Source of the DNA: an uncultured Candidatus Saccharibacteria bacterium
Lineage (GTDB): Bacteria; Patescibacteriota; Minisyncoccia; Phycocordibacterales; UBA918
Direction of reading: 5' to 3'
DNA length: 53,874 nucleotides
NCBI GenBank assembly: GCA_964350745.1
Contig: CAYGKU010000001.1
Location: forward strand, 23,470 to 77,343
The position numbers and the translations under genes were made by a program. Positions 1 through 53,874 of the stretch are shown here, one piece after another (position 1 is the first letter of the stretch; every line of letters starts with the position of its first letter). The notes beneath the pieces are model-generated. The model ran no database searches and was not told the origin of the DNA. It saw nothing but the letters and a program-made list of their open reading frames with translations.

Positions 1-61
1 CTCCATTTCGAGGTTCGTGGTGGCAGTAATCCGTTTTAGACGTTGGTTTGGATGTTGGTGG

Positions 62-94
62 GAATAAAAGCCCGGCGCCGCAGGCGCCGGGCTT
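62..94 (-). terminator. Intrinsic terminator after the histidine kinase gene
   Basis: GC-rich hairpin AAGCCCGGCGC/GCGCCGGGCTT at 68-94. On the minus strand a T-run follows it, just past the stop of CDS 98..2080. Confidence 0.7.
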
Positions 95-97
95 CAG

Positions 98-2080
98 TTA
101 TATATTTTTATACAAAGGAAAACTGATAGTACAAACAGTTCCCACTCCTTCGGTACTTTCGAGCTTTATGTCCCCTTTCATCTTTTCAACCAGGGCCTTA
201 GCTATGGGTAGTCCCAAACCCGAACCCTTTTGGTTGAGGGTGTTGGGACAGCGGTAGAATCTATTGAAGATATTTTTTAAGTATTCTTCCTTTATTCCTA
301 TCCCGTTATCTTCAATTTTTATGATCGCGTGGTTGGTGTTTACTTCTAAACTGATCTTTATAAATTTATCTTCACGATCCGCCATGTATTTCATTGAATT
401 GCCAATTATACAGTGCATCAGCTCTTCGATTTTCTTTTTGTTTCCTTCAATGAAGATATCTTCTTGTATATTTTGCTTAAGATATATGTGATTTCGATCA
501 GCTATGATGATGGTGTATTCAAATATTTCGAGTAACAGTTCACTCAAATTTAGAGGGGTGATGGAAAAAGATTCTGCTCCCGACTCCAGTTGTGACAATT
601 CGAGAAAATCATATATAAAGACAGAAATATTATCAGTTACCTTCTCAACATTTTTTAAATGTGATTCAGGTATATTTTTCTGACGAAAAACCTCCAGCTC
701 TCCCTTCAGGACTGTTAAATAAGTTTGAAGGTTATGGGATACTTCGTGAGTTATGTATTGTTGGTGGGTGTAGGCGTTGATCAGATCTTTGGTTCTGCTC
801 TCCACTTTTTGTTCCAACATCCTTGAGTAATTCTTCAATTTTTCGTGCAGTCTGGCTCTACTGATGGAAGTGTTTAGCTGGTGTGCCAAAGTGTTTAGCA
901 ATTTTAGATCATATTTATTATAGATATCACCTGATATTTTTTCGCCAATCTTCATGAAGCCTATCTTTTTGTTATTTGCGGTTAGAGGTATGACTATTTC
1001 GTGATCTTGACCCTCTTCTTTTTCTTTTTTTCCGACGTTTATTTTTACATACTTGGCCCTAAGGGTGTTTTTCAATGTTTCTTCTACAAGATATATGATC
1101 TTTTTGAGTTCAATATTATTATCAAGTATATGACTGAATGTTTCCATGGCTACTGAATAATCATAAGTATCTTTAAAGAAAATGTCGTCTGTGGTTCTTC
1201 TAAAGAACTTTTCTAGGTACGGGGTTGAAAAGATGGCGATGATGGTGGTTACGATGGAGCTTATTAAATTCAGATGAGTTTTTGAGAAATCAAACAAGTT
1301 GCTGAGTGTTAGCAGGGTTGTCAAATAAAAGAATATTATCAGCAACAGCAGAACTGAGTACACCAAGCTTCTTTGTAGTACTATACGTAGATCTAAGAAA
1401 CGATATCGACTTATAATGAAATACATAGCATAGACCAATACCAGAGCAAAGGCTGGTCCGAGACCATTGAAGTAGTAGATAGAAAAAAACACCGGAAGAA
1501 TTAAGTTTGATAACAGTCCGATGACGAAAAAAAATAATATACTGTAAAAAAGATACTTGATTTGTTCTTGAACGATCAAGGGGTGAGATCTTTGTTTGTA
1601 TTTCTTCCACAAGATAATGATGGGAGATATTAAAAGGTACATTATTCCTATTGCGTACAATAAGGTCAGCGGCCCGTTGTCTATTATGATATAACTATCC
1701 TCCACTATGAAGAAAGATCTGAATAGCGCATCATCAATAAAGGAGATTATTAGTAAAAATATACCTAGTAGTAAGGGTAAGAAAACAGTTCTTCGTTTTG
1801 GTAGCTTGTCGTCTGGAAAGATCAGTACAAAGTAATATTTTGTTAATGCCAATAAAGTCGCGGTGGCAAAAGACCACTGTACGGCTTCTTGGCTATGTTG
1901 CTCTAGTATCATCAGTACACTAAGTGCCCATACTATGAGGCTTAACAAATGAAAGAAGAGAAGTTTGTGTAGTAGGTTGTGGCAGGTTTTGGCGATTATG
2001 AATGGTATCAATAACCCGGCGCATAAAATGGCAAGTGATAATGATGCTTTGATCAGTAATGGGAAACCCAGTTCAGTCAT
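98..2080 (-). CDS. Membrane-bound sensor histidine kinase
   Basis: 660-aa ORF. The N-terminal ~300 aa is strongly hydrophobic with multiple TM helices. H-box ITHEVSHNLQT. HATPase motifs GNSMKY (N box), EDNGIGI (G1), GSGLGL (G2). Confidence 0.9.
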   Translation of the reverse strand: MTELGFPLLIKASLSLAILCAGLLIPFIIAKTCHNLLHKLLFFHLLSLIVWALSVLMILEQHSQEAVQWSFATATLLALTKYYFVLIFPDDKLPKRRTVFLPLLLGIFLLIISFIDDALFRSFFIVEDSYIIIDNGPLTLLYAIGIMYLLISPIIILWKKYKQRSHPLIVQEQIKYLFYSILFFFVIGLLSNLILPVFFSIYYFNGLGPAFALVLVYAMYFIISRYRFLDLRIVLQRSLVYSVLLLLIIFFYLTTLLTLSNLFDFSKTHLNLISSIVTTIIAIFSTPYLEKFFRRTTDDIFFKDTYDYSVAMETFSHILDNNIELKKIIYLVEETLKNTLRAKYVKINVGKKEKEEGQDHEIVIPLTANNKKIGFMKIGEKISGDIYNKYDLKLLNTLAHQLNTSISRARLHEKLKNYSRMLEQKVESRTKDLINAYTHQQYITHEVSHNLQTYLTVLKGELEVFRQKNIPESHLKNVEKVTDNISVFIYDFLELSQLESGAESFSITPLNLSELLLEIFEYTIIIADRNHIYLKQNIQEDIFIEGNKKKIEELMHCIIGNSMKYMADREDKFIKISLEVNTNHAIIKIEDNGIGIKEEYLKNIFNRFYRCPNTLNQKGSGLGLPIAKALVEKMKGDIKLESTEGVGTVCTISFPLYKNI

Positions 2081-2102
2081 ACCGCTTTTGAATTATGGTC
2101 GA

Positions 2103-2132
2103 TAAAAAAAGCGGGACGATAAATCGCCCCGC
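2103..2132 (-). terminator. Intrinsic terminator after the 205-aa ORF
   Basis: Hairpin GCGGGACGA/TCGCCCCGC. On the minus strand a run of T follows it. Confidence 0.6.
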
Positions 2133-2151
2133 TAGATCACTAAAGTCTAAC

Positions 2152-2769
2152 TCAAACCCTTTTCCTTCGTGGTGTTTCGTGCGGTTTAAAATCATACGAG
2201 CAGACAATCTTGTTTTGGAATCGCTCAACCAGTTTGTTTAATATAGCAGAGGCCTTACCTGTATTCAACAAATAAGTAACAGGGTCGTGCGCATCGTGCC
2301 AATTGCGATAATTTTCTCTGGTTCTTTCATCAAGACAGTCTATGCTGGTCTTGCCTATCTTTTTTGTGTCAAAACCCAGTTTTTCTATAGTTCGACACGA
2401 TACGTCTATGCCGGCATATACTATATGGGTCATCCCCAAGTAGTGACCATACATAGCCGTAACGGCGATCAGGAAAGGTACGCACGTGGGACTTCTTCTT
2501 TCAACCACAAAAACACTCTGCTCTCCACAATTTACATCATCGGCAGATAAGTTTCTAAGCAGGGACAGGTCTTCCTTGAACAAGGGAGACCTGATCCTTT
2601 GGTTTAAGCCCATACATCCTTCTATCCCTTTTTTACTGGTAGCGTAAACAAAAATGTCAGGATAATTGCTTATTTTCAATTTTAAGTCTTCCAAATAACG
2701 TCTGCTTGAAAACTCACACAATTGCTGGTACATACTGGTGCCTCTAAAGGTGATGTTGACTAACTTCAT
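2152..2769 (-). CDS. Hypothetical protein, possibly GNAT-like fold (weak guess)
   Basis: 205-aa ORF preceded by AGGAGG 6 nt upstream of the ATG. It lies 9 nt downstream of the methyltransferase gene on the same strand. No catalytic motif recognised with certainty. Confidence 0.55.
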   Translation of the reverse strand: MKLVNITFRGTSMYQQLCEFSSRRYLEDLKLKISNYPDIFVYATSKKGIEGCMGLNQRIRSPLFKEDLSLLRNLSADDVNCGEQSVFVVERRSPTCVPFLIAVTAMYGHYLGMTHIVYAGIDVSCRTIEKLGFDTKKIGKTSIDCLDERTRENYRNWHDAHDPVTYLLNTGKASAILNKLVERFQNKIVCSYDFKPHETPRRKRV

Positions 2770-2778
2770 TTTCGCCTC

Positions 2779-3531
2779 CTATTTTTTTGTGGCAATAATT
2801 AAGATCGCTTGATCAGCATAGGTTCTTTCCTTCTGGATCATGTTAAATCCTGATTCAATCACCAGCTTCTCAAGATCATCTTCGGTGAAGAAATTAAAAA
2901 TTGTATCAGCTGCGATCTCACGATTGTATTTAGCTACTGATAACATTTTCTTAATGACCTCTTCTCCCGCTTCAGACAAAGCCTTTCTTATGAGTGTTTC
3001 CTCCCTTTGTGTTGAAGAGTGCGGATCGACCCAAAGCTCATCAGGACCTTTATCATCACAGTGTGCTTTTAAGATCATTCCATTGTCATAACCTTGCTTG
3101 GGAGTCACTAGTATCAGTTCACCGGCTGGTTTTAGGCAACGATTGATCTCATTTAGAAAAAGGCTTGGATCAGCCATGGTATAAAGTACATTGCAACTTA
3201 CCACTACGTCACAAGTTTCGTTACGTAAGGGAAATTGTTTGCTAAGATCGGTTTGCACTAATTGGACCCTTTCGTCTTGGAATTTTGTCAGTGCCAATTC
3301 CAACATGCTGGGTGAATTATCCAAGCCGATCACTTTTTTGTGTCCTTTATCAAGTAAATGTTTAATGATATTACCGGTACCACAGCCTGCGTCAAGAACT
3401 AATCTGTTATCACCTGAAACTAGACCAGAAATGCTTTCGCACAGCTCCTTGTATGGTCTTAGTGATAAAAGGGAGTCATAACTTTTAGCATAGTTGTTCC
3501 ATGAATCAATAGAAAAAGTCTTGGTAGACAT
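2779..3531 (-). CDS. Class I SAM-dependent methyltransferase
   Basis: 250-aa ORF with motif I VLDAGCGTGN and an acidic loop (GLDNS). GGAGG RBS upstream. Confidence 0.85.
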   Translation of the reverse strand: MSTKTFSIDSWNNYAKSYDSLLSLRPYKELCESISGLVSGDNRLVLDAGCGTGNIIKHLLDKGHKKVIGLDNSPSMLELALTKFQDERVQLVQTDLSKQFPLRNETCDVVVSCNVLYTMADPSLFLNEINRCLKPAGELILVTPKQGYDNGMILKAHCDDKGPDELWVDPHSSTQREETLIRKALSEAGEEVIKKMLSVAKYNREIAADTIFNFFTEDDLEKLVIESGFNMIQKERTYADQAILIIATKK

Positions 3532-3664
3532 TTCTTTCCTCCGTTTTGGTTGGTCAAAGATCAGATGCTGTTATTCCAGCGTCTGTATATAATTATGGTT
3601 ATGGCACATGATAATTTATTGAGCTATAAATGAAATTTTACTCAAGAAAAGTTAAGATGTGTGA

Positions 3665-4330
3665 TCAATCAAAACGATAGCCACGGCCGGAGATAGTTTT
3701 GATCAGACTGCTTTTTTTGTCAACTCCTATTTTCTTTCTAAGACTTAGAATATGGGATTCGATCGTATTTGAGAAAGGGTCAGCATTCATGTCCCATACG
3801 TGCTCTAGGATCATTCCTCTGGATAGAACGAAACCGCGATTTTCCATCAAGTACTGAAGTAACATGAATTCTTTTCTGGTCAAAAGTATCTCGACATCAT
3901 CTTTGTGTACGGTGTGTTTCGTTGTGTCCAAAACCAGATCATGAGCTGATATAACCTCCCCGTTCATGTGTGGTTTTCTTCTGAGCAGAGCCCTTACTCT
4001 AGCGTTAAGTTCGGCAAGCGAGAATGGTTTTATCAGATAGTCATCAGCACCGGCGTTCAGAGCGCTAACTTTTATATCAGTTTCTGATTTTACGGAAAGG
4101 AACAAGATCGGTTCGGTGATATTGTTCTTTCTTATTTCTCTACATAGTTCCAGACCGTTCATCTTTGGCATGCAGTTATCAAAAATGAACAGATCGTATT
4201 GATTTATTTTTGCTTGATACAAACCGTCTTCACCGTCAGGAGCGGTATCAACAGCGAAGCATTCGGCTTCAAGATTTTTTTTAAGAAAATTTCTGATTTC
4301 TTTTTCATCCTCGACTATCAAAATTTTCAT
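3665..4330 (-). CDS. OmpR/PhoB-family response regulator
   Basis: 221 aa. Receiver domain (MKILIVEDE, phospho-acceptor context FIFDNCMPKMNG, conserved K in LIKPF). Winged-helix C-terminus ending GRGYRF. Confidence 0.92.
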   Translation of the reverse strand: MKILIVEDEKEIRNFLKKNLEAECFAVDTAPDGEDGLYQAKINQYDLFIFDNCMPKMNGLELCREIRKNNITEPILFLSVKSETDIKVSALNAGADDYLIKPFSLAELNARVRALLRRKPHMNGEVISAHDLVLDTTKHTVHKDDVEILLTRKEFMLLQYLMENRGFVLSRGMILEHVWDMNADPFSNTIESHILSLRKKIGVDKKSSLIKTISGRGYRFD

Positions 4331-4415
4331 TTTATTTTTATTTCATATTAATTTTAACACTAGTTGAATGATTTTTAGTCACTATATGGATATTTGTTGT
4401 TAATTTAAAATAACC

Positions 4416-4988
4416 ATGGAATTTTCACATAAAATATTCTATACGCTCATAACAGCGTTCTTGTTGGCAGTAATTGTTATTTTTACCTTTTCGGTAAAGG
4501 AAGGAAAAAGTTCCATCTTCTCAAAGAATGAAAGCTCGGCCTTTCTGTCTTTGCATTTGCGGGAGGACGGTCTTTTTGGTGTTGGAAGTACGACTGTTCT
4601 TTCACTTGTTCAGACAGACCGTGATCATTTTGTAATAAAAGTTGCTAGAAACGTAGATAGTTTAAACGCCGCCGAGATCGAGGTATTTTTTGACCCGGAT
4701 CATTTTTTGGTTGAAGACTTAGTGATCGATGAGTCTTTGTGTGAGAAACGTTTTTTAATTAAAAGAGTAATTGATAACGATGAAGGAAGGTTGTTTTATC
4801 AGTGTGGTACTGTGAACCCTCAATCCTTTTCTGATATTACCTTGTCCAAGATCAAAGTAATTCCAAAGAATAATGGAACTTCAACCATCAGATTTGGATC
4901 AAATAGTAACTTGTATGTTCATGATGGCTTGGGTACCAAAGTGGACTTGAGTTATGGTGAATACGTGGTGAATAATCTGTTCTATTAA
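4416..4988 (+). CDS. Membrane-anchored hypothetical protein, cohesin-like beta-rich domain (weak)
   Basis: 190 aa. N-terminal TM helix (IFYTLITAFLLAVIVIFTF) followed by a beta-rich domain whose pattern (EIEVFFDPDHFLVEDL) resembles the cohesin-like region of the 43548..44309 protein. Confidence 0.5.
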   Translation: MEFSHKIFYTLITAFLLAVIVIFTFSVKEGKSSIFSKNESSAFLSLHLREDGLFGVGSTTVLSLVQTDRDHFVIKVARNVDSLNAAEIEVFFDPDHFLVEDLVIDESLCEKRFLIKRVIDNDEGRLFYQCGTVNPQSFSDITLSKIKVIPKNNGTSTIRFGSNSNLYVHDGLGTKVDLSYGEYVVNNLFY

Positions 4989-5109
4989 AGTTAGTGGTTG
5001 GTGATGGGGTGTGTTAAAGGAGTATGAGAAATGTAGTCAGCCCTGCGCCTTCGGCACAGGTCTTTGATTTTATATGTCGTTATTTCTCTGTTTCTGTGGT
5101 GAGGTTTTT

Positions 5110-6624
5110 CTACACCTGCACTCGATACTGCAAAGCTTCCAGTACATGTTTGCTTTCGATCTCTACTGCCTCATCCAAGTCGGCGATGGTGCGGGCTACC
5201 TTAATGAGGCGATGATAGCTGCGGGGTGAAAGGTTTAGTTTTTGGCTTGAGAGTTTGAGGAGGTCTGAGACTTCCTGGCTCAGCTTAATGCAATGGTCGA
5301 TGTCTCGGCTGGTCATCTCGGCGTTGGTGCACACTCCCCTGTTTTGTAAACGTTGCTGTTGCTTGTTTCTGGCCTTAGCGATATTTTTTCTGGCTTGGTC
5401 GGTCTCACCTTCAGTGCGTTTGAGGTTGGTCAGGGTGTCATAGTCGACGTGCGGTACTTCGATCCAAAGGTCGATGCGATCGAGGATCGGCCCAGAGACC
5501 TTACCTTTGTAAGTTTCCACCATGGCACGTGCTAGGTCAGTGGTACCATCCTCGCTACCGCGGTAGGGGTTCATAGCTGCCACCAAAATAAAATCTGCCG
5601 GAAACAAAGCGGTCCCTTGAATGCGCGAGATACTCACTACCCTATCCTCAAGTGGTTGTCGAAGCGCATCTAAGCTTCGTCTTTCAAATTCCGGAAACTC
5701 ATCCATAAAGAGTACGCCTTTATGAGCTAAGGTAACTTCGCCTGGTTTGGGGTTGGTGCCACCACCGACCAAGGCGGTGTGTGAAGCGGTGTGGTGTGGT
5801 GTGCGGAAAGGTGGGGTGGTGGTGATGGTAAGGTCGCTATCACTTAGGGAATGAATGGCGGTAACGGCTAAGGTGTCTTCGCGACTTAGGGGTGGCAAAA
5901 GTCCTTGGAAGGCGCGGGCCAACATGGTCTTGCTGGTGCCGGGTGGACCAACCAAGATGATATTGTGTCGACCGGCCGCCGCGATGGTGAGAGCGCGCTT
6001 GGCACTCTCTTGGCCTTTGATGTCTTCGAGTACCACCTTCCCTTCAGTCCAGTTGTCGTTGTCGATGTTGGTTACAGGGTGAGGTTCTATGGAGCGGTGA
6101 CTTGGTCTGGCTGGGTCAATATGATCGACCACCTCGGTCAGGTTTCGGGCCGGAAAGATCTCGATGTCGTCTATCAGTGAGGCTTCCTTGGCGTTGTGGT
6201 GCGGGACGATGATCTTTTTGTACCCGTTCTTCTTGGCGGTCATTACTGCGTTTAGAACTCCTCTAACCGGACGCAGTCCACCATCAAGACCGAGCTCACC
6301 TACGTACAAAGTGTCAGGGTCACTTGTGATCTCGCCGGCAGAGACCAGGTAAGCGATCGCGATCGGCAGATCAAACAGGGGGCCTTCTTTTTTGAGATCA
6401 GCCGGTGAAAGAGAAATGGTGATCTTCTGGTTCTTGCTTTTAGGAGATTCGAAACCGGAATGTTTGATGGCGCTACTGACACGATCTTTTGATTCTTCGA
6501 TCGCTTTGCCGGCTAGGCCAACTATAGAAAAAGAATGCAGACCTCGAGAGAGGTCTGCTTCAATGCTGACAATGGTGCCCGATAGAACATGAGGTTGAAC
6601 TGTGTGTACTAAAGCAAGACTCAT
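5110..6624 (-). CDS. comM: YifB/ComM-family Mg-chelatase-like AAA+ ATPase
   Basis: 504 aa. Lon-protease-like N-terminal domain, Walker A GPPGTSKT, Walker B VLFMDEFPEF, C-terminal Mg-chelatase subunit ChlI-like helix bundle. Confidence 0.9.
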   Translation of the reverse strand: MSLALVHTVQPHVLSGTIVSIEADLSRGLHSFSIVGLAGKAIEESKDRVSSAIKHSGFESPKSKNQKITISLSPADLKKEGPLFDLPIAIAYLVSAGEITSDPDTLYVGELGLDGGLRPVRGVLNAVMTAKKNGYKKIIVPHHNAKEASLIDDIEIFPARNLTEVVDHIDPARPSHRSIEPHPVTNIDNDNWTEGKVVLEDIKGQESAKRALTIAAAGRHNIILVGPPGTSKTMLARAFQGLLPPLSREDTLAVTAIHSLSDSDLTITTTPPFRTPHHTASHTALVGGGTNPKPGEVTLAHKGVLFMDEFPEFERRSLDALRQPLEDRVVSISRIQGTALFPADFILVAAMNPYRGSEDGTTDLARAMVETYKGKVSGPILDRIDLWIEVPHVDYDTLTNLKRTEGETDQARKNIAKARNKQQQRLQNRGVCTNAEMTSRDIDHCIKLSQEVSDLLKLSSQKLNLSPRSYHRLIKVARTIADLDEAVEIESKHVLEALQYRVQV

Positions 6625-6634
6625 GTTGTGTTTG

Positions 6635-7009
6635 TTAAAGAGGAAGTTTATCTTCTTCGTCCATGTGAGCGACGCAAGTTCGGGCGTCCGGCTTGATCTT
6701 CAGGCGACCTTCTTCGATAGGGGCTTGGCTGATCTCGCAAATACCGTAAGTACCATTTTCGATCTTAGCCAAAGCTCTTTTGACGGATCGGTACTCGATC
6801 TCAAGTGTGGTCAGGGTAGATTGTCTTTCGTCGGAATCTTCCATTTCGTCAGCCTCACTGTTTTGGTCAGCTTCTGCGACATTCTCTTGATCTGGTACCG
6901 CTTGCCAGTCATCAGTGATGGGGTTGTGCACTCCTAGATCAGAAAGTTCTTCGGTTACCCTCTTTAATTTATCTTCTAGTTTCTCTTTGTATATTTTTGT
7001 GTCTATCAT
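6635..7009 (-). CDS. DksA/TraR-family protein with a non-canonical zinc finger
   Basis: 124 aa. Acidic coiled-coil N-terminus. C-terminal GTYGICEISQAPIEEGRLKIKPDARTCVAH aligns with the C4 finger of DksA, but only positions 1 and 3 are Cys (C-x2-S ... C-x2-H). Confidence 0.65.
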   Translation of the reverse strand: MIDTKIYKEKLEDKLKRVTEELSDLGVHNPITDDWQAVPDQENVAEADQNSEADEMEDSDERQSTLTTLEIEYRSVKRALAKIENGTYGICEISQAPIEEGRLKIKPDARTCVAHMDEEDKLPL

Positions 7010-7019
7010 GAAAGATTTT

Positions 7020-9842
7020 TTATTTTAATAATTTGGAAAAGGTTAGACTGTTGGTGGTGATAATGATCGTGTTGGGGTTGATGTGTCCATAGATTATTCG
7101 TTCGTTACCGTCAACGTCTTCCAGTAGCCTTACATCCACTCCACCCAGCATTGCGTCAACAAACTTCAGTTCCACTTCAGATAAGGTTACACCTTCAGGT
7201 ACGTTTGACGCAAGAACGGGCTCCAATTCATTATACATATTTTCTTCCCATACAAACATTCCTCCACGAGCAACGGCGCTGTCTTCTACTCTAAGAGCAA
7301 TGTACGGTTCTATGTCGTTACCGCTTTGAATGTAGCCAAAATAGATATGAGTGATAGCTGCCATGAAGTTGGTTTCCAGCTCGGCTCCGAGAGCTGATAG
7401 TATCACGCTTGGTCGCACTAAGGTCTTGTTGTCCGCGGTGGCACCAAACGCCAGTTGTGTGATCGCCACCGAACGGTCATCTCGTAGATCTTTTATAGTT
7501 GAGACAATGGTTTCACTTTTTGGATTTGGTAGGTGGACTATTTTAAGGGGCGCTTCTATCAAGAACGGTTGTTCGGTGATCGGTTCGGTTCTGATAGGTG
7601 TGATATCTTCGTTACCTGACAGTTTAATGTAGAATGAAACTAAGAGAGATATGATGATGATAAAGAAGAAGACGCCAAAAACCAGTACATTTATATTTAC
7701 CGAATATAGAAGTGAACGCAGGGTAGGTTTTTTCTTCTGCTCAATATTGCTTAAGGGGAGGTTGTTGTTTTTCGAACCTGTTTCGGGGGTGGTGGTTTGT
7801 GGTGTTGGCACTAGTTGTTCGCCTTCCGGTGAGATCGTACCAAGCGGATCATTTTCCTCTGGTGTTGGTGGTGAATATAGGTTTGCCGGCTCCTCTGGTG
7901 TGGCGGTAACTTGTGATGGGACGAGTCCGGCTGTCTCGGGAGCAACTGTAGGTGGTTGTGTTGGTTCGGTTACCGGTGAAGGTTTGTCGCTTGACCAAGC
8001 TGATGGGTTTTCAGTTGCCGGTAAAGAAGCGGGTGTTTCATCTTGAATTGGAGTAATGACGCTCGGCTGATTGGGGGTTCTGTTAACGGGAGCGGTGGCC
8101 CACACGCTGTCAGGAACGGTTACTTCTTTGTTCAATATTTCATCTTGACTCAAGGCAGTCTGGGTTTCGGGATGAGGTGAGATGTCGGTATTGTTTGCAT
8201 CGGGTGTCTGTTGAATCGTTTTGGTTGGTGAGGTTTCAGTCGCTAACTCTCTTGCTTCCGGTTCTACTTGCGGATGCATTTCTTCGGTTGACCACGCTGG
8301 TTGATCCGTCTCTCCGGCACTCTCTTCTATCGAAGAGAGTGCCGGATCGTTACTTGCGGTGAAGGTTTCGTTTGAAGGTGAGATCTGACTTGGTGGTTTT
8401 TCAGATTGAACCGGATATACTTCCGGTGTCAAAGCTGCGGTAGGTGTGTTTGGGTCCACTGTATGTGACACGGCCGGCGTGGTCTCGGCTGATCTTGCTG
8501 ACACATCGGAAACCGCTTTCTCATCACCTGGTGTTGTGGTTGGTGGGGTGGTTTGAGGTTGGGCGGATGTGATGTCTGTAGTTGTTGCTGATGCTGGACT
8601 TACTTCCGGTGTTTCTTTTGTTTTTATTTCCGACTGAACAGTATCGTCTGTTTTCTTCCTGTCTACCGATGCGGTGGCTTCATTTGGTGTGGCTGTAGTT
8701 TCGCTTTTCCAAGTAGGTCTGACTTTATCTGGATCGATCGAGACGTGCTCGGTTGAAGTAGCATCATCCTTGATCTCTAACACCGGTTCGACACCTTCAT
8801 TTTTCTGTAGGTCCTTTTCAATAGATGTTTCCCATCCTATTTTGTTAGTAGTGTTTTTTGTTGGACGTTCAGTTCTCCTCAGGTCGGTCACCACTATTTC
8901 TTGATTTTCAGTCAAATAACCTTTTTGGGAATGTTTTCTAATATTGTTCGTTTCTCCTTCATCAAGTAAAGGAAATGTTGATTCGATATGAGATGACCAA
9001 GTAGTGGTTGGTGTATGTTCTGGCGTTTCTTTCGTTGTCCTTTTTTTGATCACTTGTACATTGCCAATATTTCTTTTTATGTCATTGCTGGCAACTCTTT
9101 CTTTTGTTTCCTGATCTCTTTCCTTGATCCGCTTATAGATCAAGGAGTGGTCCGACGCCACAAAGGTGCCGGTCTTAGAGGTGGCTTTTTGTATCACCCC
9201 TTTTCGTCTGGTGGTTTCAGGGACGGTGTATTTGGGTGTTTTCTTGGTAAGGAAATTTTTCTTGTTATCTTCAAACCATTTTTTTAAGGAGTCGCCGATA
9301 GCGGGAAACAATCTGAAACGGTCTTTTTTGGTATCGGTAATGATGGTGGCCGGTCCGGCAAAAAGATTACCTTTGGTCGTTCGTTTGGCTTTAGCTTTTT
9401 TGCTGTCACTCTTCTCAAACAGTGAAACTTGAGTTTCTACCGATTTTTTCATTTCATTCTTGGAAACAGAGCTGGTGTCTGAGTCTGTGTTTTTTGGCGT
9501 CTCTTTTTTAGGAAGCGACTCTATGATTCTGGGTTCAGTTTTCACCACCTCTTTTTTTATGACGGGTGGTGCATCGATCTTGTGGGTGACCTTTGGAGGT
9601 GTGGGTATGCTTTTTTTGACCGGTGGTTTTGGGATTTCGATCTTGCTGGTATTTGGTTCAATTTTTTTATATGAAGGCACCTTTTTGACTGGTGGTTTAG
9701 GTATACTGACCTCCTCCTTGTTTGTTTCTGGGATAGATGAAAATACCTCACTTGTGATCCTTGAGGAGTTGTTGCCTCTTTTTACTTTTTTCTGATCTTT
9801 GACAAAGGTTCTTATGCTGGGTAGTTTCTTTGGCTCATCCAT
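7020..9842 (-). CDS. Giant P/T/S/E-rich low-complexity membrane protein
   Basis: 940-aa uninterrupted ORF. About 700 aa of low-complexity K/P/T/E-rich sequence, one TM helix (VLVFGVFFFIIIISLLVSFYI), and a ~200-aa globular C-terminal domain. Confidence 0.75.
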   Translation of the reverse strand: MDEPKKLPSIRTFVKDQKKVKRGNNSSRITSEVFSSIPETNKEEVSIPKPPVKKVPSYKKIEPNTSKIEIPKPPVKKSIPTPPKVTHKIDAPPVIKKEVVKTEPRIIESLPKKETPKNTDSDTSSVSKNEMKKSVETQVSLFEKSDSKKAKAKRTTKGNLFAGPATIITDTKKDRFRLFPAIGDSLKKWFEDNKKNFLTKKTPKYTVPETTRRKGVIQKATSKTGTFVASDHSLIYKRIKERDQETKERVASNDIKRNIGNVQVIKKRTTKETPEHTPTTTWSSHIESTFPLLDEGETNNIRKHSQKGYLTENQEIVVTDLRRTERPTKNTTNKIGWETSIEKDLQKNEGVEPVLEIKDDATSTEHVSIDPDKVRPTWKSETTATPNEATASVDRKKTDDTVQSEIKTKETPEVSPASATTTDITSAQPQTTPPTTTPGDEKAVSDVSARSAETTPAVSHTVDPNTPTAALTPEVYPVQSEKPPSQISPSNETFTASNDPALSSIEESAGETDQPAWSTEEMHPQVEPEARELATETSPTKTIQQTPDANNTDISPHPETQTALSQDEILNKEVTVPDSVWATAPVNRTPNQPSVITPIQDETPASLPATENPSAWSSDKPSPVTEPTQPPTVAPETAGLVPSQVTATPEEPANLYSPPTPEENDPLGTISPEGEQLVPTPQTTTPETGSKNNNLPLSNIEQKKKPTLRSLLYSVNINVLVFGVFFFIIIISLLVSFYIKLSGNEDITPIRTEPITEQPFLIEAPLKIVHLPNPKSETIVSTIKDLRDDRSVAITQLAFGATADNKTLVRPSVILSALGAELETNFMAAITHIYFGYIQSGNDIEPYIALRVEDSAVARGGMFVWEENMYNELEPVLASNVPEGVTLSEVELKFVDAMLGGVDVRLLEDVDGNERIIYGHINPNTIIITTNSLTFSKLLK

Positions 9843-9908
9843 TGGTACTAGTATCTCATGAATTGATGGGTTTGTGGGCTTTGGCCTGTGGCTTTTCTTG
9901 GTTTATGG

Positions 9909-9956
9909 ATATACACAAAGCCCCCAAAGCGTAAGCTTTGGGGGCTTTGTGTATAT
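9909..9956 (-). terminator. Long perfect hairpin downstream of pnp
   Basis: 22-bp perfect arms ATATACACAAAGCCCCCAAAGC/GCTTTGGGGGCTTTGTGTATAT with a GTAA loop, 11 nt after the pnp stop. Confidence 0.7.
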
Positions 9957-9966
9957 TTATTTAACT

Positions 9967-12081
9967 TCAATCACTTTTTGGTTTGATGAAGTTTGGATCA
10001 GATTGTTTGATCGATAGTCCGATCTTTCCATCTTCCACTTTACTCACAACGACCGGTACGGTGTCACCTACTTTGAGGTAGTCTTCCAGCGATTCTATCC
10101 TAAATGGTGCCACTTCAGAGATGTGGATCAAACCTTCGTTGTGATCATCCAGTTTAGCAAAAGCACCAAAGGTAGTGATCTTGGTTACTACAGCCTCAGC
10201 TTTCTCTCCCAGTTCGTAGGTTTTGGTCAGGTTCAAAATGGTGGTGGCGGCTTGGTTGGCGGTCCCGTTCTTTCCGGAAATATAGACAGTACCATCCTCT
10301 TCGATGGTGATCTCGTCCACCCCGCTTTCTTCTTTGATGCCCTTGATAGTTTTTCCGCCGGAGCCGATTACCAGACCGATCTGTTCCGGAAGAATGTTAA
10401 GGCTGATTATTTCCGGCGCTCTTGGCGAGATGCTTTCTCTTGGTTTGGAGATGTTGTTGGTCATGACCTTCAAGATCTGCAGTCGAGCCAGCTTGGCTTT
10501 TTCCAAAGCTTCGCTCAGGATCGGGAGTGATATGCCTTCCACTTTCACATCCATCTGAATGGCGGTCACTCCCTTCTCGGTTCCGGCTACTTTAAAGTCC
10601 ATGTCACCAAACTCATCTTCCGGTCCTTGGATGTCGGTAAGGAGTTTGTATTTGTCTTCAAGGATCATGACGCCTGAGGCAATGCCGGCCACCGGTCTTA
10701 TGATCGGCACGCCCCCGTCCATCAAGGCCAAGGTGGAAGCGCAAACTGAACCCATCGAACTGGAGCCATTGCTGGCCATCGTTTCAGATACTAAGCGAAT
10801 GGTATAGGGAAATTCTTTGGTCGAAGGAATGACCGGCACCAACGCCTTCTCAGCCAAAGCACCATGACCGATCATGCGTCGATTGAAACCACCCACCCTT
10901 CCCGTCTCGCCAACTGAAAATGGTGGGAAGTTGTAGTGGTGCATGAAGTGTTTTTTAGTGTCACGCTCTTCCATGGTGTCGATCATCTGCGCCGCTTCCG
11001 GTCCGCCCAAAGTTAGGGCGGAAAAGATGCGGGTGCCGCCACGATAAAATATTCCCGAACCATGAAGTACCGGTGATACGCCTCCGGCTTGCGCGTAGAG
11101 TGCGCGGACCTCATCGAAGTCTCGGCCGTCAGCTCTCTTTCCTTCGAGCACCGCTCCCTTGTGAAGTTCAAGATCGATCTGGTCTTCAAAAAATGAAGAG
11201 GCGATCTTTTCATCAAGATCATCTTCCGAAGCGGAAATGGTCTCGAGCCAGATCTTCTTTAGTTCATAGATATGATCCTTGCCGGCTCGATCTGAGAACA
11301 GAGTGGTTTGCAGTTTTTCCTTAAAGTCATTTTCGTAAAGAGAACGAATTTCGTTTGGAACTTCCGGTGGGGTAAAATTTCTTTTTTCTTTTCCGAGCTG
11401 GGCGATGATCTCTTTTTGGAAATTCTCCAGTTCACTATTGATGGCGATGGCGGACTCTAAAGTTTTTGCTACTTCCGCTTCCGGTATTTCAAAAGCGGCG
11501 GTCTCGATCATGTTGATCTTTTGGTCACGTCCGCAAGCCAGTATTTCAAGATCAAGCTCGCCGTCTTCACGGTCTTTGTAGGTGGGGTTGATGATGATCT
11601 GTCCGCCGTCCTTTTTCCTTCCCAGTCTCACAGCGCCGACTGGTCCGTGCCAAGGAATATCGGAGATACCAAGAGCTAGCGATGCTCCGATCACACCAAG
11701 TACATCAGGGTCGTCCTCGCCGATTGCCAGCACGGTCACTACCACCTGAACGTCGATCTTTAAGTGAGAGGGAAACAATGGTCTGATAGTTCGATCAACG
11801 ATTCGAGCAGACAGTATCGCCTCATCGCTCGGCCTGCCTTCGCGACGAATGAACCTGCTTCCCAGGATCTCTCCGGCAGCATAGAACTTTTCTTCAAATT
11901 CCACCGAGAGTGGAAAGTACGGTAGTCCGGCATTGTCGTTCTTGCCCATCACTGCTGTTACCAAGATCACGGTTTCGCCATAGCTTAAAAACACTGAACC
12001 GTTGGCTTGGTTGGTGAGGTCATTGAATTCGGCGGTCAAGGTCTTACCGCCGATCTCCTTGGTGAATATTTCTTTTTTCAT
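9967..12081 (-). CDS. pnp: Polynucleotide phosphorylase
   Basis: 704 aa. Two RNase PH-like domains (GSSSMGSVCASTLALMDGGVP), a KH domain (GLVIGSGGKTIKGI) and a C-terminal S1 domain. Confidence 0.95.
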   Translation of the reverse strand: MKKEIFTKEIGGKTLTAEFNDLTNQANGSVFLSYGETVILVTAVMGKNDNAGLPYFPLSVEFEEKFYAAGEILGSRFIRREGRPSDEAILSARIVDRTIRPLFPSHLKIDVQVVVTVLAIGEDDPDVLGVIGASLALGISDIPWHGPVGAVRLGRKKDGGQIIINPTYKDREDGELDLEILACGRDQKINMIETAAFEIPEAEVAKTLESAIAINSELENFQKEIIAQLGKEKRNFTPPEVPNEIRSLYENDFKEKLQTTLFSDRAGKDHIYELKKIWLETISASEDDLDEKIASSFFEDQIDLELHKGAVLEGKRADGRDFDEVRALYAQAGGVSPVLHGSGIFYRGGTRIFSALTLGGPEAAQMIDTMEERDTKKHFMHHYNFPPFSVGETGRVGGFNRRMIGHGALAEKALVPVIPSTKEFPYTIRLVSETMASNGSSSMGSVCASTLALMDGGVPIIRPVAGIASGVMILEDKYKLLTDIQGPEDEFGDMDFKVAGTEKGVTAIQMDVKVEGISLPILSEALEKAKLARLQILKVMTNNISKPRESISPRAPEIISLNILPEQIGLVIGSGGKTIKGIKEESGVDEITIEEDGTVYISGKNGTANQAATTILNLTKTYELGEKAEAVVTKITTFGAFAKLDDHNEGLIHISEVAPFRIESLEDYLKVGDTVPVVVSKVEDGKIGLSIKQSDPNFIKPKSD

Positions 12082-12107
12082 ATTTAATTACTTTTTCAAT
12101 TTTGATC

Positions 12108-12153
12108 TCCTTGGATTTTAGATTTCAATTTTTGAAATCTATCGATCCAAGGA
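12108..12153 (-). promoter_or_regulatory. Compound stem-loop in the pnp 5' leader
   Basis: TCCTTGGAT/ATCCAAGGA encloses AGATTTCAA/TTGAAATCT, 27-72 nt upstream of the pnp start. A leader hairpin processed by RNase III is known for E. coli pnp. The analogy is inferred. Confidence 0.45.
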
Positions 12154-12183
12154 CATCGGTAATAATGCTATGAGCATAACAAA

Positions 12184-12214
12184 ATCACCGACGGACACAA
12201 GGGTCGTCGGTGAT
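12184..12214 (-). terminator. Intrinsic terminator after the NYN-domain gene
   Basis: Hairpin ATCACCGACG/CGTCGGTGAT followed by TTTTG on the minus strand. Confidence 0.7.
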
Positions 12215-12231
12215 CGTTAGTGAGTATATGT

Positions 12232-12810
12232 CTACAGGTCGTCGGTGTCAGAACCAACCACTCTGCTTCTTGACTTGCGCGAGTTGGTCTTTCTTTTTCT
12301 GGTCTTGTAGCCGATCAAGAATTCGCTCGGTCTTTCATCCATGTCGATGAAGTCATCCACCACCTCCAACAATTTTGAAGAAGCAGATCGACCGAAGGTT
12401 ATCACCTCCACTTGGCAGCCTTGGCTCTTGACGTACTCTACCAGTGGAATGAAGTCGCCGTCACCAGTTGCGAGAACAATGGCATCAACTTTATGTGCCA
12501 GCTTAATAGCGTCGATCGCCAGACCAACATCCCAGTCAGCTTTCTTGGCACCACCGTAAAATATTTGCAGGTCTTTGGTTTTGATCTCGATCCCGACTTT
12601 TTCGAGCGCCTCAAAGAAAGCACTCTCTTCCCCACTCTCAGTGTTTACCACGTACGATAATGCTCGCACTAATTTTCTTTTTCCTAAAGCCGCCTTTACT
12701 ACCGCATCAAAATTTACTTTAGATTTGTAGATGTTCTTACCGCTATGATAAAGATTTTGCGTGTCGATCAAAATAGCGACACGTTGCTCGGGGTGTTTAA
12801 TTATTCCCAT
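12232..12810 (-). CDS. NYN-domain (LabA-like) protein, predicted RNase fold
   Basis: 192 aa. VAILIDTQNLY and ATGDGDFIPLV match the conserved acidic motifs of NYN/LabA domains. Basic C-terminal tail. Confidence 0.8.
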   Translation of the reverse strand: MGIIKHPEQRVAILIDTQNLYHSGKNIYKSKVNFDAVVKAALGKRKLVRALSYVVNTESGEESAFFEALEKVGIEIKTKDLQIFYGGAKKADWDVGLAIDAIKLAHKVDAIVLATGDGDFIPLVEYVKSQGCQVEVITFGRSASSKLLEVVDDFIDMDERPSEFLIGYKTRKRKTNSRKSRSRVVGSDTDDL

Positions 12811-12895
12811 ATGTATTGTTTCTTAAATATTAAAAATTTTTTATTAACTCCTCTACCTTCTATTTTTTTATTAAAAAATCATTTGTCAGAGATTA

Positions 12896-13102
12896 TCATA
12901 CCATCTCCAATTAATCTCCGTACAGCACTGTTTCATAATTTCGAGCGGTCAAGAAACTAAGGAGCGAAGCGACTATAGTTTCTAATCCTTTAGGGAAAGA
13001 CGAGCTGGAGTACGAAACACATCGAGATATGTTGAGTGCGAAGCGAAATCTTGTAGCCGAAATTTTGGAAGAGTGTCCGGAAGTTAATTGGAGATGGTAT
13101 GA
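12896..13102. repeat. 207-bp element bounded by 19-bp perfect inverted repeats (MITE-like or a large structured RNA)
   Basis: TCATACCATCTCCAATTAA (12896-12914) and its exact reverse complement (13084-13102). The interior is partly self-complementary and contains GAG...CGAA motifs. Confidence 0.5.
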
Positions 13103-13112
13103 CTATAACCTA

Positions 13113-13148
13113 AAAACAGAGATGCTCCAATTGGAGCATCTCTGTTTT
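13113..13148. terminator. Bidirectional terminator (36-nt perfect palindrome) after rpsO
   Basis: AAAACAGAGATGCTCCAA/TTGGAGCATCTCTGTTTT, 5 nt from the rpsO stop. Confidence 0.75.
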
Positions 13149-13152
13149 GTTC

Positions 13153-13419
13153 TTAACGTTTAAGACCTAGTTTCTTGATCAAAGCTTTGTAGCTTTTTTC
13201 GTTCTTGGTCTCCAGATACTTCAAGTGTTTGCGTCGGTCAGCCACCATTTGCAGTAGACCGCGACGTGAGTGGAAATCTTTCTTGTGTTTTCGCAAGTGA
13301 GTTGATAACTCTTCGATCTGCCTGGTCAAAAGCGCTACTTGGGCTTCAGGTGAACCGGTGTCACTGTCGTGTCTCTGGGTGTTTTTGATAACGTTTTCTT
13401 TAACTCTTTTTGTTAACAT
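13153..13419 (-). CDS. rpsO: 30S ribosomal protein S15
   Basis: Starts at the internal ATG ([12 protein letters not shown]...), giving ~88 aa. Typical S15 motifs: [28 protein letters not shown]. Confidence 0.9.
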
Positions 13420-13601
13420 ATATATGTGTGGAATGACCAGTCTGTAGTAGATACGCACTTGTGAGTGCCTGCAAGCTGGTCGTTAGTTATAACCGCGAAG
13501 GTTCTGACTACTATATCACAAAAATACCACAAATGCAACCTAAGACTTCAGTTCGACAGTCTGTCAAAACGGTTGCCGGATAACGTTGTATAATAAGAGT
13601 C

Positions 13602-14519
13602 ATGACCTTATACGAACTGAAACAACAATTTCTGGAGTACTTAGAGATCGAGCGGGGGCGGAGTGTGAAGACGGTCGAGAACTACGATCGGTATTTGACC
13701 CGTTTCTTTGACTTTGCCAAGGTAAAGAAACCCGGGGAACTGAAAGAGGAACAGGTGCGGGAATTCCGCCTGTATCTCAATCGGCAAAATGGCACCAAGG
13801 TCGGAGGGCATTTTGATACGATGAAACGCCGGACCCAGAATTATTACCTGATCGCCTTGCGAGCGTTTCTTAAATATTTACGAAAGCGGGGCGTGACCTC
13901 GCTCTCTCCGGAGCGGATCGAGTTGGCCAAAGTGCCGGAGCGGTCACTTGACCTGATCTCACCGGAAGAGCTCGGTCGCCTACTCAAAGCACCTTCTGAT
14001 AATTCACTGGAGGGCAAGCGCGATCAAGCCATCCTCGAACTCTTGTTCTCTACCGGTCTTCGTATCTCGGAGCTCTGTTCTCTGTCGATCGACGATGTCG
14101 ATCTGTCACGAGATGAATTTTCCGTGCGGGGAAAGGGTGACAAGATCCGCGTGGTCTTTTTGTCTGAGGAAGCCAAGGTGGCGATCAAGAATTATTTGGA
14201 TGCTCGTAAGGATATGGAGGATGCGCTTTTTATCCGTTACGGAAAAAAAGCACACGTCGGTGAGGACGCGCGCATTTCGCCAAGGGCGGTACAAAGACTA
14301 CTTAAGCATTACGCCACCAAAGCCGGCATCACCCGCAAAGTCACTCCACACGTCATTCGCCATAGTTTCGCCACCGACCTCCTAAGTAACGGTGCCGACC
14401 TACGCTCAGTGCAAGCTCTTCTTGGACACGCCAACATCGGTACCACTCAGGTGTACACTCATGTCACCGACGCGCACCTGCGCGCCGTCCACAAAAAATT
14501 CCACTCGAAGAGGAAATAG
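13602..14519 (+). CDS. Tyrosine recombinase, XerC/XerD type
   Basis: 305 aa. N-terminal SAM-like core-binding domain. Catalytic RHSFAT, LGHANIGTTQVYTHV with the terminal Tyr. Confidence 0.9.
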   Translation: MTLYELKQQFLEYLEIERGRSVKTVENYDRYLTRFFDFAKVKKPGELKEEQVREFRLYLNRQNGTKVGGHFDTMKRRTQNYYLIALRAFLKYLRKRGVTSLSPERIELAKVPERSLDLISPEELGRLLKAPSDNSLEGKRDQAILELLFSTGLRISELCSLSIDDVDLSRDEFSVRGKGDKIRVVFLSEEAKVAIKNYLDARKDMEDALFIRYGKKAHVGEDARISPRAVQRLLKHYATKAGITRKVTPHVIRHSFATDLLSNGADLRSVQALLGHANIGTTQVYTHVTDAHLRAVHKKFHSKRK

Positions 14520-14539
14520 ATTTAAATAAAGTAAAAAAC

Positions 14540-15088
14540 ATGCAAGATAAAATAATTGATCATCTTAAAAATACTTACTATCCTGACGCAATAATTTTAC
14601 ATGGTTCGAGAGCCAGAGGGATGAATAGAAAAAATAGTGATTGGGATTTTATTTTGTTATATAAGAACAATACTATTTGTAAAAATGGCAGACAGTTGTT
14701 TGAGGGTCAAAATATTGAAGTATCAATTTTTGTATTACCAGTTGCAGATATCATTAAATCCTTTTTTACAAAGTTACAAGAAGCAGTGGTTGTGTTTGAG
14801 AAAGAACATATCGGAACAGATTTATTAGACAAAGCAAGGTCGGTCTATTCACAAAAATTATCATTGTCTAAAGAAAATATAAATGGTCATAGACTTTGGT
14901 TTCAGGAAAGAGTTGATGGTATGAAGGATGTTGTTAACGACCCCATTCTCTTTACTAAATATTATTCTGACCTTTATCCAAGAATATTTAATTATTGGTA
15001 TTGGATCTTACATAAGAAAAATTCTCAACCCATTTACGTTGCGATTGAAGAGATTAAGATAAATGATCCTGAATATTTGAGTTGGTAA
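14540..15088 (+). CDS. Nucleotidyltransferase-domain protein (KNTase/MNT-like)
   Basis: 182 aa. HGSRARG...SDWDF matches the GS-x(n)-DxD pol-beta NTase signature. Helical C-terminal half. Confidence 0.7.
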   Translation: MQDKIIDHLKNTYYPDAIILHGSRARGMNRKNSDWDFILLYKNNTICKNGRQLFEGQNIEVSIFVLPVADIIKSFFTKLQEAVVVFEKEHIGTDLLDKARSVYSQKLSLSKENINGHRLWFQERVDGMKDVVNDPILFTKYYSDLYPRIFNYWYWILHKKNSQPIYVAIEEIKINDPEYLSW

Positions 15089-15182
15089 AAATTTTTGCAA
15101 ATCCTGAAACTTCTTTTCAAGACAAAATTACTTCTGCTGAAAATATAAGTAGAAAATTATTTTTATAGTCTAGGAGAATAAG

Positions 15183-16073
15183 CTACCCCATCAACCCCAC
15201 TGCCAAGATGGAAAGAATGATCGCAATTACTTTTCTGGTGTTCCAATGCTCGTTATAAAAAATAATGGAGAGCACTATGGGAATCACTATATATAGCGAG
15301 GTGATGGCGTAGACTATAGCTAAAGAACCTCCGTGAGAAAATGCCAGTATGAGAGTGGAGAAACTGATCATTTGGATGACGCCACTAATGAGGGTTAGCT
15401 TTATAAACTTACTGTCAATGGTCACTGGTTCCTTGGTGCCAGATTTCGATTTGTTGTTTTTGTGTAAGAAGACGCTGGAGGCGGTCAATAAGATGTTTAG
15501 TAATCCAGCAAACAGCAATACCGCTGTAAACCATTCAGTTCCCAGTTTATAAATGGCCGCTCCCACTCCCGCTAGTAAAGAACTGAAAATGATAAACATC
15601 ACGCCCGTCTTCAAATTTTGTTGGCGGTGATTCTCTACTCGATTTATCAAAAGTAAAGGTACCAAAACCCCCATTATCACTCCCAGCAGTTCAAGTGTGG
15701 TTAAGTGTTCGCTAAATAAAATTATTCCCAAAAGTAAAGCAAAAAGTGGACTGATGAATTTATGTAGAGGTAAGGCGATGGTGGTGTCGATATAGCGAAA
15801 AGAATCCATGCGCAAGTTGGATGAAAACAAATATATGACCCCACCCGCCAGGGCTAAGCCCAACATCACCCAGGAAATTTCACTGTAACCTTCGGTCAGT
15901 CCGGCCAATATAAGGATGCCGATTCCTGAAACGCCGGAACTGAGACCATTCAGTAAATTTGAGTTGTAATTTCGCACTGATCCGAGCTTTTGGATAAAAA
16001 CCAGTAGTCCGGAGAATACCAGAGATATCAAAGCAAAAATAAACCAAAGTTCCATAACTGTGCAGTATAGCAC
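15183..16073 (-). CDS. EamA/DMT-family transporter
   Basis: 296 aa, about 10 predicted TM helices arranged as two similar halves. Confidence 0.7.
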   Translation of the reverse strand: MLYCTVMELWFIFALISLVFSGLLVFIQKLGSVRNYNSNLLNGLSSGVSGIGILILAGLTEGYSEISWVMLGLALAGGVIYLFSSNLRMDSFRYIDTTIALPLHKFISPLFALLLGIILFSEHLTTLELLGVIMGVLVPLLLINRVENHRQQNLKTGVMFIIFSSLLAGVGAAIYKLGTEWFTAVLLFAGLLNILLTASSVFLHKNNKSKSGTKEPVTIDSKFIKLTLISGVIQMISFSTLILAFSHGGSLAIVYAITSLYIVIPIVLSIIFYNEHWNTRKVIAIILSILAVGLMG

Positions 16074-16275
16074 GGTGGCTATGTTGTTCTAGTGGTCTAT
16101 GTAATATTTTTGATCTTGGTACGTCTACCCAATTAAGAGTTGGTTATTTTGGTATACGCTGTGCTTCTCACTTAACGTATACCGATCTCGGGTCTTAATT
16201 TTATAAGGTAACAAACACCCCTCTTTCGAAGGACCGGTCAACTGTTTGGAGTATTGTCAGATATTAACCCCTAGA

Positions 16276-17475
16276 ATGAATAAAATTGCTTATGACACAG
16301 AGTGGTTTGAGACTTATTTGAATAAGTGTTCTTTCGATGACATAAGCTTTATTAAGTTTGAGCAGGAGAATTTGGAAGAACAGAGACAAAAATTTTTTAC
16401 CGGGAAGACTGACGAACCGGTACTTTTGTATCAGGATTTCCGTGAACAAGTGGCTGACCACCGGCGGGGATTGGAAGATTTTCGGGAAATGATCGAAAAG
16501 GATAAAGATCAGCTTTTTGCTGTTAGGCAAATTTATTATAGAAAAATAGTCAAACAATTGGATAGAGTTACTTTGCTTGAGGCGATGAATTTGGCGGATG
16601 ATGAGAGGTTTATGGAAACTTCTTTGAAGTTGTATGGAGAGTTAGATAAAGTTTTAATGCAAAAAGCTCTAGCTACTCTTTTGCTCGCCGCTAAAAGAAA
16701 TGGTTATGTTCTTAGCGAGTACCTTAAAGAACTAGCTGCTTATTTTAGTGCATCTCCGGATAATTCAGTCTTTGATCACGAACCGATCGATGAGAACGCG
16801 GAAATGTTATCGGCTGATGGGATCGCTGAAATATTCAAAGAAGATCTGCGTGAAAAAGAGATTCCTTGGCAGGTTAGGATCTGCGGTGAGGCTCTGGTGG
16901 TACACGTGAATTATACCGAAAAAACTATCATCATCCCCGCCTTTAGAACAATGACGAAGGTTGAGGTCAAGGCTCTGGTGGAGCACGAGGTGAATGTTCA
17001 TTTGCTTAGATACATAAATGGTGCCAACAGCAGTTTGCGGTTGTTGTCTATTGGGTTGGATGGTTATATCAAAGGTGAAGAAGGTATTACCACCTACCGA
17101 CAGTGTCTGATCGATAAAAGTCTACCGAGTGTCGACACATATATAGGTATTGGTTTGGCCAGTGGTCTCTATGAAGGTAGACCCAGAAGTTTCAGAGAAG
17201 TCTTTAATTTTTTCAAGGAATACTTTAGAATGATCAATAAGTCTGAGTCAGAGATCGATAATTTAGCTTGGAAAAAAACCTTACGTCTGTTTAGAGGAAC
17301 TACTGGTAAAACCGGCGCTTGCTTCACCCGCGGCACCATCTACTTTGAGGGTTTTGTAAAGATAAAAGAAATGATCGAAGTTGGTCACCCTGAGGTCGAT
17401 AGATTTTTGGTGGGAAAATACGATCCGACCAATGAGTTCCATATTAGTATTCTAGATGAGTTGAGGGTGAGGTAG
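16276..17475 (+). CDS. DUF1704-like putative metallopeptidase (HExxH)
   Basis: The ORF track begins at a TTG (16246). The first ATG is at 16276. HEVNVH zinc-motif and a downstream GEEGIT segment resemble the DUF1704 (tyrosine/phenylalanine carboxypeptidase-like) family. Confidence 0.5.
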   Translation: MNKIAYDTEWFETYLNKCSFDDISFIKFEQENLEEQRQKFFTGKTDEPVLLYQDFREQVADHRRGLEDFREMIEKDKDQLFAVRQIYYRKIVKQLDRVTLLEAMNLADDERFMETSLKLYGELDKVLMQKALATLLLAAKRNGYVLSEYLKELAAYFSASPDNSVFDHEPIDENAEMLSADGIAEIFKEDLREKEIPWQVRICGEALVVHVNYTEKTIIIPAFRTMTKVEVKALVEHEVNVHLLRYINGANSSLRLLSIGLDGYIKGEEGITTYRQCLIDKSLPSVDTYIGIGLASGLYEGRPRSFREVFNFFKEYFRMINKSESEIDNLAWKKTLRLFRGTTGKTGACFTRGTIYFEGFVKIKEMIEVGHPEVDRFLVGKYDPTNEFHISILDELRVR

Positions 17476-17494
17476 ATTGAGGTTTTGGATATAT

Positions 17495-17525
17495 TAAAGC
17501 CCCGCGCCGAAGGCGCGGGGCTTTA
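17495..17525. terminator. Bidirectional terminator between convergent genes
   Basis: TAAAGCCCCGCGCC-GAA-GGCGCGGGGCTTTA. Confidence 0.75.
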
Positions 17526-17545
17526 AACTTATTTAGAGTACTACT

Positions 17546-18523
17546 TTATTGAATTGAGGAATTTGAATACAGCTCCAGTACCGACAAGACTCCGGCCTTA
17601 TTTTGTCCCCACTCGATCTGGTCTCTGGTGTTGAGTTCTACTGTAATAGCGGGAATTCCAATGGAAGCCAACCAACCTTCAGCATCTCCGGTAACCGGAT
17701 AAGCGTCGAAGGCTGCCACGGCTCTGTAGCTGGCGGCCGATGCGTAGGTGTTCATTAAGGTTATGGTGCTTGGTAATACACCATTTTCACATTCTGAGGC
17801 GTAAACAGCGTTAGCTTTACTGTGCCAGAAAATAACTGCTACCGGATTGTCCTTCTCTACTAATTCTTTTAGGGCCAAGGCTTCCGGTTCGGAGAAAGCG
17901 GATGTTCCGGCACTGACCTTATTTCCTCTCCAGGTGCTTTCCGGTTGCCATTTGCAATCAAAGTTACGGTTAAGATCGACATTGTTGGCATTGAAGCGTC
18001 CTTGCCCAAGGGTCAAAGAAGAGCTTGGTGGTATATCGGTCAGGTCGAACCTCCCTTCTTTGCCGACCACTGAGTAGAGACCGTCTGGGTTTAAGACAGG
18101 AATTATTTTGATCTTTAAGTCATTAGGAACATTTATCATGTCAGCCTCTAATTCGTCTATAAGTTCGTAGGCCAACAAGACACTGTTCCATTCATAACCG
18201 CCGTGAATACCGCCAACGAATAGAACGGTAGTGCTACCGGTGCCATACGTATAGCTTTCTATGATACGACCTTCAGTCGAGGTGCCAATAACCATCTGTC
18301 TGGTCGAAGTGGCTATGATACTATCTTTATCTCCATCAGGCGCTTCTATGATAGTGTCGTCATTTAGTTCGGCTTGTTTGGCTGGGTCGGGTGCGGTTAG
18401 GATGCCATACTGCCAAATCATTATCCCAAAAACCACCAACGACAATGCAAGAATTCCTCTTTGGACCCAAGTTTTTTTAAGTTCCTCTTCTTTTTTCTTT
18501 TCTGACAATTTCTTAATTTTCAT
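17546..18523 (-). CDS. M14-family zinc carboxypeptidase-like protein (probably active paralog)
   Basis: 325 aa. N-terminal TM/signal anchor, IHGGYEW, DLNRNFDC, FWHS, and a catalytic-Glu context AITVELNTRD. Confidence 0.75.
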   Translation of the reverse strand: MKIKKLSEKKKEEELKKTWVQRGILALSLVVFGIMIWQYGILTAPDPAKQAELNDDTIIEAPDGDKDSIIATSTRQMVIGTSTEGRIIESYTYGTGSTTVLFVGGIHGGYEWNSVLLAYELIDELEADMINVPNDLKIKIIPVLNPDGLYSVVGKEGRFDLTDIPPSSSLTLGQGRFNANNVDLNRNFDCKWQPESTWRGNKVSAGTSAFSEPEALALKELVEKDNPVAVIFWHSKANAVYASECENGVLPSTITLMNTYASAASYRAVAAFDAYPVTGDAEGWLASIGIPAITVELNTRDQIEWGQNKAGVLSVLELYSNSSIQ

Positions 18524-19491
18524 TAGTTAGCGTAGTGGTTTAAGACCGCTTCGATCCCTGCTCGGTTCTTGCTCCACTCGGTATTATTGTGTGAGGATAG
18601 GATCACACTAATAGCTGGGATATTGAGTCCGGCCATCCAGTTGGCCATATCGCCATTGATCTCATAATAATTGAAGTCTTCAACCGGATAATTGGAAGCG
18701 TTGGCAAAAAGGTTAGCCAGGGTAAGAGTTTCGTCAGCAATGCCACCCCCACAGCTCGAAGCGTTCACTTCACCGGCGGAACTGTACCAGACAACAACGG
18801 CGGTCGGATCATTGCTTGTAACATATGAACGAAGCGCTCGGGTTTCCGGCTCTGAGAATGGTTCTGAACCTCCGCTAACATTGCGGTCTTTCCAAGTACT
18901 GACTGATTTCCATTCACAATCAAAGTTACGGTTTAGATCTACGTCGTTGCCGTTAAAACGACCGGCTATTCGTACTGCTTCAGAGTCATTTACATCTCCG
19001 GCAGTGAATTCTCCGGTGTTGCCGGTCACCTTCTTTAGTCCGTCGGGATTAAGAACCGGAATAACAGTGACGGTAAGATTGCTTGGTATTACGCTTGGGT
19101 TACTTTCAAGCCAGTCAATGATCTCAAAACCAAGTAAGGCGGTGTTCCAAGAATAGCCACCATGTACTCCTCCGATAAGTACTATTTCATCAGGGCCGTT
19201 ACCAAAATGATAAGCGGATATACTATTGCCTTCAGCTGATCTACCGATAGAATTACTGTCTCCTTGAGTTGAATCAAGGTTGTTATTGTCTAAATTGTTG
19301 TTTGTTTGATCATCGTCAGTTGGTAGAGTGGTGTTACTGTCAGGATCGGTGTTGGTGGTGTCTAAAGTATCTTCAGCTTGTTTTTCTTTTACGTAAGTAT
19401 CAATACTGTCTTTATTGTATAAATAAAAAGCGGCACCGGCGGCTATTAATAAAATTATGGCGACAAGAATTAAAATATTTTTCATATACAT
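18523..19491 (-). CDS. M14-like paralog lacking key acidic residues (probable pseudo-peptidase)
   Basis: 322 aa and collinear with the downstream paralog. It has VHGGYSW (Glu to Ser) and AISVILSSHN (Glu to Ile). Its stop overlaps the next start by 1 nt. Confidence 0.7.
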   Translation of the reverse strand: MYMKNILILVAIILLIAAGAAFYLYNKDSIDTYVKEKQAEDTLDTTNTDPDSNTTLPTDDDQTNNNLDNNNLDSTQGDSNSIGRSAEGNSISAYHFGNGPDEIVLIGGVHGGYSWNTALLGFEIIDWLESNPSVIPSNLTVTVIPVLNPDGLKKVTGNTGEFTAGDVNDSEAVRIAGRFNGNDVDLNRNFDCEWKSVSTWKDRNVSGGSEPFSEPETRALRSYVTSNDPTAVVVWYSSAGEVNASSCGGGIADETLTLANLFANASNYPVEDFNYYEINGDMANWMAGLNIPAISVILSSHNNTEWSKNRAGIEAVLNHYAN

Positions 19492-19520
19492 ATTATTATA
19501 TGTCAGCTATTTAAGAATAG

Positions 19521-19564
19521 CAAAACCACCCCGCGGCCGAAGGCCGCGGGGTGGTTTTGCTATT
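19521..19564. repeat. 44-nt hairpin, copy 1 of an identical pair; also a terminator
   Basis: CAAAACCACCCCGCGGCCGAAGGCCGCGGGGTGGTTTTGCTATT, identical to 21518..21561. Confidence 0.85.
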
Positions 19565-19596
19565 AGATGTACAATTTCTTTATAGGTATATAAGAC

Positions 19597-21429
19597 CTAC
19601 CCTTTTTCTGAATTTGGATCGAAGGCAGGAGAGCACAATGAATTAGCTTTGGCTCGAGTTATTGAATCGAACACACCGCTTGGATTTACTTCACCTATCG
19701 GGGTTAGTGTATCTTCTCTATACTTTACTTGGAATTTCGCAACAGCTTTAGCGGTTGCTAGTGAGTAGGTTTCTGTCTCGTTTCCGGTTGAACCTTCACC
19801 GATAACTGCAACTCTGGTATCTGAGTCGGAGTTTAAGAATTGTTGTAATTTCATCACATCTGGACCCGTACTTAAAGGACCAAGGTTATGAGTCCAAGAG
19901 TATGGACATATTCCCGTTGCATAATCACTACTATTAGCACCTAGTTCTTTTTGTAATGCCGCGATTTGCTCTAACAATGAATTGATCATTTCCTGCAGGT
20001 CTTTATCTGTTTTACTTGATGAGCCTTGCTGTTTTTCCTGCAGTAGACTATTGGCTTGCGCTATGAGTGAGTTAAGTGCTGCTTGTTGTCCATTGTCTAT
20101 CTCTGAAGTGTCAGTGGTATTACCGCTAAGCTTTTCTTCCTGTAATATCGCGATTTGCGCGAGTAGTTGATTGATCATTGATTGTAATTCTTTGGTGGCT
20201 GGTTTCACAATACTGTCTCTTTCTTTATGCAGTATAGCCATCAGTGCCAAAAGTGAATCAAGTATTTCCTGTAATTCTTCTTCTCTTTCAAGTGAAGGAT
20301 TGTTGTTTACTTCCTGCATTGCCTCATTAATTTGTTTTGATACCGAATCAATCAGTCGGTCGATTTCTGTGGTGGTCGGTTTTTCTTCTTTTTGTAGCAT
20401 TTCAATCAGTACCAACAATGTCCTTACCATTTCCTGCAATTTTACATCTGGTTCAGTTGATGTACCATTTTGTTTTGCTTCCACCAAACTACGGGCTTGA
20501 CTTAGGAGTGATTCAAGTTCTGTTTGTGGTGTGTTTTTGGTATCAGTATTGCTATCGAGTTCCCCCTCTTGTATTTTTGCAATTTGCGCAAGCAGATCGT
20601 TAACCATTGTCTGCAATTCTTTATTTGTCGGCTCAGAATCATTTTCTATAGGTTCTATATGATCCACCGCAAATTGAACTGAACAATTACGCTCTACACC
20701 ATCAGCAGAGACAACATTTAGTTGTATTGTTGGGTTGCCAAGGATATTTGCGGGCATATCGGCAATATCATTGATCATTATGTCGATACCGTTACCAGGA
20801 GGTGTCATATAATCTTTTCCACCAAAATCAGTTTCAAAGTACGCACGAACTGTATTGGTACTTTCCCAAGTCAAAATAACAAGTTCATTATATGTATAGG
20901 AGTTTTTATCACTGGAAATCTTACAAGATGGAACAATTAGAGCTGTCGTGCTCGTAGTTGTTGATGTGGCCTGAGTCGTATCTGTTTCTGTTTTGCTATC
21001 TTTATTAGCTTCCGTACTACTTGCTGTGGTAGAACTGATTTCGGTATCTATGTCGTTATCTGTGCTGGAGACGTTATTGGTACTCGACGCAGTTGAAGTT
21101 GCGATTGTCGTAACAACTTCTTCTGTAGTAGGTTCAACACTTTCTTCTTTATCGCCATGTGAAGATCTGGTAACACTTCCCCCACGACGTCGTTTTTTCT
21201 TTGTTTTTTCGGTCGCACCGACGGTTAGTGATGTGGAAGTAGCCATGCCTAGTACGTGACCATTTTTTTCTGCTAGTAAAAATTCTAATTGCTGTACTTT
21301 TTGCTCCAATAAAACTATTAATTGTTTCATCAGCTCTATTTTCTTTGCTTCAAGCTCCGATGTATTTGCAAACGAGGCTGACGGCATCATAATAGCTATC
21401 GTCATTATTCCTGTGATTATTTTTTTCAT
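19597..21429 (-). CDS. Secreted coiled-coil repeat protein with a C-terminal peptidoglycan-binding domain
   Basis: The ATG at 21429 gives the signal peptide MKKIITGIMTIAIMMPSASFA. There are at least 5 copies of an xELQxMxNxLLxQIAxLQ-type repeat. The C-terminus (GPDVMKLQQFLN...AKAVAKFQ) resembles PG_binding_1. Confidence 0.75.
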   Translation of the reverse strand: MKKIITGIMTIAIMMPSASFANTSELEAKKIELMKQLIVLLEQKVQQLEFLLAEKNGHVLGMATSTSLTVGATEKTKKKRRRGGSVTRSSHGDKEESVEPTTEEVVTTIATSTASSTNNVSSTDNDIDTEISSTTASSTEANKDSKTETDTTQATSTTTSTTALIVPSCKISSDKNSYTYNELVILTWESTNTVRAYFETDFGGKDYMTPPGNGIDIMINDIADMPANILGNPTIQLNVVSADGVERNCSVQFAVDHIEPIENDSEPTNKELQTMVNDLLAQIAKIQEGELDSNTDTKNTPQTELESLLSQARSLVEAKQNGTSTEPDVKLQEMVRTLLVLIEMLQKEEKPTTTEIDRLIDSVSKQINEAMQEVNNNPSLEREEELQEILDSLLALMAILHKERDSIVKPATKELQSMINQLLAQIAILQEEKLSGNTTDTSEIDNGQQAALNSLIAQANSLLQEKQQGSSSKTDKDLQEMINSLLEQIAALQKELGANSSDYATGICPYSWTHNLGPLSTGPDVMKLQQFLNSDSDTRVAVIGEGSTGNETETYSLATAKAVAKFQVKYREDTLTPIGEVNPSGVFDSITRAKANSLCSPAFDPNSEKG

Positions 21430-21517
21430 GTTTGGCTTTCTACCATAATTCACCACTAAAGTCAACCTTTATGCCTTGAATTCAATCCAATTAGAAATGA
21501 TCATTTGTGTATTTAAC

Positions 21518-21561
21518 CAAAACCACCCCGCGGCCGAAGGCCGCGGGGTGGTTTTGCTATT
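21518..21561. repeat. 44-nt hairpin, copy 2 of the identical pair; also a terminator
   Basis: Exact copy of 19521..19564. The two copies bracket the 19597..21429 gene. Confidence 0.85.
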
Positions 21562-21593
21562 CTTATTTGAATTAAGTCTGATGAACTTATAGA

Positions 21594-24035
21594 TCAAATG
21601 GACAACTCTACTTCGCTAAAATCTTTTTTGGTTAAAGTTATAGTTTCTCCCACCTTCGCCTCTCCGCTAATGATCCTCTCAGCCACTTTTTCTTCTATTA
21701 CGTCTTGCAGCACTCTCACCATCGGTCGGGCTCCAAACTGTGGGTCGTAGCCCTTTTCCACCAAAATATCTATCAGGTCACGGGTCAAAGTAAGTTCATA
21801 ACCTCTCTCTTTGATCCTTTCATAGAGACCTTTTAGCAACAAGTTGGCCACCTGTCCTTGTTCTTCCAGTGTCAGTGGTTCAAATATTATAGTGCTGTCA
21901 AAACGGTTTATCAGTTCCGGTCGGTAAATTCCTTCATTAATGATATGACTGATGATCTCCTGACTTAGAGTTGCCAGTTCTTTTCTTTGATTCACAGTTT
22001 TAAGTATCAGCTGACTGCCGGCGTTTGAGGTGGCAATTATGATGCTGTTGCGAGCGTTTACCTTGCTGCCTCTGCCATCGGTAAATACTCCCTCATCGAG
22101 AATTTGCAGGAAAATGTCATGCACAGCCACAGAAGCTTTTTCAAACTCATCAAGCAATAATACTGAGTAAGGGTGTTCTTGCAGAATACTGGATAGCACC
22201 CCTGCTTTTTCATTGCTACCAATAAGATGAGACAACGCTCCATCACCGCTAAACTCAGACATGTCCAATCGAAGCATATTCTTCTCGTCACCAAAGAACA
22301 CGTAAGCCAGAGCTTTGGCTGTTTCGGTCTTACCTACGCCAGTTGGACCCAGGAAAAGAAACGAGCCGATCGGCTTATCAGTTGCTTGAATGCCGGCACG
22401 CGATCGACGCATGGTCTTGGCGATGGCATCAATGGCTGATTGTTGACCTACTACCCTTTTATGTAGATGTTCTTCCAAATTAAGGAGAAGATCTCTCTCC
22501 TCTTCCCCGACCGGCCCGGCTGGTATGCCGGTCTTCTCGCTCACTGTTTGGTAGACGAAATCTGAAGTAACTATTCCCGTACCGGATTGATGAGCTCTAG
22601 TGGCCACATCTACCAGAAGCGAGATGGCCTTGTCAGGCATTACCCCGTCTACAATGTAGCGGTCGGCCGAACTGGTAATGGTGGTCAGTGATGAAAAGGT
22701 AAATAAAAGCTGGTACCTTTTTTCTTGTTCTAAAGCAATACCTTGCAAGACCTCGGTAGTACTGTTTAGGTTTGGAGTATCTATCAATACTTCTTCAAAC
22801 CGTCTTGAAAATCCTCCCAGTGGTTCGATGTAGCTATGAAAAGCACCCGGAGTATCGGTAGCGATAAGGTGGAGGTTTTGTGTTGCCAGGAAAGAATCCA
22901 ATAATTCGGGAATAAATACTCCCATAGCTTCAGCTTCTCTAATAAAAGTACTTAGATTTTCAATAACAATAATGATATTCCCGGCCGCCATAGCTTCAGA
23001 GAAAAGTGACAATAGAGTCAACTCCAGCTCTTGCTTACTGCGATGGGTGGCGAAAATGTGATTGGTGTCAAGAAGTATCATATGTTGACCTTGAACCGAA
23101 CTAAGAGATTGACCGACCTGCATTCTGCGGTTCACTTCCATCACCAGATCTATTTTCCCTACTCCGGCCTCGCCGATTATTAATACGTTGGCCGATTTGG
23201 CTCTGGCCAAAGCCACTTCGATCTCAGCTATTTTTTCTTCGGTAAAAGCGGAGTTGCTTTGGGTCAAGGTGGAGAAAACAGAACTGGTTTTAATGTCTCT
23301 TGAATACTTTTGCAAAATATAGGCTGTGCCGTAGGCCCATTCTTTACCTATTCCTTGAGATCTTGAAAGATTGTCCTTGCCCCACCAACGTTGTTCGCGT
23401 TTATTTTGCAGATAAGAACCAACCACCCACTTTAGAGATCCAAAGAAAATATCTTCACTGATACCTTGTTCTTTTAGCATGGTGGCAAAGGCGCTGTCTT
23501 GTTGGTAGATATATTCGCCAAGAGAAATAAAGGTGAAGATCTCTTCCGGGTTTAATGGGATCATTAAGGTAGAGATCCGCGGACGTTCCGCTTTTTGCAA
23601 AAAAACATCCAGCATCTTAGGGTCAACTCCGGCCCGCAACAGTATTGCGGTACCTATATTAGAGGTACAAAAAGAAAAAACCACATCTTCCTTGTTTACT
23701 GAAAGTGCCTCAGCCACTTCGTAAGTGATCCCGCTTATCTTTTTTTTATTGAGTCCAATGATCGAATTAAGTCCGTGATAATAAAAACTATTGATGTAAC
23801 TGTACAGTAATACTTGTTCCACCCACAATGCGCCAAAGATCAAAGTCAGACCGACAAGTACGGGATATAAGCTATGCTCCGGTGTGAACAGATAAATAAG
23901 AGTACAACCTGATGCTCCCAAGGCCGTGGCGGCAAAAAAAGCTGTTCTGAGTTTATTTAGGGTCGGCCTAGAGATTATTCTGACCAGAGACAGAACCGGT
24001 TTATAGCGTTTGATGTCGTCAAAGATCGTGTACAT
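21594..24035 (-). CDS. Membrane-anchored ClpB/ClpC-like double AAA+ ATPase with a degenerate first nucleotide-binding domain
   Basis: 813 aa with two N-terminal TM helices. NBD1 has GEAGVGKI (no Thr/Ser after Lys) and IIIVIENL in place of the DE Walker B. NBD2 is canonical (GPTGVGKT, LLLDEFEKA, FGARP). Confidence 0.8.
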   Translation of the reverse strand: MYTIFDDIKRYKPVLSLVRIISRPTLNKLRTAFFAATALGASGCTLIYLFTPEHSLYPVLVGLTLIFGALWVEQVLLYSYINSFYYHGLNSIIGLNKKKISGITYEVAEALSVNKEDVVFSFCTSNIGTAILLRAGVDPKMLDVFLQKAERPRISTLMIPLNPEEIFTFISLGEYIYQQDSAFATMLKEQGISEDIFFGSLKWVVGSYLQNKREQRWWGKDNLSRSQGIGKEWAYGTAYILQKYSRDIKTSSVFSTLTQSNSAFTEEKIAEIEVALARAKSANVLIIGEAGVGKIDLVMEVNRRMQVGQSLSSVQGQHMILLDTNHIFATHRSKQELELTLLSLFSEAMAAGNIIIVIENLSTFIREAEAMGVFIPELLDSFLATQNLHLIATDTPGAFHSYIEPLGGFSRRFEEVLIDTPNLNSTTEVLQGIALEQEKRYQLLFTFSSLTTITSSADRYIVDGVMPDKAISLLVDVATRAHQSGTGIVTSDFVYQTVSEKTGIPAGPVGEEERDLLLNLEEHLHKRVVGQQSAIDAIAKTMRRSRAGIQATDKPIGSFLFLGPTGVGKTETAKALAYVFFGDEKNMLRLDMSEFSGDGALSHLIGSNEKAGVLSSILQEHPYSVLLLDEFEKASVAVHDIFLQILDEGVFTDGRGSKVNARNSIIIATSNAGSQLILKTVNQRKELATLSQEIISHIINEGIYRPELINRFDSTIIFEPLTLEEQGQVANLLLKGLYERIKERGYELTLTRDLIDILVEKGYDPQFGARPMVRVLQDVIEEKVAERIISGEAKVGETITLTKKDFSEVELSI

Positions 24036-24048
24036 ATATATGTGTGTT

Positions 24049-24510
24049 CTATATAAAAATAAAAATAATCCCGTAGATCAATCCTCCCACTATCAAAAGC
24101 GGAGCGACTACCCAGAAAATATAGGTAGCGATGATGCCGACACAAAGTAATAGCAACACAATGAGTCCCAGTGCGATTATGATACTGCGAAACAATATCC
24201 CAAGCAGGCGTGAAATTAAGTTTATGATTATGAAACTGGCAAAGTCTTCAAAGTTGAACTTGTCACCACGTTGTTCGGTGATGCGTTTCCAAGGAGAGAA
24301 AAAAGAGCTGGTCAATTGTTTTAGTGAGAAAAAATTGACCGTAAACCAAAAAAAGTTTAACCAAATATGTAGTATTTCTCGAAAGGCGTTAGTGTAGTGC
24401 CACAAAAAATAATGGTGCAAAATAGAAACAAAGAGCATGCCATTATTATACACCCAGCGGTTAGCTAACAGCACATTAAATTTCAACAAGGGCCGATGGT
24501 TTTTAACCAT
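24049..24510 (-). CDS. Small integral membrane protein
   Basis: 153-aa ORF with 3-4 hydrophobic helices, 13 nt upstream of the Clp-like gene. The annotated ATG lies inside the upstream terminator hairpin, so the real start may be the ATG at 24438. Confidence 0.55.
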   Translation of the reverse strand: MVKNHRPLLKFNVLLANRWVYNNGMLFVSILHHYFLWHYTNAFREILHIWLNFFWFTVNFFSLKQLTSSFFSPWKRITEQRGDKFNFEDFASFIIINLISRLLGILFRSIIIALGLIVLLLLCVGIIATYIFWVVAPLLIVGGLIYGIIFIFI

Positions 24511-24520
24511 CGGCCCTTGT
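24486..24520 (-). terminator. Terminator after the cold-shock gene
   Basis: 16-bp arms ACAAGGGCCGATGGTT/AACCATCGGCCCTTGT. Confidence 0.65.
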
Positions 24521-24557
24521 CTATCTGATCGGCAATAAAAAACCGATCAACCTATGC

Positions 24558-24788
24558 TTACCCTTCAGTAGCCGGAGCTTCTGCGCCACCTTCGGCACGA
24601 CGCACGTTGGCTGCCGCTGGTCCTTTTGGACCCTGTTCCACATCAAAGGTTACTTTCTCGCCTTCTTGCAGATCATCAAAAGCTAAGTCTACTAAAGATT
24701 GAGCGTGAAAGAAAACATCCTTATCACCTTCGTCTGGCTTGATAAAGCCATAACCATTATCGCGTTTGCGAACAATTGTTCCTGTCAT
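24558..24788 (-). CDS. Cold-shock domain protein (CspA family)
   Basis: 76 aa. RNP1-like NGYGFI and RNP2-like VFFHAQ. Confidence 0.9.
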   Translation of the reverse strand: MTGTIVRKRDNGYGFIKPDEGDKDVFFHAQSLVDLAFDDLQEGEKVTFDVEQGPKGPAAANVRRAEGGAEAPATEG

Positions 24789-24967
24789 TGTTTTTTATTT
24801 TACTTCGATTAACTACAAAACGTCACTTCACCTGATCAATGCTTTAACACCTTGCTTCAAGAGGAGTTGGTTTCGTTACTTGTTATTAAATCACACTCGC
24901 ATATAAACGCAAGCCCTTTAGTATTGTTTATTGACTACCGAGCGATTGTGAAGAACTGAGAAACTGT

Positions 24968-25363
24968 CTAAATTTTGATCTGTTGTCCGATCTTGCCTAC
25001 CAAAGGTAAGACCTTCTCTTTTTTCTGGAGAGAGTTGATTATTCCGATAATTATCAAGATCAGGACACCAAACTCCAATATTTCTATCAGTCTATGAAGC
25101 CAATATAGTAGAAAAAAATTGAAGATCACCCACAAAATAAGAGTGATACCAAATACCACCGTGCCCTGTCTAAGATGAAAATTTACAAAAGGATCATCCT
25201 TACCCACCAAGAACGGAATGATGATCAGTGGTCCAATATACGACAAGGCTGCCAGAATAGTAGAATTTGTAAAATATACACCGTTTGGCATGGTCAGATC
25301 GATCTTCGGCTCTTCTTTTGGTTTATCGGGGTTCGTTGAAGGTTGCTGATTATTGTTGTCCAT
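24968..25363 (-). CDS. DUF4870-like small membrane protein
   Basis: 131 aa with three TM helices and a conserved-looking FHLRQG segment after TM1. Confidence 0.5.
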   Translation of the reverse strand: MDNNNQQPSTNPDKPKEEPKIDLTMPNGVYFTNSTILAALSYIGPLIIIPFLVGKDDPFVNFHLRQGTVVFGITLILWVIFNFFLLYWLHRLIEILEFGVLILIIIGIINSLQKKEKVLPLVGKIGQQIKI

Positions 25364-25453
25364 AAAATTGGCTAGGTTTATGATAAGTAAAACGCTAATA
25401 GTATACCTTATTTTAGTCTGATTTGTTCAGCCTATGTCACATAAGGTATACTG

Positions 25454-26251
25454 ATGAGTATGAAGATCTACTCATGGAACGTCAACGGTATCAGGGCCGT
25501 CCACAAAAAAGGAGCCTTGCAGTTATTTATAGCCGAACATCAGCCAGATGTTCTATGTTTACAGGAAACCAAAGCCAGTCACGAGCAGATCGATGTCGAT
25601 TTTGAAGAATATGAAGAATATTGGTGTTCTGCGGAGCGAAAAGGTTACTCGGGAACGGCTATTTTCACCAAAATAACTCCGGAAAACGTTATTTGTGGCC
25701 TTCCGGCACACTTACTGAAACAATATAACGTCAGCGATGACTATGGTGATGCCGCTTCCGAGGGGAGGGTGACCACGCTAGAATTTGAGGGTTATTACAT
25801 CTGTACGGTCTATACTCCAAATGCCAAGGACGATCTTACTCGTATTCCCTTGCGGACTGAATGGGACAAGGCTTTTTTGGCCTACATGTGTGAACTCGAA
25901 AAAGAAAAACCGGTAATTTTCTGTGGAGATCTCAACGTAGCTCATACTGAGCTAGATCTCGCCAGGCCAAAGGAAAATAAAGGTAAAAAAGGTTTTACTG
26001 CCGAAGAAAGGGGTGGTTTTGATAATATGATCTCAGTAAATTTTGTTGATTCTTTTAGACTTTTTGAAAAAGAAGGTGGGCACTATACTTGGTGGTCACA
26101 CTTTGCCAACGCCAGAGCGAGAAACGTCGGTTGGAGGATCGACTATGTGATGGTGAGTGAGAAACTGGTGTCACTGGTCAAGAACGCTCGCATCCACGCT
26201 GACGTTATGGGTTCAGACCACTGTCCGGTCTCCGTGGAACTGATGTTATAA
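25454..26251 (+). CDS. xth: Exodeoxyribonuclease III (AP endonuclease)
   Basis: 265 aa. SWNVNGIR, LCLQETK, GDLNVAH, WRIDY, GSDHCPV. Confidence 0.92.
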   Translation: MSMKIYSWNVNGIRAVHKKGALQLFIAEHQPDVLCLQETKASHEQIDVDFEEYEEYWCSAERKGYSGTAIFTKITPENVICGLPAHLLKQYNVSDDYGDAASEGRVTTLEFEGYYICTVYTPNAKDDLTRIPLRTEWDKAFLAYMCELEKEKPVIFCGDLNVAHTELDLARPKENKGKKGFTAEERGGFDNMISVNFVDSFRLFEKEGGHYTWWSHFANARARNVGWRIDYVMVSEKLVSLVKNARIHADVMGSDHCPVSVELML

Positions 26252-26270
26252 TATGTTGCAAATTAAGGTT

Positions 26271-26308
26271 AATTCAGCCGTGTCCTTTATAAAGGACACG
26301 GCTGAATT
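26271..26308. terminator. 38-nt perfect palindrome after xth, containing the TGTCCTTTATAAAGGACA motif
   Basis: AATTCAGCCGTGTCCTTTA/TAAAGGACACGGCTGAATT. Confidence 0.7.
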
Positions 26309-26330
26309 ACTTATCCCCAGTTATACACAG

Positions 26331-26364
26331 TTATGTCCTTTACACATTTTTATAAAGGACATAA
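26331..26364. repeat. Second hairpin with TGTCCTTTA / TAAAGGACA arms
   Basis: TTATGTCCTTTA-cacattttta-TAAAGGACATAA. Confidence 0.6.
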
Positions 26365-26696
26365 TATATTGGTAGGCCCAGAGAGGGCGAGCAGGAGTCT
26401 CCAGAGTTCTGCATCAAATAATTTTGATCTAGAACCCTGGAGACACCCCTTAAAGAGTACATTCCACAAAAAATTGAGTATTACCTCCAAAAAACTCAAA
26501 CAAAAGTTCATAATAATCCCACCCTAAAATGAAATCTTCTTACAATATTTCATAAAAACTTTGTGAAAAAGTGTAAGCAAAAATGATTTCTAAAAACAAA
26601 TACAATGTAGAGCTTTGGAAACTGGTTAGCTTAAAAAATAAAATAAGCGCCATCTTGGGTTAAAATACCCATATAAATTAAAGCTCAAAACTAATC

Positions 26697-26767
26697 AAAG
26701 GCCTGAGGGCATCGGCAGTGAAATAAGAGGACACACACTTCACTTTCGATTCCCCCAGGCCTTTTTT
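26697..26767 (+). ncRNA. Orphan terminator-like structured element (candidate small RNA 3' end)
   Basis: AGGCCTG-GGG pairs with CCC-CAGGCCT and is followed by TTTTTT. No plus-strand CDS upstream that it could terminate. Confidence 0.3.
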
Positions 26768-26830
26768 CTATGTTTGGTTTTTATTTGCGTTTACTTTAAA
26801 CTATTAAAGTTTGTTTTATTGGAGACTGAA

Positions 26831-26953
26831 ATGACTAAGAAAGAAAACAACGTAGATAATGATCGCCCAAACAATAAAAAAGTGTCATTCTGGCCTTGGC
26901 TTATAATGGGTATTTTGATAGGTTTGACTTGGATGGTCTACCTAATGTCTTGA
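26831..26953 (+). CDS. 40-aa small membrane protein
   Basis: GGAG lies 6 nt upstream of the ATG. MTKKENNVDNDRPNNKK followed by one TM helix (VSFWPWLIMGILIGLTWMVYLM). Hairpin at 26969-26993 downstream. Confidence 0.45.
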   Translation: MTKKENNVDNDRPNNKKVSFWPWLIMGILIGLTWMVYLMS

Positions 26954-27022
26954 GCTCGTTCTTTAATCTCCCTTTGCTGTTTTGGCAAAGGGATACTTAT
27001 ATGTAATGACACTTAATATCAT

Positions 27023-27454
27023 ATGGAAAGTTACACTGGTGCAGATGAAATTCCACAAAATGACATTGAAAATGCCTCTTTTAAAGGCCGAGAAGCCATT
27101 CCCGCCGACGTGGCGCTTAGAGCTCAAAAGTTATTGATCAGGCACATGATCCCAGATGAGTTATCAAAATACCTTGCCGGTAACCTCGAAGATTTGGAAG
27201 ATCTCGATAGTCCGGTCCTTAACGCTGTGATTATGCGGTGGCTGGAAAAATATGCCTTAGATTTCAACGGTTTTGCCGAATATTGTGATCTGCACGCAGG
27301 AGATGGATTTATTGATCGGGTTATCAATGATGATATGACAGAAACCGACCTTACCTCTATTAAAAACTTCTTAGAAACCCATCCCCGTGGCGGTTCTTTC
27401 TTTACTCCTGAAGAGCTGCAAGAATTTATAGAAAAAATACCAGACAGTAAATAA
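27023..27454 (+). CDS. Hypothetical acidic protein
   Basis: 143-aa ORF with no recognisable motif. Followed by a bidirectional terminator. Confidence 0.5.
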   Translation: MESYTGADEIPQNDIENASFKGREAIPADVALRAQKLLIRHMIPDELSKYLAGNLEDLEDLDSPVLNAVIMRWLEKYALDFNGFAEYCDLHAGDGFIDRVINDDMTETDLTSIKNFLETHPRGGSFFTPEELQEFIEKIPDSK

Positions 27455-27484
27455 AAGCCTGAAATCTTTAGATTTCAGGCTTTT
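27453..27484. terminator. Bidirectional terminator
   Basis: AAAAGCCTGAAATC-TTTA-GATTTCAGGCTTTT between convergent genes. Confidence 0.75.
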
Positions 27485-27486
27485 AT

Positions 27487-28974
27487 TTACCCCACCTTAT
27501 GCTCCCTCGCTATTTCTTTCAGTGCCTCCGCTTCTTCTTCGGCCAGCTTCTTCTTCCCAGCTTCAGCCAAGGTTCGTAATTCTTCGTCCGGTAGCTGGTA
27601 GAGCTCTATAACTTTGGTTTCCAGGTATTTTTCGTTGTTTTTGCTTGGGTCTATCAGTACCTCCTCCAGCAAGGCATGGAGGGCAAAGCCAAGCTTAGGT
27701 CCGGGTTTCTCACCGGTTACCTCCATGATGCGATCACCGTTGATCTTCAGCATTTTAACCGAAATCGGGTCGCGTAGCGCTTCATCCACCATGGCCTTGT
27801 ATTTACGGAAACGAAATGGCTGTTCTTTAGGGCGTCCGGTGCCAATGCGGTCACAAACCCTTAAATTAAGCAGGTTTTCGATCTCATCCTCCCCTATTCT
27901 AGTGATGGTGCGACGAACGGCCGATAAGGTGATCTGGTCTGGGTCAGCAAAGAACATGTGCCAACGTACTAATTTTTCGATAATTTGTGATTCTTCGCGC
28001 GGATATTTCAGTCTATTCAGGATCTTTTTGGTCATTCTGGCTCCTACCACTTCGTGACCGAAGAAAGTGTACATTTTATTCTTACCACCGGTGCGTCTGG
28101 TGGCTGGTTTGGCGATGTCGTGGAATAATCCGGCGATACGCATGGTGGTGGAATAACCCTTATCCGCCGCCGCCTGCATGGTGCGTAGGTTGTGCTCAAA
28201 TACGTCGTAAGCATGAATTCCGCCCTGTTCACAGCCGATCCCTTCCCGAAGTTCCGGGATGATATATTCAAGCAGACCAAGCTTTTCGAGGAAAATAACG
28301 CCTTGCATCGGGTTGTCGGAGTCGATTATCTTGATGAATTCGGCTGTTACTCGCTCAATAGCGATATTTTTCAGTAAAGCGGAATTCCTCTCGATCCCGG
28401 AAATAGTCTCGCTCTCTATCATAAAATCCAGCTCAGCCGCCAATCTAACAGCTCGCATCATGCGCAAAGCATCCTCAGCGAACCGTTCATCGGCTTTTCT
28501 GACCGTGCGTAGGCGTTTGGCTTTTATATCCTCGATACCATCATATAGGTCAACGGTCTTTTCGTTATTTAGGTTGTAGGCGATGGCGTTGACGGTAAAA
28601 TCGCGTCGAGACAGATCTTCTTCCAAGGTTACTCCAAATTTTACGCTGTCAGGACGTCTAGAATCGCTGTAGCCGCTTTCTATACGGTAAGGCGTGACTT
28701 CTATCACTTTCAGTCTTTCATCCGTCTCTTCGTCGTTTTTGACGCCAACCGTACCATAGTCGTTATTGCAGAAACTGTCTGGAAACAAGGCTTGGATCTC
28801 ATCCGGGTCGGCGTCGGTGGTGAAATCCCAGTCCTTGGGTGTCTTGCCCAAAAGCAAGTCACGCACACAACCACCTACCAGATAGGCTTCAAAACCGGCT
28901 TTGTGAAGGACTTGGCTGACCTGCCGGACAGTTAGGGGTATGTCGTTTTTTCTAATCATAAGTATTTTGGCCAT
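27487..28974 (-). CDS. cca: CCA-adding tRNA nucleotidyltransferase with an HD domain
   Basis: 495 aa. GGCVRDLLLG, DWDFTT, RRDFTVNA head-domain motifs. HD motif LFHDIAKP. Confidence 0.85.
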   Translation of the reverse strand: MAKILMIRKNDIPLTVRQVSQVLHKAGFEAYLVGGCVRDLLLGKTPKDWDFTTDADPDEIQALFPDSFCNNDYGTVGVKNDEETDERLKVIEVTPYRIESGYSDSRRPDSVKFGVTLEEDLSRRDFTVNAIAYNLNNEKTVDLYDGIEDIKAKRLRTVRKADERFAEDALRMMRAVRLAAELDFMIESETISGIERNSALLKNIAIERVTAEFIKIIDSDNPMQGVIFLEKLGLLEYIIPELREGIGCEQGGIHAYDVFEHNLRTMQAAADKGYSTTMRIAGLFHDIAKPATRRTGGKNKMYTFFGHEVVGARMTKKILNRLKYPREESQIIEKLVRWHMFFADPDQITLSAVRRTITRIGEDEIENLLNLRVCDRIGTGRPKEQPFRFRKYKAMVDEALRDPISVKMLKINGDRIMEVTGEKPGPKLGFALHALLEEVLIDPSKNNEKYLETKVIELYQLPDEELRTLAEAGKKKLAEEEAEALKEIAREHKVG

Positions 28975-29069
28975 TGTAGCAGAAAATCGTTGCTTTTTCC
29001 TATTTTTGACGTATGATGATAGTCACGCAGATATTGCATAATTGAATTGCGAAACAAAAACACACAAAA

Positions 29070-29141
29070 GCACCTGTGGTGAAATGGATATCACAACTGA
29101 CTTCGGATCAGTCGTTCTGGGTTCGAGTCCTGGCAGGTGCA
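29070..29141 (+). tRNA. tRNA-Arg (anticodon UCG), no encoded CCA
   Basis: Manual fold. Acceptor GCACCTG/CAGGTGC, anticodon stem ACTGA/TCAGT with loop CTTCGGA, T arm CTGGG-TTCGAGT-CCTGG, discriminator A. Confidence 0.85.
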
Positions 29142-29202
29142 CAGAAAATGTTAAAGACCAGCGATTTAGCTGGTCTTTAACATTTTCTGTGCACCTGCCA
29201 GG
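29129..29202 (+). terminator. 34-bp perfect inverted repeat that includes the last 13 nt of tRNA-Arg, followed by a T-run
   Basis: CCTGGCAGGTGCACAGAAAATGTTAAAGACCAGC-gattta-exact complement, then TGCAGGGTTTTT. Confidence 0.7.
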
Positions 29203-29612
29203 TGCAGGGTTTTTCTGTAGCGATAGCGAAAGAAAAAGCCGTAGCACGACTCGAAGCCCGATTGAGATATTTTATGAGGTGACGAAATAAAATATCCAAT
29301 TGGGGTACTGCTCCTGTTAAGGAGCGAGTCCTGGCGGGCAGCGAGTTCTTAGTAAAATGTGAGGTAACGAAACATTTTACTTAGAACTGGCGCCGAGTCC
29401 TGACAAACTAATGACATTTAAAGCAGACATCAGTCTTTACCCTAATCTTTAATAAAGTTCCATGAACATACCATGGTATGTTCATGGAATACTCAAGTAA
29501 ACAAAGAAGTAACGAATTTTTACTATAGGTCTGAGTGAATACGACAAACGCTACTTAGAATCAGCGCTAGGTCTTTTATCTTAAGTAGAAAATCCATGCT
29601 ATCATCGAACTT
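29203..29612. other. tRNA-Arg-adjacent structured non-coding tract
   Basis: No credible ORF. Hairpins at 29266-29296 and 29345-29387 have unrelated stems but loops GAGGTGACGAA and GAGGTAACGAA. A third loop is GAAGTAACGAA at 29506-29516. Partial tRNA-Arg T-arm copies lie at 29325-29335 and 29394-29402. A 32-bp palindrome lies at 29458-29489. Confidence 0.5.
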
Positions 29613-30293
29613 ATGAACGAATGGTTCGACCAAAATACCATTACCGAATACTCAAAAAAAGCAGTAGATAGAGTTTGGGGTTGGTATGAATATGAGGTTA
29701 ATTTTCCCGACCTGATAAGATTATTGCCGACAAAGCGCGAATCCTTGTTGGATTTTGGTTGTGGTCCGGGAGAATTTACTTCTCTACTTACCCAAGAAGC
29801 CGATCAGGTTACCGGAGCAGATGTTGCTCCCATGATAGCTGTGGCAAAAGATAAGTATCCTGAGGTCAGGTTTATTGCGTGGGACGGTGGCGATCCGGTG
29901 TCAGACGAGTTAGAAAAATATGATGTTGTTTTTGCTAAACTATCACTTCAGTTCGTCGAAGACTTGGAATCAGTTGTAAGACAATTTTATAAGATCACCG
30001 AGACGAACGGCCATTTGGTCGTTTCGGTTCCCAATCCAGATAAAATAAGTAAACAGTTTGGCTTGATTGGCGCTGAAAACAAGCGTTATGTGGATGAAAT
30101 TGGCAATACAGGTATAAAAATATACCCTATACACAGAACCAAAACTGAGTATCTTAGAGTATTCAAAAAAGCCGGCTTTGAAGTGATTGAAATATCCGAA
30201 CCGGTGATACCCAAAGAACTTTGCTATAAATATCAAACTAAGAATGGTGAGTATTCCAGTCGATTCAATTTAAAATTAAGAAGATCACATTAA
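29613..30293 (+). CDS. Class I SAM-dependent methyltransferase
   Basis: 226 aa. Motif I LLDFGCGPGEF, post-I GADVAP. Confidence 0.8.
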   Translation: MNEWFDQNTITEYSKKAVDRVWGWYEYEVNFPDLIRLLPTKRESLLDFGCGPGEFTSLLTQEADQVTGADVAPMIAVAKDKYPEVRFIAWDGGDPVSDELEKYDVVFAKLSLQFVEDLESVVRQFYKITETNGHLVVSVPNPDKISKQFGLIGAENKRYVDEIGNTGIKIYPIHRTKTEYLRVFKKAGFEVIEISEPVIPKELCYKYQTKNGEYSSRFNLKLRRSH

Positions 30294-30344
30294 AACTTGA
30301 TCTCATACACCAGCTACTCCAACTAAAATTTAGATCATCTGTAT

Positions 30345-30803
30345 TTAATTCTCACGCCACTCTACCCACCTCCCCCGCAAATATCCAACGATCTTTTCCA
30401 TCTCCTCTTCACTAAGTCTCTTTCTCTCTTTGGAATCTATATTTTTCTCTAGGGACTTCAGAAACACCGGATACCAATCACCAGGGTTGGGGAAATCTCC
30501 TTTTACTCTAGGAATTACATGAAGATGTAAATGTGGGATGGTCTGCCCTGCTACCTCTCCGTCTTGAATGGTCCAATCAAAGCCGGTAGCTTTGAATTCC
30601 TTAACAATAAAAGTGGTTACCTGTCGTGCAAAAGTAAAAAAAGACTGCAGTTGCTCCTCTTTTAGATCATTTAAGGATCCTAAGGGTTCTTTAGGAAGTA
30701 TTAAAACATGCCCCGGAACAATCGGTGCAATGTTATAAATAGCCATTTCCCCATCAGACTCAGCAAAAATGATATTGCTGACATTGTGTTTCCCAAATTT
30801 CAT
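30345..30803 (-). CDS. HIT-family nucleotide hydrolase/transferase
   Basis: 152 aa. Histidine triad HLHLHVIPR preceded by PGHVLILPK. Confidence 0.85.
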   Translation of the reverse strand: MKFGKHNVSNIIFAESDGEMAIYNIAPIVPGHVLILPKEPLGSLNDLKEEQLQSFFTFARQVTTFIVKEFKATGFDWTIQDGEVAGQTIPHLHLHVIPRVKGDFPNPGDWYPVFLKSLEKNIDSKERKRLSEEEMEKIVGYLRGRWVEWREN

Positions 30804-30840
30804 AGAAAAATTATAACATTTGCTATAATTTAATTACCCT

Positions 30841-31113
30841 ATGGAACTCTCAGAACGATGCATTCAAACCCTAGAAAAAGAAGGCTTTTCAACTATCTAT
30901 GAAGATAGTGAATCTCCAAATACTGTTCATAAGACATACACGCATAAATATAAAGTAGCTCTCTTTGTCACCGAAGGTTCGCTTGAAGTGACTATTAACG
31001 ACAAAGTAAAAACCCTCCAAGCTGGCGGTCGGATAGATATACCAGCAAGCACCCCGCACTCAACCGTCGCCGGCCCTACTGGCTGCCAGTTAGTTATTGG
31101 TGAAATGTCATAA
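30841..31113 (+). CDS. Small cupin-domain protein
   Basis: 90 aa. Single beta-barrel-sized ORF with GGRIDIPASTPHS resembling cupin motif 2. Confidence 0.5.
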   Translation: MELSERCIQTLEKEGFSTIYEDSESPNTVHKTYTHKYKVALFVTEGSLEVTINDKVKTLQAGGRIDIPASTPHSTVAGPTGCQLVIGEMS

Positions 31114-31223
31114 GAATAATCATAAGTTGAACATAGACATTTTATATTTATGTGGTATATTTTAATTGAATTTTAGCCTTATTTAAAGCCATATTATTTG
31201 CGCACACTACCATGAATACCCAC

Positions 31224-31236
31224 ACTTACTAAGTGT
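31224..31236. promoter_or_regulatory. Candidate NrtR operator, site A (ACTTACTAAGTGT, inside the palindrome ACACTTACTAAGTGT)
   Basis: Perfect 15-bp palindrome at 31222-31236, immediately upstream of a TTGACA -35 box. It matches site B at 12/13 positions and is related to the site upstream of nrtR. Confidence 0.4.
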
Positions 31237-31240
31237 ATGC

Positions 31241-31269
31241 TTGACACCAAGTAAGCACTTTGCTACACT
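31241..31269 (+). promoter_or_regulatory. Sigma-70-like promoter for the pncA-vWA-PP2C-kinase operon
   Basis: TTGACA (31241-31246), 17-nt spacer, TACACT (31264-31269). Confidence 0.45.
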
Positions 31270-31275
31270 CTGGGA

Positions 31276-31554
31276 CAGATAGAGAGAACCCGCACACAGG
31301 TGCGGATAAGTTCAATTTTTACATAGTGTATAAACTACACGTTCTACTATAAAGTAGAATATCTTAGAAGTTCGACTGCACATTCAGTGCAGTAATAAAA
31401 ACTACTTACTTAGTGTAGATATAACACTAATAACTTCTTTCTTTTCAGGTGGCGCGTTTTGGGGTTAAAGCCCGGAAGCGCTCCACCTCAACGGAAGGTT
31501 GAGGGTGTTCTTTGAAAATAGACAAAATTATTATCTTACAAAATGGAGAAAGTT
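31276..31554 (+). promoter_or_regulatory. Long structured 5' leader ending in a terminator-like hairpin (candidate attenuator or riboswitch)
   Basis: Several hairpins: CCGCAC/GTGCGG, GTGTA/TACAC, TTCTAC/GTAGAA, ACTGCAC/GTGCAGT, GGTGG-GCGT/GCGC-CCACC. Then CCTCAAC-GGAAG-GTTGAGG (31486-31504) followed by GTGTTCTTT, about 40 nt before the start codon. Confidence 0.35.
31404..31416. promoter_or_regulatory. Candidate NrtR operator, site B (ACTTACTTAGTGT)
   Basis: 12/13 identical to site A. Shares the 11-mer ACTTACTTAGT with the reverse strand of 42171-42181, upstream of nrtR. Confidence 0.35.
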
Positions 31555-32385
31555 ATGAAAGTTCATCTTTTAGTTATCGATCCACAAAACGATTTCATGG
31601 ATATCCCGGGAGCAGCTTTGCCGGTCCCTGGAGCCAATGAAGATATGGTTCGTTTGGCTGGTTTAGTCGATAGAGTTGGAATGAAGTTGCAAAAAATTCA
31701 CATCACGATGGATAGTCATCATCTTGTGGATATTGCTCACCCAGCGTTTTGGAGGGATGTCAATGGCACTTCCCCAGATCCGATGACAATCATCTCGGCA
31801 GAATCTATTGTTGACGGTACTTGGACGCCGCGCAGACCGGAATTGCGTGAATACGCAATTGGGTATGCAAAGCAATTGGAGGCAGATGGTCAGTATCAGG
31901 TAATGATCTGGCCAGCTCACTGCTTGATTGGTAGTTGGGGACACAATGTTCAGTCTGATTTAGCTGCGTCTCTCGATAGATGGAGCGAAAAAAGGATTCG
32001 TAATGTTGATTTTGTGACCAAGGGTACCAATGTTCTTACCGAGCATTATGGTGGTTTGCAGGCGGAGGTTCCGATTGCAAGCGACCCTTCAACTCAACTT
32101 AATGGGCGTTTCTTAGCCATGCTGCAGGAAGCCGATGTTATCGCTGTTGCTGGTGAAGCTTCTAGTCACTGTGTGAAAGCTACTGTTGAGCAAGTTGCCA
32201 ATAATATTGGCGAGGAGCACATCAAGAAGTTTCAACTTTTGACTGATGCTATGTCTCCGGTAGGAGCCGTGACCGATACACAAGGTAACGTGATCGTCGA
32301 TTTTCCAGGTATAGCAAATCAGTTTATTGCTGATATGGAAAAACGTGGAATGAAACGTACAACTACTGCTGATTTTTTAGCATAA
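31555..32385 (+). CDS. pncA: Isochorismatase-fold cysteine hydrolase, nicotinamidase (PncA)-like
   Basis: GGAG lies 6 nt before the ATG at 31555 (the ORF track starts at 31543). Asp in VIDPQNDF, Lys in FVTKG, Cys in GEASSHCV form the D-K-C triad pattern. DSHH could be the metal site. Confidence 0.65.
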   Translation: MKVHLLVIDPQNDFMDIPGAALPVPGANEDMVRLAGLVDRVGMKLQKIHITMDSHHLVDIAHPAFWRDVNGTSPDPMTIISAESIVDGTWTPRRPELREYAIGYAKQLEADGQYQVMIWPAHCLIGSWGHNVQSDLAASLDRWSEKRIRNVDFVTKGTNVLTEHYGGLQAEVPIASDPSTQLNGRFLAMLQEADVIAVAGEASSHCVKATVEQVANNIGEEHIKKFQLLTDAMSPVGAVTDTQGNVIVDFPGIANQFIADMEKRGMKRTTTADFLA

Positions 32386-32434
32386 CCACGTAGGTGCGTT
32401 TTACGCACCTACCTCTAAAAAAAGGAGATATATC

Positions 32435-33193
32435 ATGTCTAATACAACTATGGACGAGTTCCAGATTGGAAGCGGTTTTCAATTCAGCGGTGCAACTATC
32501 AATGAGTTGGAGTCGTCTGAATATACTCTGGTTACTATTGCTTTAGATGAGACTGGTTCTATCCGCGGTTATGAAGAGCAAATTCGTGACATGCTGATAG
32601 CTTCAGTTGAGGCTTGCTTTAGTTCACCTTACTCAGGAAATTTACTGGTGCGAGTGATTCGTTTTGGTTCGCAATACTCACGAAATGGTGGAGGTGGAAT
32701 TGATGAAATTCATGGGTTTAAAACCCTAAATGAAATCAAGACTGCCGATTACCCACAATTTCGTGGTGGAGGCGCCACACCATTACTTGATGCTGTTTTC
32801 TCAGGTGTTGGGGCAATGAATACTTATGCCGAAAGCTTGGATGATATGGATTTCAGCATTAACGGTATTACGTTTGTGATAACCGATGGTGGTGAAAATG
32901 ATTCTGTTGCAACTGCACAAATGGTAAAAGGAGAACTTGAAAAGTCAGTGCGGGGTGAAATTATGGAGTCTCACTTGTCGATTCTGATTGGTATTAATAC
33001 TGGTTACGGAGATGTAGAGAGCACTCTTAAGGAGTTTCAAGCTGAAACCGGAATGAATCAATTCATTTGGGCGGGAGATGCAACCAAAGGCAAGTTGGCA
33101 AAATTAGCCGAGTTTGTTTCTCAGTCTATTTCTTCAACGTCCCAGGCTCTGGGTACAGGTGGTCCGAGTAAAGATATTTCGGCAACCATTTGA
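32435..33193 (+). CDS. von Willebrand factor A (TerY-like) domain protein
   Basis: 252 aa. MIDAS-like DETGS in LVTIALDETGSI, later FVITDGGEND. AAGGAG RBS upstream. Confidence 0.75.
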   Translation: MSNTTMDEFQIGSGFQFSGATINELESSEYTLVTIALDETGSIRGYEEQIRDMLIASVEACFSSPYSGNLLVRVIRFGSQYSRNGGGGIDEIHGFKTLNEIKTADYPQFRGGGATPLLDAVFSGVGAMNTYAESLDDMDFSINGITFVITDGGENDSVATAQMVKGELEKSVRGEIMESHLSILIGINTGYGDVESTLKEFQAETGMNQFIWAGDATKGKLAKLAEFVSQSISSTSQALGTGGPSKDISATI

Positions 33194-33261
33194 ATTGTTC
33201 TTTAAAAATCTGGGAGATGCCAATGGTGTCTCCCTTTTCTTTTATGGATAAGGAGATTGTT

Positions 33262-34137
33262 ATGTTACTAAAAACAGATTTTACGTTTCATCTTGGTGAG
33301 CAACATAGGCGAATTGGGAAACCAAATCAAGACTACGCTTTAAGTGGAGTTTTGGAAAATGGTTTTGCTTACGCTATCGTTAGTGATGGTTGTTCGTCTG
33401 GCGGTATGACAGATGTCGGTTCCAGATTATTGGTTCTGGCAACTAAAAGAGCTTTTGAGACTTATGCCGTAAATCAAGAATTTCTTGGTAGAGAGGAGGC
33501 AGTAAGTGTAATTAATATGTGTCGTGACCATTATCTCGAGACTTATCGTGAGTTACTTGGATTGCAACATGAAGATCTTCTTGCTACTTGTCTTTGGGCA
33601 ATTTGTGATCAAGATTCAGTATTAGTGAATATAGTTGGTGACGGCGTTGTGGGTGTTCGATATGAGAATGAAATAGTCGTACATCGCTTTGAGTGGAATA
33701 AAAATGCTCCATATTATCCAGCTTACCGGCTTGGTAATATGAATAATCGATTCAAGGAAGTTCACGCTGAATGTAAGATTCCGTTCCTATATACCAAAAG
33801 TGTTGTTTCTCAAGAAGGTATAAACCATAGAGTTTCTGATGATACTTCTACGTATAGTGCAGAAGCTGGGATGATGGGACTGACATTTCGTATTGATTAT
33901 GTTGGTGAAAATACAGGCTCAGGAAAACTTCTTACTGTCGCTTTGTTTTCAGATGGAGTGGAGCAGGTTGAAGGACTTACGTATCTTGATGTTGTAAAGA
34001 AACTTATCGAGTACAAGAGTACTAAAGGGCAATTTGCTGTAAGGCGAATGAATCGTTTTCTTAGGGATGTCAGTAAAGTTGGACGTGGAGCGAATGACGA
34101 TATCTCATGTGCTGTTATTCAGATCGGTGAAACGTAG
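33262..34137 (+). CDS. PP2C-like protein phosphatase
   Basis: AAGGAG lies 7 nt before the ATG at 33262 (the ORF track starts at a TTG at 33190 overlapping the vWA stop). NQDYA, VSDGCSSGG, LFSDGV, NDDISC resemble the PP2C_2 type found in TerY-P triads. Confidence 0.7.
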   Translation: MLLKTDFTFHLGEQHRRIGKPNQDYALSGVLENGFAYAIVSDGCSSGGMTDVGSRLLVLATKRAFETYAVNQEFLGREEAVSVINMCRDHYLETYRELLGLQHEDLLATCLWAICDQDSVLVNIVGDGVVGVRYENEIVVHRFEWNKNAPYYPAYRLGNMNNRFKEVHAECKIPFLYTKSVVSQEGINHRVSDDTSTYSAEAGMMGLTFRIDYVGENTGSGKLLTVALFSDGVEQVEGLTYLDVVKKLIEYKSTKGQFAVRRMNRFLRDVSKVGRGANDDISCAVIQIGET

Positions 34138-34160
34138 GCGTAGATAAATAGGAGGTTACT

Positions 34161-35894
34161 ATGTCACTTATTAAGAGAAGTACTAAAGTTACCCTTGAAG
34201 GTAAAGGTGTTCTAACTCTCCGTCCAAGTGACTATGTCACGCAGGGTGGTGAGGGGGCTATTTATCGAAAGGGCGCTGATATTATTAAGTTGTATCTTGA
34301 TCCAAAAAAGATGCAGCATGATGATATTTCTAGCAAAGTTCGACTTTTAGCAAATCGGATAGACCATGCATCGATTGTTTCTCCCAAGGGTATTGTGTCT
34401 GATAATAAGGGAAATCCAATTGGTTATCACATGCCTTATGTATCTGGAGAAGCTTTTCCTCGGTTGTTTACTGGTAATTTCCGAGATCAAAACGGTTTTG
34501 GCAGTAAGCAAACTGTTACATTGACCAGTAAGATGCATGAAGTGGTGCAGTATGTGCATGGTAAGAAAATTCTTATGGTAGATGCTAACGAATTAAATTG
34601 GCTGGCAGATATTTCTGATGTTAATGATCCGGTCCCCTATGTTATCGATGTTGATTCGTGGGAGATTGGAAAATTTAAAGCGTCGGTAATAATGCCGTCA
34701 ATTCGTGATTGGCATTCTGGTGGTATAAGTGAAGAATCCGATTGGTTTGCTTGGGGTGTGGTTTCTTTCTTGCTTTTTACTGGTATTCATCCGTACAAAG
34801 GAAAACTAGACGGTTACAAACCGGGGGAACTGGAAAAAAGAATGAAAGATAACGCTTCGGTGTTTCTTCCTCAAGTGCGTCTCAATCGAGCCGTGCGTGA
34901 TTTTAAGGAAATACCTGGCCCGCTTCTTGACTGGTATCAGGCGACATTTACTGACGGTGAACGTAGTATTCCCCCATCACCTTTACAAGTTGGTGGGGGA
35001 AGAACTGCAGTAGGTCGCGTCTTTAGGACGGTAACTACAGCCACTGGCGGTTTGGTTTACGAAAAACTTTTTGAGATAGTTGGTGAAAAAGTTATATCAG
35101 TTTGGCCGTGTGGAGTACTTCGTACTGAGTCAGGGTCTTTGATAGAGTTTTCTAGTAAGAAAGTTATCGGAAAAGCTACTGGAAAAAGAGTTGCGGTTGT
35201 TTCTCGTTCTGGTGGCTGGCTGGTAGTTGAAGAAGTTGCCGGTAGTTGGCAGTGGAGATTTATTTCTCGTAAGGGAGACGAGTTCTCTCTTATTGTACCA
35301 CTCGATATCACAGGAGTTGTTCGTAGTGGTGAGCGTATATTTGCGGTTACTACCACGGAATTTGTGGAGATTGTTATACAGCAATTTCAAAAGCCGGTTA
35401 CTACTATCGGAAATCGTTGGCAGATTATGGGAAACGCAACTAACTGGTATCGAGAAATTGGTGTCAGTGATGTGCTTGGCGCGACTTACTTGATAGTGCC
35501 GTTTAACGAAGGTTCGGTAGCTATGGTTCGTGTTCCTGAATTTGATGGATTAACAACCGTTAGTGCAGTGGGTGGCGGTCGTTTTGCTGAAATTGTCACT
35601 CTCAATCAACAGGGTGAATATCAGACTCATAGCTTATCGTTTAACTCTGATTGGAATAAATACAAAGTAAGTACAAGGACAGTAGATGGTCCTGAGCAAA
35701 ATATTACTATACTTCCAAAAGGAGTAGTGGCATCAATTCCGGAAGATGAACAGTTGGTTATAACCGTTCCTTCTAAAGGAGCGCAGAAGATTGTAAATGA
35801 TAAAGATTTGGCAACTAATATGTACTTAAGTAGGATTGGTGACCAAGTTGTCTATTTAAATGACGGTGTTCTTTGGTCATTGAAAATGAACTAG
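34161..35894 (+). CDS. Atypical Ser/Thr protein kinase with a ~300-aa uncharacterised C-terminal domain
   Basis: 577 aa. Gly-rich loop QGGEGAIY, Lys in IIKLY, catalytic-loop-like MVDANELNW, DFG-equivalent VIDVDSW. The C-terminal half is beta-rich with no recognised motif. Confidence 0.7.
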   Translation: MSLIKRSTKVTLEGKGVLTLRPSDYVTQGGEGAIYRKGADIIKLYLDPKKMQHDDISSKVRLLANRIDHASIVSPKGIVSDNKGNPIGYHMPYVSGEAFPRLFTGNFRDQNGFGSKQTVTLTSKMHEVVQYVHGKKILMVDANELNWLADISDVNDPVPYVIDVDSWEIGKFKASVIMPSIRDWHSGGISEESDWFAWGVVSFLLFTGIHPYKGKLDGYKPGELEKRMKDNASVFLPQVRLNRAVRDFKEIPGPLLDWYQATFTDGERSIPPSPLQVGGGRTAVGRVFRTVTTATGGLVYEKLFEIVGEKVISVWPCGVLRTESGSLIEFSSKKVIGKATGKRVAVVSRSGGWLVVEEVAGSWQWRFISRKGDEFSLIVPLDITGVVRSGERIFAVTTTEFVEIVIQQFQKPVTTIGNRWQIMGNATNWYREIGVSDVLGATYLIVPFNEGSVAMVRVPEFDGLTTVSAVGGGRFAEIVTLNQQGEYQTHSLSFNSDWNKYKVSTRTVDGPEQNITILPKGVVASIPEDEQLVITVPSKGAQKIVNDKDLATNMYLSRIGDQVVYLNDGVLWSLKMN

Positions 35895-35914
35895 ACCAGT
35901 TCCTTGTATGACTT

Positions 35915-35945
35915 AGTCCGGAAGCTTTAGCTTCCGGACTTTTTG
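35915..35945 (+). terminator. Terminator (possibly partial) after the kinase gene
   Basis: AGTCCGGAAGC-TTTA-GCTTCCGGACT followed by TTTTT. Confidence 0.65.
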
Positions 35946-36012
35946 TAACAATTGATTAATTTGGCGGTTTAGTCTATTGTAGCCTAGGAATTTTATAAAC
36001 GGAGGAAAGATA

Positions 36013-36966
36013 ATGGATCTTTTAAATAGATATATTGGTACTTTAGTTGGTGTGCACGTAGGGGATTCGCTTGGAGCACCATACGAATATGCTTTTTCTG
36101 CCAAACAAATTGCAAAAGATATTGAAGAACGTGGAGGGTTAAAATTCTTTGATTATAAGAATCCTTGGTCGAAAGATGGTAATGGCAAAGTTCTTCCGGC
36201 TGGTCGCCCTACCGATGACTCAGACCAAACAGCTGACTTGGCTTTCAGTTTGGTTCATTGTCGTGGTCTTAACGTTGATCGTTTACGTAACTGTCTGAAA
36301 GATAGCGTTGTTCATGGTCGTAGTCGTCTTTGGTCTGGTCAGGCTACTGGTGCTGGCGGCACTACCAGAAATGCCCTTAGTGATGATGAGGTAAAAAGAC
36401 AAAAAGCATTAAGTAACAATATTGGTACAAACGGTAGCCTTATGCGTTGTTCGCCAGTGGCATTGTGGTTTGGTCCTAGTTCATCTCATGTGCCTGAAGA
36501 TTGTAAAGTAGTGTTTACTATGTCACAAGTTACTCATGCTCACACTCATTCAAAACAGGCTTGTTGGATGTATACTAAGATTCTGCAGAGGATTTTAAAC
36601 GGAGTAAGTATTTGTGGGCAAGGGTTTAAGTCGCAAAATGAAGTGGAGATTCGTATTTTTTCTCGTTTACGTGATAAGTACGACTTCCCCTATGATCCTG
36701 GTGCATGGCCCATGCGTGGTAGCGCTGAGTTTTCACTGTACGTTGCACTTTATGCTCTAGCCAATACAAGTTCATTTGCGGAGGGTATTGAGTTGGCGGT
36801 GGGTATCGGTGGTGATACGGACACGTATGCCGCTATTGCCGGAGGATTACTTGGTGCCTACTATGGTTATGATGCTATTCCAGAAAATTGGAGAAAGGCC
36901 ATTCTTGGTCATGATGTGATGGTTGATTATGCGGAAAAACTTTATGATATACGCTTAAATAAATAG
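36013..36966 (+). CDS. ADP-ribosylglycohydrolase (ARH/DraG family)
   Basis: 317 aa. N-terminal GVHVGDSLGAPYE and C-terminal GGDTDTYAAIAGGLLGAYYG are the hallmark metal-binding motifs. GGAGG RBS upstream. Confidence 0.85.
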   Translation: MDLLNRYIGTLVGVHVGDSLGAPYEYAFSAKQIAKDIEERGGLKFFDYKNPWSKDGNGKVLPAGRPTDDSDQTADLAFSLVHCRGLNVDRLRNCLKDSVVHGRSRLWSGQATGAGGTTRNALSDDEVKRQKALSNNIGTNGSLMRCSPVALWFGPSSSHVPEDCKVVFTMSQVTHAHTHSKQACWMYTKILQRILNGVSICGQGFKSQNEVEIRIFSRLRDKYDFPYDPGAWPMRGSAEFSLYVALYALANTSSFAEGIELAVGIGGDTDTYAAIAGGLLGAYYGYDAIPENWRKAILGHDVMVDYAEKLYDIRLNK

Positions 36967-36978
36967 TCCGTATAAAGA

Positions 36979-37010
36979 AAAGACCTAGAAGTAATTACTT
37001 CTAGGTCTTT
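36979..37010 (+). terminator. Terminator after the ARH gene
   Basis: AAAGACCTAGAAGT/ACTTCTAGGTCTTT. Confidence 0.7.
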
Positions 37011-37029
37011 ATTACTGTAAGAAAAAAAT

Positions 37030-37057
37030 AAAGGCGAATCATTTCTGATTCGCCTTT
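37030..37057 (-). terminator. Terminator after nadE
   Basis: AAAGGCGAATCA/TGATTCGCCTTT with a T-run on the minus strand. Confidence 0.7.
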
Positions 37058-37085
37058 GTTGTGTTTCTGCTACTTAAAAAAGAAC

Positions 37086-38990
37086 TTATTTTGCTTGGTA
37101 TTTTGGATATCCAGCACCTGCCAATTGTTTTACCAGTGCTTTGTAGCGCTGTGTTTCAATTGGTTCAAGAATACTTTCTCGGAAATCCCAACCAAACCCC
37201 CTTTTATCAATCAGTGGCCCCGGAACACTTTGAACTCGCTTATAGATTGCGTTGTGGAAAAGTTTAAAGCATCGTTCCAGGTCATTTAGCCACTCTTCTC
37301 TGTCTTTAAATAAAGCATTCAATTTCCCTTCTGGTAGTTGTAGTTCAGATTCCAGACTTCCGTCTAGGTACTTTTCTGCGAACCATTCAGGACTACGGCG
37401 AAAGGCTACAATTGCTCGTACCATTTGATCGTGATAACCTTTATGTACAAGATTACCGTAATCAAATGGGTCCCTACGCTCACCTTTACCCTGCTCCGTC
37501 AGTTCATCCATAGGAGGACGAGTAATGATAGATTGAGGAATTACTTCTCGACCATATATTTCACGGTTCATATAATCAGCTAGCCGATAAACGTCTTGCT
37601 TAAGACAATTCATCCATGGTGCAAAAAAGCCTCGAAGATCAGCGTTCAAACTGCCGTAGCCAAAAGCCAATTCCGGCATAACAGCGTTACTAACAAAAAT
37701 AGCATCTCTTTGTAAAGCAATATTTGATAGCTTGTACATACGAGCGACTGTTTGTACTGGTTTGTGTCGTGTCGTATCCGGTTCTATACCTGTACCTACA
37801 CAACTTTCGTCTACCAGTCGGTCAATACTTACTACCTGATATGAAACATTAAGCCTGCGACATAATTCTTCAGCGTCATTCTTGGTTTCTTTAGAATTAA
37901 ACGCCCTATACGGCATATTTACCGCAATGACATTTTCCGGACCAAGTAACTTGGCAAAAAATGCTACAGACAGAGCCGAATCAATGCCTCCGCTAACACC
38001 GATAACCACCTTACGTTTTACAAGCTCAGGTAGACTTTGCAGATAACCTTTAGTAGCGACTTCAATTGCTTTATACAGTTCAGTAATATCAGCAACTTCA
38101 GGTCGCACAGGTTGCACTAATTCACTTACAAGATTAACAGCTAGCGTTTCTTCTTGATATCGTTCACACATAGCTTTGATTTGTCCATCCGGCTGATAAA
38201 CAGTTGAAGCGCCATCGTATGGAATAAAGTTTTTACCGTTATTTTGGCAACCAACATTATTTACATATACAAACCATAAATTAAGATCTTTCAATAAGTT
38301 ACTAATAACTTGATCTCTCTTTTGGTTTTTACGCCAACTCCAGTTTGAGGCTGAAAGGTTTATAAGTATCTCGGCACTATTATCTTTAAGAATTCGCGCA
38401 GGTTTGATTGAATAATCAATGTCCCACATATCTTCACAAAGCATGATGCCAAGTTTATACTCAACGCCTTTTATAATGACTGTAAATGGTTTTAAGAATT
38501 CTTCTACAGGAACATCTCTTACTTCTGCAAGCTGACGTAAGCTGTAAAAGTGTCTCGAGTCATCATATATACGATAGTTTGGTAATAAGGTCTTTATTGC
38601 AAACGGTAAGCCGGCATCATTATGAATTTGCTTTCCATTTTGAGCCACAAAAGCCGCATTGTACTTCCGACGACGCCCATCCGCCCCTTTAGTGTATTGT
38701 TCATCAATACCAATACCACCAAAGATTAAGACACCATTTATTGAAGCTGATTCTCTAACGATATACTCTGCCGTTGTCACCATCTCGGCAACAAAGGCCT
38801 CGTTTTCGTATCTGTCTCCACTGATATAGGGAGAAAGCATCATTTCAGAACCAATTACAATATCAGCACTCTGCTCAACGGCTTTTTTTGCTTCCGACAG
38901 ATAACGTATGGTGTTCTTCATCGGATCATTAGCGATTTCCATCTGCACCATAGCAACACTTAATTTACTCATTTTAGCTTGATAGCTCAT
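37086..38990 (-). CDS. nadE: Glutamine-dependent NAD+ synthetase (CN-hydrolase domain plus NAD synthetase domain)
   Basis: 634 aa. N-terminal nitrilase-like domain (catalytic Cys context GIMLCEDMW). C-terminal PP-loop VVIGVSGGIDSAL. Confidence 0.85.
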   Translation of the reverse strand: MSYQAKMSKLSVAMVQMEIANDPMKNTIRYLSEAKKAVEQSADIVIGSEMMLSPYISGDRYENEAFVAEMVTTAEYIVRESASINGVLIFGGIGIDEQYTKGADGRRRKYNAAFVAQNGKQIHNDAGLPFAIKTLLPNYRIYDDSRHFYSLRQLAEVRDVPVEEFLKPFTVIIKGVEYKLGIMLCEDMWDIDYSIKPARILKDNSAEILINLSASNWSWRKNQKRDQVISNLLKDLNLWFVYVNNVGCQNNGKNFIPYDGASTVYQPDGQIKAMCERYQEETLAVNLVSELVQPVRPEVADITELYKAIEVATKGYLQSLPELVKRKVVIGVSGGIDSALSVAFFAKLLGPENVIAVNMPYRAFNSKETKNDAEELCRRLNVSYQVVSIDRLVDESCVGTGIEPDTTRHKPVQTVARMYKLSNIALQRDAIFVSNAVMPELAFGYGSLNADLRGFFAPWMNCLKQDVYRLADYMNREIYGREVIPQSIITRPPMDELTEQGKGERRDPFDYGNLVHKGYHDQMVRAIVAFRRSPEWFAEKYLDGSLESELQLPEGKLNALFKDREEWLNDLERCFKLFHNAIYKRVQSVPGPLIDKRGFGWDFRESILEPIETQRYKALVKQLAGAGYPKYQAK

Positions 38991-39011
38991 GGTAATTCTC
39001 CTTTAAAAGAA

Positions 39012-39040
39012 TGGTCCGACACTGCGAAAGTGTCGGACCA
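39012..39040 (-). terminator. Terminator after pncB
   Basis: TGGTCCGACACT-GCGAAA-GTGTCGGACCA. Confidence 0.7.
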
Positions 39041-39045
39041 AGGGT

Positions 39046-40293
39046 TTAGTACACTGTTGTTTCAGAAAATTCATTGGTATAACCAAAAATTTCTTTGGCA
39101 ACTTGGATTTCTTCTCCTGGTCCCATAGCTTTCGCTAAGTTATCAGACAGTTTTACTGTTGAGTTACCAGATGCTTCAACTAACTTCATCACTATGGATA
39201 AAGGTTTTATCAGACCAAGGTCATTGGAGTGGTTGGTTCCCCATCCAAAAGCAACTTGGATTCTTTTTCCAAACCGCCGGTGCAACTCAAGCATTTTTTG
39301 GCAATCAAGCCCGTCTGAAAAAATTATCTTTTTGTCTAACGGATTAATGCCCCTGCTTTGGTAGTCGGCAATTATTTTTTCACCTATCACAAACGGATCA
39401 CCTGAATCTTGCCTATGCCCCGACCAGTTTGATGCTATATCTGTCGGCAGTTTTTGCAAGAAAGCATCAGTACCAAAAGTGTCTGATAGCATAACAAGAG
39501 CTTCGTTGCTGTATAAACGTTCCCATTTTCTGAGTACGTCATATAGAGATTCACGAACTGCTTTTTTATTGGTGTGTCTAGAGATTGCAAATTCTGCCAT
39601 TGCGGTTTCGTGTGCTATCGAGCCCATTAATTTCACGCCGAATTTCTTGGCTAAGTGGACATTTGAAACACCTACAATATTCCCACTGGCTTCAGTTAAA
39701 AACATCTCGGTCATTTTCTCTTCCCATGGACCTGAAACTCTGCGACGAAGACCAAACAAGAGTATTTTAAGTTCTGGATGTTTCTTTAGAAAATTAATTT
39801 TCTCTTTAGCTCGTTTCATACCTTCGTCGTAGAGTGCTCGCTCGGCAATACTGTCTACCTTGGCTCTGTTGCGTCCGTATAGCTCGGCGATGATTTCAAG
39901 GAAATATATTTCCCACAAGGTTTCGTTTGTGGCTAATCCTTGTGGTTCTATAATTAGCTGATCTCCGACTTTTGTGAGTATAGGCATTTTGAGCCTGATT
40001 GTTCTCAGAAAGTTTAGAAACTCTTCTGGAAAATTTATTGTTTCAAGGTTTCTTAGGTAAGAAATATCACTTTCAGAAAAACGTAATTTTTCAACTTCCT
40101 GACATTGTTCTCGTAATTCAGATATCGACACATAGTTGGCTAACGGAACACTAGTCGTCCGGTTTTTGAAAGCCCACTTTACCTTTAAGTATGGATAATA
40201 GGTCCAGAAATAATAAAGCATAGTAAGCTTGTATTTGTCTGTCTCCATACTTGATCTAACTATTGGTGTATCTTTTTCCCATAATAATGCCAT
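39046..40293 (-). CDS. pncB: Nicotinate phosphoribosyltransferase family protein
   Basis: 415 aa. N-terminal TDKYKLTM-type motif, central GSIAHE, and an overall length typical of PncB. Distinguishing it from a nicotinamide PRTase needs a profile search. Confidence 0.7.
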   Translation of the reverse strand: MALLWEKDTPIVRSSMETDKYKLTMLYYFWTYYPYLKVKWAFKNRTTSVPLANYVSISELREQCQEVEKLRFSESDISYLRNLETINFPEEFLNFLRTIRLKMPILTKVGDQLIIEPQGLATNETLWEIYFLEIIAELYGRNRAKVDSIAERALYDEGMKRAKEKINFLKKHPELKILLFGLRRRVSGPWEEKMTEMFLTEASGNIVGVSNVHLAKKFGVKLMGSIAHETAMAEFAISRHTNKKAVRESLYDVLRKWERLYSNEALVMLSDTFGTDAFLQKLPTDIASNWSGHRQDSGDPFVIGEKIIADYQSRGINPLDKKIIFSDGLDCQKMLELHRRFGKRIQVAFGWGTNHSNDLGLIKPLSIVMKLVEASGNSTVKLSDNLAKAMGPGEEIQVAKEIFGYTNEFSETTVY

Positions 40294-40370
40294 GTTACCC
40301 TCCTATTTTATAGGTTATTGATTGATATTAAGTTGTAAAGAACAGAATTCCTCTCTGGAACTCTCAATGG

Positions 40371-40405
40371 TATCCAAGGCGACATGATATTTATCGCCTT
40401 GGATA
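40371..40405 (-). terminator. Terminator after nadM
   Basis: TATCCAAGGCGA/TCGCCTTGGATA hairpin. Confidence 0.65.
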
Positions 40406-40415
40406 GTTGTGAGAA

Positions 40416-41324
40416 TTACTGAGCTAGCCTCTCTCGTTTGTATTGTAATAACATTCTAACTAGAACTACGTGCTCCGGAGCGATAACAGAAAAGAGACTT
40501 TCATCCAAATTTCTCCATCCCAGCCAGCCGATATCGTCGCCTGCCCTCGGTTCGCCACTCATATGTTTCATCGCAAAAAAAGTTGTCATGATACCGTACT
40601 TACTTTTTTTGTAGCGAGGATCTTTAATGCGTTGGGTACCGATGTATTCAGGATTACTAACTTTTACACCCATTGCCTCTTCAATCCGTTCGCGTTTAGC
40701 GGCATCTTCGCAGGATTTGTCGTTTGGATCAACGAATCCCCCAAAGAAGCGATAGTGTTCCGATTCCTTGTCCCGTTTGCCGAGTAAGACTTTCGAAAAA
40801 TCAGCGGTATGAATTGCCATGTCAACAGTTGGATCTGTGATAGCAAACTGCGTTAGTATAGCTGCTAGCCAGCCACGTCGGAACATCGGATCATTAATAT
40901 ATTCTCCAGATATTTCCTCTCGTATCTGTGTAGCTGAGCGGTTTGGTAACTCTCTTACGTACTTTGTGTAGTATACGCCTGAGTACTTGGGAATAAAACT
41001 GTCGCGGGAACCGTACAGTACAGCTTTTTGACTAGAGCACACTCCTGATATTGTTTCATCTACAGTCACAGACCAATGTTTGCTAGATATCGGACTATCT
41101 TGTATCGGCAAGATGACTGCTTTAGGATAACGGGTCTCCAGCATCTGTTTTCTAATCTCGAACGGAAATGGATCAGAAGTATTGAAGCGAATGGTGTTGT
41201 AGCCTACCAGAATGATCATTAGTTCATGTCTTTCCGCAATGTAATCCAGAAGTGCCACATGGCCTTCATGTAATTCGTGTATTTGGAAACGCCCAACAGC
41301 AACTCCTACTTTGCTATTTTTCAT
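40416..41324 (-). CDS. nadM: Bifunctional NMN adenylyltransferase / Nudix (ADP-ribose pyrophosphatase-type) protein
   Basis: 302 aa. GRFQIHELHEGH (the (H/T)xGH nucleotidyltransferase motif). The C-terminal Nudix box GGFVDPNDKSCEDAAKRERIEEAMGV is intact. Confidence 0.8.
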   Translation of the reverse strand: MKNSKVGVAVGRFQIHELHEGHVALLDYIAERHELMIILVGYNTIRFNTSDPFPFEIRKQMLETRYPKAVILPIQDSPISSKHWSVTVDETISGVCSSQKAVLYGSRDSFIPKYSGVYYTKYVRELPNRSATQIREEISGEYINDPMFRRGWLAAILTQFAITDPTVDMAIHTADFSKVLLGKRDKESEHYRFFGGFVDPNDKSCEDAAKRERIEEAMGVKVSNPEYIGTQRIKDPRYKKSKYGIMTTFFAMKHMSGEPRAGDDIGWLGWRNLDESLFSVIAPEHVVLVRMLLQYKRERLAQ

Positions 41325-41477
41325 ACTGACTCCTTTAAGCCTAGATAAGCCCTAAAATGTTAAGGATCTGATACTTTGTGTACATCTAACACTAAGGTAT
41401 CATTACACACAAAATTTGTCAACTAGTAAATCACAGAATTGACAAAAAAGCAATTATGGGTTACTTCTTCTAAGTTT

Positions 41478-42152
41478 TTATATGGCCAACAGGGGTAATT
41501 CTTCGGTTTCTGCTGAAATAAATTCAAACAAAGCAGCTGGCCGGTTTTTTACCCCTTCTTGCATGTCCCCTGTTTCGTTTACTATATTCAGGGCCAATAT
41601 CTTCTTTCTGAAATTACGTTTATCCAGATCTTTACCCAATATGGTTTCGTAAGCCGATTGGAGTTCAGATAGAGTAAAATGTCGTGGTAGTAAATGTTGA
41701 ACTATGGTGGTGTAAGAAAGCTTCCCTTGAAGGCGTTTTATGGCCATCTCCAACATTTCATCGTGATCATAGGCCAGGTCAACAGCTTCACCTATGGGTA
41801 TAAAGTATGATTCAGGGTGTTTATAGCTGGCAGCTGCGTCAGGACGAACAAGGCCGATATAGGCCACTGATACTACACGGTTTCGTTTATCTCTTTCAAC
41901 GTCACTAAAGGTATAAAGTTGTTCTAAGGGGACATTAGCTAGTTTTGCTTTCTCCTTCAAGATACGTATACAGGCCTCTTCAGCGTTTTCACTAGGTTTT
42001 ATCAAACCTCCAAGAAAGCCAGGTTGGTTTATATAGTGAGGCGGGCGATTTACCGGACTCACCAGTACACACAATTTTTCATCAATAAAACCAAAAACAA
42101 CAATATCAACCGCAATAACCGCAAATCGTAAATTTTCCGGAGCTTTTTTCAT
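41478..42152 (-). CDS. nrtR: NrtR-type Nudix-related transcriptional regulator
   Basis: 224 aa. Nudix fold with a degenerate box (GGLIKPSENAEEACIRILKEKAKL, REUxEE lost). C-terminal winged-helix segment with FTLSELQSAYETILGKDLDKRNFRKK. Confidence 0.75.
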   Translation of the reverse strand: MKKAPENLRFAVIAVDIVVFGFIDEKLCVLVSPVNRPPHYINQPGFLGGLIKPSENAEEACIRILKEKAKLANVPLEQLYTFSDVERDKRNRVVSVAYIGLVRPDAAASYKHPESYFIPIGEAVDLAYDHDEMLEMAIKRLQGKLSYTTIVQHLLPRHFTLSELQSAYETILGKDLDKRNFRKKILALNIVNETGDMQEGVKNRPAALFEFISAETEELPLLAI

Positions 42153-42161
42153 AACGTTAGT

Positions 42162-42186
42162 TTAACACTAACTAAGTAAGTGTTAA
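42162..42186. promoter_or_regulatory. Candidate NrtR operator upstream of nrtR (autoregulation)
   Basis: TTAACACT-aactaagta-AGTGTTAA palindrome, 10-35 nt upstream of the nrtR start. Its reverse strand contains ACACTTACTTAGT, shared with sites A and B. Confidence 0.4.
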
Positions 42187-42310
42187 AGTTTAGTCACTAT
42201 TGAGCGAAAGAATTAGCCGGTTTTGTAATGCTAACGGAAGCAAACCGAACAGCGTTGTATATAACCCAAAAATGAACAATTGTCATAGTATATAATATAC
42301 AAACTTTGGT

Positions 42311-43009
42311 ATGACAAATTTGCGCGGTCAGTATAAGAAAGAAGCCTACGAGCAAGCAATAGCTTTCCGAAAACGAGGTTTTACCTACACAGAAATAGCT
42401 AAGATCTGTGATGTTTCGCGTGGCACGGTATCGAATTGGCTGAAAGATGAAGGTTTTTCTAAGCAAATAGCTGAAACAAACAAAAAAAGAGCCTACAAGG
42501 AGAACGTAGGGCGAATAAAGCTGGTAAATAAAGCCAGAAATGCTGAGCGTAATAATCAGTACAAGACAGTCTTGCGATTGGCTGGGACCGAGTACAAGAA
42601 TTACCGTACTTCCCCGCTGTTTATGGCCGGCTTGACCATTTATTTGTGTGAAGGCGATCTTAAGGATAAGAATGTCATCCGCTTGGCCAGTAGTCGTCCG
42701 GAACTGCACAAGATCTTTATTTCCTTTGCGGTTGAGTATTTGGGGGTTGAGAAATCAGATATTCGCTTCTGGCTCCTTCTCTACCCTGATATGGATGAAG
42801 TAAAATGTATGAAATATTGGAGCCGTAAGATCGGTGTTTCGGTCAGCCAATTCTATAAAAATCAGGTTTTAAACAGGTCAGACAACAAAAATAACAAAAA
42901 AACGTTGCATTTTGGCGTCGGTAATACTATAATCGGCAGTACCTTATTGAAAAAGAAATTGCAGTGCTGGGCTGATCTGGCTTCAAAAGGTTTACAAAAG
43001 AATAAATAA
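42311..43009 (+). CDS. HTH plus LAGLIDADG-like domain protein
   Basis: 232 aa. N-terminal HTH (YTEIAKICDVSRGTVSNWL). Central FMAGLTIYLCEGD resembles a LAGLIDADG motif. The stop codon abuts the first base of tRNA-Gly. Confidence 0.6.
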   Translation: MTNLRGQYKKEAYEQAIAFRKRGFTYTEIAKICDVSRGTVSNWLKDEGFSKQIAETNKKRAYKENVGRIKLVNKARNAERNNQYKTVLRLAGTEYKNYRTSPLFMAGLTIYLCEGDLKDKNVIRLASSRPELHKIFISFAVEYLGVEKSDIRFWLLLYPDMDEVKCMKYWSRKIGVSVSQFYKNQVLNRSDNKNNKKTLHFGVGNTIIGSTLLKKKLQCWADLASKGLQKNK

Positions 43010-43080
43010 GCGGCCATGGTTAAGTGGTATAATGAGTCCTTGCCAAGGATTAGTCGGGAGTTCGATTCTCCCTGGCCGCA
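43010..43080 (+). tRNA. tRNA-Gly (anticodon GCC), no encoded CCA
   Basis: Manual fold. Acceptor GCGGCCA/TGGCCGC, anticodon stem AGTCC/GGATT with loop TTGCCAA, T arm GGGAG-TTCGATT-CTCCC, discriminator A. Confidence 0.85.
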
Positions 43081-43134
43081 CTGCATAGAAAAAAGCCGGA
43101 AGAAATCCGGCTTTTTTCTATGCAGTGCGGCCAG
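43072..43134 (+). terminator. 29-bp perfect inverted repeat that includes the last 9 nt of tRNA-Gly
   Basis: CTGGCCGCACTGCATAGAAAAAAGCCGGA-agaaa-exact complement. The inner part is a classic terminator (GCCGGA/TCCGGC followed by TTTTTT). Confidence 0.7.
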
Positions 43135-43547
43135 AGCAAAGCATTTTCATGCTTTGCGTGGAGAATCGAAGCTTCGGACGATGTTTTGTGAGCTTCCTAG
43201 CGAACAAAACGAGGAGAAGCCGTCCAGGAAAGCGAGTCTATTTTGTAAGCGGAGCGAAACAAAATAGCCACTATTCCGGGACGATTCTCCCTGGCGAACC
43301 CAGAAAGTGGATACTTTCTGGGCCTTTGCCGTTCTGTAGCGAGACAGGGAGAATCGAAGAGAGTTCCGTGCGAAGTCTGATTTTGAGACACGAAGAATCA
43401 GAAGGAACGACGGGGTCGCGTAGCACAATATTTTGGAGCCTGTGAACAAAATATTGATAAGTCACAATTCTATTCTTTGTGTCACCTTGTAAGCAAAATA
43501 AGTGCATTTTATGGTGCTATTTCTGTTCTATCTACTTACAATAAGTA
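43135..43547. other. tRNA-Gly-adjacent structured non-coding tract
   Basis: Only short overlapping ORFs on both strands. Hairpins at 43183-43210, 43238-43267 and 43376-43402 have GAG...CGAA-type loops. tRNA-Gly T-arm fragments lie at 43160-43170 (rc), 43282-43295 and 43345-43358 (rc). The 11-mer TTCTGTAGCGA is shared with 29213-29223. Confidence 0.5.
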
Positions 43548-44309
43548 TTACTTAGCATCAAGCAGGATATTTAAATCTTTGATATTGACCTCTCCGTCCA
43601 GATTGAAATCGTATTTAGGATCACTTCCGGCTATATTTAGCATAAATATGCTTATATCTGCCATGGATTGTTTGCCGTCACTGTTCAGATCGGTTGAGGG
43701 GAGCTCTTTGATCACAGTATAAGTTGTTTCGATACTTTGTTGATCGGCCTTATTTTTATCAGCCGAGGTTTCGGAGTCGTCGACTGTAATAATAGTGCTG
43801 ATCGGTTTGGTCAGATCAGCGTCGGTCCCCAGGCCGTCATGAAGTAGAATTCTAGACTTATTTAAGCTGATGGCCCCCTTACCGGTTTGCAGAGTTTCAA
43901 AAGTTACGGTGATAAGACTTCCTTCACCTGAAAAACCGCCATCTCTAGTGGTTCCGCCGGTAAAATTCATGGTACCGGCCCCGTTGCTGTACCAAGGTTC
44001 TTCCGCCCACAGGTCGGCCATATCGGTGTTGTAGTCAATAGATCTAATAGCTAGCACATTGTGGTCAAAATTAAGCTCACCATGGAAAACATTGACTGGA
44101 ACTGTTGATCTTACCGTAATGTGTATATCAAAAGTATCGCCAATGGTAGTCACCTTAGTTGTCGGTTCTATCTCCATACTAACCCCCTCCTTTTCTTTAT
44201 CAGGTAATATTGAAATACCGAATACGGCAATAATTGCCAAAAAGGCGCTGGCGGCCAGAGCGGCTTGAGCCACGGCTCCCTTCTTTAAAAATTTAAGATC
44301 AAAATGCAT
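43548..44309 (-). CDS. Cohesin-like plus dockerin domain protein
   Basis: 253 aa with an N-terminal anchor/signal. Cohesin-like beta domain. The C-terminus has two Ca-binding dockerin repeats, DLNSDGKQSMADISIFML and DFNLDGEVNIKDLNILLD. Confidence 0.7.
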   Translation of the reverse strand: MHFDLKFLKKGAVAQAALAASAFLAIIAVFGISILPDKEKEGVSMEIEPTTKVTTIGDTFDIHITVRSTVPVNVFHGELNFDHNVLAIRSIDYNTDMADLWAEEPWYSNGAGTMNFTGGTTRDGGFSGEGSLITVTFETLQTGKGAISLNKSRILLHDGLGTDADLTKPISTIITVDDSETSADKNKADQQSIETTYTVIKELPSTDLNSDGKQSMADISIFMLNIAGSDPKYDFNLDGEVNIKDLNILLDAK

Positions 44310-44476
44310 AATCTAATTATAGTGTAATTAAAGTCATTTTAATTGCAGAAATAGCGAAGTTGTTGAAAACTGTGGAAAAGACAGTGTATAGGTGGATAAA
44401 GGACAAATATGATAAAAGACAAAAGTATTGAAAATCAAGGTTATTTCATATTTGGCTCCAAAAATTAGTAAATAAC

Positions 44477-45059
44477 GTTTCACGTGAAACATTTAGGTTG
44501 GAAGGTAAAAACAGTAACATTTAAGTCTCACCAGTCTACAATAAAACTGAACATTTCACATGGAACGCTTGGACAGAGTTCCATGTGAAATGAATATAAT
44601 TAAATTCAGGTACTTTTTGAGTTTAAAACTTAGTTTCATGTGAAATGAGAGAAAAGTATTCTAAACAGCTGATATAATGTTACACGTGCAACCAAAACTA
44701 TCAAATAAAGTCAAAAATAAGCAGATTGGTGAGCTGGGTGAAAAAATTGCCGGTAATTACCTTAAAAACAAAGGGTTTGAGATCATCGAGTATAATTATC
44801 TTAAAAAGTGGGGTGAGATCGATATAGTTACACGTAGAACAGATAAGATCCACTTTGTTGAAGTAAAAACAGTTTCATATGAAACCAAACAACAGTTGGA
44901 TGAGGCGGTTACACGTAGAACATGGCGACCTGAAGAAAATGTTCACGCTTTTAAGCTTATAAAGCTTTCTCGGGCTATCGAATCCTGGCTGCTAGATAAT
45001 AGATCTGAAAATGAATGGCAGATAGATGTTATTGCGGTAAGAGTGGTGCCACGTGAAAA
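44477..45059. repeat. Array of eight GTTnCAyGTrnAAC 14-bp palindromes
   Basis: Copies at 44477, 44553, 44578, 44633, 44679 (overlapping the yraN ATG), 44827, 44908 and 45046. The best copy is GTTTCACGTGAAAC. Confidence 0.75.
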
Positions 45060-45099
45060 GTTCTCTACTGTAAAGTACATACCCAACGTTATTTTGTAG
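44677..45099 (+). CDS. yraN: YraN-family (UPF0102) PD-(D/E)xK endonuclease-like protein
   Basis: 140 aa. GELGEKIAGNYLKNKGFEII, GEIDIV, FVEVKT are typical YraN motifs. Confidence 0.8.
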   Translation: MLHVQPKLSNKVKNKQIGELGEKIAGNYLKNKGFEIIEYNYLKKWGEIDIVTRRTDKIHFVEVKTVSYETKQQLDEAVTRRTWRPEENVHAFKLIKLSRAIESWLLDNRSENEWQIDVIAVRVVPREKFSTVKYIPNVIL

Positions 45100-45203
45100 T
45101 TCTCTGTATTACTGATTAGAGTTACAGTGTTGAGTTTTCAAGGTATATTAAAATCGGCAGTTATATACTTGACACACCCAATCAAATAGTATAAGATAGG
45201 GTT

Positions 45204-46085
45204 ATGACTAATTTTATTGAGTTTTACCAACGTTTTGCCACCGAAGAAGATTGTATTAACCACCTAGCAAAAACCCGTTGGGGGGATACCCCAGTTTGCC
45301 CGCATTGTGAAAATATGGGCGCTTACTTCATAAAGACACGTAAAATCTACAAATGTAGCTCTTGCCGTAAGCAATTTACTGTTAGGGTCGGTACTATTTT
45401 TGAGGATTCAAGAATTCCTCTACAAAAATGGTTTCTTGCTATTTATATCCTAACAAGTATGAAAAAGGGTATTTCTTCTATACAAATGGCAAAATACCTT
45501 GGTATTACTCAAAAAAGCGCTTGGTTTATGCTACACCGCATACGATATGCAGTAAATTCAGAACAATTCAAAGCTCCTTTGACTGGCGAGGTGGAAGTAG
45601 ATGAAACATACATTGGTGGTAGGAGAAAGGGTGGCCGAGGCCGCGGCGCAAAGGGAAAGACGCCAGTTGTAGGGCTTGTAGAACGTGGCGGAAAGATAAA
45701 GGTGCATAAAACCAATAACGTAACCGCCTTAACGCTTACAGGGCTTGTCTACTACAATGTAGACCGTACCTCACGCGTGATAACTGACGAATTTCGATCA
45801 TATAACTACGTTCGACTACATAACCGCCATGACACCATTGAACACGGCAAGAAACAGTATGTTCGCGGTGACGTACATACCAACAATATTGAGAGTTTTT
45901 GGAGTCATTTGAAGCGCGGAATAAAGGGGGTATACTTACAGGTAAGTCCGAAGCACCTACAAAGATACTGTGACGAATATGCATACCGATTCAACACTCG
46001 CTCACTTACAGACATTGAACGTTTCAACGACTATCTGGCTATAAATAGCCCTAAAATCACATATAATCAGCTTAAAACAACATAA
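45204..46085 (+). CDS. IS1595-family transposase
   Basis: 293 aa. N-terminal zinc ribbon CPHCEN...CSSCRKQF. DDE domain with VEVDETYIGG and ITDEFRSY. Confidence 0.85.
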   Translation: MTNFIEFYQRFATEEDCINHLAKTRWGDTPVCPHCENMGAYFIKTRKIYKCSSCRKQFTVRVGTIFEDSRIPLQKWFLAIYILTSMKKGISSIQMAKYLGITQKSAWFMLHRIRYAVNSEQFKAPLTGEVEVDETYIGGRRKGGRGRGAKGKTPVVGLVERGGKIKVHKTNNVTALTLTGLVYYNVDRTSRVITDEFRSYNYVRLHNRHDTIEHGKKQYVRGDVHTNNIESFWSHLKRGIKGVYLQVSPKHLQRYCDEYAYRFNTRSLTDIERFNDYLAINSPKITYNQLKTT

Positions 46086-46088
46086 TAT

Positions 46089-47015
46089 ATGCCAACCGAT
46101 CCAGAACAAATGGAACTAGCCCTAGAGGGAGAGTGTCAAGTAGAAGTATTTCAAAAAGAAGAAGTAAGAAAGGTTTTTCATGAGAAAGGCTGGTGGTTTT
46201 CTGTAAAAGACGTGTTAGAAGTGCTTACAGGAACTACTGACGGAAACCGCTATTCGCGTGACCTTAGAGCCAAAGATGAGGGCCTAAAAGAGGGGTGGGC
46301 GGAAATTACGCGGGCCTTGCCATTTGATAGCGGTAAAGGGGGAACACAAGAGACAACTTTCATTAGCATAGAGGGTATTTTCCGCTTAATGCAGTCAGTA
46401 CCAAGTAAAAAAGCTGAACCATTCAAGAAATGGCTTGCTAAAGTCGGTTTTGAGCGCGTACAAGAGTACCACAACCCAGATTTAGCTATAGAACGGGCAG
46501 TTGCTATCTATCATGCTAAGGGTTACCCAATAGAATGGATTGAGGCTCGTATTCCCAATAAAATTGCAAGAGAGAGATTGGAAGAAGAATGGCACAAACG
46601 AGGTATTACACAACCAGTTGAGTTTGCTGTTTTGACTGCCGCGATTTCGGAAGAAACTTTTGGTATTACCCCCGCAGAACATAAAGAGGTCAAAAATCTC
46701 GGTAAAAGTCATAATTTAAGGGATAATATGACACCTATTGAGCTTACACTCACCACCCTAGCAGAACAGGCCACAAGAGAGATCGCTGAGGCAACAGACG
46801 CTCAGAACTTTTACGCTCACAAAGCAGCCGCAAAATCTGGCGGAAGTATTGCTGGCCAAGCAAGGCGTGATATTGAAAGTGCCACAGGAAAGGAAGTGGT
46901 TTCTAAAACTAACTATCTTACAGAGCGACAGCGTAAAAACATGGAACTACCTGAAAACTTTGATGAGACACTCGCTAGAATCGCACAGGTAAAACCACCA
47001 AAGGAAGAAAAATAA
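46089..47015 (+). CDS. Bro-N domain protein (phage antirepressor-like)
   Basis: 308 aa. N-terminal VFHEKGWWFSVKDVLEVL...FISIEGIFRL fits the Bro-N pattern. Helical C-terminal domain. Confidence 0.6.
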   Translation: MPTDPEQMELALEGECQVEVFQKEEVRKVFHEKGWWFSVKDVLEVLTGTTDGNRYSRDLRAKDEGLKEGWAEITRALPFDSGKGGTQETTFISIEGIFRLMQSVPSKKAEPFKKWLAKVGFERVQEYHNPDLAIERAVAIYHAKGYPIEWIEARIPNKIARERLEEEWHKRGITQPVEFAVLTAAISEETFGITPAEHKEVKNLGKSHNLRDNMTPIELTLTTLAEQATREIAEATDAQNFYAHKAAAKSGGSIAGQARRDIESATGKEVVSKTNYLTERQRKNMELPENFDETLARIAQVKPPKEEK

Positions 47016-47163
47016 GGCTCTTTAGCCTTTGGGTGTGTTAAATATGTAACTGCCTTAAAATCAAAGGTATTTTGGAAACAAGGCTTTTTGGTATTGGATA
47101 CGTAACGACAGCACTGGGCCCAGTAGTCATGTTTAGAGCAACAAACGTAGTTTGTTTACGGTA

Positions 47164-47202
47164 GTTCCATGTGTAACATCAGTTAAGCGTTTCACGTGAA
47201 AC
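47164..47202. repeat. Two further copies of the GTTnCAyGTrnAAC palindrome
   Basis: GTTCCATGTGTAAC (47164-47177) and GTTTCACGTGAAAC (47189-47202), just right of the putative IS. Confidence 0.7.
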
Positions 47203-47270
47203 TTCTACTGGTAATATTGGGTGGTTTAGGAGACTGAAGTCTCGGTATAGCTTAGTAGTTTAGGCTATTA

Positions 47271-47311
47271 TTTATAAAGGACAGATAGTGTTGGATTGTG
47301 TCCTTTATAAA
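47271..47311. repeat. Third hairpin with TATAAAGGACA / TGTCCTTTATA arms
   Basis: TTTATAAAGGACA-gatagtgttggattg-TGTCCTTTATAAA. Same arm sequence as at 26271-26364. Confidence 0.6.
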
Positions 47312-47371
47312 ATTGCATCGAATTAGTTAGAATTGATTATCAGCTAATAAGCATTGGCTGATGTGATTGGA

Positions 47372-47413
47372 AAAGTAAATTGGCCAAGCATAAATGCTTG
47401 GCCAATTTACTTT
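47372..47413 (-). terminator. 19-bp perfect hairpin next to the displaced tRNA-Pro 3' fragment
   Basis: AAAGTAAATTGGCCAAGCA-TAAA-TGCTTGGCCAATTTACTTT. Confidence 0.55.
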
Positions 47414-47418
47414 ATAAT

Positions 47419-47440
47419 TTGTCGGGGAGCCGGGAATCGA
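47419..47440 (-). repeat. 22-nt direct copy of the tRNA-Pro 3' end (att-like scar)
   Basis: TTGTCGGGGAGCCGGGAATCGA is identical to 47565-47586, which spans the 3' end of the intact tRNA-Pro. Confidence 0.75.
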
Positions 47441-47567
47441 TCCTTACAGGATCAGTGCAGGTTATCGATATTTCAGTCCAAGTATTCCTGAAATATCTGA
47501 TTAACCTTTTCGATCCCGGCCACAAAAGCAAAACAGCCGAATACAATATTCGACTGTTTTGCCCTTG

Positions 47568-47638
47568 TCGGGGAGCCGGGAATCGAACCCGGGCCGCACG
47601 GTCCCAAACCGCGTACACTACCACTATGCTACACCCCG
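47568..47638 (-). tRNA. tRNA-Pro (anticodon UGG), no encoded CCA
   Basis: Manual fold of the reverse complement. Acceptor CGGGGTG/CTCCCCG (one U-U mismatch), anticodon loop TTTGGGA, T arm CCGGG-TTCGATT-CCCGG. Confidence 0.8.
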
Positions 47639-47941
47639 AGCGAAAAGTTAAGCACAAGCCTGCTTGTATTTAAACTTTGAGCTCAGGGGTGAAAGCTTAC
47701 GCTTACACCCCGTTAATTTAGCAGTGTGCGCAGATAATACCATTCATTTACAAAAAATGCGAGTGTTTGCTGGTAAATATTGGTTATGGATCATAATCCC
47801 ACTCATTGGCCAATATTCTTCTCTGTTAAGGTGAGGGCGGTAGGTTTTGTTGTGACTAATGTAGATGTGCTTGTGTGGGCCAGGCTTGGATCAATATTAT
47901 TATTTTGCAAATTTGCGATTGTAGGGCATTATTATAGTCAA

Positions 47942-48874
47942 ATGATCACGTATTACTTTCGTACTCTAAAGGATGAGACTTTGAAGCGGTTGGAAGAGCC
48001 TCGCTCGGGGGTGTGGGTCAATGTCTTGGATCCTAGTGATGAAGAGTTGAGTCAGTTGGCTAAACGCTTTTCTTTAGATGAGGATATCATCAGTGATGCT
48101 AAAGACTTGTATGAAGTACCTCGTATGGAAAAGACTCATAACGCTACATACTTTTTTACCCGTTATCCGTATCGTGCAGAAAATCAAAACCAGGTTGATG
48201 TGACGGCGCCGATTTTGATCATAATGGGGGAGACGTTCGTGATGACGATAAAGGTTCGAGAGGTTCCGCAGTTTGACCGGATCATTTCCGGCGATGATGT
48301 GGTTTACACCACTCAAAAAACCAAGTTTTTTATACACTTAATGAGTATATTTACTAATTCTTTTGATAAAGAACTCAAGCGTTTGCAAAAAGCGGTACAC
48401 AGGGACCGTGTGCGACTTAGTCGAATCGGACCAAAAGATATTGAGCGATTGGTCGGTCACGAAAACAGCCTTAATAATATGGTTGATGCTTTGGTGCCGA
48501 CCAACACCTGGCTGCAAAAGGTGATGGGGAGTAAGAATTACATGCATTTTTTTGATGAGGATTTGGAGATGATGGAGGACTTGGTGATCGCCAACAGTCA
48601 GGTGGTGAACTCCGCTCGGTCGGTTTTGACCACCATTCAGAACATTCGTGGTTCGATCGAGGCGATCATGACCAGTCGCCTTAACAATGCCCTAAAGATC
48701 CTTACCGTACTTACTATTCTTCTTACCATCCCACTTGTTATCACTTCCATGTATGGCATGAATGTAGCTCTGCCGATGCAGAATAATCCCAATGTCTTCT
48801 TTATTATTTTGACGGTAAGTATTGTTATCTTGATCTCCTTGGTGGCTCTGTTTCGTAAAAATGAATGGTTATAA
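47942..48874 (+). CDS. corA: CorA-family magnesium transporter
   Basis: Start taken at the ATG at 47942 (about 310 aa). YGMNV signature between two C-terminal TM helices. Confidence 0.85.
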   Translation: MITYYFRTLKDETLKRLEEPRSGVWVNVLDPSDEELSQLAKRFSLDEDIISDAKDLYEVPRMEKTHNATYFFTRYPYRAENQNQVDVTAPILIIMGETFVMTIKVREVPQFDRIISGDDVVYTTQKTKFFIHLMSIFTNSFDKELKRLQKAVHRDRVRLSRIGPKDIERLVGHENSLNNMVDALVPTNTWLQKVMGSKNYMHFFDEDLEMMEDLVIANSQVVNSARSVLTTIQNIRGSIEAIMTSRLNNALKILTVLTILLTIPLVITSMYGMNVALPMQNNPNVFFIILTVSIVILISLVALFRKNEWL

Positions 48875-48877
48875 GTT

Positions 48878-49495
48878 ATGAGAAAACAAGTGTTATATAT
48901 TCACGGCGGAGATTCATTTTCCCGACATGGGGATTTTTTGGAATATCTACGAACAAGACCGGTTCGTAACCTGCCTGATAAGGAGCCTTTGAAGATCTGG
49001 ACTGAAACTTTAGAAGAGGATCTGGGTGAAGAGTTTGAGCTTTTCAGGCCGTCAATGCCAAATAAGCAAAATGCCAACTATGAGGAGTGGAAGATCTGGT
49101 TTGAACGACATTTTGAGTACTTGCGCGACGGGGTTATTTTGGTGGGATGGTCGCTCGGAGGGATGTTCTTGGTCAAGTATCTTAGCGAGGAAAGTTTGCC
49201 GGTCAAAATATCGGCTCTTCATTTACTTGGGGCGCCTTGCGGGAAATGTGAGGATGAGGGTGGTAATGATTGTGGAAGTTTTCAGTTTGATCCGGAAAGA
49301 TTGGTAAATTTGGAAGATAGAACGGGCAACATCACCTTGTGGCACTCCAAAGATGACTTTGTGGTTCCGTATGATCACGTTCTACTTTACAAAGAACGGT
49401 TAGAAAAGGCGAAATTGGTGACTTATGAAGACAAGAATCACTTCCTAATAGCTGATTTTAATGATTTAATTAGTAGTATTAAAAGGCAGGGGTAA
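48878..49495 (+). CDS. Alpha/beta serine hydrolase (YdeN/RBBP9-like)
   Basis: 205 aa. Nucleophile elbow GWSLGG, later HSKDDFVVP. Confidence 0.55.
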   Translation: MRKQVLYIHGGDSFSRHGDFLEYLRTRPVRNLPDKEPLKIWTETLEEDLGEEFELFRPSMPNKQNANYEEWKIWFERHFEYLRDGVILVGWSLGGMFLVKYLSEESLPVKISALHLLGAPCGKCEDEGGNDCGSFQFDPERLVNLEDRTGNITLWHSKDDFVVPYDHVLLYKERLEKAKLVTYEDKNHFLIADFNDLISSIKRQG

Positions 49496-49564
49496 GAGGG
49501 TATTAGTAATCACAGATGGTAAGAATTCGTATATCGATGCGTCTACATATATAATGGTTTTCAC

Positions 49565-50155
49565 ATGTTGGGAAGTAAACAAGCAGACAACACAGGAGAA
49601 AGCCAAGAGGAACGTTTTTTGAAAGCTTTCGATGAGTATAGTGATGCGCTTTTTCGTCATGCCAGTATTCGTATCAGTGACAGGGAAAAAGCGGTTGATA
49701 TCGTGCATGACACTTTCACAAAAGTGTGGTCTTATACTCGTTCAGGACACAATATCGATTCTTATCGTTCATTTTTATATAAAGTTCTCAATAACTTGAT
49801 CATTGATGAGTATCGAAAACACAAAGAGATGTCCCTTGATTCACTGATGGAGGTGGAGGGTGTAGACGAAGGTTCATTCTCGGACTTATCTGAGGATACT
49901 ACCGAAGCTCTGGCGGCCACTATTGATGGAAAAAAAGCTTTTGAATTACTGGATGAGTTGCCTGATACCTACAAAGAAGTGATCGTTTTGCGGTTTGTTG
50001 ATGGACTGGGTCCAAGAGAGATAAGTGAATTGATCGAAGAAACGGAGAACGTAGTTTCGGTAAGGATTTACCGCGGATTGAAGATGCTACGAGAAAAGAT
50101 CGAGGTGGCTACTGATAAGGCTGAAAAGAATCGGAGTCAAAAAACCAAAAATTAA
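49565..50155 (+). CDS. ECF-type sigma-70 family sigma factor
   Basis: 196 aa. Region 2 (AVDIVHDTFTKVW) and region 4 HTH (EVIVLRFVDGLGPREISELIEETENVVSVRIYRGLKMLRE). Confidence 0.85.
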   Translation: MLGSKQADNTGESQEERFLKAFDEYSDALFRHASIRISDREKAVDIVHDTFTKVWSYTRSGHNIDSYRSFLYKVLNNLIIDEYRKHKEMSLDSLMEVEGVDEGSFSDLSEDTTEALAATIDGKKAFELLDELPDTYKEVIVLRFVDGLGPREISELIEETENVVSVRIYRGLKMLREKIEVATDKAEKNRSQKTKN

Positions 50156-50160
50156 TTTAT

Positions 50161-51069
50161 ATGAAACGCTTTAGCGAACAATTTAATAAAAAAGCAAACT
50201 CAATTCGCATGACTGCGCCTGAAAAGGATGAGTTGCGTGAGCGTCTAGTGTCATACATGGAGTATCATCCGTTGTCTACTAAGACCAAGCTGAAGCAAGA
50301 GATCGTTTCTGAGGCGTCTTTGACGGACTCTTCTCTCAGGATCGTAAAGGTAAGCAAAATGCGCTTATTTCAGTGGTCCGGTGCTATGATGGTCATTTTT
50401 ACTCTGGTAATACCTTATGTGGCGGAGCGAGCGGTACCGGGCGATGCTCTTTATGCCGTTAAGGTTAATTTTAATGAAGAGGTTCGTAGCACTTTGGCAC
50501 TTAGTCCTTATGAAAAAATTGCTTGGGAGACCGAAAGACTTAATCGACGTATCGCCGAGGCCAGGGTGTTGGCTGATGAAGGAAGGTTGACAGAAGAGAC
50601 TGAGACCATGATGGCTGACGCGGTGAGAGTGCATAGTGAAAATGCCAGAAAGGAAATTGAAAATCTAAAACAGACCGATAAAGAAGAGGCCGCTTTGGCT
50701 TCCATTCAGTTGGATACAACCTTAGATATCCAGTCAGCTTCACTGAGGAATACACACAAGGATAACGAAGAGGATGGACCGGTCTCAAAGATAGAAAATG
50801 TGATAGCTGAATCACAAAAGATATCAGCCATTGCCGAGGCTAACGATCTGCCATCTTATGAGCGATTGATGGGTAGGGTTGAGCGGGAAACTACCAGAGC
50901 TTATGAGCTATTAAACGGTATCAATGAACTGGCCACTTCAAAGGAAAAAGATGATATAGAACGTCGCTTGGAGGATATTGACCGCAAGGTTAAGTTGGCC
51001 ATGAGTGCGTCCGAGACCTCTGAAACAGACTCAACGTCTGATCGTATTTATGACCAATATCGACGTTAG
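50161..51069 (+). CDS. Putative anti-sigma / DUF5667-like membrane protein
   Basis: 302 aa, 5 nt after the sigma gene. One TM helix (WSGAMMVIFTLVIPYVA). Helical extracytoplasmic region. Confidence 0.55.
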   Translation: MKRFSEQFNKKANSIRMTAPEKDELRERLVSYMEYHPLSTKTKLKQEIVSEASLTDSSLRIVKVSKMRLFQWSGAMMVIFTLVIPYVAERAVPGDALYAVKVNFNEEVRSTLALSPYEKIAWETERLNRRIAEARVLADEGRLTEETETMMADAVRVHSENARKEIENLKQTDKEEAALASIQLDTTLDIQSASLRNTHKDNEEDGPVSKIENVIAESQKISAIAEANDLPSYERLMGRVERETTRAYELLNGINELATSKEKDDIERRLEDIDRKVKLAMSASETSETDSTSDRIYDQYRR

Positions 51070-51622
51070 AGAGTCTGTTACTGTCAATGATATTGTGCCG
51101 GTGACTTTGACCGAAGAAGAGAGACTTGATGTCGTTAAAAAACAAATAAATGAGACTTCTAACTTGAATAAAAGTATCACACTGACACTTTTGAATGAAG
51201 CTGTTCCAAGCGACTTGTTTGAGAAGGTTGAGTTGGCCAATAACAAAAGCGGATCTTTATTGGTAGAGGTGTCCGGCCTGATCGACAGTGAGGCTTATGA
51301 CTTAGCCAAGGTGGAGGAGTTGGTGGTCGAGGCTTATGATCTGGCCAAAGATGCTTCGAAAATACTGGATGCAAATGGTATTAGAACGATTGAAAGTGAC
51401 GCTGGGCAAGTGGATGGGTCTGCTACCGGAACAGTCTCAGTTGACGGTACTGTATCTGGTACTACCACTATCGAAGGTGTGGCTACCACCACCAGGTCCA
51501 CTACAACCGATACTTTACCGGACGTGGCCGGCGCTAGCACCTCAACCGCTACTGCTACTGAAGAAACGACCGGCACTAGTTCTGAGGAAGTGACCGCAGG
51601 TGGGCTGGAAGAAGGAGTTTAG
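51050..51622 (+). CDS. Hypothetical T/S-rich protein overlapping the previous ORF by 20 nt
   Basis: The ATG at 51050 gives about 190 aa. It could be a separate gene or the frameshifted continuation of the anti-sigma-like ORF. Confidence 0.4.
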   Translation: MTNIDVRESVTVNDIVPVTLTEEERLDVVKKQINETSNLNKSITLTLLNEAVPSDLFEKVELANNKSGSLLVEVSGLIDSEAYDLAKVEELVVEAYDLAKDASKILDANGIRTIESDAGQVDGSATGTVSVDGTVSGTTTIEGVATTTRSTTTDTLPDVAGASTSTATATEETTGTSSEEVTAGGLEEGV

Positions 51623-51704
51623 ATCTGTCTTGAAATTTTGGTGCTCCGGGAGATTTTAAACAGCTTCTAAACTTCGTTGTGCCCTGCAATGAGGTTTTTA
51701 TTTA

Positions 51705-51733
51705 TTGACAGCATAAGCAGAAAAAACTATACT
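51705..51733 (+). promoter_or_regulatory. Near-consensus promoter driving a leaderless small ORF
   Basis: TTGACA, 17 nt, TATACT. The ATG begins 7 nt after the -10 box. Confidence 0.55.
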
Positions 51734-51739
51734 TTAAAT

Positions 51740-51853
51740 ATGAAAGCAAAGGCAACGACCATTTCATACAGCTTGGTAGCAGAGATAATTATTTCAATTA
51801 TCAGCATTATCATTGGCTTTATGAGCTGGTCGTTTTTGTTTTTGTTGAAATAG
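51740..51853 (+). CDS. 37-aa hydrophobic peptide (copy 1)
   Basis: MKAKATTISYSLVAEIIISIISIIIGFMSWSFLFLLK. No RBS and probably leaderless. Followed by the strong terminator at 51872-51915. Confidence 0.45.
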   Translation: MKAKATTISYSLVAEIIISIISIIIGFMSWSFLFLLK

Positions 51854-51871
51854 GATAGGAGAGAAGAGGTG

Positions 51872-51915
51872 AAAAAACAAAGGTCCGACCAGTACTGGTC
51901 GGACCTTTGTTTTTA
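51872..51915 (+). terminator. Intrinsic terminator
   Basis: ACAAAGGTCCGACCAGT/ACTGGTCGGACCTTTGT followed by TTTTT. Confidence 0.75.
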
Positions 51916-51959
51916 TATCGAAGTAGTAGTTCTTTAAATGTGTTCTTTAAGGAGGAGTT

Positions 51960-52118
51960 ATGAGCAGGCAAGATGATGGTGGAGGTTATGAAGTGGCAAA
52001 AGAATCACGTTGTAATAATTTTGCCTATGATCCTGAAGCTGGATTAAAAAGGGCAAAAACCATAAGTGATTGTGTAAAAAAGATAAACAAAATGAAACAA
52101 GATCAAAAAAATGAATGA
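51960..52118 (+). CDS. 52-aa hydrophilic small protein
   Basis: AAGGAGG lies 6 nt upstream. MSRQDDGGGYEVAKESRCNNFAYDPEAGLKRAKTISDCVKKINKMKQDQKNE. Terminator-like hairpin follows. Confidence 0.45.
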   Translation: MSRQDDGGGYEVAKESRCNNFAYDPEAGLKRAKTISDCVKKINKMKQDQKNE

Positions 52119-52184
52119 TCTGTTCATTCAGACCGTCGGCAAGTTAGTCGGCGGTTTTCTTATGTTCTAATTGGGGAAAAAGTA

Positions 52185-52212
52185 TTGACACCAGATCTTA
52201 CGGGTATATACT
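52185..52212 (+). promoter_or_regulatory. Second near-consensus promoter driving a leaderless small ORF
   Basis: TTGACA, 16 nt, TATACT. The ATG begins 7 nt after the -10 box, the same geometry as at 51705. Confidence 0.55.
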
Positions 52213-52218
52213 GAAAAT

Positions 52219-52332
52219 ATGCATAGTATTGCAACAACCGTTTCCATGAAGGCTTGGAAGTCATACACGCGAGCGATTATCGTGGCGCTCGTCTTTGTGT
52301 TTGGCTACATGTGTGGGTCGGTTAATGTGTAG
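52219..52332 (+). CDS. 37-aa hydrophobic peptide (copy 2)
   Basis: MHSIATTVSMKAWKSYTRAIIVALVFVFGYMCGSVNV. Same length and the same ATT(I/V)S N-terminal motif as copy 1. Confidence 0.45.
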   Translation: MHSIATTVSMKAWKSYTRAIIVALVFVFGYMCGSVNV

Positions 52333-52347
52333 CAATAAAATATAGAA

Positions 52348-52393
52348 CCTCTAAAATAAAACCGGCCAGAAAAGGCCGGTTTTATTTTAGAGG
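52348..52393 (+). terminator. Intrinsic terminator (20-bp arms)
   Basis: CCTCTAAAATAAAACCGGCC-agaaaa-GGCCGGTTTTATTTTAGAGG. Confidence 0.7.
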
Positions 52394-52410
52394 GAATAGG
52401 GTTGTATGTT

Positions 52411-52447
52411 GATGGGAAATTTTGGTCAAAGACCAAAATTTCCCATC
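52411..52447. repeat. 17-bp perfect hairpin
   Basis: GATGGGAAATTTTGGTC-AAA-GACCAAAATTTCCCATC. Confidence 0.6.
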
Positions 52448-52533
52448 AGCCCGCAATTGAAGCGGACTGAAATTTGCTCGTGAAAGCGAGAGGAAAAGTT
52501 CTTTAATAACAATTTTTAGAAAGGGGAAGTAAG

Positions 52534-52734
52534 ATGTCAAAAGAAAACTCTGGTTCAACTGTGGGTGGTGTCAACAATGATCGTGTGATTTTCAAGAGAG
52601 TTGGGAGGTTAAATCATATCGGCGAAGATGTTACTAATTATGACTGTAATGGTGACAGAATACATAGTCACGACAACAAAGGTCATATGGCTCCTAATAT
52701 GCTAGCTAATCCTGGCATAAAAAAATTACCATAA
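52534..52734 (+). CDS. 66-aa hydrophilic small protein
   Basis: AAAGGGGAAG upstream of the ATG. Terminator-like hairpin (AAAGGCTTCAA/TTGAAGCCTTTT) follows. Confidence 0.4.
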   Translation: MSKENSGSTVGGVNNDRVIFKRVGRLNHIGEDVTNYDCNGDRIHSHDNKGHMAPNMLANPGIKKLP

Positions 52735-52846
52735 AATGTTACTCCACTTTTTCATAAAAGGCTTCAATTTGAAGCCTTTTTTATTTGAGTTTATCTCTAC
52801 GAGATGCTACCGTAATAAAAATTATTAACGTTATTATTTTATAAAC

Positions 52847-53874
52847 ATGGAAGAAACAACAACTTTTAAAACCGATCTTATTCCGGCCATTACTGTTGAT
52901 CTACCATACTTTGGGACAGTAGATCTAAGCGAAATGATCTTAGCTTTTGGTATTTTTTTAGTATTAAATGTAATTTTTTGGATTCTACGTAATGTTGTGC
53001 TTATTTATCTTAAAAAAGTATCAAGTAAGACCATTATCGAAATAGACGATGTGCTGGTGGATGTGGTGGCTGGAATCAGAGTATGGGTATACACCATTAT
53101 CTCGATATTTTTGGCGCTACAGGCTGTAACTGTACCTGATTGGCTTGATAAGACCGCCAAAGCCATCTTCTTGTTTGCGGTGGTGTGGCAGCTCATTGAA
53201 GCGGCTCTCAAATTTGTGAGCTATTTCTCCCGACGTTTTCTGGAGCGGGACAGTGATGGTGACGGTCAGATCGACCCCAGTTCTACCACCGCCTCACACA
53301 TGGTGGATCTAATAGCTAGGATCGCATTGTGGGTCCTTGGTATTCTCTTTATCCTTTCCAATTTGGGAATTGAGGTCACTTCACTACTAGCCGGCCTTGG
53401 TATTGGTGGTCTGGCGGTAGCTTTGGCCTTGCAGGGTATTTTGTCCGATCTGTTTGCTTCTTTCTCGATATATCTCGATAAGCCTTTTAGGGTTGGCGAT
53501 TTTATTGTGGTCGGTAATGATGCCGGTACAGTGGAGAAGGTGGGAGTTAAATCTACTCGTATCCGTACTTTGCAAGGGCAGGAATTGGTGGTATCAAATG
53601 TGGAGCTGACGGGTGCTCGGGTAGAAAATTATAAAAAAATGGAGGAGCGTCGAGTCGTTACCAATATCGGAGTGACCTACGATACTCCGCTTGATAAGAT
53701 GCGCCAAGTAGAGGAGGTAATTACAGATATTTTTAAAAAACTCAACGGTGGCCGTCTGGATAGGGTTCATTTCACTACCTTGGGAGACTTCTCATTGATC
53801 TTTGAGATCGTTTATTACGTAGAATCGGCAGATTATACCGATTATCTGAATATTCAGCAGCAATTCAACTTTAC
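52847..53874 (+). CDS. MscS-family mechanosensitive channel (3' end beyond the window)
   Basis: Open frame from the ATG at 52847 to the window end. It is absent from the ORF track because no stop is reached. TM helices, then LLAGLGIGGLAVALALQGILSDLFASFSIYLDKPFRVGDFI, the conserved MscS pore/beta-domain signature. Confidence 0.8.
   Translation, partial: MEETTTFKTDLIPAITVDLPYFGTVDLSEMILAFGIFLVLNVIFWILRNVVLIYLKKVSSKTIIEIDDVLVDVVAGIRVWVYTIISIFLALQAVTVPDWLDKTAKAIFLFAVVWQLIEAALKFVSYFSRRFLERDSDGDGQIDPSSTTASHMVDLIARIALWVLGILFILSNLGIEVTSLLAGLGIGGLAVALALQGILSDLFASFSIYLDKPFRVGDFIVVGNDAGTVEKVGVKSTRIRTLQGQELVVSNVELTGARVENYKKMEERRVVTNIGVTYDTPLDKMRQVEEVITDIFKKLNGGRLDRVHFTTLGDFSLIFEIVYYVESADYTDYLNIQQQFNF

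Follow-up and report, generated by a model that had tools for sequence, protein, structure and literature searches.

Why should the genes of a phosphorylation switch lie beside those of NAD+ salvage? The question is raised by a stretch of 53,874 nucleotides from an uncultured Candidatus Saccharibacteria bacterium (the window, meaning the whole stretch analysed), in which a first-pass annotation had described an island coupling a vWA-PP2C-kinase triad and an ADP-ribosylglycohydrolase (ARH) to an NrtR-associated nicotinamide-to-NAD+ route. The conserved unit is not a triad; it is a four-gene tetrad, ISO-VWA-PP2C-KIN. We consider it fairly probable that this tetrad constitutes the ADP-ribose-inducible, phospho-switch-gated entry step of deamidating (Preiss-Handler) NAD+ salvage and, in huge phages, a candidate NAD+ reconstitution route. 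No earlier description of the tetrad was found in the literature, and this would be the first case in which a metabolic pathway is tied to a TerY-P-like phospho-switch.

Layout of the locus

All nine previously annotated open reading frames are present in the window, on the strands first given:

31555 to 32385, plus strand: ISO, nicotinamidase-like amidohydrolase of 276 aa, first tetrad gene
32435 to 33193, plus strand: VWA, TerY/YegL-like vWA protein with an intact MIDAS
33262 to 34137, plus strand: PP2C, PP2C-type Ser/Thr phosphatase
34161 to 35894, plus strand: KIN, ePK-fold Ser/Thr kinase with a C-terminal beta-propeller
35915 to 35940, plus strand: intrinsic terminator (11-bp stem, 7 G-C pairs, T-run) closing the tetrad transcription unit
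36013 to 36966, plus strand: ARH, DraG/Tri1-like ADP-ribosylglycohydrolase; clade-specific accessory gene, separate transcription unit
37086 to 38990, minus strand: nadE, glutamine-dependent NAD+ synthetase
39046 to 40293, minus strand: pncB, nicotinate phosphoribosyltransferase (NAPRTase)
40416 to 41324, minus strand: nadM-Nudix, NadM-like adenylyltransferase plus Nudix
41478 to 42152, minus strand: nrtR, Nudix-related transcriptional regulator

For ISO and PP2C, the starts given in the first-pass annotation (31555 and 33262) are preferable to those of the longest ORFs, with AGGAG/GGAGG ribosome-binding sites just upstream, and the database length of ISO, also 276 aa, agrees with the former. 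All nine family assignments stand, those of VWA and KIN through structure prediction and motif analysis rather than Pfam. The profile searches bear out PP2C (PP2C_2, E=6.5e-19), ARH (ADP_ribosyl_GH PF03747, E=1.6e-46, with matches to PDB 2cwc, Tri1 and DraG), nadE (CN_hydrolase and NAD_synthase domains), pncB (TIGR01514, 297.8 bits, cut-off 269.55), nrtR (NrtR_WHD, E=8.6e-25, plus NUDIX) and, weakly, nadM-Nudix (CTP_transf_like and NUDIX); however, ISO and VWA have no Pfam match, and KIN reaches only 20 bits against Pkinase.

The description of the block as an island bounded by tRNA-Arg and tRNA-Gly does not hold. The tRNAs lie further out, at 29070-29142 and 43010-43081, separated from the block by unrelated genes (a methyltransferase, a HIT protein, a cupin and an HTH protein), and nothing marks an island because GC content is flat over the region at 0.38-0.43. 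The region is a regulon cluster. Nor do the plus-strand genes from ISO to ARH form a single string, as had been supposed, since the strong terminator at 35915-35940 splits KIN from ARH.

The tetrad, ISO and NAD+ salvage

The order and strand of ISO-VWA-PP2C-KIN are constant in 71 of 80 species-level loci, namely all of those with enough upstream sequence. All four genes are detectable in 23 of 26 IMG/VR contigs, whose viral status is a prediction, and the tetrad also occurs in two GenBank huge phages. Its distribution is patchy and spans phyla, with tiny CPR bacteria (Patescibacteria) and huge phages among the carriers; from CPR to phage copies, the active sites are preserved (D/K/C, D-H-H and WPxHC in ISO, the MIDAS in VWA, the aspartates of PP2C, and K/D/N/DxD in the kinase). 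The vWA, PP2C and kinase genes are real and, as first noted, have no tellurite-resistance partners. The 'PncA-like' gene, taken at first for just another salvage gene, is an obligate member of the tetrad and opens it.

An NAD gene (pncB, nrtR or nadE) lies within 10 kb of the tetrad in 35 of 43 well-flanked loci (pncB in 30, nrtR in 23, nadE in 18). Unbiased clustering of neighbours recovered pncB, nrtR, nadE, NMNAT-like, NAD kinase, PncA, NadR, PnuC and NH3-type NadE genes, together with a single non-NAD gene, for a TrmB-like HTH regulator found near the tetrad in 11 loci. The tetrad is convergent, divergent or co-directional with the NAD genes; because the arrangements vary, selection, and not inheritance, appears to keep the linkage. 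No NAD genes are nearby in the other 8 of the 43 cellular loci and in Bradyrhizobium prophage-like elements. In favor of the linkage, even Variovorax megaplasmids, which lack ISO and VWA, have pncB and the genes of a NADAR protein and of NAD+ synthase behind their PP2C-KIN pair. The adjacency is therefore not peculiar to this contig, and the proposed coupling of the triad genes to NrtR-associated salvage is strongly upheld by the 35 loci, by a common NrtR-type operator and by the interleaved operons of phages (both below).

In the mechanism that we favor, ISO would be a metal-dependent nicotinamidase-type amidase that supplies nicotinate to PncB, after which a NadM/NadD-type adenylyltransferase and NadE would complete NAD+. 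Nicotinamidases are its best solved-structure matches (2h0r, E=6.5e-6), and its catalytic D13/K160/C210, metal site D57/H59/H66 and WPxHC align with those of canonical PncA (PF00857, isochorismatase superfamily), so that the Asp-Lys-Cys triad, the Asp-His-His site and WPxHC are common to both. Unlike canonical PncA, ISO carries about 50 additional, conserved residues behind the metal site, as well as a C-terminal extension; it also scores below the Pfam threshold and is always encoded with VWA-PP2C-KIN. The ISO of the window reaches 27 bits against NCBIfam PncA, far under the cut-off of 174.

Since a canonical PncA accompanies ISO in at least 10 loci, ISO may not be the nicotinamidase of the pathway, or may act on another amide, such as NMN, nicotinamide riboside, a modified base or a compound derived from ADP-ribose. 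In that case, the tetrad would produce or clear a pyridine metabolite that is toxic or serves as a signal, and shared substrates, not a linear pathway, would account for the NAD genes around it. The insertion and extension, the missing Pfam match of the window's ISO, and the Nuc_deoxyri_tr2 and Nudix genes that recur near CPR and phage tetrads fit this alternative. Nevertheless, we give it little credence: the complete nicotinamidase signature (D-K-C, D-x-H...H, WPxHC) is invariant, the structural matches are to nicotinamidases, and phage operons combine ISO with pncB, nadE and NMNAT while two PncA seeds detected no canonical PncA there, which leaves ISO as the sole first-step candidate.

NrtR-type operators and the position of ARH

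The regulatory elements of the window are as follows (boxes without assigned strand):

31230 to 31250: distal NrtR-type box, two mismatches, overlapping the -35 TTGACA (31241) of the best tetrad promoter candidate
31323 to 31343: second NrtR-type box, core AGTGT-N7-ACACG
31410 to 31430: perfect 21-bp NrtR-type palindrome TTAGTGTAGATATAACACTAA, no mismatches, some 125 bp ahead of the ISO start
31446 to 31520, plus strand: conserved structured leader, a pair of neighbouring hairpins and then the invariant TGTTCTTTGA
41375 to 41395: NrtR-type box, one mismatch, some 50 bp ahead of nadM-Nudix
42151 to 42171: degenerate NrtR-type box, three mismatches, at the nrtR start, with an adjoining palindrome TTAACACT-N9-AGTGTTAA

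The box, a 21-bp palindrome TTAGTGT-N7-ACACTAA that is perfect at 31410-31430, equals in form the published NrtR consensus with its GT-N7-AC core (PMC2330246). The window contains seven instances of its core pattern where 1.46 would be expected, a number reached in 0 of 100 shuffles, and TTTGTGTATACTTGACACTAA, the equivalent of the distal box, is conserved in relatives. Across loci, boxes precede ISO in 29 of 57 upstream intergenic regions (51%), nrtR in 16 of 24 and pncB in 13 of 31, compared with 26 of 675 control genes (4%) and 0-3% of internal tetrad genes; at up to one mismatch, the box is missing from roughly half of the regions upstream of ISO. The box at 42151-42171 and its adjoining palindrome are a candidate nrtR autoregulation site. 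Because NrtR operators overlap the proposed tetrad promoter, the tetrad in Patescibacteria would be induced together with pncB, nadE and nadM as ADP-ribose, the presumed inducing signal and signature of NAD+ cleavage, accumulates. The leader (18 pairs, 12 with compensatory changes, in 13 of 73 loci) is restricted to the window's clade, has no Rfam match and is a candidate attenuator or cis-regulatory RNA.

The first-pass annotation had proposed a circuit in which the triad and ARH sense or reverse protein ADP-ribosylation and rebuild NAD+. ARH would supply the enzymatic output of this model, which resembles the ARG-centric systems, with their Nudix-HTH regulators and vWA chaperones, that were predicted by Iyer et al. 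(2022, PMC9503650, section 3.8) and proposed to act against viral ADP-ribosyltransferases. Some observations agree with the model: the family assignment of ARH is secure, the gene has the tetrad on one side and nadE on the other in the window and in five further loci (L001, L005, L009-L011) and within the NAD operon in L003, an NrtR-type box precedes it in L010, and nrtR-draG clustering is known in Streptomyces (PMC2330246). However, no more than 8 of 82 cellular loci and none of the 29 viral or plasmid loci contain ARH, the terminator separates it from KIN, and a box precedes just one of seven ARH genes, that of the window not among them. ARH is peripheral and outside the conserved system; ADP-ribosylation sensing or reversal is consequently not the core function, and the model appears very improbable to us. 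The ARG-centric systems share with our loci the ARG, an NrtR-like regulator of the Nudix-HTH type, in some cases a vWA 'chaperone' plus phosphatase, and proposed ADP-ribose induction. Their phosphatases, however, are of the rhodanese, calcineurin, HD or HAD type, and they contain no kinase, PP2C or nicotinamidase (PMC9503650), whereas here ARG/ARH is dispensable, the phosphatase is a PP2C with a kinase partner, the conserved partners are the nicotinamidase and NAD biosynthetic genes, and the lineages differ.

The phosphorylation switch, phage copies and known systems

VWA has no match among PDB sequences, but its AF2 model (pLDDT 86) retrieves overwhelmingly vWA/integrin I-domains among the top 50 Foldseek matches, and its MIDAS residues (D38-x-T-G-S42, T115, D151) are invariant. 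Some sources name the vWA protein 'YegL', the TerY-type COG. The metal-binding aspartates of PP2C are all invariant, as are GGEG, K43, D141/N146 and DxD of KIN, whose protein-kinase fold (residues about 1-280) was recovered by AF2/Foldseek and precedes the propeller (about 295-577). VWA, PP2C and KIN would together form a TerY-P-like reversible phosphorylation switch, with the propeller as the likely sensor or docking domain, and we infer that this switch gates ISO or pathway flux. Judged by conservation, phosphorylation would most likely fall on the invariant Ser-rich C-terminal helix and tail of VWA (residues 227-252), whose signature F[VI]SxS[IV]S[SA]xS...G.G..S is preserved in all lineages.

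In huge phages, the module is interleaved with NAD+ genes: ISO-VWA-PncB-NadE-PP2C-KIN, contiguous on one strand, in L096, where a homing endonuclease and a gene resembling a head-tail adaptor accord with the predicted viral status; ISO-VWA-PP2C-PncB-NadE-KIN in L101; and ISO-VWA-NadE-PP2C-NMNAT-KIN in L112. Such operons could serve as a phage-borne NAD+ reconstitution route. The earlier idea of a response to NADase attack remains plausible, although, unexpectedly, huge phages carry the module too, which points to NAD+ reconstitution no less than to host defence.

Alternatively, the tetrad could be a stand-alone TerY-P-like anti-phage or inter-element conflict module with the nicotinamidase as effector. 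The propeller-kinase would sense infection and ISO would destroy nicotinamide, starving the phage pathways NARP1 (Adps + Namat) and NARP2 (Nampt + Nmnat), which, by their published abstracts, run on nicotinamide (bioRxiv 10.1101/2024.02.11.579819; PMC13464706); the host would regain nicotinate via PncB and NadE, which would explain the adjacency to pncB and nadE. TerY-P-like modules, which the first-pass annotation considered purely computational and of unknown output, have since been shown to be anti-phage (Gao et al. 2020, cited by PMC7699616 and PMC11090510). The patchy distribution, a Fic/DOC neighbour in L079, and the Bradyrhizobium tetrad, located in a prophage-/island-like region (Dam methylase, exonuclease, HerA-like ATPase, radical-SAM protein and integrase) and classed as viral in IMG/VR (L088-L090), also favor a conflict role. 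Even so, we regard this role as unlikely. The interleaved phage operon points to making NAD+, not withholding it; the CPR tetrad is co-regulated with housekeeping salvage genes via NrtR boxes; ISO, with up to 84% identity, shows the strongest conservation of the four, unlike fast-evolving defence effectors; and no PADLOC model matches VWA or PP2C, nor is a TerY-P model matched by any of the proteins.

The tetrad shares with the TerY-P triad (Anantharaman, Iyer & Aravind 2012; Gao et al. 2020) a MIDAS vWA, a PP2C and a Ser/Thr kinase in that order in a tight cassette and, probably, a metal- and phosphorylation-dependent switch. It differs in matching no PADLOC TerY-P model, in its obligate nicotinamidase-like fourth gene, in a kinase module that is a beta-propeller of about 280 aa and not a zinc ribbon or OB-fold (PMC11090510), in its NAD+ salvage context instead of tellurite resistance, restriction or CoCoNuT systems, and in its presence on huge phages. 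With NARP1, NARP2 and NARP3 (PnuC + NadR), the phage loci have in common a multi-gene rebuilding of NAD+ from breakdown products or precursors, and they encode a full route from nicotinamide; the route predicted from their genes is the deamidated one (nicotinamidase, NAPRTase, adenylyltransferase, NAD synthetase), and none of the known NARPs is described with a regulatory layer of kinase, phosphatase and vWA protein. The NrtR regulon (Rodionov et al. 2008, PMC2330246) likewise combines a Nudix and winged-helix NrtR, 21-bp GT-N7-AC operators before pncB, nadE, nadM, pnuC and nrtR, and the gene content of salvage pathway I. That reconstruction, whose only extras were the unexplained nrtX-nrtY and draG, did not cover Patescibacteria, in which a four-gene signalling and enzyme cassette is added to the regulon.

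The tetrad and its chromosomal setting

The genes for the nicotinamidase-like protein (ISO), the vWA protein (VWA), the phosphatase (PP2C) and the kinase fused to a C-terminal beta-propeller (KIN), here called the tetrad, travel as a unit. When a kinase alignment was scanned against one genome per species, 80 loci were obtained, and the order and strand of ISO-VWA-PP2C-KIN were identical in 71 of them, that is, in every locus with enough upstream sequence. Most of these loci belong to Patescibacteria; outside this group, two cultured Bradyrhizobium species have the tetrad, as do several MAGs that carry proteobacterial or cyanobacterial labels. The kinase-propeller family comprises at least 772 representatives at the 50%-identity level (exhaustive search, E<=1e-30), nearly all of 550-600 aa. 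With more than 100 loci examined, this type of locus has a broad natural range, which takes in CPR bacteria and prophages, a megaplasmid, and phages reaching about 600 kb.

The window comes from the cellular chromosome of a Patescibacteria (CPR, Paceibacteria-like) organism. Its flanks encode PNPase, a CCA-adding enzyme, a ClpB-like ATPase, ComM, CorA and an ECF sigma factor, and the nearest relatives of the locus proteins are found in Kaiserbacteria, Nomurabacteria and Paceibacteria MAGs. A phage origin of the window was ruled out by the cellular flank genes together with the lack of a near DNA match in phage records. All nine ORFs named in the first-pass annotation are present on the strands it gave, and the starts of ISO (31555) and PP2C (33262) are each preceded by a good RBS, as it had proposed. 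Its description of the block as a tRNA-bounded island did not hold: the tRNAs lie beyond the span, the GC content is flat and the flanks are unlike in relatives.

Several features of the surroundings are recorded here in their own right. A long near-perfect hairpin (29128-29205) directly follows tRNA-Arg; Rfam miRNA-precursor models match it on both strands under their gathering scores, and it probably represents a terminator or palindromic repeat. At 16246-17475 (+), a 409-aa protein matches the Pfam family MATCAP (microtubule-associated tyrosine carboxypeptidase; E=1e-28), which is an unusual family for a CPR bacterium. Just past nrtR, mobile-element-type genes occupy 42311-47015, and an overlapping 170-aa antisense ORF (42197-42709) is probably spurious.

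Mobile-element-type genes just past nrtR (window coordinates)
within 42311-47015: HTH_23 protein of 232 aa, abutting tRNA-Gly
45204-46085: IS1595-family transposase
46089-47015: Bro-N domain protein

Protein families of the tetrad

Profile searches supported the earlier family calls for PP2C_2, ADP_ribosyl_GH, CN_hydrolase plus NAD_synthase, NAPRTase and NrtR (NrtR_WHD plus NUDIX), and those for the NMNAT-like plus NUDIX protein only weakly. The calls 'PncA', 'vWA' and 'kinase' failed at curated thresholds, but all three were rescued by other evidence. ISO of the window has no Pfam match and reaches 27 bits against NCBIfam PRK11609 (cut-off 174); its best matches among solved structures are nicotinamidases (PDB 2h0r, E=6.5e-6), some of its homologues reach PF00857, and JGI labels the homologues nicotinamidase/pyrazinamidase. 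In an alignment with Pfam-positive canonical PncAs from the same locus set, ISO keeps the catalytic residues Asp13, Lys160 and Cys210 as well as the nicotinamidase-specific metal site (Asp57, His59, His66) and the WPxHC motif, and the catalytic and metal-site residues are retained in the phage copies. Relative to canonical PncA, it has about 50 inserted residues and an extended C-terminus. ISO is predicted to deamidate nicotinamide, and the product would feed PncB. A canonical PncA is also present in at least 10 ISO loci, so ISO may not be the nicotinamidase of this route. Two PncA seeds detected no canonical PncA in the phage operons; ISO is therefore the only candidate for the first step there.

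VWA has no sequence match in Pfam or the PDB, even by profile: a Pfam run on 26 family members gave one weak VWA match, and a PDB profile search gave nothing. Its AlphaFold (AF2) model has a pLDDT of 86, and the top Foldseek matches are mainly vWA/integrin I-domains with a probability of 1.0. The MIDAS residues D38-x-T-G-S42, T115 and D151 are invariant (D-x-[ST]-G-S as the family pattern), and the C-terminal signature F[VI]SxS[IV]S[SA]xS...G.G..S is kept in divergent phage copies. Its identity as a member of the TerY subfamily is based on source names ('YegL') only.

The PP2C gene adjoins the vWA gene, and the Ser/Thr kinase gene adjoins the phosphatase gene. PP2C matches PF13672 (E=6.5e-19), and its metal-binding aspartates are all invariant. 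KIN scores 20 bits against Pfam Pkinase, below the threshold of 31.7; a structure search led to the protein-kinase fold, and the G-loop, Lys43, Asp141/Asn146 and Asp163-x-Asp165 are invariant. MIDAS and kinase residues are all retained in divergent phage copies. The C-terminal 280 or so residues of KIN are predicted with confidence to fold into an all-beta domain with about 28 strands, whose best structural matches are the kinase-WD40 proteins LRRK2/LRRK1 and the clathrin propeller.

NAD-salvage neighbours and predicted NrtR-type control

The link to NAD salvage made in the first-pass annotation was borne out across loci. Among the 43 loci with at least 4 kb of sequence on both sides, 35 (81%) have NAD genes within 10 kb of the tetrad (pncB 30, nrtR 23, nadE 18); a stretch of 20 kb in a genome of about 1 Mb would be expected to catch a given single-copy operon only a few percent of the time. 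Unbiased clustering of neighbour ORFs gave as recurrent partners pncB (38), nrtR (34), nadE (25), an NMNAT-like gene (17) and NAD kinase (12), and also canonical PncA (7, plus 3 via a seed), NadR-like (5), NH3-type NadE (5) and PnuC (4). Three recurrent neighbours were unrelated to NAD: a TrmB-like HTH regulator in 11 loci, a GIY-YIG protein in 8, and a cluster of antisense ORFs that seems to be spurious. The tetrad and the NAD genes are convergent in the window and in the loci L001, L004 and L005; L012, L013, L034 and L042 have the co-directional arrangement nrtR > tetrad > nadD > pncB > nadE, and L003, L046 and L047 are divergent. Because the layouts vary, the association has been kept by selection rather than by shared ancestry of one layout.

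Within the window, the PncB and NadE assignments are solid, pncB matching the NAPRTase equivalog TIGR01514 above its cut-off; the putative adenylyltransferase matches CTP_transf_like (E=1.4e-3), with the bifunctional NadM models far under their cut-offs. As a separate observation, a Nuc_deoxyri_tr2 (nucleoside 2-deoxyribosyltransferase-like) plus Nudix protein lies near the tetrad in CPR and phage loci alike (L014, L017, L021, L052, L085, L099, L104 and L107), and may be a further pyridine-nucleotide-processing partner.

The regulator NrtR has an N-terminal Nudix-like domain (NUDIX, E=3.5e-6) followed by a C-terminal NrtR winged helix (PF21906, E=8.6e-25); it matches NF050029 with E=1.3e-31, under the cut-off of that model. 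Copies of a palindromic box occur before the tetrad as well as before the NAD genes.

Predicted control elements around the tetrad (window coordinates)
31230-31250: weaker box copy, overlapping a TTGACA -35 hexamer that belongs to the best promoter candidate
31323-31343: weaker box copy upstream of ISO
31410-31430: perfect 21-bp palindrome TTAGTGTAGATATAACACTAA upstream of ISO
31446-31520 (+): two-hairpin leader RNA, then invariant TGTTCTTTGA, downstream of the NrtR boxes and ahead of the ISO start
35915-35940: strong terminator ahead of ARH
41375-41395: box copy before nadM-Nudix
nrtR start: box copy

The window has 7 copies of the core pattern of the box, where 1.46 would be expected, and none of 100 shuffles reached 7. 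Across loci, the box (at most one mismatch, in upstream intergenic regions) precedes ISO in 29/57 cases (51%), nrtR in 16/24 (67%), pncB in 13/31 (42%), nadE in 6/20 and pnuC in 4/4, as compared with 26 of 675 other genes (4%) and 0-3% for the internal tetrad genes. Published NrtR sites are 21-bp palindromes with a GT-N7-AC core, and ADP-ribose is the releasing ligand (Rodionov et al. 2008, PMC2330246). On the basis of the shared box and this published form, the tetrad is predicted to be a member of the NrtR regulon, transcribed as one unit from the ISO promoter; the two computable marks of membership, the regulator domains and the operator, were both found. The box is also present in L025 and L026, two loci whose upstream sequence, as far as it reached, showed no NrtR or NAD gene (downstream, L025 has ARH and nadE, and L026 has none), which argues that the tetrad belongs to the regulon and is not simply adjacent to it.

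Rfam (E<=1) matched no known riboswitch or other family in the 430-bp leader of ISO. Its two-hairpin structure recurs in 13 of 73 loci, all from the clade of the window, with compensatory changes in 12 of the 18 predicted pairs, and is a candidate attenuator or riboswitch. A further motif, GTTCTTT[GA]A, precedes ISO (7/60), pncB (5/37) and nadK (2/12) by 20-100 nt, as compared with 10 of 844 other genes; it may be a site of RNA processing or a second operator. Exact TGTTCTTTRAAAA has only two copies in the 54-kb window, at 31506-31518 and 33196-33208 (+), both inside the tetrad; the second, at the VWA/PP2C junction, is not conserved in relatives. Hairpins on the plus strand also follow ISO (32390-32412) and VWA (33212-33234, then TTTTCTTTT), and these may set different expression of ISO-VWA and PP2C-KIN.

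The ADP-ribosylglycohydrolase ARH, which the first-pass annotation had counted as part of the system, is by its sequence matches a genuine DraG/Tri1-like enzyme, and it is peripheral to the tetrad. It stands beside the tetrad in 8 of 82 cellular loci, limited to the clade of the window, L003 and L025, and in no viral locus; in the window, it lies behind the strong terminator and has no NrtR box upstream. Clustering of nrtR with draG was noted already in 2008 (PMC2330246).

Phage copies, proposed mechanism and relation to known systems

By tblastn, two 'uncultured phage' genomes, of 485 and 595 kb, were found to encode full-length homologues of the kinase; both carry all four tetrad genes in the usual order, interrupted by other genes. 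In a third phage record (462 kb), the match is limited to the kinase domain. A scan of IMG/VR added 26 viral contigs, some of them duplicates from different samples, with all four genes in 23/26 and NAD enzymes in the locus in 16/26. Several of these contigs have NAD enzymes encoded between the tetrad genes. In the viral locus L096, the six genes ISO-VWA-PncB-NadE-PP2C-KIN are contiguous or overlapping on one strand, and the operon adjoins genes for a homing endonuclease and for a head-tail adaptor-like protein. The order is ISO-VWA-PP2C-PncB-NadE-KIN in L101, ISO-VWA-NadE-PP2C-NMNAT-KIN in L112 and NadM-Nudix-ISO-VWA-PP2C-KIN-PncB in L105.

Full-length kinase homologues were also found by tblastn in Variovorax megaplasmids (~800 kb), which share only PP2C-KIN of the tetrad; the proteins that stand in place of ISO and VWA show no homology to them by hhalign. 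In one such locus (L084; Variovorax sp. SRS16 plasmid 2, 606646-628367), the PP2C-kinase(propeller) pair follows an unrelated 304-aa protein, with pncB, AlkB, an NTP pyrophosphohydrolase, a NADAR protein and NAD+ synthase downstream; the same switch may here have another set of partners. In the Bradyrhizobium elements (L055, L057, L088-L090), the tetrad lies in a prophage-like region without NAD genes, beside a radical-SAM protein, a Dam methylase, an RNase_T exonuclease, a HerA-like ATPase and an integrase. Between PP2C and KIN, these elements have one more ORF, of about 128 aa, which has no homology to the small ORF at that position in the phage locus L085. Three other non-CPR contexts (L030, L062 and L079) are heterogeneous, with no consistent defence-island signal. 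Tetrads without NAD neighbours, including those of the Bradyrhizobium elements, weigh against the mechanism proposed below.

The tetrad consists of defined gene families with intact active sites and fixed synteny, shares an NrtR-type operator with NAD genes, and is integrated with pncB, nadE and NMNAT genes in phages. We suggest that KIN and PP2C would reversibly phosphorylate one component, the best acceptor candidate being the Ser-rich C-terminal helix and tail of VWA. Phosphorylation would toggle a MIDAS-dependent interaction and in this way gate ISO or the pathway, and the KIN propeller may receive the input or provide docking. Integrin I-domains use their C-terminal helix as an allosteric lever on the MIDAS, which makes a phospho-controlled VWA helix attractive, although this analogy is speculation. 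In CPR bacteria, ADP-ribose would induce the whole module via NrtR; in phages, the module would serve NAD+ reconstitution.

A wider reading, which we offer tentatively and with more doubt than confidence, is that the tetrad with pncB, nadE and NMNAT constitutes a fourth NAD+ reconstitution pathway, deamidating, post-translationally gated and common to huge phages and CPR bacteria, in which the propeller-kinase/PP2C/vWA switch senses NAD+ collapse or NADase-type immune activation and turns on nicotinamide recycling. If true, this would be the first metabolic output for a TerY-P-like triad and the first Ser/Thr-phosphorylation-controlled NAD+ salvage route in prokaryotes or their viruses. The depletion and rebuilding of NAD+ is at present among the main fields of conflict between bacteria and phages. 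CPR bacteria usually lack de novo NAD synthesis, and the locus bears on how they handle an essential cofactor. A literature search, with most subscription-journal papers beyond its reach, did not turn up a description of the module.

The locus combines a putative TerY-P-like switch with a predicted NrtR-controlled Preiss-Handler salvage route, and its spread over CPR bacteria and huge phages is unexpected. The first-pass annotation held that TerY-P had been defined only computationally, which is outdated: TerY-P is a validated anti-phage module, and the accessible text of the cited literature gives no molecular target or output for it. Overall, the observations of that annotation largely stood, and its interpretation proved sound on NAD but not on ARH, the island or TerY-P. 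The working likeness to TerY-P is the cassette of a vWA protein with a MIDAS, a PP2C and a Ser/Thr kinase. According to the accessible text of PMC11090510, the C-terminus of the TerY-P kinase is a zinc ribbon (classic) or an OB-fold (the defence type of Gao 2020), whereas KIN has a beta-propeller, and the tetrad has an additional obligate enzymatic gene, ISO. The PADLOC models of TerY-P gave no match; VWA and PP2C matched no PADLOC model, and KIN matched only PD-T4-6 and mad6, marginally. The TerY-P-like switch gains here a concrete partner that can be assayed, the putative nicotinamidase that would supply PncB and NadE, together with a defined input at the level of transcription, predicted to be NrtR and ADP-ribose.

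The ARG-centric anti-ART systems pair an ARG core with rhodanese-, calcineurin-, HD- or HAD-type phosphatases (Iyer et al. 2022, PMC9503650); the tetrad differs in that its phosphatase is a PP2C and ARH occurs in few loci. Three phage NAD+ reconstitution pathways are known (NARP1-3), with the enzyme pairs Adps and Namat, Nampt and Nmnat, and PnuC and NadR-like in the accessible text, which describes none as deamidated or as having a regulatory layer. PnuC and NadR are absent from the window, and its phosphoribosyltransferase is the NAPRTase equivalog (TIGR01514), not Nampt. Judged against that text, the likeness to the NARPs is one of purpose, whereas the tetrad route differs in chemistry and adds a regulatory layer; this type of locus joins the phage-bacteria NAD+ conflict with the TerY-P field.
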